Shown: positions 1-42,925 of the stretch, one piece after another | Layout: each line of letters begins with the position of its first letter | Numbering within the stretch: position 1 is the first letter of the stretch | Sequence record: EU078592 | Direction: 5' to 3' (one strand) | DNA length: 42,925 nucleotides | DNA from: Escherichia phage DE3 | The notes under the pieces: generated by a model | What the model saw: the letters and a program-made list of their open reading frames with translations, nothing else | The model's database searches: none | Told to the model about the DNA's origin: nothing | Made by a program: the position numbers and the translations under genes

Positions 1-10261: not shown

Positions 10262-10630
10262 TCAGGCGGCCTTGATAGTCATATCATCTGAATCAAATAT
10301 TCCTGATGTATCGATATCGGTAATTCTTATTCCTTCGCTACCATCCATTGGAGGCCATCCTTCCTGACCATTTCCATCATTCCAGTCGAACTCACACACA
10401 ACACCATATGCATTTAAGTCGCTTGAAATTGCTATAAGCAGAGCATGTTGCGCCAGCATGATTAATACAGCATTTAATACAGAGCCGTGTTTATTGAGTC
10501 GGTATTCAGAGTCTGACCAGAAATTATTAATCTGGTGAAGTTTTTCCTCTGTCATTACGTCATGGTCGATTTCAATTTCTATTGATGCTTTCCAGTCGTA
10601 ATCAATGATGTATTTTTTGATGTTTGACAT
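10262..10630 (-). CDS. ea10: Ea10 (122 aa)
   Basis: 122-aa ORF at expected position downstream of cIII. Confidence 0.85.
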   Translation of the reverse strand: MSNIKKYIIDYDWKASIEIEIDHDVMTEEKLHQINNFWSDSEYRLNKHGSVLNAVLIMLAQHALLIAISSDLNAYGVVCEFDWNDGNGQEGWPPMDGSEGIRITDIDTSGIFDSDDMTIKAA

Positions 10631-10812
10631 CTGTTCATATCCTCACAGATAAAAAATCGCCCTCACACTGGAGGGCAAAGAAGATTTCCAATAATCAGAA
10701 CAAGTCGGCTCCTGTTTAGTTACGAGCGACATTGCTCCGTGTATTCACTCGTTGGAATGAATACACAGTGCAGTGTTTATTCTGTTATTTATGCCAAAAA
10801 TAAAGGCCACTA

Positions 10813-11013
10813 TCAGGCAGCTTTGTTGTTCTGTTTACCAAGTTCTCTGGCAATCATTGCCGTCGTTCGTATTGCCCATTTATCGACATATTTCCCATCT
10901 TCCATTACAGGAAACATTTCTTCAGGCTTAACCATGCATTCCGATTGCAGCTTGCATCCATTGCATCGCTTGAATTGTCCACACCATTGATTTTTATCAA
11001 TAGTCGTAGTCAT
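10813..11013 (-). CDS. ral: Ral restriction-alleviation protein (66 aa)
   Basis: MTTTIDKNQWCGQFKRCNGCKLQSECMVKPEEMFPVMEDGKYVDKWAIRTTAMIARELGKQNNKAA. Confidence 0.88.
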   Translation of the reverse strand: MTTTIDKNQWCGQFKRCNGCKLQSECMVKPEEMFPVMEDGKYVDKWAIRTTAMIARELGKQNNKAA

Positions 11014-11091
11014 ACGGATAGTCCTGGTATTGTTCCATCACATCCTGAGGATGCTCTTCGAACTCTTCAAATTCTTCTTCCATATATCACC

Positions 11092-11391
11092 TCAAATAAG
11101 TGGTTTGCTGCCTAATTTAATTTTCTGGCGACCAACACAAGTCACACCCATTTCACTGCGTGGCTTGCTGTAGTAAATACGGTTCTGTTTACGCTCGACT
11201 TCTTCTGCCTTCTTGCAGCGAAGGCTTCCGAGTGATGCTGCTTTATCTGCTCTGACGCAACCAGAGAGCTTTAGCGCAATTTTTCGCGCCAGTGCTTCAT
11301 TACTGCGTCGCTCGGCAATAAGTTCTGCTCTGCGAGCTTTGTAGCGGCTTTTTGCCGTACCTTTGGATTCTTTCCAGACAATGGTTACCAT
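11092..11391 (-). CDS. N: N antiterminator, heterologous (phage 21-like), 99 aa with N-terminal arginine-rich motif
   Basis: MVTIVWKESKGTAKSRYKARRAELIAERRSN...; GGAG 7 nt upstream of this ATG; not the lambda N sequence. Confidence 0.85.
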   Translation of the reverse strand: MVTIVWKESKGTAKSRYKARRAELIAERRSNEALARKIALKLSGCVRADKAASLGSLRCKKAEEVERKQNRIYYSKPRSEMGVTCVGRQKIKLGSKPLI

Positions 11392-11501
11392 GATGGTCTC
11401 CTTTAAGTGGCTTTGGCGCATGACGCGTCGAGGTGCTTATCTTCTCGATCGCTGTCTTGTAGCTGCAATTCGCGCCATCCCCAAAACCACTCAAGTTCTG
11501 G

Positions 11502-11541
11502 TCTCAACGGTTAGGTTGAGAGTCCGTCGATGTTAAAGAGC
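11502..11541 (-). promoter_or_regulatory. nutL: nutL: boxA (GCTCTTTAACA, 11531-11541) and boxB hairpin (UCUCAAC-CUAACC-GUUGAGA, 11502-11521)
   Basis: Perfect 7-bp stem with 6-nt loop on the leftward transcript, boxA-like element 10 nt 5' of it. Confidence 0.75.
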
Positions 11542-11583
11542 CTGCCAATCTGTTCCGTTTGGCTTCCAGCGTCCTGCTGATGG

Positions 11584-11680
11584 CTTAAATTTAAGACTTC
11601 TTAATTTATTGGTCAAGTGCATTTTTGAAGAAAACTTAATTTTATGGGCGTGAATTTAGTTTGTCTTTGATTTTTAACGG
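11584..11680 (-). promoter_or_regulatory. OL/pL region of the heterologous immunity module; candidate pL -35 TTGACC (11611-11616) and -10 TAAATT (11588-11593) with operator-like palindrome between
   Basis: TTAAGACTTCTTAA at 11591-11604 and CTTAAATTTAAG at 11584-11595, read on minus strand. Confidence 0.55.
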
Positions 11681-11682
11681 GA

Positions 11683-11703
11683 AATAAAAAAGGGGCGAAA
11701 GCC
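11683..11703 (-). terminator. Intrinsic terminator immediately downstream of cI (minus strand)
   Basis: GGGGC-TTTC-GCCCC stem-loop followed by TTTTTTATTT on the minus strand. Confidence 0.7.
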
Positions 11704-11705
11704 CC

Positions 11706-12356
11706 TTAAGGAAGGTTTGCTAGCTTGGCATCAACGACAACGCCAATGATTTTACAGTTCCCATTGATTTCAATCATTGGGTATTGTGGATTGAGTGGTT
11801 TCAGGAATTTTCTACCGGCATCAATAACTAACTTTTTGAATGTCGCCTCGTTTTCTCCTTCAAGTTTGGCGACTACCAGCTTTCCATTACGTGGTTCGAC
11901 TTCTGGGTCGACGAGAATAATCATCCCCTCAGGAATACTCAGTCCTGCCGGGGCAGTCATTGAATCGCCTTTAACGTCGAGCCAAAAAGAGTCTTCAGAA
12001 CAATCTACCGTTGTGTCGTACCAGTTATCTATTGCACGCCTATGATATGGCTCTACAGCTTCCATCCAACATCCTGCGCTTACCCAACTAATTAGAGGAT
12101 ACGAACCTCTTGGATCATGCCTGCTGTGATAGGCAATGTTTGAAAGACTATCCTCTCCTTTCAACAGGTAATCAGGGGAGCACTGCAAAGCCTTGGCTAA
12201 GGCCAATAGGTTTTCGCCATTGGGCTCAGTTTCAGATCGCTCCCATTGGGAAATAGCAACATTAGACACGCCAACCATCTTGCCAAGGGCAGCCTGCCTA
12301 ATCTTGAGTTCTTTTCTGCGAGCGCGAATACGCTCACCCATCAGTTGTGTATTCAT
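11706..12356 (-). CDS. cI: CI repressor, heterologous (phage 21-like), 216 aa, HTH N-domain plus LexA/S24-like C-domain
   Basis: MNTQLMGERIRARRKELKIRQAALGKMVGVSNVAISQWERSETEPNGENLLALAKAL...GDSMTAPAG...; not lambda or 434 cI. Confidence 0.9.
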   Translation of the reverse strand: MNTQLMGERIRARRKELKIRQAALGKMVGVSNVAISQWERSETEPNGENLLALAKALQCSPDYLLKGEDSLSNIAYHSRHDPRGSYPLISWVSAGCWMEAVEPYHRRAIDNWYDTTVDCSEDSFWLDVKGDSMTAPAGLSIPEGMIILVDPEVEPRNGKLVVAKLEGENEATFKKLVIDAGRKFLKPLNPQYPMIEINGNCKIIGVVVDAKLANLP

Positions 12357-12436
12357 AGTTAAGACATCTTAAATAAACTTGACTTAAGATTCCTTTGGTG
12401 GATAATTTAAGTGTTCTTTAATTTCGGAGCGAGTCT
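12357..12436. promoter_or_regulatory. OR/pRM/pR region; pR -35 TTGACT (12379-12384), -10 GATAAT (12401-12406); operator-like palindrome TTAAGACATCTTAA (12359-12372)
   Basis: Divergent cI and cro ORFs separated by 80 bp; consensus-like sigma70 hexamers with 16-bp spacer. Confidence 0.7.
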
Positions 12437-12622
12437 ATGTACAAAAAAGATGTTATTGACCACTTCGGAACCCAGCGTGCTGTTGCTAAAGCACTAGGCA
12501 TTAGCGATGCAGCAGTCTCTCAGTGGAAAGAAGTTATCCCAGAGAAAGACGCCTATCGATTGGAAATCGTTACAGCTGGCGCCCTGAAGTATCAAGAAAG
12601 TGCTTACCGCCAAGCGGCATAA
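12437..12622 (+). CDS. cro: Cro, heterologous (phage 21-like), 61 aa
   Basis: MYKKDVIDHFGTQRAVAKALGISDAAVSQWKEVIPEKDAYRLEIVTAGALKYQESAYRQAA; HTH, not lambda Cro. Confidence 0.88.
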   Translation: MYKKDVIDHFGTQRAVAKALGISDAAVSQWKEVIPEKDAYRLEIVTAGALKYQESAYRQAA

Positions 12623-12628
12623 GCAAAT

Positions 12629-12669
12629 TGCTCTTTAACAGTTCTGGCCTTTCACCTCTAACCGGGTGA
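12629..12669 (+). promoter_or_regulatory. nutR: nutR: boxA (TGCTCTTTAACA, 12629-12640) and boxB hairpin (UCACCU-CUAACC-GGGUGA, 12652-12669)
   Basis: Same CUAACC loop as the nutL hairpin; stem differs. Confidence 0.7.
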
Positions 12670-12737
12670 GCAAACATCAGCGGCAAATCCATTGGGTGTG
12701 CCGCTATAACTCAATATCAATATAGGTAAATTAACAA

Positions 12738-13037
12738 ATGGCACAAGCAAGCTACAGCAAGCCAACACAGCGAGAAATTGATCGCGCTGAAACTGATTTA
12801 CTCATCAACCTGTCAACGCTTACCCAGCGCGGTCTGGCAAAGATGATTGGCTGTCATGAATCGAAGATAAGCAGAACGGACTGGAGATTTATTGCTTCGG
12901 TCTTGTGTGCTTTCGGAATGGCATCAGACATCAGTCCGATTAGCAGGGCTTTTAAGTATGCGCTTGATGGACTCACAAAGAAAAAACGCCCGGTGTGCAA
13001 GACCGAGCGTTCTGAACAAATCCAGATGGAGTTCTGA
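12738..13037 (+). CDS. cII: CII transcriptional activator, hybrid (heterologous N-terminal part, lambda-identical C-terminus)
   Basis: MAQASYSKPTQREIDRAETDLLINL...KKKRPVCKTERSEQIQMEF; only the C-terminal TERSEQIQMEF matches lambda CII as I recall it. Confidence 0.85.
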   Translation: MAQASYSKPTQREIDRAETDLLINLSTLTQRGLAKMIGCHESKISRTDWRFIASVLCAFGMASDISPISRAFKYALDGLTKKKRPVCKTERSEQIQMEF

Positions 13038-13059
13038 GGTCATTACTGGATCTATCAAC
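12983..13059 (-). ncRNA. oop: OOP antisense RNA (approximate; position inferred from lambda map)
   Basis: A-run at 12980-12985 (U-run on minus strand) preceded by GC-rich imperfect hairpin inside the cII 3' end. Confidence 0.4.
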
Positions 13060-13069
13060 AGGAGTCATT

Positions 13070-13969
13070 ATGACAAATACAGCAAAAATACTCAACTTCG
13101 GCAGAGGTAACTTTGCCGGACAGGAGCGTAATGTGGCAGATCTCGATGATGGTTACGCCAGACTATCAAATATGCTGCTTGAGGCTTATTCGGGCGCAGA
13201 TCTGACCAAGCGACAGTTTAAAGTGCTGCTTGCCATTCTGCGTAAAACCTATGGGTGGAATAAACCAATGGACAGAATCACCGATTCTCAACTTAGCGAG
13301 ATTACAAAGTTACCTGTCAAACGGTGCAATGAAGCCAAGTTAGAACTCGTCAGAATGAATATTATCAAGCAGCAAGGCGGCATGTTTGGACCAAATAAAA
13401 ACATCTCAGAATGGTGTATCCCTCAAAACGAGGGAAAATCCCCTAAAACGAGGGATAAAACATCCCTCAAATTGGGGGATTGCTATCCCTCAAAACAGGG
13501 GGACACAAAAGACACTATTACAAAAGAAAAAAGAAAAGATTATTCGTCAGAGAATTCTGGCGAATCCTCTGACCAGCCAGAAAACGACCTTTCTGTGGTG
13601 AAACCGGATGCTGCAATTCAGAGCGGCAGCAAGTGGGGGACAGCAGAAGACCTGACCGCCGCAGAGTGGATGTTTGACATGGTGAAGACTATCGCACCAT
13701 CAGCCAGAAAACCGAATTTTGCTGGGTGGGCTAACGATATCCGCCTGATGCGTGAACGTGACGGACGTAACCACCGCGACATGTGTGTGCTGTTCCGCTG
13801 GGCATGCCAGGACAACTTCTGGTCCGGTAACGTGCTGAGCCCGGCCAAACTCCGCGATAAGTGGACCCAACTCGAAATCAACCGTAACAAGCAACAGGCA
13901 GGCGTGACAGCCAGCAAACCAAAACTCGACCTGACAAACACAGACTGGATTTACGGGGTGGATCTATGA
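13070..13969 (+). CDS. O: Replication initiator O (299 aa)
   Basis: MTNTAKILNFGRGNFAGQERNVADLDDGYARLSNMLLEAYSGADLTKRQFKVLLAILRKTYGW... Confidence 0.96.
   Translation: MTNTAKILNFGRGNFAGQERNVADLDDGYARLSNMLLEAYSGADLTKRQFKVLLAILRKTYGWNKPMDRITDSQLSEITKLPVKRCNEAKLELVRMNIIKQQGGMFGPNKNISEWCIPQNEGKSPKTRDKTSLKLGDCYPSKQGDTKDTITKEKRKDYSSENSGESSDQPENDLSVVKPDAAIQSGSKWGTAEDLTAAEWMFDMVKTIAPSARKPNFAGWANDIRLMRERDGRNHRDMCVLFRWACQDNFWSGNVLSPAKLRDKWTQLEINRNKQQAGVTASKPKLDLTNTDWIYGVDL
13417..13545. repeat. ori: ori-lambda: four ~19-bp iterons (ATCCCTCAAAACGAGGGA-like) plus adjacent A/T-rich unwinding region, inside O
   Basis: Four direct repeats 13418-13504 followed by ACAAAAGACACTATTACAAAAGAAAAAAGAAAAGATTATT. 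Confidence 0.9.
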
Positions 13970-14667
13970 AAAACATCGCCGCACAGATGGTTAACTTTGA
14001 CCGTGAGCAGATGCGTCGGATCGCCAACAACATGCCGGAACAGTACGACGAAAAGCCGCAGGTACAGCAGGTAGCGCAGATCATCAACGGTGTGTTCAGC
14101 CAGTTACTGGCAACTTTCCCGGCGAGCCTGGCTAACCGTGACCAGAACGAAGTGAACGAAATCCGTCGCCAGTGGGTTCTGGCTTTTCGGGAAAACGGGA
14201 TCACCACGATGGAACAGGTTAACGCAGGAATGCGCGTAGCCCGTCGGCAGAATCGACCATTTCTGCCATCACCCGGGCAGTTTGTTGCATGGTGCCGGGA
14301 AGAAGCATCCGTTACCGCCGGACTGCCAAACGTCAGCGAGCTGGTTGATATGGTTTACGAGTATTGCCGGAAGCGAGGCCTGTATCCGGATGCGGAGTCT
14401 TATCCGTGGAAATCAAACGCGCACTACTGGCTGGTTACCAACCTGTATCAGAACATGCGGGCCAATGCGCTTACTGATGCGGAATTACGCCGTAAGGCCG
14501 CAGATGAGCTTGTCCATATGACTGCGAGAATTAACCGTGGTGAGGCGATCCCTGAACCAGTAAAACAACTTCCTGTCATGGGCGGTAGACCTCTAAATCG
14601 TGCACAGGCTCTGGCGAAGATCGCAGAAATCAAAGCTAAGTTCGGACTGAAAGGAGCAAGTGTATGA
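13966..14667 (+). CDS. P: Replication protein P (helicase loader), 233 aa
   Basis: [71 protein letters not shown]... Confidence 0.96.
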
Positions 14668-15467
14668 CGGGCAAAGAGGCAATTATTCATTACCTGGGGA
14701 CGCATAATAGCTTCTGTGCGCCGGACGTTGCCGCGCTAACAGGCGCAACAGTAACCAGCATAAATCAGGCCGCGGCTAAAATGGCACGGGCAGGTCTTCT
14801 GGTTATCGAAGGTAAGGTCTGGCGAACGGTGTATTACCGGTTTGCTACCAGGGAAGAACGGGAAGGAAAGATGAGCACGAACCTGATGAACAAACTGGAT
14901 ACGATTGGATTCGACAACAAAAAAGACCTGCTTATCTCGGTGGGCGATTTGGTTGATCGTGGTGCAGAGAACGTTGAATGCCTGGAATTAATCACATTCC
15001 CCTGGTTCAGAGCTGTACGTGGAAACCATGAGCAAATGATGATTGATGGCTTATCAGAGCGTGGAAACGTTAATCACTGGCTGCTTAATGGCGGTGGCTG
15101 GTTCTTTAATCTCGATTACGACAAAGAAATTCTGGCTAAAGCTCTTGCCCATAAAGCAGATGAACTTCCGTTAATCATCGAACTGGTGAGCAAAGATAAA
15201 AAATATGTTATCTGCCACGCCGATTATCCCTTTGACGAATACGAGTTTGGAAAGCCAGTTGATCATCAGCAGGTAATCTGGAACCGCGAACGAATCAGCA
15301 ACTCACAAAACGGGATCGTGAAAGAAATCAAAGGCGCGGACACGTTCATCTTTGGTCATACGCCAGCAGTGAAACCACTCAAGTTTGCCAACCAAATGTA
15401 TATCGATACCGGCGCAGTGTTCTGCGGAAACCTAACATTGATTCAGGTACAGGGAGAAGGCGCATGA
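14664..15467 (+). CDS. In-frame ren'-'ninI fusion created by nin5-type deletion (Ren residues 1-74 joined to lambda Ser/Thr phosphatase from ~residue 26)
   Basis: [30 protein letters not shown]...EGKMSTNL|[26 protein letters not shown]...GNHE...; junction ~14877-14886. Confidence 0.85.
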
Positions 15468-16087
15468 GACTCGAAAGCGTAGCTAAATTTCATTCGCCAA
15501 AAAGCCCGATGATGAGCGACTCACCACGGGCCACGGCTTCTGACTCTCTTTCCGGTACTGATGTGATGGCTGCTATGGGGATGGCGCAATCACAAGCCGG
15601 ATTCGGTATGGCTGCATTCTGCGGTAAGCACGAACTCAGCCAGAACGACAAACAAAAGGCTATCAACTATCTGATGCAATTTGCACACAAGGTATCGGGG
15701 AAATACCGTGGTGTGGCATATCTTGAAGGAAATACTAAGGCAAAGGTACTGCAAGTGCTCGCAACATTCGCTTATGCGGATTATTGCCGTAGTGCCGCGA
15801 CGCCGGGGGCAAGATGCAGAGATTGCCATGGTACAGGCCGTGCGGTTGATATTGCCAAAACAGAGCTGTGGGGGAGAGTTGTCGAGAAAGAGTGCGGAAG
15901 ATGCAAAGGCGTCGGCTATTCAAGGATGCCAGCAAGCGCAGCATATCGCGCTGTGACGATGCTAATCCCAAACCTTACCCAACCCACCTGGTCACGCACT
16001 GTTAAGCCGCTGTATGACGCTCTGGTGGTGCAATGCCACAAAGAAGAGTCAATCGCAGACAACATTTTGAATGCGGTCACACGTTAG
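15464..16087 (+). CDS. Q: Q late antiterminator (207 aa)
   Basis: [72 protein letters not shown]... Confidence 0.95.
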
Positions 16088-16129
16088 CAGCATGATTGCC
16101 ACGGATGGCAACATATTAACGGCATGATA

Positions 16130-16165
16130 TTGACTTATTGAATAAAATTGGGTAAATTTGACTCA
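16130..16165 (+). promoter_or_regulatory. Late promoter pR' with qut site (-35 TTGACT 16130-16135, -10 TAAATT 16153-16158)
   Basis: Consensus-like hexamers, 17-bp spacer, immediately downstream of Q. Confidence 0.85.
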
Positions 16166-16358
16166 ACGATGGGTTAATTCGCTCGTTGTGGTAGTGAGAT
16201 GAAAAGAGGCGGCGCTTACTACCGATTCCGCCTAGTTGGTCACTTCGACGTATCGTCTGGAACTCCAACCATCGCAGGCAGAGAGGTCTGCAAAATGCAA
16301 TCCCGAAACAGTTCGCAGGTAATAGTTAGAGCCTGCATAACGGTTTCGGGATTTTTTA
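16165..16358 (+). ncRNA. 6S late leader RNA (pR' to tR', ~194 nt)
   Basis: Span from pR' start to the tR' hairpin-plus-U-tract. Confidence 0.7.
16298..16358 (+). terminator. tR' intrinsic terminator
   Basis: AATCCCGAAAC ... GTTTCGGGATT stem followed by TTTTTTAT. Confidence 0.85.
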
Positions 16359-16763
16359 TATCTGCACAACAGGTAAGAGCATTGAGTCGATAATCGTGAA
16401 GAGTCGGCGAGCCTGGTTAGCCAGTGCTCTTTCCGTTGTGCTGAATTAAGCGAATACCGGAAGCAGAACCGGATCACCAAATGCGTACAGGCGTCATCGC
16501 CGCCCAGCAACAGCACAACCCAAACTGAGCCGTAGCCACTGTCTGTCCTGAATTCATTAGTAATAGTTACGCTGCGGCCTTTTACACATGACCTTCGTGA
16601 AAGCGGGTGGCAGGAGGTCGCGCTAACAACCTCCTGCCGTTTTGCCCGTGCATATCGGTCACGAACAAATCTGATTACTAAACACAGTAGCCTGGATTTG
16701 TTCTATCAGTAATCGACCTTATTCCTAATTAAATAGAGCAAATCCCCTTATTGGGGGTAAGAC

Positions 16764-17087
16764 ATGAAGATGCCAGAAAAACATGACCTGTTGGCCGCCA
16801 TTCTCGCGGCAAAGGAACAAGGCATCGGGGCAATCCTTGCGTTTGCAATGGCGTACCTTCGCGGCAGATATAATGGCGGTGCGTTTACAAAAACAGTAAT
16901 CGACGCAACGATGTGCGCCATTATCGCCTGGTTCATTCGTGACCTTCTCGACTTCGCCGGACTAAGTAGCAATCTCGCTTATATAACGAGCGTGTTTATC
17001 GGCTACATCGGTACTGACTCGATTGGTTCGCTTATCAAACGCTTCGCTGCTAAAAAAGCCGGAGTAGAAGATGGTAGAAATCAATAA
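16764..17087 (+). CDS. S: Holin/antiholin S (S107 from ATG 16764; S105 from ATG 16770); intact, no amber codon
   Basis: [107 protein letters not shown]. Confidence 0.96.
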
Positions 17088-17547
17088 TCAACGTAAGGCG
17101 TTCCTCGATATGCTGGCGTGGTCGGAGGGAACTGATAACGGACGTCAGAAAACCAGAAATCATGGTTATGACGTCATTGTAGGCGGAGAGCTATTCACTG
17201 ATTACTCCGATCACCCTCGCAAACTTGTCACGCTAAACCCAAAACTCAAATCAACAGGCGCCGGACGCTACCAGCTTCTTTCCCGTTGGTGGGATGCCTA
17301 CCGCAAGCAGCTTGGCCTGAAAGACTTCTCTCCGAAAAGTCAGGACGCTGTGGCATTGCAGCAGATTAAGGAGCGTGGCGCTTTACCTATGATTGATCGT
17401 GGTGATATCCGTCAGGCAATCGACCGTTGCAGCAATATCTGGGCTTCACTGCCGGGCGCTGGTTATGGTCAGTTCGAGCATAAGGCTGACAGCCTGATTG
17501 CAAAATTCAAAGAAGCGGGCGGAACGGTCAGAGAGATTGATGTATGA
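17071..17547 (+). CDS. R: Endolysin R (lytic transglycosylase), 158 aa
   Basis: [53 protein letters not shown]... Confidence 0.96.
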
Positions 17548-18005
17548 GCAGAGTCACCGCGATTATCTCCGCTCTGGTTATCTGCATCATCGTCTGCCTG
17601 TCATGGGCTGTTAATCATTACCGTGATAACGCCATTACCTACAAAGCCCAGCGCGACAAAAATGCCAGAGAACTGAAGCTGGCGAACGCGGCAATTACTG
17701 ACATGCAGATGCGTCAGCGTGATGTTGCTGCGCTCGATGCAAAATACACGAAGGAGTTAGCTGATGCTAAAGCTGAAAATGATGCTCTGCGTGATGATGT
17801 TGCCGCTGGTCGTCGTCGGTTGCACATCAAAGCAGTCTGTCAGTCAGTGCGTGAAGCCACCACCGCCTCCGGCGTGGATAATGCAGCCTCCCCCCGACTG
17901 GCAGACACCGCTGAACGGGATTATTTCACCCTCAGAGAGAGGCTGATCACTATGCAAAAACAACTGGAAGGAACCCAGAAGTATATTAATGAGCAGTGCA
18001 GATAG
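17544..18005 (+). CDS. Rz: Spanin inner-membrane subunit Rz (153 aa)
   Basis: [80 protein letters not shown]... Confidence 0.95.
17764..17946 (+). CDS. Rz1: Spanin outer-membrane lipoprotein Rz1 (60 aa), fully embedded in Rz in the +1 frame
   Basis: [60 protein letters not shown]; lipobox LVVVGC and Pro-rich tail. Confidence 0.9.
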
Positions 18006-18036
18006 AGCTGACCATATCGATGGGCAACTCATGCAA

Positions 18037-18330
18037 TTATTTTGAGCAATACACACGCGCTTCCAGCGGAGTATAAATGCCTAAAGTAATAAAACCGAGC
18101 AATCCATTTACGAATGTTTGCTGGGTTTCTGTTTTAACAACATTTTCTGCGCCGCCACAAATTTTAGCTGCATCGACAGTTTTCTTCTGCCCAATTCCAG
18201 AAACGAAGAAATGATGGGTGATGGTTTCCTTTGGTGCTACTGCTGCCGGTTTGTTTTGAACAGTAAACGTCTGTTGAGCACATCCTGTAATAAGCAGGGC
18301 CAGCGCAGTAGCGAGTAGCATTTTTTTCAT
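18037..18330 (-). CDS. bor: Bor lipoprotein (serum-resistance moron), 97 aa
   Basis: MKKMLLATALALLITGCAQQTFTVQNKPAAVAPKETITHHFFVSGIGQKKTVDAAKICGG...; signal peptide plus lipobox. Confidence 0.93.
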   Translation of the reverse strand: MKKMLLATALALLITGCAQQTFTVQNKPAAVAPKETITHHFFVSGIGQKKTVDAAKICGGAENVVKTETQQTFVNGLLGFITLGIYTPLEARVYCSK

Positions 18331-18619
18331 GGTGTTATTCCCGATGCTTTTTGAAGTTCGCAGAATCGTATGTGTAGAAAATTAAACAAACCCTAAACAA
18401 TGAGTTGAAATTTCATATTGTTAATATTTATTAATGTATGTCAGGTGCGATGAATCGTCATTGTATTCCCGGATTAACTATGTCCACAGCCCTGACGGGG
18501 AACTTCTCTGCGGGAGTGTCCGGGAATAATTAAAACGATGCACACAGGGTTTAGCGCGTACACGTATTGCATTATGCCAACGCCCCGGTGCTGACACGGA
18601 AGAAACCGGACGTTATGAT

Positions 18620-19153
18620 TTAGCGTGGAAAGATTTGTGTAGTGTTCTGAATGCTCTCAGTAAATAGTAATGAATTATCAAAGGTATAGTAATATCTTTT
18701 ATGTTCATGGATATTTGTAACCCATCGGAAAACTCCTGCTTTAGCAAGATTTTCCCTGTATTGCTGAAATGTGATTTCTCTTGATTTCAACCTATCATAG
18801 GACGTTTCTATAAGATGCGTGTTTCTTGAGAATTTAACATTTACAACCTTTTTAAGTCCTTTTATTAACACGGTGTTATCGTTTTCTAACACGATGTGAA
18901 TATTATCTGTGGCTAGATAGTAAATATAATGTGAGACGTTGTGACGTTTTAGTTCAGAATAAAACAATTCACAGTCTAAATCTTTTCGCACTTGATCGAA
19001 TATTTCTTTAAAAATGGCAACCTGAGCCATTGGTAAAACCTTCCATGTGATACGAGGGCGCGTAGTTTGCATTATCGTTTTTATCGTTTCAATCTGGTCT
19101 GACCTCCTTGTGTTTTGTTGATGATTTATGTCAAATATTAGGAATGTTTTCAC
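18620..19153 (-). CDS. Hypothetical protein lambdap78 (YbcV-like, putative envelope protein), 177 aa
   Basis: 177-aa ORF in A/T-rich segment at expected map position. Confidence 0.75.
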
Positions 19154-19315
19154 TTAATAGTATTGGTTGCGTAACAAAGTGCGGTCCTGCTGGCATTCTG
19201 GAGGGAAATACAACCGACAGATGTATGTAAGGCCAACGTGCTCAAATCTTCATACAGAAAGATTTGAAGTAATATTTTAACCGCTAGATGAAGAGCAAGC
19301 GCATGGAGCGACAAA

Positions 19316-19522
19316 ATGAATAAAGAACAATCTGCTGATGATCCCTCCGTGGATCTGATTCGTGTAAAAAATATGCTTAATAGCACCATTTCTATGAGTT
19401 ACCCTGATGTTGTAATTGCATGTATAGAACATAAGGTGTCTCTGGAAGCATTCAGAGCAATTGAGGCAGCGTTGGTGAAGCACGATAATAATATGAAGGA
19501 TTATTCCCTGGTGGTTGACTGA
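19316..19522 (+). CDS. Hypothetical protein lambdap79 (YbcW-like), 68 aa
   Basis: 68-aa ORF at expected map position. Confidence 0.65.
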
Positions 19523-19686
19523 TCACCATAACTGCTAATCATTCAAACTATTTAGTCTGTGACAGAGCCAACACGCAGTCTGTCACTGTCAGGAAAGTGG
19601 TAAAACTGCAACTCAATTACTGCAATGCCCTCGTAATTAAGTGAATTTACAATATCGTCCTGTTCGGAGGGAAGAACGCGGGATGT

Positions 19687-19881
19687 TCATTCTTCATCAC
19701 TTTTAATTGATGTATATGCTCTCTTTTCTGACGTTAGTCTCCGACGGCAGGCTTCAATGACCCAGGCTGAGAAATTCCCGGACCCTTTTTGCTCAAGAGC
19801 GATGTTAATTTGTTCAATCATTTGGTTAGGAAAGCGGATGTTGCGGGTTGTTGTTCTGCGGGTTCTGTTCTTCGTTGACAT
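19687..19881 (-). CDS. Candidate small ribbon-helix-helix (Arc/Mnt/CopG-like) DNA-binding protein, 64 aa (hypothetical)
   Basis: MSTKNRTRRTTTRNIRFPNQMIEQINIALEQKGSGNFSAWVIEACRRRL...: basic N-tail, beta-strand, helix, G-x-S turn, helix pattern; hand-checked reverse-strand translation. Confidence 0.4.
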   Translation of the reverse strand: MSTKNRTRRTTTRNIRFPNQMIEQINIALEQKGSGNFSAWVIEACRRRLTSEKRAYTSIKSDEE

Positions 19882-20059
19882 GAGGTTGCCCCGTATTCAG
19901 TGTCGCTGATTTGTATTGTCTGAAGTTGTTTTTACGTTAAGTTGATGCAGATCAATTAATACGATACCTGCGTCATAATTGATTATTTGACGTGGTTTGA
20001 TGGCCTCCACGCACGTTGTGATATGTAGATGATAATCATTATCACTTTACGGGTCCTTT

Positions 20060-20270
20060 CCGGTGATCCGACAGGTTACGGGGCGGCGACCTCGCGGGTT
20101 TTCGCTATTTATGAAAATTTTCCGGTTTAAGGCGTTTCCGTTCTTCTTCGTCATAACTTAATGTTTTTATTTAAAATACCCTCTGAAAAGAAAGGAAACG
20201 ACAGGTGCTGAAAGCGAGCTTTTTGGCCTCTGTCGTTTCCTTTCTCTGTTTTTGTCCGTGGAATGAACAA
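20060..20270. other. cos: cos region (cosQ/cosN/cosB); virion left end GGGCGGCGACCT begins ~20081, right end ...ACAGGTTACG ends ~20080
   Basis: Exact lambda terminal sequences abut: ...CGACAGGTTACG|GGGCGGCGACCTCGCGGGTTTTCGCTATTTATGAAAATTTTCCGG. Confidence 0.93.
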
Positions 20271-20789
20271 TGGAAGTCAACAAAAAGCAGCTGGCTGACA
20301 TTTTCGGTGCGAGTATCCGTACCATTCAGAACTGGCAGGAACAGGGAATGCCCGTTCTGCGAGGCGGTGGCAAGGGTAATGAGGTGCTTTATGACTCTGC
20401 CGCCGTCATAAAATGGTATGCCGAAAGGGATGCTGAAATTGAGAACGAAAAGCTGCGCCGGGAGGTTGAAGAACTGCGGCAGGCCAGCGAGGCAGATCTC
20501 CAGCCAGGAACTATTGAGTACGAACGCCATCGACTTACGCGTGCGCAGGCCGACGCACAGGAACTGAAGAATGCCAGAGACTCCGCTGAAGTGGTGGAAA
20601 CCGCATTCTGTACTTTCGTGCTGTCGCGGATCGCAGGTGAAATTGCCAGTATTCTCGACGGGCTCCCCCTGTCGGTGCAGCGGCGTTTTCCGGAACTGGA
20701 AAACCGACATGTTGATTTCCTGAAACGGGATATCATCAAAGCCATGAACAAAGCAGCCGCGCTGGATGAACTGATACCGGGGTTGCTGA

Positions 20790-20815
<26 letters not shown>
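20270..20815 (+). CDS. nu1: Terminase small subunit Nu1 (181 aa)
   Basis: MEVNKKQLADIFGASIRTIQNWQEQGMPVLRGGGKGNEVLYDSAAVIKWYAERDAEIENEKLRREVEELRQ... Confidence 0.96.
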
Positions 20816-24496
<3,681 letters not shown>

Positions 24497-24516
<20 letters not shown>

Positions 24517-25816
24517 TCTCCCGCATATTGCCAGCATGGCCTTTAATGAGCCGCTGATGCTTGAACCCGCCTATGCGCGGGTTTTCTTTTGTGCGCTTGC
24601 AGGCCAGCTTGGGATCAGCAGCCTGACGGATGCGGTGTCCGGCGACAGCCTGACTGCCCAGGAGGCACTCGCGACGCTGGCATTATCCGGTGATGATGAC
24701 GGACCACGACAGGCCCGCAGTTATCAGGTCATGAACGGCATCGCCGTGCTGCCGGTGTCCGGCACGCTGGTCAGCCGGACGCGGGCGCTGCAGCCGTACT
24801 CGGGGATGACCGGTTACAACGGCATTATCGCCCGTCTGCAACAGGCTGCCAGCGATCCGATGGTGGACGGCATTCTGCTCGATATGGACACGCCCGGCGG
24901 GATGGTGGCGGGGGCATTTGACTGCGCTGACATCATCGCCCGTGTGCGTGACATAAAACCGGTATGGGCGCTTGCCAACGACATGAACTGCAGTGCAGGT
25001 CAGTTGCTTGCCAGTGCCGCCTCCCGGCGTCTGGTCACGCAGACCGCCCGGACAGGCTCCATCGGCGTCATGATGGCTCACAGTAATTACGGTGCTGCGC
25101 TGGAGAAACAGGGTGTGGAAATCACGCTGATTTACAGCGGCAGCCATAAGGTGGATGGCAACCCCTACAGCCATCTTCCGGATGACGTCCGGGAGACACT
25201 GCAGTCCCGGATGGACGCAACCCGCCAGATGTTTGCGCAGAAGGTGTCGGCATATACCGGCCTGTCCGTGCAGGTTGTGCTGGATACCGAGGCTGCAGTG
25301 TACAGCGGTCAGGAGGCCATTGATGCCGGACTGGCTGATGAACTTGTTAACAGCACCGATGCGATCACCGTCATGCGTGATGCACTGGATGCACGTAAAT
25401 CCCGTCTCTCAGGAGGGCGAATGACCAAAGAGACTCAATCAACAACTGTTTCAGCCACTGCTTCGCAGGCTGACGTTACTGACGTGGTGCCAGCGACGGA
25501 GGGCGAGAACGCCAGCGCGGCGCAGCCGGACGTGAACGCGCAGATCACCGCAGCGGTTGCGGCAGAAAACAGCCGCATTATGGGGATACTCAACTGTGAG
25601 GAGGCTCACGGACGCGAAGAACAGGCACGCGTGCTGGCAGAAACCCCCGGTATGACCGTGAAAACGGCCCGCCGCATTCTGGCCGCAGCACCACAGAGTG
25701 CACAGGCGCGCAGTGACACTGCGCTGGATCGTCTGATGCAGGGGGCACCGGCACCGCTGGCTGCAGGTAACCCGGCATCTGATGCCGTTAACGATTTGCT
25801 GAACACACCAGTGTAA
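24497..25816 (+). CDS. C: Capsid assembly protease C (439 aa), GTG start
   Basis: GTG at 24497 preceded by AGGAGGAG; MTAELRNLPHIASMAFNEPLMLEP...; ORF track extends upstream only because frame is open. Confidence 0.9.
25211..25816 (+). CDS. nu3: Scaffolding protein Nu3 (internal in-frame start within C)
   Basis: In-frame ATG at 25211 (MDATRQMFAQKVSAYTGL...), same stop as C. Confidence 0.75.
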   Translation: MDATRQMFAQKVSAYTGLSVQVVLDTEAAVYSGQEAIDAGLADELVNSTDAITVMRDALDARKSRLSGGRMTKETQSTTVSATASQADVTDVVPATEGENASAAQPDVNAQITAAVAAENSRIMGILNCEEAHGREEQARVLAETPGMTVKTARRILAAAPQSAQARSDTALDRLMQGAPAPLAAGNPASDAVNDLLNTPV

Positions 25817-25825
25817 GGGATGTTT

Positions 25826-26158
25826 ATGACGAGCAAAGAAACCTTTACCCATTACCAGCCGCAGGGCAACAGTGACCCGGCTCATACCGCAACCGCGCCC
25901 GGCGGATTGAGTGCGAAAGCGCCTGCAATGACCCCGCTGATGCTGGACACCTCCAGCCGTAAGCTGGTTGCGTGGGATGGCACCACCGACGGTGCTGCCG
26001 TTGGCATTCTTGCGGTTGCTGCTGACCAGACCAGCACCACGCTGACGTTCTACAAGTCCGGCACGTTCCGTTATGAGGATGTGCTCTGGCCGGAGGCTGC
26101 CAGCGACGAGACGAAAAAACGGACCGCGTTTGCCGGAACGGCAATCAGCATCGTTTAA
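25826..26158 (+). CDS. D: Head decoration protein D (110 aa)
   Basis: [79 protein letters not shown]... Confidence 0.95.
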
Positions 26159-26213
26159 CTTTACCCTTCATCACTAAAGGCCGCCTGTGCGGCTTTTTTT
26201 ACGGGATTTTTTT

Positions 26214-27239
26214 ATGTCGATGTACACAACCGCCCAACTGCTGGCGGCAAATGAGCAGAAATTTAAGTTTGATCCGCTGTTTCTGCGTCTCTTTTTCCGT
26301 GAGAGCTATCCCTTCACCACGGAGAAAGTCTATCTCTCACAAATTCCGGGACTGGTAAACATGGCGCTGTACGTTTCGCCGATTGTTTCCGGTGAGGTTA
26401 TCCGTTCCCGTGGCGGCTCCACCTCTGAATTTACGCCGGGATATGTCAAGCCGAAGCATGAAGTGAATCCGCAGATGACCCTGCGTCGCCTGCCGGATGA
26501 AGATCCGCAGAATCTGGCGGACCCGGCTTACCGCCGCCGTCGCATCATCATGCAGAACATGCGTGACGAAGAGCTGGCCATTGCTCAGGTCGAAGAGATG
26601 CAGGCAGTTTCTGCCGTGCTTAAGGGCAAATACACCATGACCGGTGAAGCCTTCGATCCGGTTGAGGTGGATATGGGCCGCAGTGAGGAGAATAACATCA
26701 CGCAGTCCGGCGGCACGGAGTGGAGCAAGCGTGACAAGTCCACGTATGACCCGACCGACGATATCGAAGCCTACGCGCTGAACGCCAGCGGTGTGGTGAA
26801 TATCATCGTGTTCGATCCGAAAGGCTGGGCGCTGTTCCGTTCCTTCAAAGCCGTCAAGGAGAAGCTGGATACCCGTCGTGGCTCTAATTCCGAGCTGGAG
26901 ACAGCGGTGAAAGACCTGGGCAAAGCGGTGTCCTATAAGGGGATGTATGGCGATGTGGCCATCGTCGTGTATTCCGGACAGTACGTGGAAAACGGCGTCA
27001 AAAAGAACTTCCTGCCGGACAACACGATGGTGCTGGGGAACACTCAGGCACGCGGTCTGCGCACCTATGGCTGCATTCAGGATGCGGACGCACAGCGCGA
27101 AGGCATTAACGCCTCTGCCCGTTACCCGAAAAACTGGGTGACCACCGGCGATCCGGCGCGTGAGTTCACCATGATTCAGTCAGCACCGCTGATGCTGCTG
27201 GCTGACCCTGATGAGTTCGTGTCCGTACAACTGGCGTAA
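26214..27239 (+). CDS. E: Major capsid protein E (341 aa)
   Basis: MSMYTTAQLLAANEQKFKFDPLFLRLFFRESYPFTTEKVYLSQIPGLVNMALYVSPIVSGEVIRSRGG... Confidence 0.96.
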   Translation: MSMYTTAQLLAANEQKFKFDPLFLRLFFRESYPFTTEKVYLSQIPGLVNMALYVSPIVSGEVIRSRGGSTSEFTPGYVKPKHEVNPQMTLRRLPDEDPQNLADPAYRRRRIIMQNMRDEELAIAQVEEMQAVSAVLKGKYTMTGEAFDPVEVDMGRSEENNITQSGGTEWSKRDKSTYDPTDDIEAYALNASGVVNIIVFDPKGWALFRSFKAVKEKLDTRRGSNSELETAVKDLGKAVSYKGMYGDVAIVVYSGQYVENGVKKNFLPDNTMVLGNTQARGLRTYGCIQDADAQREGINASARYPKNWVTTGDPAREFTMIQSAPLMLLADPDEFVSVQLA

Positions 27240-27280
27240 TCATGGCCCTTCGGGGCCATTGTTTCTCTGTGGAGGAGTCC

Positions 27281-27679
27281 ATGACGAAAGATGAACTGAT
27301 TGCCCGTCTCCGCTCGCTGGGTGAACAACTGAACCGTGATGTCAGCCTGACGGGGACGAAAGAAGAACTGGCGCTCCGTGTGGCAGAGCTGAAAGAGGAG
27401 CTTGATGACACGGATGAAACTGCCGGTCAGGACACCCCTCTCAGCCGGGAAAATGTGCTGACCGGACATGAAAATGAGGTGGGATCAGCGCAGCCGGATA
27501 CCGTGATTCTGGATACGTCTGAACTGGTCACGGTCGTGGCACTGGTGAAGCTGCATACTGATGCACTTCACGCCACGCGGGATGAACCTGTGGCATTTGT
27601 GCTGCCGGGAACGGCGTTTCGTGTCTCTGCCGGTGTGGCAGCCGAAATGACAGAGCGCGGCCTGGCCAGAATGCAATAA
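27281..27679 (+). CDS. FI: DNA packaging protein FI (132 aa)
   Basis: MTKDELIARLRSLGEQLNRDVSLTGTKEELALRVAELKEELDDTDETAGQDTPLSRENV... Confidence 0.93.
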   Translation: MTKDELIARLRSLGEQLNRDVSLTGTKEELALRVAELKEELDDTDETAGQDTPLSRENVLTGHENEVGSAQPDTVILDTSELVTVVALVKLHTDALHATRDEPVAFVLPGTAFRVSAGVAAEMTERGLARMQ

Positions 27680-27690
27680 CGGGAGGCGCT

Positions 27691-28044
27691 GTGGCTGATT
27701 TCGATAACCTGTTCGATGCTGCCATTGCCCGCGCCGATGAAACGATACGCGGGTACATGGGAACGTCAGCCACCATTACATCCGGTGAGCAGTCAGGTGC
27801 GGTGATACGTGGTGTTTTTGATGACCCTGAAAATATCAGCTATGCCGGACAGGGCGTGCGCGTTGAAGGCTCCAGCCCGTCCCTGTTTGTCCGGACTGAT
27901 GAGGTGCGGCAGCTGCGGCGTGGAGACACGCTGACCATCGGTGAGGAAAATTTCTGGGTAGATCGGGTTTCGCCGGATGATGGCGGAAGTTGTCATCTCT
28001 GGCTTGGACGGGGCGTACCGCCTGCCGTTAACCGTCGCCGCTGA
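27691..28044 (+). CDS. FII: Head-tail connector protein FII (117 aa)
   Basis: 117-aa ORF at expected position. Confidence 0.93.
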   Translation: MADFDNLFDAAIARADETIRGYMGTSATITSGEQSGAVIRGVFDDPENISYAGQGVRVEGSSPSLFVRTDEVRQLRRGDTLTIGEENFWVDRVSPDDGGSCHLWLGRGVPPAVNRRR

Positions 28045-28055
28045 AAGGGGGATGT

Positions 28056-28634
28056 ATGGCCATAAAAGGTCTTGAGCAGGCCGTTGAAAACCTCAGCCGT
28101 ATCAGCAAAACGGCGGTGCCTGGTGCCGCCGCAATGGCCATTAACCGCGTTGCTTCATCCGCGATATCGCAGTCGGCGTCACAGGTTGCCCGTGAGACAA
28201 AGGTACGCCGGAAACTGGTAAAGGAAAGGGCCAGGCTGAAAAGGGCCACGGTCAAAAATCCGCAGGCCAGAATCAAAGTTAACCGGGGGGATTTGCCCGT
28301 AATCAAGCTGGGTAATGCGCGGGTTGTCCTTTCGCGCCGCAGGCGTCGTAAAAAGGGGCAGCGTTCATCCCTGAAAGGTGGCGGCAGCGTGCTTGTGGTG
28401 GGTAACCGTCGTATTCCCGGCGCGTTTATTCAGCAACTGAAAAATGGCCGGTGGCATGTCATGCAGCGTGTGGCTGGGAAAAACCGTTACCCCATTGATG
28501 TGGTGAAAATCCCGATGGCGGTGCCGCTGACCACGGCGTTTAAACAAAATATTGAGCGGATACGGCGTGAACGTCTTCCGAAAGAGCTGGGCTATGCGCT
28601 GCAGCATCAACTGAGGATGGTAATAAAGCGATGA
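28056..28634 (+). CDS. Z: Tail completion protein Z (192 aa)
   Basis: 192-aa ORF at expected position. Confidence 0.93.
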   Translation: MAIKGLEQAVENLSRISKTAVPGAAAMAINRVASSAISQSASQVARETKVRRKLVKERARLKRATVKNPQARIKVNRGDLPVIKLGNARVVLSRRRRRKKGQRSSLKGGGSVLVVGNRRIPGAFIQQLKNGRWHVMQRVAGKNRYPIDVVKIPMAVPLTTAFKQNIERIRRERLPKELGYALQHQLRMVIKR

Positions 28635-29026
28635 AACATACTGAACTCCGTGCAGCCGTACTGGATGCACTGGAGAAGCATGACACCGGGGCGACGTTTT
28701 TTGATGGTCGCCCCGCTGTTTTTGATGAGGCGGATTTTCCGGCAGTTGCCGTTTATCTCACCGGCGCTGAATACACGGGCGAAGAGCTGGACAGCGATAC
28801 CTGGCAGGCGGAGCTGCATATCGAAGTTTTCCTGCCTGCTCAGGTGCCGGATTCAGAGCTGGATGCGTGGATGGAGTCCCGGATTTATCCGGTGATGAGC
28901 GATATCCCGGCACTGTCAGATTTGATCACCAGTATGGTGGCCAGCGGCTATGACTACCGGCGCGACGATGATGCGGGCTTGTGGAGTTCAGCCGATCTGA
29001 CTTATGTCATTACCTATGAAATGTGA
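28631..29026 (+). CDS. U: Tail terminator protein U (131 aa)
   Basis: 131-aa ORF overlapping Z stop. Confidence 0.93.
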
Positions 29027-29033
29027 GGACGCT

Positions 29034-29774
29034 ATGCCTGTACCAAATCCTACAATGCCGGTGAAAGGTGCCGGGACCACCCTGTGGGTTTATAAGGGGA
29101 GCGGTGACCCTTACGCGAATCCGCTTTCAGACGTTGACTGGTCGCGTCTGGCAAAAGTTAAAGACCTGACGCCCGGCGAACTGACCGCTGAGTCCTATGA
29201 CGACAGCTATCTCGATGATGAAGATGCAGACTGGACTGCGACCGGGCAGGGGCAGAAATCTGCCGGAGATACCAGCTTCACGCTGGCGTGGATGCCCGGA
29301 GAGCAGGGGCAGCAGGCGCTGCTGGCGTGGTTTAATGAAGGCGATACCCGTGCCTATAAAATCCGCTTCCCGAACGGCACGGTCGATGTGTTCCGTGGCT
29401 GGGTCAGCAGTATCGGTAAGGCGGTGACGGCGAAGGAAGTGATCACCCGCACGGTGAAAGTCACCAATGTGGGACGTCCGTCGATGGCAGAAGATCGCAG
29501 CACGGTAACAGCGGCAACCGGCATGACCGTGACGCCTGCCAGCACCTCGGTGGTGAAAGGGCAGAGCACCACGCTGACCGTGGCCTTCCAGCCGGAGGGC
29601 GTAACCGACAAGAGCTTTCGTGCGGTGTCTGCGGATAAAACAAAAGCCACCGTGTCGGTCAGTGGTATGACCATCACCGTGAACGGCGTTGCTGCAGGCA
29701 AGGTCAACATTCCGGTTGTATCCGGTAATGGTGAGTTTGCTGCGGTTGCAGAAATTACCGTCACCGCCAGTTAA
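29034..29774 (+). CDS. V: Major tail tube protein V (246 aa)
   Basis: [67 protein letters not shown]... Confidence 0.95.
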
Positions 29775-29789
29775 TCCGGAGAGTCAGCG

Positions 29790-30212
29790 ATGTTCCTGAA
29801 AACCGAATCATTTGAACATAACGGTGTGACCGTCACGCTTTCTGAACTGTCAGCCCTGCAGCGCATTGAGCATCTCGCCCTGATGAAACGGCAGGCAGAA
29901 CAGGCGGAGTCAGACAGCAACCGGAAGTTTACTGTGGAAGACGCCATCAGAACCGGCGCGTTTCTGGTGGCGATGTCCCTGTGGCATAACCATCCGCAGA
30001 AGACGCAGATGCCGTCCATGAATGAAGCCGTTAAACAGATTGAGCAGGAAGTGCTTACCACCTGGCCCACGGAGGCAATTTCTCATGCTGAAAACGTGGT
30101 GTACCGGCTGTCTGGTATGTATGAGTTTGTGGTGAATAATGCCCCTGAACAGACAGAGGACGCCGGGCCCGCAGAGCCTGTTTCTGCGGGAAAGTGTTCG
30201 ACGGTGAGCTGA
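29790..30212 (+). CDS. G: Tail assembly chaperone G (140 aa)
   Basis: MFLKTESFEHNGVTVTLSELSALQRIEHLALMKRQAEQAESDSNRKFTVEDAIRTGAFLVAMSLW... Confidence 0.95.
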   Translation: MFLKTESFEHNGVTVTLSELSALQRIEHLALMKRQAEQAESDSNRKFTVEDAIRTGAFLVAMSLWHNHPQKTQMPSMNEAVKQIEQEVLTTWPTEAISHAENVVYRLSGMYEFVVNNAPEQTEDAGPAEPVSAGKCSTVS

Positions 30213-30628
30213 GTTTTGCCCTGAAACTGGCGCGTGAGATGGGGCGACCCGACTGGCGTGCCATGCTTGCCGGGATGTCATCCACGGAGTATGCCGACTG
30301 GCACCGCTTTTACAGTACCCATTATTTTCATGATGTTCTGCTGGATATGCACTTTTCCGGGCTGACGTACACCGTGCTCAGCCTGTTTTTCAGCGATCCG
30401 GATATGCATCCGCTGGATTTCAGTCTGCTGAACCGGCGCGAGGCTGACGAAGAGCCTGAAGATGATGTGCTGATGCAGAAAGCGGCAGGGCTTGCCGGAG
30501 GTGTCCGCTTTGGCCCGGACGGGAATGAAGTTATCCCCGCTTCCCCGGATGTGGCGGACATGACGGAGGATGACGTAATGCTGATGACAGTATCAGAAGG
30601 GATCGCAGGAGGAGTCCGGTATGGCTGA
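29790..30628 (+). CDS. T: Tail assembly chaperone G-T fusion made by programmed -1 ribosomal frameshift at G GGA AAG (30188-30194)
   Basis: Slippery heptamer GGGAAAG in G frame; downstream -1 frame ORF (30194..30628) open to T stop. Confidence 0.88.
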
Positions 30629-33182
30629 ACCGGTAGGCGATCTGGTCGTTGATTTGAGTCTGGATGCGGCCAGATTTGACGAGCAGATGGCCAGAGTCAG
30701 GCGTCATTTTTCTGGTACGGAAAGTGATGCGAAAAAAACAGCGGCAGTCGTTGAACAGTCGCTGAGCCGACAGGCGCTGGCTGCACAGAAAGCGGGGATT
30801 TCCGTCGGGCAGTATAAAGCCGCCATGCGTATGCTGCCTGCACAGTTCACCGACGTGGCCACGCAGCTTGCAGGCGGGCAAAGTCCGTGGCTGATCCTGC
30901 TGCAACAGGGGGGGCAGGTGAAGGACTCCTTCGGCGGGATGATCCCCATGTTCAGGGGGCTTGCCGGTGCGATCACCCTGCCGATGGTGGGGGCCACCTC
31001 GCTGGCGGTGGCGACCGGTGCGCTGGCGTATGCCTGGTATCAGGGCAACTCAACCCTGTCCGATTTCAACAAAACGCTGGTCCTTTCCGGCAATCAGGCG
31101 GGACTGACGGCAGATCGTATGCTGGTCCTGTCCAGAGCCGGGCAGGCGGCAGGGCTGACGTTTAACCAGACCAGCGAGTCACTCAGCGCACTGGTTAAGG
31201 CGGGGGTAAGCGGTGAGGCTCAGATTGCGTCCATCAGCCAGAGTGTGGCGCGTTTCTCCTCTGCATCCGGCGTGGAGGTGGACAAGGTCGCTGAAGCCTT
31301 CGGGAAGCTGACCACAGACCCGACGTCGGGGCTGACGGCGATGGCTCGCCAGTTCCATAACGTGTCGGCGGAGCAGATTGCGTATGTTGCTCAGTTGCAG
31401 CGTTCCGGCGATGAAGCCGGGGCATTGCAGGCGGCGAACGAGGCCGCAACGAAAGGGTTTGATGACCAGACCCGCCGCCTGAAAGAGAACATGGGCACGC
31501 TGGAGACCTGGGCAGACAGGACTGCGCGGGCATTCAAATCCATGTGGGATGCGGTGCTGGATATTGGTCGTCCTGATACCGCGCAGGAGATGCTGATTAA
31601 GGCAGAGGCTGCGTATAAGAAAGCAGACGACATCTGGAATCTGCGCAAGGATGATTATTTTGTTAACGATGAAGCGCGGGCGCGTTACTGGGATGATCGT
31701 GAAAAGGCCCGTCTTGCGCTTGAAGCCGCCCGAAAGAAGGCTGAGCAGCAGACTCAACAGGACAAAAATGCGCAGCAGCAGAGCGATACCGAAGCGTCAC
31801 GGCTGAAATATACCGAAGAGGCGCAGAAGGCTTACGAACGGCTGCAGACGCCGCTGGAGAAATATACCGCCCGTCAGGAAGAACTGAACAAGGCACTGAA
31901 AGACGGGAAAATCCTGCAGGCGGATTACAACACGCTGATGGCGGCGGCGAAAAAGGATTATGAAGCGACGCTGAAAAAGCCGAAACAGTCCAGCGTGAAG
32001 GTGTCTGCGGGCGATCGTCAGGAAGACAGTGCTCATGCTGCCCTGCTGACGCTTCAGGCAGAACTCCGGACGCTGGAGAAGCATGCCGGAGCAAATGAGA
32101 AAATCAGCCAGCAGCGCCGGGATTTGTGGAAGGCGGAGAGTCAGTTCGCGGTACTGGAGGAGGCGGCGCAACGTCGCCAGCTGTCTGCACAGGAGAAATC
32201 CCTGCTGGCGCATAAAGATGAGACGCTGGAGTACAAACGCCAGCTGGCTGCACTTGGCGACAAGGTTACGTATCAGGAGCGCCTGAACGCGCTGGCGCAG
32301 CAGGCGGATAAATTCGCACAGCAGCAACGGGCAAAACGGGCCGCCATTGATGCGAAAAGCCGGGGGCTGACTGACCGGCAGGCAGAACGGGAAGCCACGG
32401 AACAGCGCCTGAAGGAACAGTATGGCGATAATCCGCTGGCGCTGAATAACGTCATGTCAGAGCAGAAAAAGACCTGGGCGGCTGAAGACCAGCTTCGCGG
32501 GAACTGGATGGCAGGCCTGAAGTCCGGCTGGAGTGAGTGGGAAGAGAGCGCCACGGACAGTATGTCGCAGGTAAAAAGTGCAGCCACGCAGACCTTTGAT
32601 GGTATTGCACAGAATATGGCGGCGATGCTGACCGGCAGTGAGCAGAACTGGCGCAGCTTCACCCGTTCCGTGCTGTCCATGATGACAGAAATTCTGCTTA
32701 AGCAGGCAATGGTGGGGATTGTCGGGAGTATCGGCAGCGCCATTGGCGGGGCTGTTGGTGGCGGCGCATCCGCGTCAGGCGGTACAGCCATTCAGGCCGC
32801 TGCGGCGAAATTCCATTTTGCAACCGGAGGATTTACGGGAACCGGCGGCAAATATGAGCCAGCGGGGATTGTTCACCGTGGTGAGTTTGTCTTCACGAAG
32901 GAGGCAACCAGCCGGATTGGCGTGGGGAATCTTTACCGGCTGATGCGCGGCTATGCCACCGGCGGTTATGTCGGTACACCGGGCAGCATGGCAGACAGCC
33001 GGTCGCAGGCGTCCGGGACGTTTGAGCAGAATAACCATGTGGTGATTAACAACGACGGCACGAACGGGCAGATAGGTCCGGCTGCTCTGAAGGCGGTGTA
33101 TGACATGGCCCGCAAGGGTGCCCGTGATGAAATTCAGACACAGATGCGTGATGGTGGCCTGTTCTCCGGAGGTGGACGATGA
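30621..33182 (+). CDS. H: Tail tape measure protein H (853 aa)
   Basis: 853-aa ORF, coiled-coil-rich centre, Gly-rich C-terminal region. Confidence 0.96.
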   Translation: MAEPVGDLVVDLSLDAARFDEQMARVRRHFSGTESDAKKTAAVVEQSLSRQALAAQKAGISVGQYKAAMRMLPAQFTDVATQLAGGQSPWLILLQQGGQVKDSFGGMIPMFRGLAGAITLPMVGATSLAVATGALAYAWYQGNSTLSDFNKTLVLSGNQAGLTADRMLVLSRAGQAAGLTFNQTSESLSALVKAGVSGEAQIASISQSVARFSSASGVEVDKVAEAFGKLTTDPTSGLTAMARQFHNVSAEQIAYVAQLQRSGDEAGALQAANEAATKGFDDQTRRLKENMGTLETWADRTARAFKSMWDAVLDIGRPDTAQEMLIKAEAAYKKADDIWNLRKDDYFVNDEARARYWDDREKARLALEAARKKAEQQTQQDKNAQQQSDTEASRLKYTEEAQKAYERLQTPLEKYTARQEELNKALKDGKILQADYNTLMAAAKKDYEATLKKPKQSSVKVSAGDRQEDSAHAALLTLQAELRTLEKHAGANEKISQQRRDLWKAESQFAVLEEAAQRRQLSAQEKSLLAHKDETLEYKRQLAALGDKVTYQERLNALAQQADKFAQQQRAKRAAIDAKSRGLTDRQAEREATEQRLKEQYGDNPLALNNVMSEQKKTWAAEDQLRGNWMAGLKSGWSEWEESATDSMSQVKSAATQTFDGIAQNMAAMLTGSEQNWRSFTRSVLSMMTEILLKQAMVGIVGSIGSAIGGAVGGGASASGGTAIQAAAAKFHFATGGFTGTGGKYEPAGIVHRGEFVFTKEATSRIGVGNLYRLMRGYATGGYVGTPGSMADSRSQASGTFEQNNHVVINNDGTNGQIGPAALKAVYDMARKGARDEIQTQMRDGGLFSGGGR

Positions 33183-42925: not shown

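Follow-up and report, generated by a model that had tools for sequence, protein, structure and literature searches.

When the 42,925-bp stretch of DNA analyzed here (the window) was read from its letters alone, an earlier note singled out positions 11014–12950 as an immunity module resembling that of phage 21, set between lambda-like flanks, with junctions between ral and N and inside cII. The locus raises the questions of which phage supplied this DNA, where it was joined to lambda, and what immunity it would confer on a lysogen.

The DE3 prophage and its block of phage 21 DNA

The window is almost certainly the DE3 prophage of E. coli BL21(DE3), and the flagged region its imm21 substitution, namely phage 21 DNA recombined into lambda. 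We found 0 mismatches between the window and BL21(DE3) over the 26,950 bases compared, with window position 1 corresponding to position 748396 of NC_012971.2. In megablast searches, the flagged region was 100% identical to BL21(DE3), C41/C43(DE3), Rosetta2(DE3), and other DE3 strains. The RefSeq annotation of the identical BL21(DE3) locus places lacI, a lacZ fragment, and the T7 RNA polymerase gene inside int. Taken together with the lambda layout and the junction sequences, this annotation gives the full complement of DE3 features: lacI–lacUV5–T7 gene 1 in lambda int, nin5, the b-region (EcoRI-B) deletion, imm21, and integration at attB. Further marks of engineering are BamHI linkers around the int insert, the EcoRI bounds of the b-region deletion, and knocked-out restriction sites. 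DE3 is a derivative of a lambda vector, lambda D69.

Comparison of the window with lambda (blastn, NC_001416) yielded its overall layout. Positions 1–254 correspond to lambda 27724–27977 (the att core and the end of int) and are followed by the foreign insert at 255–4696 (lacI, the lacZ fragment, and T7 RNA polymerase in RefSeq). Lambda 27971–34381 then occupies 4697–11108, and lambda homology restarts with 38591–40501 at 12972–14885. The nin5 deletion junction lies at 14876–14885, and lambda 43298–48502 and 1–21231 follow at 14876–20080 and 20081–41311, respectively. Lambda 21232–26103 is deleted at a junction at 41306–41311, and lambda 26104–27723 closes the window (41306–42925). We also considered whether there was further phage 21 DNA around Rz/bor (17544–18387), a stretch with a 94% blast match to phage 21; this candidate was rejected, because 45 of its 49 informative sites are lambda-type. 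An Rfam scan of 9500–14000 in E-value mode returned the lambda cIII thermometer, which lies outside the region, and two chance snoRNA matches and nothing else; Rfam has no family for nut or oop elements.

The 1863-bp block at 11109–12971, in which blastn detected no lambda homology, stands in for 4209 bp of lambda (34382–38590) that contain sieB, N, nutL, pL/oL, rexB, rexA, cI, oR, cro, nutR, and cII codons 1–77. Against the phage 21 genome (OL657228), positions 11093–12971 are identical at 1879 of 1879 sites, and the non-lambda pattern is therefore not a matter of chance. The 10 further diagnostic positions up to 13417 are all 21-type; in 11014–11092, lambda and phage 21 have the same sequence. 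More broadly, 10500–13500 is 100% identical to the sequenced Lambda imm21 (OM418625) and 99.9% identical to phage 21. Thus, the alignment that the earlier note had proposed as a check bears out its phage 21-like module: lambda identity across N–cI–cro is absent and phage 21 identity is complete. The block it delimited is real, but it began about 80–95 bp too far to the left and ended 21 bp short of 12971. This imm21 region is fully explained and was already known (Feiss et al., 2022, PMC9119081; Hayes et al., 2012, PMC3349717).

Such modules are also found outside the laboratory: 253 of 5426 complete E. coli genomes contain 80% or more of the flagged region, with wild isolates at 98.7–99.9% identity, and it is also seen in phages such as mEp235, HK629, and phiv205-1. 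The window could on this count be a naturally occurring lambdoid prophage from a wild E. coli with a 21-like immunity module, a reading to which we attach practically no weight in the face of the lacI–lacUV5–T7 gene 1 insert, the b-region and nin5 deletions, the knocked-out restriction sites, and the base-for-base agreement with BL21(DE3).

Regulators and sites of the immunity region

The open reading frames give the gene order as ral, N, and cI on the minus strand and cro, cII, and O (13070–13969) on the plus strand. Ral (10813–11013, minus strand; Pfam Ral E = 1.6e-48) is 100% identical to lambda Ral, as expected from its description in the earlier note as lambda-like. The note had also held that N, cI, and Cro are not the lambda proteins, and their identities to the lambda counterparts are indeed just 34%, 34%, and 28%.

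The cI repressor of phage 21 (11706–12356, minus strand; 216 aa) combines an N-terminal HTH_3 domain with a Peptidase_S24 autocleavage domain (Pfam E = 6.4e-17 and 1.2e-30, respectively). It is 93.5% identical to P22 c2; its nearest solved structures are those of the P22 c2 N-terminal domain (PDB 1ADR and 2R1J), which align from residue 1, and the HTH region (c2 residues 16–53) is the same in the two proteins. Similarly, the 61-aa Cro (12437–12622, plus strand; Pfam P22_Cro E = 5.7e-28; PDB 1RZS, P22 Cro) is identical to P22 Cro at 60/61 residues (98.4%). Scanning with the 18-bp P22 consensus ATTTAAGNNNNCTTAAAT, complemented by alignment to P22 OL, recovered six P22-type operator sites, each matching at least 10 of the 14 specified consensus positions and clustered at oL and oR. 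The predicted sites of oL are OL1 (11589–11606), OL2 (11624–11641), and OL3 (11654–11671), and those of oR are OR3 (12357–12374), OR2 (12382–12399), and OR1 (12405–12422); the 18-mers of OL1 and OR1 are identical to their P22 namesakes. A promoter scan placed pL (TTGACC-17-TAAATT) at 11616–11588 on the minus strand and pR (TTGACT-16-GATAAT) at 12379–12406 on the plus strand, and alignment to the annotated P22 pRM puts the pRM start slightly upstream, by a few bases, of the cI start codon (ATG at 12356). The cI–cro intergenic region as a whole (12357–12436) is identical to the P22 OR region at 76 of 80 positions. The pairing of HTH and Peptidase_S24 domains with three P22-consensus sites each at oL and oR points to an S24 lambdoid repressor of P22 c2 specificity; the 21 and P22 repressors are said, from work attributed to Poteete and colleagues in 1980, to recognize the same operators.

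The antiterminator N of phage 21 (11092–11391, minus strand; 99 aa) starts at an ATG at 11391 preceded by a ribosome-binding site, AAGGAG, as read from the sequence. While its match to the Pfam N_peptide family is weak, its residues 8–29 agree at every position with the N peptide of phage 21 that was solved with its boxB RNA (PDB 1NYB, chain A). Sequence and folding identified two nut sites. In nutL (11502–11541, minus strand), boxA GCUCUUUA lies at 11534–11541 and the boxB hairpin CUCAACCUAACCGUUGAG at 11502–11521; in nutR (12630–12669, plus strand), boxA GCUCUUUA lies at 12630–12637 and the boxB hairpin UCACCUCUAACCGGGUGA at 12652–12669. These assignments agree with the annotation on the identical phage 21 sequence, and both folded boxB elements display a CUAACC hexaloop. 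The region thus has the phage 21 arginine-rich motif in N together with matching CUAACC boxB hairpins.

The close relationship of cI, Cro, and the oR region to those of P22 would also suit a lambda–P22 hybrid (lambda immP22) in place of imm21. We consider this exceedingly improbable: DNA identity to P22 immC is about 84% (83.6%) from boxA-L to boxA-R (11527–12640), with none elsewhere in the block, as against 100% for phage 21; N is just 28% identical to P22 gp24 and bears the RNA-binding motif of phage 21; the identity of cII to P22 c1 is 24%; and the boxB hairpins are unlike those of P22. No likeness to either lambda or P22 is seen in the N protein, the boxB hairpins, or the greater part of cII. 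The imm21 segment carried by DE3 is, thus, itself a natural mosaic.

The exchange points and the origin of cII

Across 7128–14887, the genome of wild phage 21 already agrees with the window at about 98.5% identity. On this comparison, the points at which homology to lambda ends and begins again are thus natural boundaries present in wild phage 21 and not the crossovers of the hybrid. To bracket the latter, each site in the window at which lambda and phage 21 differ was classed as lambda-type or 21-type. To the left, about 110 sites of the window in the shared homology are lambda-type, of which the last is 10751; 21-type sites begin at 11093. The left exchange accordingly falls in the 341 bp of 10752–11092, in which lambda and phage 21 are the same and which contain ral. 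The junction between ral and N that had been proposed is a possible position, one that cannot be told from others within this interval.

On the right, the window is 21-type at 9 positions in 12977–13001, in the cII/oop overlap and including a 3-bp insertion, and again at 13417. It is lambda-type at 24 sites from 13549 through 14315. The last 21-type allele, at 13417, corresponds to C>T at lambda 39033; this silent change (TGC>TGT) in O lies one base to the left of iteron 1 on the plus strand. The right exchange of the DE3 lineage is thus bracketed to 13418–13548, the part of O with the four ori iterons and the A+T-rich region, in which lambda and phage 21 do not differ. This right limit is set by the single SNP at 13417; were it an independent mutation, the interval would be 13002–13548, which still lies outside the lambda-nonhomologous part of cII. 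By these diagnostic sites, the phage 21 segment spans at least 2325 bp (11093–13417) and at most 2797 bp (10752–13548).

These limits bear directly on cII (12738–13037, plus strand; 99 aa; Pfam Phage_CII E = 2.1e-36), which the earlier note had read as a chimaera with an internal junction. The gene is 40% identical to lambda cII overall. Its last ~21 codons are lambda-like, with lambda homology resuming at 12972 (cII codon ~79) and the final TERSEQIQMEF identical to that of lambda CII, all of which is what would be seen if the right junction of the hybrid lay inside cII and the cross had made a lambda/21 chimaera. That origin is nevertheless highly unlikely, and comparison with the phage 21 genome refutes it. 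The cII of wild phage 21 is exactly the same, down to the 21-specific changes in its lambda-like 3′ end; 9/9 lambda/21 diagnostic positions in 12977–13001 are 21-type, with the 3-bp insertion among them; and the 21-type allele at 13417 sits 380 bp past cII. Further, the cII/oop overlap of lambda imm21 was reported to be phage 21 sequence (Hayes et al., 2012, PMC3349717). With the right exchange mapping beyond it, in O/ori, cII is by the sequence an intact, native phage 21 gene and not a laboratory chimaera.

Two regulatory elements are associated with this gene. A predicted pRE site for CII binding, TTGC-N6-TTGC, can be read inside the cII 5′ end (12747–12760, minus strand), as in lambda pRE. 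The oop antisense RNA unit (12983–13095, minus strand), delineated by promoter and terminator scans, overlaps the cII 3′ end, with pO at 13095–13067 and its terminator at 13013–12983 (fold z = −3.37), both on the minus strand; it is lambda-like with 21-specific changes.

Both the cII/oop changes and 39033 C>T have been described in lambda imm21 (Hayes et al., 2012, PMC3349717), and the genomes of phage 21 and lambda imm21 revealed extra 21 DNA beyond the immunity region (Feiss et al., 2022, PMC9119081). The sequenced Lambda imm21 (OM418625) is 100% identical to the window over 6738–13548; however, it has the 21 allele at all 24 O/P sites in 13549–14315, where DE3 is lambda-type. The 21 segment of the DE3 lineage is accordingly the shorter of the two and stops over the ori iterons; in this respect, the stock of lambda imm21cI that Hayes et al. 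(2012, PMC3349717) sequenced looks like DE3. On balance, we favor the view that the DE3 segment is shorter than that of the reference lambda imm21 stock, with the right exchange in 131 bp over the ori iterons, and that at least two lambda imm21 lineages with differing right junctions are present in laboratories. The shorter segment probably stems from a later cross, perhaps the one joining imm21 to nin5, and, more speculatively, the iterons and the A+T-rich region could be a preferred site of exchange.

Immunity, exclusion, and likeness to known systems

Homologous recombination in the lambda-like flanks that are natural to phage 21 almost certainly replaced the lambda immunity region with the 21 segment, bringing in imm21 as a self-contained lambdoid switch. 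The established biology of the three phages, lambda, 21, and P22, allows its binding specificities and phenotypes to be outlined as follows. Dimers of cI21 on the tripartite oL and oR would shut pL and pR, while cI21 would keep up its own synthesis from pRM; RecA-stimulated autocleavage via the S24 domain should make induction possible. Cro21, acting on the same operators as cI21, would favor lytic growth. N21 bound to the 21 boxB hairpins of nutL and nutR, with Nus factors at boxA, is expected to antiterminate the pL and pR transcripts, and CII21 to activate pRE via TTGC-N6-TTGC. Since the pRE site has the TTGC repeat of lambda, CII21 should, in the hybrid, work at lambda pI and paQ as well. 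The module would thereby set the immunity specificity of phage 21, rendering the lysogen immune to imm21 phages. This immunity probably extends to P22 immC, as the HTH and operators are unchanged; it would be limited to imm21 and P22 immC-type phages, leaving the lysogen sensitive to imm-lambda and imm434 phages.

The earlier note had also remarked on the absence of rexA, rexB, and sieB. Consistent with this, tblastn of the whole window with RexA, RexB, and SieB of lambda and SieB of P22 recovered no homologue (best E = 0.11). Neither rexA/rexB downstream of cI nor sieB between ral and N was found. An intrinsic terminator (AAGGGGCUUUCGCCCCUU then UUUUAUUU; 11690–11707, minus strand; fold −12.1 kcal/mol, z = −2.98), identified by scan, directly follows the cI stop, with nothing co-transcribed downstream of cI, and the gap between ral and N is only 78 bp; this is, therefore, a prophage without RexA, RexB, and SieB. 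In the absence of these genes, the prophage cannot encode Rex or SieB exclusion, and the step from the missing rexAB to a DE3 lysogen that would lack Rex exclusion is sound.

For the heavily used BL21(DE3), these results matter as bookkeeping: its lysogens would have phage 21 (P22 immC-type) immunity and not that of lambda, and no RexAB/SieB abortive-infection functions are encoded. The often-quoted vendor genotype ‘ind1 sam7’ is, separately, at odds with the sequence. For genome scanning, the locus illustrates that a break in lambda homology, here a natural mosaic boundary, is not necessarily the point at which a hybrid was joined by recombination.

Among known systems, lambda has the same order and logic as the window, running from N, nutL, pL/oL, cI, oR, cro, and nutR to cII and oop, and shares with it boxA, the pRE TTGC-N6-TTGC, and the S24 autocleavage domain of cI. 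It differs in that the window proteins are just 28–40% identical to its own and the 18-bp operators are of another sequence; further, the immunity region of the window, missing rexA, rexB, and sieB, is 2346 bp shorter. P22 immC is closer in its repressor (93.5%) and Cro (98.4%), with the HTH, OR1, and OL1 unchanged, yet its DNA is only 84% identical, its gene 24, nut sites, and c1 are unrelated to the N, boxB, and cII of the window, and the window has no sieB. Each nut site, operator, and terminator annotated in phage 21 (OL657228), as well as its pRE, has one counterpart in the window; the two differ outside 10752–13548, where the window is lambda-like at about 130 diagnostic sites in the shared homology (~110 to the left and 24 to the right). 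The lambda imm21 hybrids are likewise without rexAB or sieB and have the same gene set as DE3, namely N21, cI21, cro21, and cII21.

Restriction sites, point differences and the vendor genotype

The lacI–lacUV5–T7 gene 1 insert in int is bordered by two BamHI sites (GGATCC, 249-254 and 4697-4702), and an EcoRI site (GAATTC, about 41306-41311) lies at the junction of the b-region deletion. Comparison with lambda further revealed a C>A change at window position 25588 (lambda 5509), which falls within the BamHI site at lambda 5505, and a pair of changes inside Q, A>T and G>T at 15719 and 15721, which falls within the HindIII site at lambda 44141. These changes in the BamHI and HindIII sites are presumably deliberate knock-outs of vector sites. 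Four additional changes are clustered at 18008-18166, from the end of Rz to bor (lambda 46430-46588); this cluster is not of the phage 21 type.

The S holin ORF (16764-17087, + strand) is identical to wild-type lambda S, and the Sam7 amber mutation is thus absent. Further, the repressor gene (11706-12356, − strand) is that of phage 21, which rules out the presence of 'ind1', an allele of lambda cI. Judged from the sequence, the vendor genotype quoted as 'ind1 sam7 nin5' (PMC3149613) therefore does not match DE3.

The nin5 fusion and the cIII RNA thermometer

The nin5 deletion, through which ~2.8 kb of lambda DNA (~40502-43297) was lost, is flanked by two copies of the 10-bp repeat CACGAACCTG, with the junction at 14876-14885. 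It creates an in-frame ORF of 267 aa (14664-15467, + strand), in which Ren residues 1-74 are fused to the Ser/Thr phosphatase NinI from its residue 29 onward; the RefSeq annotation at this locus covers only the phosphatase portion. In the lambda-derived left arm, an Rfam match to the cIII RNA thermometer (Lambda_thermo, RF01804; 88.5 bits) was recovered at 10144-10202 on the − strand, immediately upstream of cIII and extending into it.

The imm21 repressor and junctions in related phages

GenBank presents cI as a 190-aa protein starting at Met27 in both phage 21 (OL657228, 34255-34827) and the lambda imm21 reference stock (OM418625, 34968-35540). This annotation looks too short: for the 216-aa form (window 11706-12356), the alignment to the known structure of the P22 c2 N-terminal domain begins at residue 1, and the 190-aa version would be without the first helices of the HTH domain.

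According to its annotation, the deposited genome of phage DN1 (MF374379.1) has a 'right shoulder' made up of genes from DE3, with a fragment of imm21 joined to a moaA gene that is partly deleted, which suggests that BL21(DE3) cultures have given rise to DE3-derived recombinant phages.

Across the C-terminal half of O and in P, OM418625 (36811-37577) carries the phage 21 allele at all 24 of the 24 sites that distinguish lambda from phage 21, whereas DE3 is lambda-type across the same sites (window 13549-14315). Thus, the right junctions differ between these two imm21 lineages.

What the first reader, a model, noticed from the sequence alone, without database searches (positions are those of the whole stretch)
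11502..12669. nutL and nutR boxB hairpins share the loop CUAACC but have different stems
nutL (minus strand) UCUCAAC-CUAACC-GUUGAGA and nutR (plus strand) UCACCU-CUAACC-GGGUGA, each preceded by a boxA-like GCTCTTTAACA. The conserved loop with divergent stems fits loop-specific recognition by the arginine-rich motif (GTAKSRYKARRAELIAERR) of the N encoded here.
Basis: partly seen in the sequence, partly recalled or inferred. Interest (0 to 1): 0.4.

Follow-up and report, generated by a model that had tools for sequence, protein, structure and literature searches.

The report
Phage 21 nutL and nutR sites

Summary
nutL (minus strand) is boxA 11531-11541 plus boxB 11502-11521. nutR (plus strand) is boxA 12630-12640 plus boxB 12652-12669. 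Both have the exact 11-mer GCTCTTTAACA followed by a hairpin with loop CUAACC and a different stem.

The window is the lambda-DE3 prophage of BL21(DE3). Its immunity segment is 100% identical to phage 21 (OL657228), and that record already annotates nutL, nutR, boxA-L and boxA-R at these positions. N residues 8-29 are identical to the peptide in PDB 1NYB, the solved phi21 N peptide-boxB complex with the CUAACC hexaloop.

I compared 80 related viral loci:
- All 64 with the phi21-type arginine-rich motif keep both stems. Their loop varies only at positions 5 and 6.
- All 16 mosaic N genes with an HK620/CUS-3-type motif instead carry a CGAAAU-loop boxB.

Between nutL and nutR, 5 of 7 stem pairs differ on both sides and still pair. 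This supports the hairpin and supports cognate pairing between motif and boxB.

Whether recognition is strictly loop-specific was not tested here. Interest is low.

The parts
11531..11541 (-). nutL boxA, GCUCUUUAACA. This is the rrn-type boxA. GenBank annotates the 8-mer 11534-11541 as boxA-L.
   Evidence: Exact 11-mer: 2 copies in the window against 0.02 expected. Annotated in OL657228. rrn boxA is UGCUCUUUA followed by acaa (PMC2724277).
11502..11521 (-). nutL boxB hairpin UCUCAAC-CUAACC-GUUGAGA. It has 7 Watson-Crick pairs, loop 11509-11514 and a C-G closing pair.
   Evidence: Minimum-energy fold -8.0 kcal/mol, z -7.4. Annotated stem_loop nutL. Identical in 61 of 64 relatives with the same motif.
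12630..12640 (+). nutR boxA, GCUCUUUAACA. With the preceding U it matches rrn UGCUCUUUAACA 12/12. It starts 8 nt after the cro stop codon.
12651..12670 (+). nutR boxB hairpin (U)UCACCU-CUAACC-GGGUGA(G). The loop is 12658-12663 and the closing pair is U.G.
   Evidence: Minimum-energy fold -7.6 kcal/mol, z -2.4. Annotated stem_loop nutR at 12652-12669. Conserved in relatives.
11092..11391 (-). Gene N of phage 21 (99 aa, MVTIVWKESKGTAKSRYKARRAELIAERR...). The arginine-rich motif, residues 11-29, is encoded at 11305-11361.
   Evidence: Residues 8-29 are identical to PDB 1NYB chain A. Residues 62-99 align to the lambda N C-terminus in 6GOV. Weak Pfam N_peptide hit below cutoff, E 1.8e-4. Annotated as antiterminator.
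11588..11616 (-). pL promoter (TTGACC-17-TAAATT). The annotated start site is 11581, so nutL boxA begins 40 nt into the transcript.
   Evidence: Consensus scan. OL657228 annotation of the pL start and OL1-3.
12379..12406 (+). pR promoter (TTGACT-16-GATAAT) driving cro, then nutR, then cII.
   Evidence: Consensus scan, 10/12 match. OR operators annotated around it.
11706..12356 (-). cI repressor of phage 21 (216-aa ORF, P22 c2-like). It lies between the two nut sites.
   Evidence: Pfam HTH_3 at residues 10-64 and Peptidase_S24 at 87-208. ORF list.
12437..12622 (+). cro of phage 21 (61 aa), immediately upstream of nutR.
   Evidence: Pfam P22_Cro, E 5.7e-28. Annotation.

Best explanation
These are the nutL and nutR sites of coliphage 21. 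They are carried in the imm21 segment of the lambda-DE3 prophage.

Proposed mechanism:
1. Transcripts from pL and pR each contain a linear boxA (GCUCUUUAACA, the rrn-type sequence).
2. Nine to eleven nucleotides later comes a boxB hairpin with the hexaloop CUAACC.
3. The N-terminal arginine-rich helix of phage 21 N (residues about 8-29) binds the folded boxB.
4. NusB-NusE binds boxA, and NusA and NusG join.
5. The resulting RNA-tethered complex makes RNA polymerase resistant to downstream terminators. These are tR1 to the right and the terminators beyond N to the left.

The two stems differ because only helix geometry and the loop fold are constrained. The loop, and above all its first four bases CUAA, is held constant because it specifies the cognate N.

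Shown here: the sequence, the predicted fold, the position, identity to phage 21, identity of the motif to the solved complex, and co-variation of motif type with boxB type among relatives.

Inferred from established knowledge of lambda, P22 and 21: Nus factor assembly and antitermination itself.
For: - The imm21 segment is 100% identical to Escherichia phage 21 OL657228 and to lambda imm21.
- That record annotates nutL, boxA-L, nutR, boxA-R, the pL start site, OL/OR and tR1 at the corresponding positions.
- N residues 8-29 equal the PDB 1NYB peptide, 22/22. 1NYB holds the phi21 boxB with the CUAACC hexaloop, which forms a UMAC GNRA-like fold flanked by a C-C pair (PMC12550061).
- Both hairpins are minimum-energy folds.
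- The composite boxA+boxB pattern occurs twice against 0 expected.
- Stem pairing across nutL, nutR and natural variants: 97% of cells paired, 6 of 7 pairs with changes on both sides. Registers slid by 1-3 columns give at most 51% paired.
- In 80 IMG/VR loci, all 64 phi21-type motifs go with CUAA-type hexaloops at both nut sites. All 16 HK620/CUS-3-type motifs, joined to the same N C-terminus (about 97% identity over residues 34-99), go with a CGAAAU-loop boxB. BoxA is unchanged in both groups.
- The general N/Nus/nut mechanism and the ARM-boxB, NusA-boxB and NusB/E-boxA contacts are described in PMC8632103 and PMC2724277.
Against: There is no evidence against the identification. The limits are these:
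- No binding or antitermination assay can be run here.
- Thermodynamic z-scores in a longer context are unremarkable.
- No Rfam family exists for nut sites, so there is no independent covariance-model hit.
- The relatives are close kin, so the constancy of each stem within nutL or within nutR may reflect relatedness rather than selection.
- Loop positions 5-6 and the closing pair do vary (L007-15, L010, L012, L022, L035), so not the entire loop is fixed.
Confidence: 0.97

Rival explanations
1. The shared loop is conserved mainly for a host factor rather than for the N arginine-rich motif. One candidate is the NusA KH domains, which touch boxB in the lambda N complex. Another is RNase III or translational control at nutL.
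For: NusA contacts boxB in the lambda N elongation complex (PMC8632103). nutL lies in the N leader, next to a very stable long hairpin that abuts the N ribosome-binding site.
Against: The host and boxA are the same for phi21-type and HK620/CUS-3-type phages. Yet the loop switches from CUAACC to CGAAAU exactly when the motif switches, 64/64 and 16/16. The solved 1NYB complex pairs this peptide with this loop.
Confidence: 0.1
2. The two hairpins are incidental inverted repeats or terminators, and the shared hexamer is coincidence.
For: Hexaloop hairpins with at least 6 pairs are common in the window (302), and 12 loop sequences recur. The 51-nt context z-scores are weak.
Against: - Neither hairpin is followed by a U tract, and the terminator scan does not list them.
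- Each sits 9-11 nt after an exact rrn-type boxA, on the transcribed strand of pL or pR.
- Both are conserved in 64 relatives.
- The stems show compensatory differences.
Confidence: 0.01
3. The stem difference between nutL and nutR is functional tuning rather than neutral divergence. nutL has 7 Watson-Crick pairs and a C-G closing pair. nutR has U.G pairs at both ends. This could give different N affinity or different antitermination efficiency on the two operons.
For: Each stem is kept almost unchanged across relatives while the spacers and flanks change. The closing pairs differ. One relative (L022) changes both closing pairs, breaking the one in nutL and making a U-A pair in nutR.
Against: The relatives are closely related, so constancy is weak evidence. 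Predicted stabilities are nearly equal, -8.0 against -7.6 kcal/mol. There are no measurements.
Confidence: 0.2

Closest known systems
nutL and nutR of coliphage 21 (Franklin 1985; GenBank OL657228; NMR complex PDB 1NYB, Cilley & Williamson 2003)
   Same: Identical sequence: 100% over window 11050-13100. The annotated features are the same. The N motif is identical to the 1NYB peptide, and the CUAACC hexaloop is the same.
   Different: Nothing in the nut region differs. The only difference is context: here the imm21 segment sits in an engineered lambda-DE3 prophage that carries lacI and T7 RNA polymerase.
Phage lambda nutL/nutR (boxA CGCUCUUA; boxB GCCCUGAAAAAGGGC, a GNRA-like pentaloop)
   Same: - Same layout: boxA, spacer, boxB.
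- Same positions: after pL ahead of N, and after cro ahead of tR1/cII.
- Same protein logic: N-terminal arginine-rich motif plus a C-terminus that aligns to lambda N residues 74-110.
   Different: - The loop is a hexaloop, CUAACC, not the pentaloop GAAAA or GAAGA.
- The stems differ between left and right here. From my own knowledge they are identical in lambda.
- BoxA here is the rrn type, GCUCUUUAACA, rather than CGCUCUUA (PMC2724277).
Phage P22 nut sites and gp24 (GACAA pentaloop, PDB 1A4T)
   Same: Same system type. The surrounding repressor and cro are P22-like (Pfam P22_Cro; about 84% DNA identity over part of the region).
   Different: The N motif and the boxB loop are different. P22 has a pentaloop with an extruded C (PMC12550061).
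HK620 / CUS-3 / mEp213-type N and nut sites (found among the relatives)
   Same: Same boxA, GCTCTTTAACA. Same N C-terminal two-thirds (about 97%). Same hexaloop size, with a tetraloop-like core flanked by two pyrimidines: C-GAAA-U against C-UAAC-C.
   Different: The motif is different (MTVVITYLADDNARNRRRARRQAQREQ...) and so is the boxB (UCCCGC-CGAAAU-GCGGGA). In that type the core stem is the same at nutL and nutR.
E. coli rrn antitermination boxA
   Same: The boxA sequence UGCUCUUUAACA is shared.
   Different: [quoted passage not shown]

Membership tests
Lambdoid N-utilisation (nut) site | Linear boxA matching CGCUCUUA / UGCUCUUUA on the transcribed strand | tested here: met
   Exact GCTCTTTAACA at 11531-11541 (-) and 12630-12640 (+), 2 copies against 0.02 expected. 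Reference boxA sequences from PMC2724277.
Lambdoid N-utilisation (nut) site | boxB stem-loop a few nucleotides 3' of boxA | tested here: met
   Hairpins begin 9-11 nt after the 11-mer and are the minimum-energy folds. 97% of stem cells are paired across the sites, and slid registers give at most 51%.
Lambdoid N-utilisation (nut) site | One site in the pL transcript upstream of N; one in the pR transcript between cro and tR1/cII | tested here: met
   ORFs and Pfam domains. Promoter scan. OL657228 annotation of the pL start, OL/OR and tR1.
Lambdoid N-utilisation (nut) site | [quoted passage not shown] | tested here: met
   99-aa N at 11092-11391. The motif is identical to the 1NYB peptide and the C-terminus aligns to lambda N in 6GOV. 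The Pfam N_peptide hit is only sub-threshold, 22.4 bits against a 27.9 cutoff.
Lambdoid N-utilisation (nut) site | N- and Nus-dependent antitermination at downstream terminators | not testable with these tools
   This needs genetics or in vitro transcription. From my own knowledge of the literature (Franklin 1985; Lazinski et al. 1989; citations seen) it is established for phage 21 and lambda imm21.
Phage 21-type boxB (CUAACC hexaloop, PDB 1NYB) | Hexaloop CUAACC on a 6-7 bp stem | tested here: met
   Both sites. The 1NYB loop is described as a CUAACC hexaloop in PMC12550061.
Phage 21-type boxB (CUAACC hexaloop, PDB 1NYB) | DNA identity with phage 21 imm21 | tested here: met
   100% over 2051 bases to OL657228, OM418625 and OM418627.
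Lambda-type or P22-type boxB (GNRA-like pentaloop GAAAA/GAAGA or GACAA) | Five-base loop beginning with G and ending with A | tested here: not met
   The loop has six bases, CUAACC. So this is not a lambda-type or P22-type boxB, although the mechanism is the same.
Intrinsic terminator | G+C-rich hairpin followed by a U tract | tested here: not met
   The terminator scan does not list either site. The tails are CCAGAAC and GCAAACA.

The most novel reading that the evidence does not exclude
The natural variation seen among relatives might define the real recognition code of the phage 21 N motif. The variants are loop positions 5 and 6 (CUAACA, CUAACU, CUAAUC) and a changed closing pair in L022. 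On this reading, only CUAA plus helix geometry is required.

The hexaloop of the HK620/CUS-3 type (C-GAAA-U) could then be a structurally uncharacterised fourth N-boxB specificity class, built on the same 'tetraloop flanked by two pyrimidines' plan. In addition, the different closing pairs of nutL (C-G) and nutR (U.G) could tune N loading differently on the two operons.
Probability: 0.2. Interest if true: 0.25.

Novelty: already known. Interest (0 to 1): 0.05.

Why it matters
It matters little for discovery. These are textbook regulatory sites of a classical phage. They were sequenced in the 1980s, solved by NMR in 2003 and annotated in GenBank in 2022. Here they sit inside the most widely used protein-expression lysogen.

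The result is useful as a positive control. The first-stage reader recognised a real RNA regulatory element, and its protein partner, from raw sequence. The comparative table also gives a clean natural illustration that the RNA-binding module of N and its boxB target are exchanged together, while boxA and the polymerase-binding end of N stay the same.

Tried and rejected
- Rfam scan of 10500-13600 at E up to 1 gave only two chance snoRNA-like matches far below their gathering scores. There is no nut family in Rfam.
- My first composite pattern used too short a gap (5-15) and found nothing. The correct gap is 16-17.
- I could not read Cilley & Williamson 2003 (DOI and PMC1370434 not held) or Cocozaki et al. 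2008 (PMC2446750). Statements about which RNA atoms the peptide contacts therefore rest on my recollection and are marked as such.
- I first assumed the window was wild phage 21. That was rejected. The first 25 kb is 99.9% lambda. Window 1-9000 is 100% BL21(DE3) with lacI and T7 RNA polymerase.
- My first regex for N in the relatives picked up an N C-terminal remnant downstream of a Nun-like gene instead of the real N. I corrected this by anchoring on the motif and checked it in L019.
- Searches for the boxA sequence in PMC2800207 and PMC4807359 found nothing. PMC2724277 supplied it.
- I did not use the large protein database searches, structure prediction or metagenome scans. The identity was already settled.

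Full report

- On the minus strand: 5'-GCTCTTTAACA-TCGACGGAC-TCTCAAC-CTAACC-GTTGAGA-3'. BoxA is 11531-11541, boxB 11502-11521 and the loop 11509-11514.
- On the plus strand: 5'-GCTCTTTAACA-GTTCTGGCCTT-TCACCT-CTAACC-GGGTGA-3'. BoxA is 12630-12640, boxB 12652-12669 and the loop 12658-12663. An extra outer U.G pair (12651/12670) is possible.
- The quoted peptide GTAKSRYKARRAELIAERR is residues 11-29 of a 99-aa protein encoded at 11092-11391 on the minus strand. A longer 109-aa ORF exists. However, the ATG that follows the AAGGAG ribosome-binding site gives the 99-aa product annotated in GenBank.

**Is it more than chance?**

- As isolated 23-24-mers both hairpins are the minimum-energy fold: -8.0 kcal/mol with z -7.4, and -7.6 kcal/mol with z -2.4.
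- Both persist when the 202-nt N leader or the 131-nt cro-cII spacer is folded.
- Stability is not in itself remarkable. In 51-nt context the z-scores are -1.2 and 0.0.
- The window contains 302 hexaloop hairpins with at least 6 pairs, and 12 loop sequences recur among them. A shared loop alone would therefore mean little.
- The significant feature is the composite. The exact 11-mer occurs twice against 0.02 expected. BoxA-N(10-25)-CTAACCG occurs twice against none in 100 shuffles.
- Each copy lies on the transcribed strand of a divergent promoter. pL is TTGACC-17-TAAATT at 11616-11588 (minus strand). pR is TTGACT-16-GATAAT at 12379-12406 (plus strand).

**What the window is.** Window 11050-13100 is 100% identical to Escherichia phage 21 (OL657228), lambda imm21 and lambda h434 imm21. 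The window as a whole is not phage 21.

- Its first 25 kb is 99.9% lambda over 75% of the length.
- Window 1-9000 is 100% identical to the chromosome of BL21(DE3) and its derivatives. It carries lacI (332-1423) and an 883-aa DNA-directed RNA polymerase (2026-4677) next to a cut integrase gene.
- It is therefore the lambda-DE3 prophage, an engineered lambda imm21 derivative. The nut sites lie in its phage 21 immunity segment.

**Already annotated and solved.**

- The phage 21 record (Feiss et al. 2022, PMC9119081) annotates these features: stem_loop nutL (window 11502-11521), boxA-L (11534-11541), the pL start (11581), OL1-3, OR operators, boxA-R (12630-12637), stem_loop nutR (12652-12669) and tR1.
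- A search of PDB sequences with N gives 1NYB chain A, 'Probable regulatory protein N', identical over all 22 residues (N 8-29). The N C-terminus (62-99) aligns to lambda N in the antitermination complex 6GOV.
- PMC12550061 describes its RNA as a CUAACC hexaloop that forms a UMAC GNRA-like fold flanked by a non-canonical C-C pair. The same paper states that pentaloop and hexaloop boxB variants mediate specific binding of cognate N peptides.

**Comparative test of 'conserved loop, divergent stems'.** I fetched 80 viral loci that encode relatives of this N. In each I located boxA and the following hairpin upstream of N, and on the opposite strand beyond the repressor.

- All 64 loci whose N carries the phi21-type motif (MVTI[IV]WKESKGTAKSRYKARR[AE]ELIAERR) have nutL UCUCAAC-CUAACC-GUUGAGA, or a one-base variant of it, 150 nt before the N start.
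- 63 of those 64 have nutR UUCACCU-CUAACC-GGGUGAG or a one-base variant. For the remaining locus (L027) no nutR was found in the DNA held.
- Variation is confined to three places. Loop position 6 varies as CUAACA (13 loci) and CUAACU (1 locus). Loop position 5 varies as CUAAUC (2 nutL, 1 nutR). In one phage (L022) both closing pairs change.
- The first four loop bases never change.
- The 12 loci in which nutR ends in A or U at position 6, while their nutL keeps CUAACC, all have the motif variant with E at position 22. Their N must therefore accept both loops.
- Sixteen further loci encode a mosaic N. Residues 34-99 are about 97% identical to this one, but the N-terminus is different (MTVVITYLADDNARNRRRARRQAQREQ...). 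This is the type found in HK620, CUS-3, mEp213 and IME10.
- Every one of those 16 has the same boxA but a different boxB, UCCCGC-CGAAAU-GCGGGA.
- So the motif type and the boxB loop switch together, 64/64 and 16/16, while boxA, the host and the C-terminal part of N stay the same. This is the pattern expected if the motif reads boxB.

**Support for the helix.**

- Between nutL and nutR, five of the seven pairs differ on both sides and still pair: C-G/U-A, U-A/C-G, C-G/A-U, A-U/C-G and A-U/C-G.
- The two end pairs differ on one side only: U-A against U.G, and C-G against U.G.
- I aligned ten distinct boxB sequences. Of the stem cells, 97% are standard pairs and 6 of 7 pairs show changes on both sides. 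No shuffle reached the observed pairing or covariation score. Sliding the 3' arm by 1-3 columns drops pairing to 25-51%.
- The structure was read from these same sequences, so this control is generous. Even so, the compensatory pattern is plain.

**Mechanism.** This step is inferred from established knowledge.

- In the lambda N complex, the N-terminal motif binds the boxB hairpin. The NusA KH domains also touch boxB, NusB-NusE binds the linear boxA, and the N C-terminus enters RNA polymerase and suppresses pausing and termination (PMC8632103).
- The boxA here, (U)GCUCUUUAACA, is the rrn form. It is not the lambda form CGCUCUUA (PMC2724277).
- Nothing in the window departs from this scheme. 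nutL lies 40 nt into the pL transcript and 111 nt before the N start codon. nutR begins 8 nt after the cro stop codon, ahead of the annotated tR1 and cII.

**On 'loop-specific' recognition.**

- The comparative data say that the loop core CUAA and the helix are what is held constant, and that the stem sequence is free between the two sites.
- They do not show that N contacts only the loop.
- From my recollection of the 2003 NMR paper, which is not held in the library, the helix lies in the major groove along the 5' half of the stem and up to the loop. In that account there are few base-specific contacts, so recognition is largely of shape.

**Rivals.**

- A host-factor reason for the loop conservation is unlikely to be the main one, because the loop changes with the motif while the host stays the same.
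- Chance hairpins or terminators are excluded by boxA, position, conservation and the lack of U tracts.
- Functional tuning by the different stems and closing pairs remains possible but untested. The predicted stabilities are nearly equal.

**Verdict.** It is identical to the classical phage 21 nut sites, annotated in GenBank and solved in complex with this very peptide. Interest is low.

**Other things noticed.**

- The engineered nature of the window.
- A probably truncated cI start in the phage 21 GenBank record.
- A very stable hairpin in the N leader.
- Two mosaic arrangements in related phages.

Noticed in passing
window 1-9000 and the whole window: The window is not a natural phage. It is the lambda-DE3 prophage of E. 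coli BL21(DE3). lacI (332-1423) and the 883-aa T7 RNA polymerase gene (2026-4677) are inserted next to a cut integrase gene. The arms are lambda and the immunity segment is from phage 21.
   Followed up: yes
window 14664-15467 (+): A 267-aa ORF begins like lambda Ren ([17 protein letters not shown]...) and continues into a serine/threonine phosphatase-like sequence (GDLVDRG...GNHE). It looks like the fusion left by the nin5 deletion of the parental vector. I judged this from the translation and my own knowledge and did not test it further.
   Followed up: no
window 11706-12356 (-); L001 2157-2729: The phage 21 GenBank record starts the cI CDS at Met27 (window 12278). The open frame starts at the ATG at 12356, right beside the OR operators, and gives a 216-aa P22 c2-like repressor. 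Its Pfam HTH_3 domain spans residues 10-64. The deposited CDS therefore probably lacks 26 N-terminal residues, perhaps because the mRNA is leaderless and has no ribosome-binding site.
   Followed up: partly
window 11395-11494 (-): Between nutL boxB and the N ribosome-binding site, the leader folds into a long and very stable hairpin whose 3' arm ends at the AAGGAG of N. The 202-nt leader folds at -67.9 kcal/mol, z -3.97, and 0 of 200 shuffles fold as well. From my own knowledge this resembles the RNase III-sensitive structure of the lambda N leader, which controls N translation.
   Followed up: partly
L057, L058, L063, L064, L070-L081: These loci encode mosaic N genes. The C-terminal two-thirds is about 97% identical to phage 21 N. 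The arginine-rich motif is of the HK620/CUS-3/mEp213 type, and a matching boxB (UCCCGC-CGAAAU-GCGGGA) lies behind the same boxA. This is a module swap of the RNA-binding end together with its target.
   Followed up: partly
L019 3971-4750, and similarly L016-L056: Many relatives (mEp235-like) have an N with the phage 21 motif but a different C-terminus (101 aa). It is followed at once by an HK022 Nun-like gene (L019 4303-4647), and then by an orphan fragment encoding the last ~31 residues of phage 21-type N (...IYYxKPRSEMGVTCVGRQKMKLGSKPLI). This suggests the nun cassette was inserted within the 3' end of N.
   Followed up: partly
window 12679-12705 (+): Downstream of nutR there is a G+C-rich hairpin (AGCGGCAAAUCCAUUGGGUGUGCCGCU) followed by an A/U-rich stretch without a clean U tract. 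It lies just before the annotated tR1 (window about 12717). Whether it is part of tR1 was not examined.
   Followed up: no

Follow-up and report, generated by a model that had tools for sequence, protein, structure and literature searches.

The closest described system to the locus considered here is the immunity region of coliphage 21 (imm21), an element that was sequenced in 1980 (Poteete, Ptashne, Ballivet and Eisen, J Mol Biol 137:81, as cited in a passage of PMC1151598). The phage 21 genome has been announced (PMC9119081), and its GenBank record, OL657228, carries protein_bind/operator features for OL1, OL2, OL3 and three OR sites and also marks the pL start, nutL and boxA. The best studied counterpart is phage P22, whose operator consensus, ATTTAAGATATCTTAAAT, consists of TTAAG half-sites around a 4-bp centre without contacts (PMC5175364, PMC4267663). 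The contacted bases are nearly identical in the six natural P22 sites, and the repressor distinguishes the sites via “indirect readout” of the uncontacted centre; OL1, with a Kd of ~5 nM, is the tightest natural P22 operator (PMC4267663). Purified P22 Cro has likewise been characterised as a protein that binds operators (Poteete, Hehir and Sauer 1986, as cited in a passage of PMC6649833). For lambdoid repressors, cooperative binding to OR1 and OR2 represses pR and supports pRM, occupancy of OR3 lowers cI synthesis with the aid of a long-range interaction between OL and OR, and RecA-stimulated autocleavage inactivates the repressor (PMC5977221).

The stretch of DNA that we analysed (the window) is 42,925 nucleotides long (Escherichia phage DE3, sequence record EU078592). 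Over its first 9 kb it matches the E. coli BL21(DE3) chromosome at 100% identity; this part contains lacI (332-1423) as well as an 883-aa ORF (2026-4677) that is annotated in that chromosome as DNA-directed RNA polymerase. Compared with phage lambda by blastn, the window is a mosaic: lambda DNA at 1-254, a foreign insert at 255-4696, lambda at 4697-11108, non-lambda DNA at 11109-12971, lambda at 12972-14885 and then a deletion junction, with lambda again from 14876. The flanks of the 11109-12971 segment are lambda at 99.6-99.95% identity, with no match for the segment itself in the same comparison, and the DNA outside the immunity region is phage lambda at 99.6-100% identity. Positions 11000-13100 show 100% identity with lambda imm21 as well as with Escherichia phage 21 (OL657228). 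The imm21 heterology block (~11109-12971), set inside an otherwise lambda prophage, comprises N21, pL/OL, cI21, OR/pR, cro21 and most of cII21. It is from the lambda/foreign mosaic, together with the identity to the BL21(DE3) chromosome, that the window is identified, by its sequence, as the lambda DE3 prophage of E. coli BL21(DE3), and that the operators are placed wholly within the imm21 block. DE3 is a lambda imm21 nin5 derivative with a T7 gene 1 cassette in int, and the sequence is consistent with this. The OL-cI-OR segment was found in 489 of 5426 complete E. coli genomes.

The TTAAGA..TCTTAA palindromes to which a first-pass annotation of the window drew attention are almost certainly the left and right operators (OL and OR) of imm21, the immunity region of coliphage 21, carried here in DE3; these operators were already known. 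Their unit is an 18-bp, twofold-symmetric sequence, ANTNAAG-N4-CTTNANT, in which the outermost base of the half-site (position 1, with its mirror at position 18) is A in nine of ten half-sites. The first-pass annotation had taken a 14-mer as the unit; the 14-mer does lie at the operators, and it is the 18-bp sequence that forms the functional unit.

On the left, OL1 (ATTTAAGACTTCTTAATT, 11589-11606) matches the consensus with 0 mismatches, has the highest score with a half-site weight matrix (22.8 bits) and is identical, without a single difference, to P22 OL1. It spans the spacer and -10 of pL, which the consensus scan places on the minus strand at 11588..11616 (-35 TTGACC at 11616..11611, a 17-bp spacer and -10 TAAATT at 11593..11588); the pL transcription start in the phage 21 record maps to window position 11581. 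The palindrome TTAAGACTTCTTAA, previously proposed at 11591-11604 in the pL region, is present there and lies in this same spacer and -10. OL2 (TTTGAAGAAAACTTAATT, 11624-11641; 1 mismatch, 16.9 bits) lies directly upstream of the pL -35. It is a fifth clear site, which the first-pass annotation had overlooked. Another candidate for OL2 chosen by eye, GGTCAAGTGCATTTTTGA (11611-11628), 22-24 bp from OL1, ranked only 909th with the weight matrix and was rejected in favour of 11624-11641, which is conserved and annotated. The first gene of the pL operon under OL control is N21 (11092..11391, minus strand), an antiterminator CDS in OL657228 with a weak Pfam N_peptide match.

On the right, OR3 (AGTTAAGACATCTTAAAT, 12357-12374; 0 mismatches, 21.7 bits) adjoins the cI ATG, OR2 (ACTTAAGATTCCTTTGGT, 12382-12399; 1 mismatch, 16.6 bits) overlaps the pR -35, and OR1 (ATTTAAGTGTTCTTTAAT, 12405-12422; 0 mismatches, 22.3 bits), whose sequence equals that of P22 at the same position, covers the last bases of the pR -10 and reaches into the start region. 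The pR promoter was found by consensus scan on the plus strand at 12379..12406, with -35 TTGACT (12379-12384), a 16-bp spacer and -10 GATAAT (12401-12406), for 10/12 matches. The shorter copies reported earlier around pR hold up, and they do overlap its -35 and -10: TTAAGACATCTTAA is at 12359-12372 and CTTAAGATTCC at 12383-12393, while TTAAGTGTTCTTTA is present at 12407-12420, one base away from the 12408-12421 first given. pRM was not called by the consensus promoter scan, and because of this its overlap with OR3 is something that we infer: the sole -10-like hexamer upstream of cI, TAAGAT (12371..12366, minus strand), lies inside OR3 and would belong to pRM, so that pRM would overlap OR3. Centre-to-centre distances are 23 bp for OR1-OR2, 25 bp for OR2-OR3 and 35 bp for OL1-OL2, and OL is separated from OR by 768-816 bp.

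All of these sites are operators in OL657228, whose features map to window positions 11589-11606 (OL1), 11624-11641 (OL2), 11653-11670 (OL3), 12357-12374, 12382-12400 and 12405-12422. The labels of that record are wrong on the right-hand side, the OR3 site being called OR2 and the OR1 site OR3. Full-text literature searches for the natural operator strings returned only a synthetic consensus operator, and a search for DE3 and imm21 together gave no match.

The two proteins that would read these sites are both P22-like. The cI21 repressor (11706..12356, minus strand, from the ORF list) is a 216-aa protein with HTH_3 (Pfam, 6e-17) and Peptidase_S24 (PF00717, 1e-30, residues 87-208) domains, and the same 216-aa CDS is annotated in RefSeq BL21(DE3). 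An intrinsic terminator on the minus strand (AAGGGGCTTTCGCCCCTT followed by a T run, 11690..11707) lies directly after its stop codon, according to both a terminator scan and the OL657228 annotation. Starting at Met1, residues 1-76 align with the N-terminal domain of P22 c2 (1ADR, E 2e-39) and also match 2R1J and 3JXB, which are repressor-operator cocrystals. Only two of the first 68 residues differ from P22 c2, and the helix-turn-helix, GVSNVAISQWER, is identical, including the recognition helix SNVAISQWER. The linker contains Ala94-Gly95, the predicted Peptidase_S24 autocleavage site, and with an S24 domain and this Ala-Gly pair cI21 has the predicted makeup of a LexA/cI-type SOS-inducible repressor. 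Directly downstream of OR, cro21 (12437..12622, plus strand) encodes a 61-aa protein of the P22_Cro family (PF14549, 6e-28) that is identical to P22 Cro (1RZS) at 60 of 61 positions (E 1e-35). The earlier proposal that cI and cro recognise the TTAAGA half-site thus agrees with the P22-like nature of both proteins, with the published P22 consensus and with the OL657228 operators at the same positions. Operator function as a whole is supported, binding by homology and the literature and agreement with footprints through the GenBank annotation and secondary citations.

The sites also travel with the DNA-binding domain. Loci encoding relatives of the repressor were drawn from bacterial genomes, E. 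coli genomes and phage records, and twelve of them share the SNVAISQWER helix: DE3/21, P22, CUS-3, JEP4, IME10, three E. coli prophages, Shimwellia, Escherichia sp. E1V33 and two Edwardsiella prophages. In all twelve, measured from the cI start, operator sites are found at +1 (OR3), +26 (OR2) and +49/50; OL has two, OL2 among them, at ~117 and ~82 bp past the cI stop. Identity falls to only 69% in the Edwardsiella repressors, and the inter-site and flanking DNA has diverged; the operators there nonetheless hold A1, T3, A5, A6 and G7 and the mirror positions C12, T13, T14, A16 and T18, with 4-bp centres that vary. Among loci with a related C-terminal domain and a different N-terminal domain, none of 15 has such a site adjacent to cI. 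The presence of the sites in 12/12 loci with the recognition helix versus 0/15 with another N-terminal domain means that the motif follows the DNA-binding domain, as would be expected of its operator.

The intergenic regions of the window are AT-rich, and so is the motif, which moreover overlaps promoter hexamers; the palindromes could then be chance products of AT-rich promoter DNA and not protein-binding sites at all. The counts argue strongly against this. The search that the first-pass annotation had called for, with the 14-mer TTAAGANNTCTTAA at ≤2 mismatches across the window, gave five matches against a mean of 0.94 (~5x) in 100 dinucleotide-preserving shuffles, none of which reached five, and four of the five lie in OL or OR. 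With the published 18-bp consensus, ANTNAAGNNNNCTTNANT, at ≤1 mismatch, there were again five matches (0.94 expected), and these are exactly OL1, OL2, OR3, OR2 and OR1, all within the 364 bp of intergenic DNA that flank cI (naive probability of this placement, ~4e-11). Counting both strands, the 42.9 kb contain 11 copies of the hexamer TTAAGA, of which five are concentrated in the ~240 bp of OL/OR against an expectation of 0.06 (~80-fold enrichment). The half-site weight matrix gives the five operators 16.6-22.8 bits and the top site elsewhere 11.5, a ranking that is circular because the matrix was trained on those five sites, so that the consensus search is the only independent test. The best non-operator match, ATTTAAGTCGCTTGAAAT (10412-10429, inside ea10), consists of a single good half-site and was judged to be chance. 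Since the sites are in addition kept with the recognition helix in diverged prophages, absent when the N-terminal domain differs and identical to the annotated phage 21 operators, an origin by chance is vanishingly unlikely, and we regard it as effectively refuted. Granted that these are operators, one might still ask whether CTTAAATTTAAG (11584-11595), which was listed earlier as overlapping in OL, is a separate operator or the site of another factor. It is indeed a perfect 12-bp palindrome that overlaps OL1, its left arm CTTAAAT resembles a right-hand operator half-site, and its GGCTTAAATTTAAG context is kept in E. coli relatives. The partner half-site that this arm would require is, however, absent at the proper distance, where 11573-11579 reads CCTGCTG. 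Nor is the palindrome conserved along with the operators: it is broken both in P22, which reads CTAAAATTTAAG although its operator specificity is shared, and in the Edwardsiella prophages, which read GTAAACTTTAAG. The pL -10 (TAAATT, minus strand) and the adjoining outer OL1 arm account for the whole of CTTAAATTTAAG; it is no independent element, and a function of its own is extremely unlikely.

A further question is which protein uses the operators. The repressor alone might do so, with Cro21 reading a different or smaller set of sequences: there is no Cro-DNA cocrystal for P22 Cro, which is monomeric in solution (PMC6649833), and nothing in the sequence alone separates Cro sites from cI sites. 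Against this, cro lies directly downstream of OR in the canonical arrangement, Cro21 is all but identical to P22 Cro, the operator-binding protein characterised by Poteete, Hehir and Sauer (cited above), an SQW motif is common to the recognition helices of cI21 and Cro21, and OR contains no other repeated motif. We consider it very unlikely that Cro21 has sites of its own, and the five palindromes are best read as operators common to cI21 and Cro21.

The analysis itself shows which sequences are present, where they lie and how enriched they are, which proteins are encoded, and that the sites co-occur with the recognition helix in relatives. On this basis a scheme of the switch may be proposed in which binding, order of occupancy, cooperativity, activation of pRM and looping between OL and OR would be as described in the literature or in the homologous P22 and lambda systems. 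In a cI21 dimer, as in P22 c2, each helix-turn-helix would enter the major groove at one TTAAG half-site, leaving the central 4 bp untouched; these could tune affinity via DNA shape and solvation, as has been shown for P22 c2. Repressor on OR1 and OR2 would cover the -10 and -35 of pR, so that cro and the rightward lytic genes are off, and OL1, across the spacer and -10 of pL, together with OL2, upstream of its -35, would block N and the leftward operon. OR3, adjoining the cI start codon and probably overlapping the cI maintenance promoter, would serve for negative autoregulation by the repressor and as a target of Cro. Cro21 on the same sites would reduce both cI synthesis and early transcription, and on induction RecA-stimulated self-cleavage of the S24 domain would lift repression.

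Clear sites number three in OR and two in OL, where a possible third is degenerate and has a 5-bp centre. This putative, weak OL3, AATTTAG-TTTGT-CTTTGAT (11653-11671; 11653-11670 in OL657228), has a degenerate left half, and its halves are 5 bp apart and not 4. As the annotated 18-mer (11653-11670) it ranks only 849th in the window, and as a 19-mer it ranks 4th; its register is ambiguous, since a one-base shift or a 5-bp centre fits better than the 18-mer. Most E. coli relatives have ACTTAAG-N5-CTTTGAT at this place, and Edwardsiella has nothing there. It is conceivable, although we think it rather unlikely, that OL3 of the imm21/P22 family is a conserved, non-canonical operator with a 5-bp centre, on which the dimer would sit at a mis-spaced site. 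If this were true, OL3 could be “deliberately” weak, being filled only via cooperativity or OL-OR looping, and it would be further weakened in phage 21 and DE3 by the degenerate left half. At the least, the degenerate site (~11653-11671) may contribute weak binding.

As a discovery the locus has little weight, having been sequenced in 1980 and already annotated in GenBank. It does show that a real repressor-operator system can be recovered by reading a sequence without other help, and the corresponding P22 operators serve as a structural model of both direct and indirect readout of DNA. The analysis also fixes the exact operator coordinates for the DE3 prophage, by which the T7 RNA polymerase cassette of BL21(DE3) is maintained in the lysogenic state, and points out minor mistakes in the annotation of the reference record for phage 21.

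Set beside the known systems, OL and OR of DE3 are the same DNA as those of coliphage 21 (OL657228; Poteete et al., 1980), with 100% identity over the immunity region and coinciding operator coordinates. There is no sequence difference between the two; what differs is the setting, for the block sits here in the engineered lambda DE3 of BL21(DE3) and not in phage 21. With P22 immC (c2 and Cro), the locus has in common the 18-bp consensus, the three-site OR, the spacing of the sites and identical OL1 and OR1. Across the whole of OR, P22 and DE3 are separated by four substitutions, one in the OR3 centre, two in OR2 (TTAAG against TAAAG, and TTTGGT against TTTAGT) and one in the OR2-OR1 spacer; the outer arm of OL2 and OL3 are also different in P22, and to the left of pL the DNA is unrelated, with N21 in DE3 and gene 24 in P22.

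More distant is phage 434, whose sites are 14 bp long with ACAA/TTGT arms and whose specificity differs from that of cI21. The N-terminal domain of the 434 repressor is a detectable homologue. As in P22, the operators of 434 are symmetric and their uncontacted central bases set affinity by indirect readout (PMC3317979). The lambda switch shares the layout, with divergent cI and cro, a tripartite OR over pR and pRM, OL over pL, a helix-turn-helix repressor with an S24 domain and RecA-dependent induction (for the general mechanism, PMC5977221). It differs in its Cro, which has a different fold (PMC6649833), and in the presence of rexA and rexB between cI and OL, which puts OL and OR ~2.3 kb apart according to a passage of PMC2685085, compared with 0.77-0.82 kb here. 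Its sites are 17 bp long and of another sequence, and because the operator sequences differ, lambda and DE3/21 are heteroimmune.

The sequence of the window, which starts at position 748396 of NC_012971.2, is that of the DE3 lambda prophage in E. coli BL21(DE3). The lambda int region is interrupted by a 4.4-kb insert (255-4696), within which lie lacI (332-1423) and, at 2026-4677, a gene for a DNA-directed RNA polymerase of 883 aa. At approximately 14876-14885, two lambda segments are joined whose lambda prophage-order coordinates are 12778 and 15575, and the junction lacks roughly 2.8 kb of ren-nin DNA, a loss that is consistent with the nin5 deletion.

Comparison with the GenBank record of phage 21 (OL657228), identical to the window over the imm21 block, brought out two points of annotation. 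That record gives the three OR sites (34906-34971 there, 12357-12422 in the window) the labels OR2, OR2, and OR3 and assigns the middle site a length of 19 bp; the usual convention places OR1 beside cro, and under it the sites are OR3, OR2, and OR1, respectively. The cI CDS of the same record (34255-34827; its equivalent lies in 11706-12356 of the window) begins at an internal Met, giving a 190-aa version that would leave the DNA-binding domain without its first helices. Both the P22 c2 structures, which align from residue 1, and the RefSeq annotation of BL21(DE3) support the 216-aa ORF starting at 12356 over this shorter version.

At the OL3 position (11653-11671, with equivalents at L002 and L035-L040 among the loci of repressor relatives gathered for comparison), phage 21, P22, and the E. 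coli relatives (ACTTAAG-N5-CTTTGAT in these last) all have 5 bp between the two half-sites where the other operators have 4; the Edwardsiella prophages among the loci compared have no site at this position. A second leftward promoter-like element, AAGACA-17-TAAAAT, identified by consensus match only, lies on the minus strand at 11639-11667, upstream of pL, where it overlaps both OL2 and OL3. Outside OL and OR, the top operator-like sequence was ATTTAAGTCGCTTGAAAT (10412-10429, inside ea10; 11.5 bits with the half-site weight matrix trained on the five OL/OR sites), and this match is probably due to chance since it has only one perfect half-site.

Of 5426 complete E. coli genomes, 489 contain the imm21/P22-type OL-cI-OR segment (11560-12440), 210 of them with matches at ≥99% identity and 249 at 80-90%. 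Natural prophages, and not the DE3 strains alone, commonly carry this type of immunity. A repressor 99-100% identical to that of imm21, with the same operators, also occurred on short contigs of two metagenome bins labelled Oxalobacter sp. (L003) and Segatella copri (L006), both non-enterobacterial taxa; these contigs probably represent E. coli prophage DNA assigned to the wrong bin.

Among more distant relatives, the prophages of Edwardsiella piscicida and E. anguillarum (L007 and L008) share the operator layout and the recognition helix (SNVAISQWER, common to cI21 and the P22 c2 repressor), although their repressor has an identity of only 69%. In many further prophages of enterobacteria (L009-L024), a similar S24 C-terminal domain is combined with an unrelated N-terminal DNA-binding domain, and the operator motif is absent, an arrangement that illustrates domain shuffling of immunity specificity.

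What the first reader, a model, noticed from the sequence alone, without database searches (positions are those of the whole stretch)
14664..15467. nin5-type deletion creates an in-frame Ren-NinI chimaera lacking the phosphatase GDxHG motif
Ren residues 1-74 run directly into the lambda Ser/Thr phosphatase sequence at a shared TNL tripeptide (junction ~14877-14886), deleting ninB-ninH and the tR2 terminator. The fusion retains the GDLVDRG and GNHE metal-binding motifs but loses the N-terminal GDLHG motif, so phosphatase activity is probably abolished or crippled. Loss of tR2 also makes Q expression N-independent.
Basis: partly seen in the sequence, partly recalled or inferred. Interest (0 to 1): 0.5.

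Follow-up and report, generated by a model that had tools for sequence, protein, structure and literature searches.

The report
Lambda nin5 deletion scar in DE3
This is the classical laboratory nin5 deletion of phage lambda, sitting in the DE3 prophage of E. coli BL21(DE3); it fuses the front of the ren gene in frame to a phosphatase gene that has lost its first metal-binding motif, and all of this is already known.

Summary
The window is the complete DE3 prophage of E. coli BL21(DE3), with 0 mismatches over 42,925 bases. ORF 14664-15467 (267 aa) consists of lambda ren codons 1-74 joined in frame to ninI codons 26/29-221. The join lies at a 10-bp direct repeat, CACGAACCTG (window 14876-14885), which encodes the shared Thr-Asn-Leu. 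The missing DNA is lambda 40502-43307 (2806 bp), which is the published nin5 deletion itself. It removes the last 22 codons of ren, the intrinsic terminator tR2, ninB-ninH, and the first 25 codons of ninI. Those ninI codons hold the GDLHG motif. GDLVDRG, GNHE, GH and IDTG remain. The junction occurs in only 20 of 5,426 complete E. coli genomes. Of the three whose neighbourhood I read, all carry engineered lambda prophages; the other 17 have laboratory strain names. The exact protein is already in the databases under inconsistent names. I recall, but could not retrieve, a 1989 report that nin5 phage lambda gt11 produces no phosphatase activity whereas nin+ lambda gt10 does. Novelty: already known. 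Interest is low.

The parts
13966..14667 (+). Lambda replication gene P; its stop codon overlaps the ren start (ATGA at 14664-14667)
   Evidence: ORF list; annotated as replication protein P in BL21(DE3) and in phage DN1
14664..15467 (+). Ren'-'NinI chimaeric ORF of 267 aa created by the nin5 deletion
   Evidence: The exact protein is ACF32374.1 / ACT42608.1 / UniRef C6ZCW7
14664..14885 (+). ren-derived part, codons 1-74 (equals lambda 40280-40501). It contains the whole MarR-like winged-helix region of Ren and lacks the last 22 codons
   Evidence: No mismatch to lambda. phrog_142 Ren-like, residues 1-74, E 3e-25; phrog_1687 MarR family, residues 1-65, E 1.7e-9
14876..14885 (+). nin5 junction: the 10-bp direct repeat CACGAACCTG, present at both lambda 40492-40501 and 43298-43307. 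Codons 14877-14885 encode the shared Thr-Asn-Leu
   Evidence: It is the joint-longest direct repeat between ren and the rest of the ninR region
14886..15467 (+). ninI-derived part (lambda 43308-43889; NinI residues 29-221 plus the stop). A truncated lambda Ser/Thr phosphatase lacking residues 1-25
   Evidence: No mismatch to lambda. PDB 1G5B aligns fusion 71-267 to chain residues 25-221. Pfam Metallophos matches profile positions 18-189 only, against 2-189 for intact NinI
14943..14963 (+). Retained PPP motif II, GDLVDRG (fusion residues 94-100)
   Evidence: sequence
15021..15032 (+). Retained PPP motif III, GNHE (fusion residues 120-123)
   Evidence: sequence
15464..16087 (+). Late-gene antiterminator Q. 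Its start overlaps the stop of the chimaera (ATGA at 15464-15467). It carries K86Y from removal of a HindIII site

Best explanation
The feature is the classical nin5 deletion of bacteriophage lambda, carried by the DE3 prophage (a lambda D69-type vector: imm21, nin5, EcoRI-B fragment deleted, with lacI-lacUV5-T7 gene 1 inserted in int) of E. coli BL21(DE3).

Origin. A 2806-bp deletion between two copies of the 10-bp repeat CACGAACCTG joined ren codon 74 to ninI codon 29 in frame.

Shown consequences. The DNA loses the intrinsic terminator tR2, genes ninB to ninH, the tail of ren and the head of ninI. What remains is one 267-aa ORF whose start still overlaps the stop of P and whose stop still overlaps the start of Q.

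Inferred or known consequences.
1. Rightward transcription from pR reaches Q without needing N antitermination. This is the N-independent phenotype that gave nin its name.
2. The chimaera is made only when the prophage is derepressed.
3. It is catalytically dead or nearly so as a phosphatase. It lacks the first 25 NinI residues, which include the GDLHG motif, whose Asp20 and His22 (metal ligands, as I recall) are therefore gone.
4. Whether the retained winged-helix part of Ren still works is unknown.

The chimaera is best seen as a by-product scar of a deletion that was selected for its effect on termination, not as a protein with a function of its own.
For: The window is identical to NC_012971.2 748396-791320, with 0 mismatches over 42,925 bases. 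The end points were mapped exactly against lambda and agree with the published nin5 coordinates of 40,503-43,307 (PMC3349717). tR2 lies inside the deleted interval and is absent from the window. The rest of the vector architecture was mapped against lambda.

The junction is found in 20 of 5,426 complete E. coli genomes. I read the neighbourhood in three, and each holds an engineered lambda prophage: BL21(DE3) itself, ST18 with an intact-int prophage of different immunity, and BH212 with plasmid parts in int. The other 17 carry DE3-derived or other laboratory strain names. The same junction is also in phage DN1, which was isolated from a BL21(DE3) lysate.

GDxHG is missing while the other motifs are retained. 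Pfam Metallophos loses profile positions 2-17 and 22.6 bits relative to intact NinI. The NCBIfam phosphatase model drops from 271.6 to 230.8 bits. The PDB 1G5B alignment starts at chain residue 25. [quoted passage not shown]

The 10-bp repeat is the joint-longest between ren and the rest of ninR, and the only one of 9 bp or more that spans the whole nin region.
Against: No activity data could be retrieved here. The 1989 lambda gt10/gt11 result rests on my memory of the abstract; only the paper's existence and title were verified. Four of the catalytic-site motifs survive, so weak residual hydrolytic or phosphate-binding activity cannot be excluded from sequence alone. The single-sequence AlphaFold model was uninformative (pLDDT 31.6), so nothing can be said about whether the truncated domain folds. 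The Ren phenotype of nin5 phages was not found in the held literature.
Confidence: 0.95

Rival explanations
1. A natural lambdoid mosaic: a wild prophage that lacks the nin region and carries a naturally evolved Ren-phosphatase fusion gene.
For: Lambdoid phages are mosaic and their ninR regions vary. ren and ninI homologues each occur in thousands of E. coli genomes (2,926 genomes with partial matches).
Against: Both flanks are 100% identical to lambda right up to a 10-bp repeat. The window carries the lacI-T7 RNA polymerase cassette in int and a precise EcoRI-fragment deletion. The junction appears in only 20 of 5,426 genomes; the three contexts I read are engineered prophages and the remaining 17 have laboratory strain names.
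Confidence: 0.01
2. The chimaera is still an active phosphatase, or a Ren-targeted phosphatase with a new function, because motifs II and III and the C-terminal His ligands survive.
For: GDLVDRG, GNHE, GH and IDTG are retained. Pfam Metallophos is still above its gathering score, 41.7 against 21.5 bits. The ORF keeps its native ribosome-binding context and its overlap with the stop of P.
Against: The GDxHG motif, with the Asp20 and His22 metal ligands, is lost, together with the 18 residues before it (PMC535813). From memory, cells infected with lambda gt11 (nin5) show no casein phosphatase activity (Cohen & Cohen 1989).
Confidence: 0.04
3. The real product is shorter and starts at an internal ATG, such as 14781 (the 228-aa RefSeq model) or 14871 (Met70, preceded by GGAAGGAAAG), so no true Ren-NinI chimaera is made.
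For: RefSeq PGAP annotates 14781-15467 as a 228-aa 'metallophosphoesterase', WP_373896934.1. In-frame ATGs exist at 14781, 14871 and 14886.
Against: 14664 is the native ren start. It is preceded by AAAGGAG and overlaps the stop of P as ATGA, exactly as in lambda. The frame is open from there on. The GenBank DE3, BL21(DE3) and DN1 records annotate the 267-aa product. Internal starts could at most add minor products, and these would also lack GDxHG.
Confidence: 0.1
4. Assembly or sequencing artefact that joins ren to ninI.
For: None beyond the general possibility of collapse at a short repeat.
Against: The same junction is present in 20 independently assembled complete genomes, in phage DN1 and in lambda record OR474059.1. 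It matches the published nin5 coordinates.
Confidence: 0.005

Closest known systems
Lambda nin5 deletion (N-independent; the ninR deletion used in lambda gt11, D69, DE3, lambda pir and many other vectors)
   Same: End points are identical within the 10-bp repeat (lambda 40502-43307; published as 40,503-43,307). The size is the same. It removes ren' through ninI' and tR2. The flanking sequence is the same.
   Different: Nothing. This is the allele itself, here on an imm21 prophage with a T7 RNA polymerase insert.
Lambda Ser/Thr protein phosphatase (NinI, ORF221, lambda PP; PDB 1G5B)
   Same: Fusion residues 72-267 are identical to NinI 26-221. Motifs GDLVDRG, GNHE, GH(T) and IDTG are present.
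   Different: It lacks NinI residues 1-25, including GDLHG (Asp20, His22). It carries 71 foreign N-terminal residues from Ren. It is expected to be inactive.
Lambda Ren (Rex-exclusion neutralising protein, 96 aa)
   Same: Residues 1-74 are identical and include the MarR-like winged-helix region (residues 1-65).
   Different: The C-terminal 22 residues (VFKECRQSAAMKRVLAVYGVKR) are replaced by 193 residues of the phosphatase. Ren activity of the fusion is unknown. DE3 is imm21 and has no rex genes of its own.
E. coli PrpA/PrpB phosphatases (NCBIfam PRK11439 / PRK09968)
   Same: Same PPP fold family; these are the best NCBIfam matches.
   Different: Scores lie below the equivalog cut-offs for both intact NinI and the fusion. 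The fusion also lacks motif I.

Membership tests
Lambda nin5 deletion allele | Left end point inside ren at lambda 40501/40502 | tested here: met
   The window is identical to lambda up to 40501 (window 14885); the first mismatch is at 40502
Lambda nin5 deletion allele | Right end point inside ninI at lambda 43307/43308, with about 2.8 kb removed | tested here: met
   Identity resumes at lambda 43298 (window 14876). 2806 bp are deleted. The published range is 40,503-43,307
Lambda nin5 deletion allele | Removes terminator tR2 and genes ninB-ninH | tested here: met
   tR2 lies at lambda 40596-40627, within the deletion, and is absent from the window. ninB-ninH (40644-43246) all lie inside the deleted interval
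Lambda nin5 deletion allele | N-independent growth and Q expression | not testable with these tools
   This is a phenotype. It is textbook for nin5; the titles of Costantino et al. 1990 and Sternberg & Enquist 1979 were seen
DE3 prophage of BL21(DE3) (lambda D69 derivative) | Sequence identity over the whole prophage, including the lacI-lacUV5-T7 gene 1 insert in int, imm21 and nin5 | tested here: met
   0 mismatches over 42,925 bases against NC_012971.2; annotation; map against lambda
PPP-family Ser/Thr phosphatase (Pfam Metallophos) | Motif I, GDXHG (metal ligands Asp20/His22 in lambda PP) | tested here: not met
   No GD.HG in the fusion; it is present at NinI 19-23. Pfam profile positions 2-17 are unmatched
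PPP-family Ser/Thr phosphatase (Pfam Metallophos) | Motif II, GDXXDRG | tested here: met
   GDLVDRG at fusion residues 94-100
PPP-family Ser/Thr phosphatase (Pfam Metallophos) | Motif III, GNH(E/D) | tested here: met
   GNHE at fusion residues 120-123
PPP-family Ser/Thr phosphatase (Pfam Metallophos) | C-terminal Gly-His metal ligand (H186) and the bacterial-type (I/L/V)D(S/T)G motif | tested here: met
   GHT at fusion 231-233. IDTG is visible in the translation. The motifs are defined in PMC535813
PPP-family Ser/Thr phosphatase (Pfam Metallophos) | Mn2+-dependent phosphomonoesterase activity | not testable with these tools
   Needs an enzyme assay. From memory, lambda gt11 (nin5) infection gives no activity (Cohen & Cohen 1989; paper not held)
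Ren-like exclusion protein (phrog_142) | Full-length match to the Ren profile | tested here: not met
   The fusion matches profile positions 11-89 of 116 (89.6 bits). Intact Ren matches 11-110 (142 bits). The C-terminal 22 residues are missing
Ren-like exclusion protein (phrog_142) | Protection of the phage from Rex exclusion | not testable with these tools
   This is a phenotype. No statement about nin5 phages was found in the held papers

The most novel reading that the evidence does not exclude
The in-frame nature of the nin5 scar may not be an accident. By keeping one continuous translated ORF whose start overlaps the stop of P and whose stop overlaps the start of Q, the fusion would protect the pR transcript from Rho-dependent polarity and keep Q translationally coupled. 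That could have been necessary for the N-independent growth by which nin5 was selected. Alternatively, the chimaera might retain a Ren (winged-helix) activity or act as a catalytically dead phosphate or substrate trap when DE3 is induced.
Probability: 0.08. Interest if true: 0.2.

Novelty: already known. Interest (0 to 1): 0.06.

Why it matters
It matters little for discovery. nin5 has been a standard lambda vector mutation for decades, its end points are published, and the fusion protein is already in the sequence databases.

There are three practical points:
1. Anyone annotating BL21(DE3)-type genomes should know that this gene is a laboratory deletion scar. It is named inconsistently, as 'Ren exclusion protein' (267 aa), 'serine/threonine protein phosphatase' or 'metallophosphoesterase' (228 aa from an internal start).
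2. DE3 strains should not be assumed to encode an active lambda phosphatase.
3. The junction is a clean marker for laboratory lambda vectors, and so for laboratory contamination, in genome and metagenome data.

Tried and rejected
- **Structure prediction.** Single-sequence AlphaFold2 of the 267-aa fusion gave mean pLDDT 31.6 and pTM 0.29. It is unusable, so no fold search was run.
- **Homology search.** A better model could not show whether the truncated domain is active, and the identity of the feature was already settled.
- **Papers not held.** Cohen & Cohen 1989 (by PubMed id; by PMC1138766), Costantino et al. 1990 (PMC213295) and Sternberg & Enquist 1979 (PMC353291). Their contents are therefore cited from memory, or by title only.
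- **Full-text searches.** Searches on nin5/phosphatase, ORF221/gt11, DE3/nin5/D69 and ren/Rex/nin5 found only strain-list mentions, the nin5 coordinates and the PPP motif definition. Nothing was found on the Ren phenotype of nin5 phages.
- **Pfam and NCBIfam.** Neither gives a significant family for Ren: the best Pfam E-values are 0.036-0.13 for HTH_Crp_2 and MarR_2, and NCBIfam has none. Only PHROGs supports the MarR-like assignment.
- **Rivals.** A natural mosaic and an assembly artefact were both considered and rejected (see the rival explanations).

Full report
**What is in the sequence**

ORF 14664-15467 on the + strand encodes 267 aa. I compared it base by base with lambda J02459 (locus L001). 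From the ren ATG (lambda 40280 = window 14664) the two sequences are identical up to lambda 40501 (window 14885) and then diverge. Working back from the ninI stop (lambda 43889 = window 15467), they are identical down to lambda 43298 (window 14876).

The two matching stretches overlap by 10 bases, CACGAACCTG. This repeat occurs at both lambda 40492-40501 and 43298-43307. The missing DNA is therefore lambda 40502-43307, 2806 bp. Both break points sit at codon phase 0 of their genes, so ren codons 1-74 continue in frame into ninI. The three codons inside the repeat read Thr-Asn-Leu in both parents (Ren 72-74, NinI 26-28).

**What was lost and what was kept**

The deleted interval holds:
- the last 22 codons of ren;
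- the strong intrinsic terminator AGGCCTGCTGGTAATCGCAGGCCTTTTTATTT at lambda 40596-40627, between ren and ninB, which is tR2;
- ninB, C, D, E, F, G and H;
- the first 25 codons of ninI.

The terminator has no match in the window even with three mismatches allowed.

At the protein level the fusion has no GDxHG motif; in NinI this is GDLHG at residues 19-23. It keeps GDLVDRG (94-100), GNHE (120-123) and GHT (231-233), as well as IDTG.

Several comparisons show the same truncation. Against solved structures, fusion residues 71-267 align with residues 25-221 of lambda phosphatase 1G5B. Pfam Metallophos covers profile positions 18-189 at 41.7 bits in the fusion, against 2-189 at 64.3 bits in intact NinI. 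The best NCBIfam phosphatase model falls from 271.6 to 230.8 bits. The Ren part matches the PHROG Ren family over residues 1-74 and a MarR-family profile over residues 1-65. The whole winged-helix-like region of Ren is therefore retained, and only its C-terminal 22 residues are gone.

**Where the window comes from**

The window is not a wild phage. It is identical, with 0 mismatches in 42,925 bases, to E. coli BL21(DE3) NC_012971.2 748396-791320. It starts at the att core GCTTTTTTATACTAA and ends just before the second copy, so it is the complete DE3 prophage.

Mapped against lambda, it consists of:
- lambda with a lacI / lacUV5-lacZ' / T7 gene 1 cassette in the BamHI site of int (window 255-4696);
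- an imm21 substitution (11109-12971);
- nin5;
- a precise deletion of the EcoRI fragment 21226-26104 (junction GAATTC at 41306-41311);
- a destroyed HindIII site in Q.

From my own knowledge, these are the marks of the lambda D69 cloning vector from which DE3 was built.

**How widespread the junction is**

A 401-base probe across the junction is fully matched in only 20 of 5,426 complete E. coli genomes. Most are BL21(DE3) or strains with DE3-derived names, such as C41, C43, Rosetta2, Nico21, BAP1 and BL21 Star. Two are not:
- ST18 carries a differently immune lambda prophage with an intact int. From knowledge, this is a lambda pir lysogen.
- BH212 carries the same imm21 prophage with rop, lacI, tet, kan/ble, 5S rRNA and bla fragments in int. 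It is therefore engineered, despite its 'Homo sapiens' host label.

I read the neighbourhood only for BL21(DE3), ST18 and BH212; for the other 17 genomes, laboratory origin rests on the strain names.

Among phage records, the junction is in phage DN1, which was isolated from a BL21(DE3) lysate, and in one unannotated lambda record. A held paper gives the nin5 deletion as lambda bases 40,503-43,307, 'ren-ninA - ninI' (PMC3349717). That is the same event, within the ambiguity of the repeat. The feature is therefore nin5 itself.

**How it arose**

CACGAACCTG is the joint-longest exact direct repeat between the part of ren upstream of tR2 and the rest of the ninR region up to Q. It is the only repeat of 9 bp or more whose right copy lies beyond ninG. 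A deletion between short direct repeats, by slipped mispairing or illegitimate recombination, is the obvious origin. This step is inferred.

**How it works**

*Shown.* No tR2 remains between pR and Q. P, the chimaera and Q form an uninterrupted chain with ATGA stop/start overlaps at 14664-14667 and 15464-15467.

*Established knowledge.* nin stands for N-independent. Removing the terminators of the nin region lets pR transcription reach Q without N. The deletion also frees 2.8 kb of cloning capacity. The titles of Costantino, Zuber & Court 1990 and Sternberg & Enquist 1979 were seen, but their texts are not held.

*Inferred.* The chimaera should be inactive as a phosphatase. [quoted passage not shown]

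*From memory only.* Cohen & Cohen (Biochem J 1989; 260:931) reported a Mn2+-stimulated casein phosphatase in cells infected with lambda gt10 but none with lambda gt11. They attributed the difference to gt11 lacking the part of ORF221 that holds the first conserved region. I verified the paper's existence and title but could not read it.

In a DE3 lysogen the ORF lies downstream of the repressed pR of imm21, so it is expressed only on prophage derepression.

**Open points**

I could not determine whether the truncated Ren part still neutralises Rex exclusion. I also could not determine whether the truncated phosphatase domain folds, because the single-sequence AlphaFold model was useless (pLDDT 31.6).

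An in-frame junction has a one-in-three prior by chance. It is conceivable that continuous translation up to Q was favoured during selection for N-independent growth, because it would avoid Rho-dependent polarity. This is speculation, to which I give a low probability.

**Annotation**

The exact 267-aa sequence is in public databases as ACF32374.1, ACT29902.1, ACT42608.1 and ATN94257.1, and in a UniRef cluster named 'Ren exclusion protein' with representative C6ZCW7. It was seen on 257 contigs. Current RefSeq instead calls a 228-aa 'metallophosphoesterase' from the internal ATG at 14781. The native ren start at 14664, with AAAGGAG upstream and an overlap with the stop of P, is the more credible start.

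**Verdict**

Novelty: already known. Interest is low.

Noticed in passing
window 1-42925: The whole window is the DE3 prophage of E. coli BL21(DE3), with 0 mismatches to NC_012971.2 748396-791320. It begins at the att core GCTTTTTTATACTAA and ends just before the second copy.
   Followed up: yes
window 255-4696 (flanked by int fragments at 89-253 and 4688-5608, - strand): A lacI, lacUV5-lacZ' fragment and T7 RNA polymerase gene 1 cassette is inserted at the BamHI site of lambda int (GGATCC at both junctions). It splits int, so the prophage cannot excise.
   Followed up: partly
window 41306-41311: A precise deletion of the lambda EcoRI fragment 21226-26104 (part of stf/tfa, ea47, ea31 and part of ea59) leaves a single GAATTC at the junction. 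This is a vector-construction scar.
   Followed up: partly
window 11109-12971: An imm21 substitution has no megablast match to lambda. It holds a 216-aa P22 c2/21 cI-like repressor (11706-12356, -), cro (12437-12622) and cII (12738-13037). There are no rexA/rexB genes, so the prophage has nothing for Ren to counteract.
   Followed up: partly
window 15719 and 15721 (in Q): Two substitutions (lambda 44141 A>T and 44143 G>T) destroy the HindIII site AAGCTT and change Q Lys86 to Tyr. This looks like a deliberate restriction-site removal that altered the antiterminator protein.
   Followed up: partly
window 14781-15467 versus 14664-15467: Annotation is inconsistent. RefSeq PGAP calls a 228-aa 'metallophosphoesterase' from an internal ATG. 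GenBank and UniRef call the 267-aa product 'Ren exclusion protein', although three quarters of it is phosphatase.
   Followed up: yes
window 14871 (Met70 of the fusion): An in-frame ATG is preceded by GGGAAGGAAAG, a good Shine-Dalgarno-like sequence inside ren. Internal initiation there would give a 198-aa truncated phosphatase with no Ren domain.
   Followed up: no
window 6819-7121 and 7438-7654 (- strand): RefSeq marks the ea22-like gene as incomplete and a 'ZapA'-like ORF (near lambda orf61) as frameshifted in DE3. The lambda comparison shows 4 mismatches and 1 gap over 4697-11108, which I did not locate individually.
   Followed up: no
phage record MW057783.1 ('Campylobacter phage CJLB-4', 48,361 bp; hit H13): A record labelled as a Campylobacter jejuni phage is 99.8% identical to lambda over ninI-Q and has a lambda-like length. 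Fragments of the lambda phosphatase are also deposited under S. aureus, E. faecium and C. coli names. These are probably lambda DNA contamination.
   Followed up: no
L004 (BH212, NZ_CP029239.1 794753-827153): A genome labelled host 'Homo sapiens' carries the same imm21 nin5 vector prophage, with rop, lacI, tet, kan/ble, 5S rRNA and bla fragments in int. It also has several frameshifted phage genes (cro, cII, O, C). It is an engineered laboratory strain, and possibly a lower-quality assembly.
   Followed up: partly
PHROG profiles phrog_246 and phrog_171: The NinI-like phosphatase profile is 417 positions long, and the NinG/Rap profile matches the phosphatase part at positions 256-447. Some phage records therefore appear to contain fused or merged NinG-NinI or N-terminally extended NinI proteins.
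   Followed up: no

Follow-up and report, generated by a model that had tools for sequence, protein, structure and literature searches.

A conserved ylcI (DUF3950) gene next to cos, missing from the reference map of phage lambda, encodes a probable ribbon-helix-helix protein

The sequence analysed here, a stretch of 42,925 nucleotides from Escherichia phage DE3 (record EU078592; "the window" below), corresponds to phage lambda with its map rotated into a prophage-like arrangement. Because of the window positions of bor and of the mature end (Table 1), a window coordinate equals the lambda coordinate minus 28422, and the open reading frame (ORF) considered here, which is placed between lambdap79 and cos, is the complement of lambda 48109-48303. 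Its product, MSTKNRTRRTTTRNIRFPNQMIEQINIALEQKGSGNFSAWVIEACRRRLTSEKRAYTSIKSDEE, had been described in the initial annotation with the same coordinates, ATG codon, length of 64 aa and translation, all of which we confirmed. It had also been stated that the bor-cos segment is A/T-rich and that the Shine-Dalgarno sequence is weak; both statements are borne out, as the GC content of the segment is 35-44% vs 52-55% on both flanks, and the ATG is preceded, at a distance of seven nt, by a GGGG (cccc at 19889-19892 of the plus strand), whereas the homologous gene of the BP-4795 type has a better Shine-Dalgarno sequence, GAGGAAA. In the neighboring lambdap78, the mechanically delimited ORF comprises 177 aa from a GTG codon, with the DUF1398 domain at residues 49-167, and the K-12 homolog YbcV is annotated with 136 aa; judging from the span of the domain and the shorter YbcV annotation, lambdap78 may actually start at an internal codon.

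Table 1. Positions of genes, protein segments and sequence elements around the ylcI-type ORF (window coordinates)
Feature	Position	Strand	Remarks
bor	18037-18330
lambdap78, DUF1398 protein, YbcV/YdfO family	18620..19153	-
lambdap79 (ybcW ortholog)	19316..19522	+	convergent neighbor
ylcI-type ORF	19687..19881	-	ATG start, 64 codons and TGA stop (19687-19689)
Codons 50-64, variable C-terminal tail	19690..19734	-
Codons 37-49, conserved part of helix B, NFSAWVxEAC	19735..19773	-
Codons 19-32, helix A	19786..19827	-	AlphaFold2 helix
Codons 13-18, RNIRFP, predicted beta-strand of the ribbon	19828..19845	-	R16 invariant; I15 and F17 nearly so
Codons 1-12, basic Ser/Thr-rich N-terminal arm MSTKNRTRRTTT	19846..19881	-	4 K/R, 6 S/T
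Shine-Dalgarno-like CGGGG, weak	19889..19893	-	7 nt 5' of the ylcI ATG
Inverted repeat ATCAATTAATACG-7 nt-CGTCATAATTGAT, candidate operator	19951..19983	.	70-102 bp upstream of the ylcI ATG
Perfect 15-bp palindrome TGATAATCATTATCA	20030..20044	.	six bp left of cosQ
cosQ GGGTCCT	20051-20057
Mature end	20080/20081

Comparison of the ORF product with family databases reveals that it belongs to the DUF3950 or YlcI/YnfO family. It passes the curated cut-offs of both Pfam (PF13132, DUF3950; 72.8 bits vs a cut-off of 25, E=1.9e-20) and NCBIfam (NF041551, 'YlcI/YnfO family'; 37.6 bits vs a cut-off of 30), it is matched end to end by phrog_949 (E=2.5e-35), and it possesses both the IRF motif and the family signature NFSAWVxEAC, which in lambda reads NFSAWVIEAC. 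The YlcI protein of E. coli K-12 (b4589, prophage DLP12) is 100% identical to the lambda product, with 2 synonymous nucleotide differences between the genes. The gene order in DLP12, essD-rrrD-rzpD-borD-ybcV-ybcW-ylcI-nohD, parallels S-R-Rz-bor-p78-p79-[ORF]-Nu1 of lambda, and the arrangement of strands among the neighbors (bor, the DUF1398 gene, ybcW/p79 and Nu1/nohD) is the same as well. The ORF, regarded initially as "unplaced", is thus identified both by sequence and by gene order as the ortholog of an annotated K-12 gene. The DNA of the gene is present in 4184 of 5426 complete E. coli genomes, in up to 12 copies per genome, and PGAP names these copies ylcI or ynfO. The initial remark that no gene is annotated at this position holds for the records J02459.1, NC_001416.1, HK629 and HK630, in which we found no feature there, but not for the RefSeq records of phages O276, 2G7b, ev243, BP-4795, YYZ-2008 and 2851, which list a 'YlcI/YnfO family protein' or a 'DUF3950 domain-containing protein'; the sole difference from K-12 ylcI, with nothing distinguishing the proteins, is that the gene is left unannotated in the lambda reference records.

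On these sequence grounds we regard the ORF as a real protein-coding gene, lambda's copy of ylcI. This assignment is made because of the homology (matches to Pfam, phrog_949 and NCBIfam) and not because of the length of the ORF, which alone is no evidence, since 4 kb contain 44 ORFs of at least 30 aa. As ylcI/DUF3950 is already known, we are dealing with an annotation gap in the classical lambda map and not with a new gene. The standard records of lambda, the reference temperate phage, omit a conserved, catalogued gene carried by about three quarters of the complete E. coli genomes; with ylcI added, the map is corrected. In the searchable literature we found no functional study of YlcI, YnfO or DUF3950.

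When 1.84 billion cluster representatives were searched exhaustively with HMMER, just 142 clusters were returned at E<=0.001, and many of these are noisy copies of lambda itself. The genuine divergent members exhibit 32-60% identity and come from Enterobacterales, including Salmonella, Klebsiella, Enterobacter, Citrobacter, Serratia, Pectobacterium, Brenneria, Xenorhabdus, Proteus, Morganella, Tatumella, Pantoea, Rahnella and others, one record being labelled 'Bisgaard Taxon 46'. Frame conservation in related phages had been proposed initially as a check of the ORF, and in these homologs, which represent many genera, the reading frame, the region of the start and the motif are indeed retained. 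In an alignment of 34 family sequences, R16, F37 and V41 are invariant, while I15, F17, I25, S38, W40, A44 and C45 are conserved in at least 90%. A second proposed check, the bias towards synonymous substitutions, was applied to the family and to the closest relatives of lambda. Family-wide, pN/pS is 0.37 in the core (residues 13-49), where synonymous sites are saturated (pS 0.70), 0.62 in the N-terminal arm and 0.78 in the C-terminal tail. Among the lambda-like copies, which vary at 14 sites (1/5/8 by codon position), pN/pS is 0.23 in the sense frame vs 0.21 in the wobble-sharing antisense frame, and the codon test on this set is non-discriminating because the copies are too similar and the antisense frame scores as well. 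The antisense frame contains a 50-aa plus-strand ORF (19757-19909) and is free of stops in 41 of 65 members, which we take to be a general property of that frame; neither this ORF nor an upstream ORF of 37 aa (19897-20010) gave a family match. Expression of ylcI is supported indirectly by a report that 'ybcW-ylcI' of K-12 constitutes a convergent excludon in at least 50% of E. coli RNA-seq samples (PMC12288877).

The N-terminal arm of the protein (5 K/R and 6 S/T among residues 1-13) exhibits a K/R-S/T pattern that is conserved across the family, and the loop between the two helices is 4-5 residues longer in many homologs than in lambda. A "G-x-S turn" had been recognized between the helices; its serine is well conserved (Ser38, at least 90%, preceded by Phe37, which is invariant), in contrast to Gly33. 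The model in Pfam extends over residues 21-49 alone, i.e. the two helices, leaving out the basic arm and the IRFP strand, and it starts at the internal Met21, where many database gene calls begin, too. The missing strand may therefore explain why the ribbon-helix-helix (RHH) character is not evident from that model.

The N-terminal 49-55 residues are common to proteins of the YlcI type (64 aa), the YnfO type (77 aa), the BP-4795 type (75 aa) and an additional version of 66 aa, which differ in their tails. Across the family the variable tail comprises 15-28 residues, and its type co-varies with the downstream gene, the two being swapped together. Because YnfO of prophage Qin (b4533) shares residues 1-49 with the lambda product without a single difference and ends in another tail, a junction of mosaic recombination can be located inside the gene, at about codon 50; at the DNA level, the ynfO-type copies match lambda over the first ~54 codons only. 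The site of the junction can be seen by comparing window positions 19690-19734 with Qin ynfO (locus L170, 3757-3990).

The initial annotation had noticed, by eye, a pattern resembling the Arc/Mnt/CopG repressors of the RHH class. An AlphaFold2 model calculated from an alignment of 23 sequences comprises an extended segment (residues 13-18) and helices at 19-32 and 37-60, predicted with moderate confidence (pLDDT 69), i.e. the strand-helix-helix topology of an RHH protein within ~45 residues; the model is a single chain, in which DSSP cannot assign the strand of the ribbon. Structure prediction thus recovered the anticipated topology, but a Foldseek search of PDB and BFVD produced no significant match. 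The chains listed by Foldseek are mostly NikR, MazE9, ParD2, HicB, Arc, VapB, NikA, CopG and phage 'RHH DNA-binding' proteins, and the best structural matches (1.2-2.3 A over 37-46 residues) are the RHH domains of NikR, PutA, CopG and antitoxins such as Rv0298, VapB12, CopA_SO, HicB and ParD.

Sequence profiles point in the same direction. A HicB-like PHROG is weakly matched by 9 of the 23 members (best E 8.3e-5) and an Arc-like PHROG by 3 (6.8e-4). Searches of PDB with DUF3950 profiles gave no significant match, the RHH protein CdbA appearing at E=0.35 with the core-only profile. Using hhalign and hand-entered sequences of Arc and NikR, we obtained an alignment of NIRFP with NLRWP of Arc (score 18.0), in the same gapless register as the one drawn by eye, and an alignment of 37 columns with the NikR N-domain (score 14.0); neither score was reached by any of 60 shuffles, and Cro, Xis, Rop and the Nu1 N-domain (likewise entered by hand) remained at chance level. 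The hhalign probabilities for the hand-entered sequences are 14% for Arc and 1.7% for Mnt, and there is no Pfam Arc match, i.e. no recognizable sequence homology to Arc or Mnt was detected. The lines of sequence, profile and predicted structure, none of them strong alone, agree, and RHH is likely the fold of YlcI, which is also the best reading of the pattern noted at the outset; we infer that the fold is dimeric. Two other candidates were rejected: a match to the tetherin coiled coil, as the first PDB profile was contaminated by columns of a C-terminal extension, and a match of the core-only profile to a short pAgo (E=0.14), which we judged spurious.

Like P22 Arc and Mnt, YlcI is small and phage-borne, with a helix-loop-helix following the strand and a Ser opening helix B. 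It differs from them in the near-invariant Trp and Cys of NFSAWVxEAC and in the location of its gene, which adjoins cos, whereas Arc and Mnt are encoded in an immI-type region. From canonical RHH proteins in general it is set apart by this distinct signature and by the variable length of the inter-helix loop.

Analysis of the genomic context reveals two kinds of surroundings. In lambdoid phages the gene always stands alone on the strand opposite to the late operon, directly beside the start of packaging, and this slot is kept despite the presence of different modules, namely Nu1/A in lambda and HNH-TerS-TerL in BP-4795 and in the prophage of locus L005. Location on the opposite strand and in AT-rich DNA fits the moron-like character suggested initially. 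Outside Escherichia most homologs sit in P4/PICI-like islands, in the neighborhood of genes for a P4-type integrase (17 loci), D5_N primase (14 loci), AlpA (12 loci) and sometimes AntA; here the DUF3950 gene is a lone opposite-strand gene, convergent with alpA-int and divergent from the replication operon. Locus L005 (E. coli, CP027459.1, 3713563-3725925) presents both kinds at once. A PICI-like island (~90-7876), containing int, a gene resembling alpA, two genes of the DUF3950 family and genes for D5_N primase, a TerS of its own and capsid, lies inside a lambdoid prophage, embedded in terL, where it follows a 93-aa N-terminal fragment of TerL (8040-8321), and the prophage has its own DUF3950 gene at 9576-9776. 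The arrangement matches that of the helper-embedded PICIs described earlier (PMC10111431).

We grouped the island homologs by the residues that precede I-R-F in the predicted DNA-reading strand, which yielded three subfamilies, and scanned 160 nt upstream of each gene. GGTGCAC-type inverted repeats were found in 11 of 14 loci of the xTKGIRFP subfamily (background 0.054 per 160 nt), GTTTAA(A)CA(C) repeats in 4 of 6 loci of the [Y/L]KGIRFP subfamily (0.008), and two GGTAnnTACC palindromes in all four loci of the KNIRFE subfamily, from Escherichia, Buttiauxella and Leminorella (0.006), these counts referring to motifs defined post hoc and to island loci that are not independent. The candidate cognate palindromes of the island paralogs are GGTACGTACC, GTTTAACAC and GGTGCAC; different subfamilies have no motif in common, except that one [Y/L]KGIRFP locus (L133) possesses a GTGCAC-like match. 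The subfamily-specific palindromes look like the sites of autoregulated RHH repressors, but AlpA, or a different regulator acting at the divergent promoter, could be what uses them.

Upstream of ylcI in lambda there are an inverted repeat with arms of 13 nt (19951-19963 and 19971-19983), a half-site with no other exact copy in the window, and a perfect palindrome next to cosQ. The latter is not known to have a described role; other lambda-like phages keep it as a palindrome with a changed central base (GATAATAATTATC). No further convincing copies of either element were found in the window. The BP-4795-type genes, the strand residues of which are identical to those of lambda, yet have neither the inverted repeat nor the palindrome, and we found no motif common to the lambda-type and BP-4795-type flanks, a single shared 10-mer being close to chance. 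The promoter scan revealed no minus-strand promoter for ylcI; inside the ORF, a single terminator-like site was detected on the plus strand, no more than chance would give. At window positions 20133-20245 the repeat search recovered direct and inverted copies of CGTTTCC(G/T)TTCT, the lambda cosB R sites bound by gpNu1, which were expected and constitute its positive control.

A GC-rich hairpin is conserved in the divergent intergenic region of the islands, ~150-170 nt upstream of the DUF3950 genes (e.g. 5484-5512 in L005, also L142, L148, L149, L154, L163 and L165). Its stem comprises 10-14 bp and its loop mostly 13 nt resembling AGTGTTCCAGCAC, or 7 nt in L142. Rfam searches of the lambda segment and 14 island loci detected only tRNAs and the int-alpA RNA, the hairpin having no match at the gathering threshold.

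With the fold and the context considered jointly, we find it reasonably probable that YlcI is a DNA-binding regulator of the RHH class, active as a dimer and produced from a moron-like unit apart from late transcription, and presumably an autorepressor. By analogy to known RHH proteins, the paired strands of the homodimer would read the major groove of DNA, with the invariant R16 and neighboring residues making the base contacts, and the most likely function of YlcI would be that of a small, sequence-specific repressor with palindromic repeats close to the ylcI promoter as its binding sites. The gene would form a separate, AT-rich, moron-like transcription unit next to cos; as this unit lies on the strand opposite to the late operon, ylcI is probably expressed independently of late transcription, e.g. 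from the prophage. In this putative role the family would resemble the divergent repressors of satellites and phages (SaPI Stl, the logic of lambda cI/cro): the island DUF3950 gene is likewise divergent from the replication operon, and similarly carries repeated palindromes in the shared intergenic region, although neither Stl nor cI/cro has homology to DUF3950. Descriptions of Gram-negative PICIs stress activation by AlpA and, in P4-like elements, immunity RNAs (PMC10111431). The earlier interpretation is thus partly supported, in that the gene is real and the RHH fold likely, while an antitoxin, which it had offered as an alternative, is disfavoured. Our additions to the known family are modest, namely the assignment of the fold, the strand omitted by the Pfam model, the subfamily-specific palindromes and the fusions with TerS described below; they do not overturn the current understanding, but the probable RHH fold provides a testable mechanism for the functionally uncharacterised DUF3950 family, and the palindromes together with the fusions point to satellite regulation as a subject for experiments.

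A different role, as a cos- or terS-proximal factor of packaging or of cross-talk with satellites, acting in terminase-cos recognition or in the interplay of helper and PICI, appears unlikely but has several observations in its favor. Besides the slot beside the packaging start, which persists while the modules change, and the perfect palindrome adjoining cosQ, they include two natural fusions of DUF3950 with the N-terminal HTH domain of TerS (P0198, L004 4714-5103, and P0255, L005 6001-6363). The HTH domain in these proteins (Pfam Terminase_2, E=1.6e-11) is 64-66% identical to residues 2-54 of the BP-4795-type, i.e. helper-type, TerS, compared with just 53% for the TerS of the island itself; the TerS oligomerisation region is absent. 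Paralogs are moreover common in P4/PICI-like islands, one of which is embedded in a helper. On the other hand, ylcI is located on the strand opposite to the late (packaging) operon, the island paralogs lie near int-alpA, away from cos or terS, the lambda-type and BP-4795-type flanks have no common motif, and there are just two fusion clusters among the 142 cluster representatives. PICI-encoded Rpp proteins redirect the helper TerS and have a TerS-like wHTH (PMC6739421). Rpp, a small satellite-encoded DNA-binding protein tied to TerS, resembles the fusions in the possession of a TerS-like HTH, but it consists of a wHTH and a coiled-coil dimer and is not an RHH protein, and YlcI of lambda has no TerS-like domain, the Terminase_2 HTH being present only in P0198 and P0255.

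The preferred reading of YlcI as a regulator can be extended to the whole family, with DUF3950 proteins representing a previously unrecognized class of RHH switches between lambdoid phages, as helpers, and P4/PICI-type satellites; we consider this extension quite doubtful. The island paralogs would then be autoregulated repressors of the satellite replication operon, and YlcI expressed from a prophage would bind near packaging or regulatory sites, by which it could influence the induction of satellites, the specificity of packaging or superinfection. The RHH-TerS-HTH fusions in helper-embedded islands hint at such a link.

That YlcI is an RHH antitoxin-like protein, either an orphan or the partner of the DUF1398 protein (lambda p78/YbcV/YdfO) in a two-gene module, we consider very unlikely. 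In its favor, RHH antitoxins (Rv0298, VapB12, CopA_SO, HicB-like) figure among the best matches by structure and profile, DUF1398 is the +1 neighbor in five loci, a co-oriented ydfO lies 57 bp downstream of ynfO in Qin-type prophages, and exchange of the C-terminal tail goes along with exchange of the downstream gene. The tail is, however, short and poorly conserved, and BP-4795-type phages as well as all island-borne homologs are devoid of DUF1398, which is not known to act as a toxin. Between ylcI and the DUF1398 gene, both lambda and DLP12 have p79/ybcW on the opposite strand. The reading is disfavoured because the defining adjacent, co-transcribed toxin gene is absent from lambda, where p79, located downstream, has the other orientation, and because PADLOC found no defence-system match of meaningful score for the ORF, p78, p79 or bor. 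Finally, a chance or decayed, unexpressed ORF, conserved through recent common descent of the cos-proximal DNA, would account for the weak Shine-Dalgarno sequence, the lack of a consensus promoter in our scan, the omission from the reference annotations and the equal scores of sense and antisense frames in lambda-like copies, but this possibility, raised in the initial annotation, is hardly credible in view of the curated Pfam and NCBIfam cut-offs that are passed, the frame, start region and motif kept at 32-60% identity across genera with saturated synonymous sites, and the transcription of the identical K-12 gene (PMC12288877).

The database searches also returned exact copies of the lambda right end in assemblies labelled Streptomyces, Kitasatospora, Cohnella, Pedobacter, Enterococcus, Shewanella and others, as well as in MAGs (loci L089-L118, L122, L125, L127 and L130; proteins P0001-P0120), and there is an NCBI entry 'YlcI/YnfO family protein [Staphylococcus aureus]'. 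These copies are often found on contigs of ~3.5 kb or at contig ends, and the pieces of ~3.5 kb look like an amplicon used as a sequencing control. The lambda right end in these assemblies is almost certainly contamination by control or spike-in DNA and not a real distribution of the gene. A related case is 'Campylobacter phage CJLB-4' (MW057783.1), deposited as a phage of Campylobacter jejuni: its sequence of 48361 bp has the length of the lambda genome and a right end 100% identical to that of lambda, and it is probably lambda itself, mislabelled or present as a contaminant.
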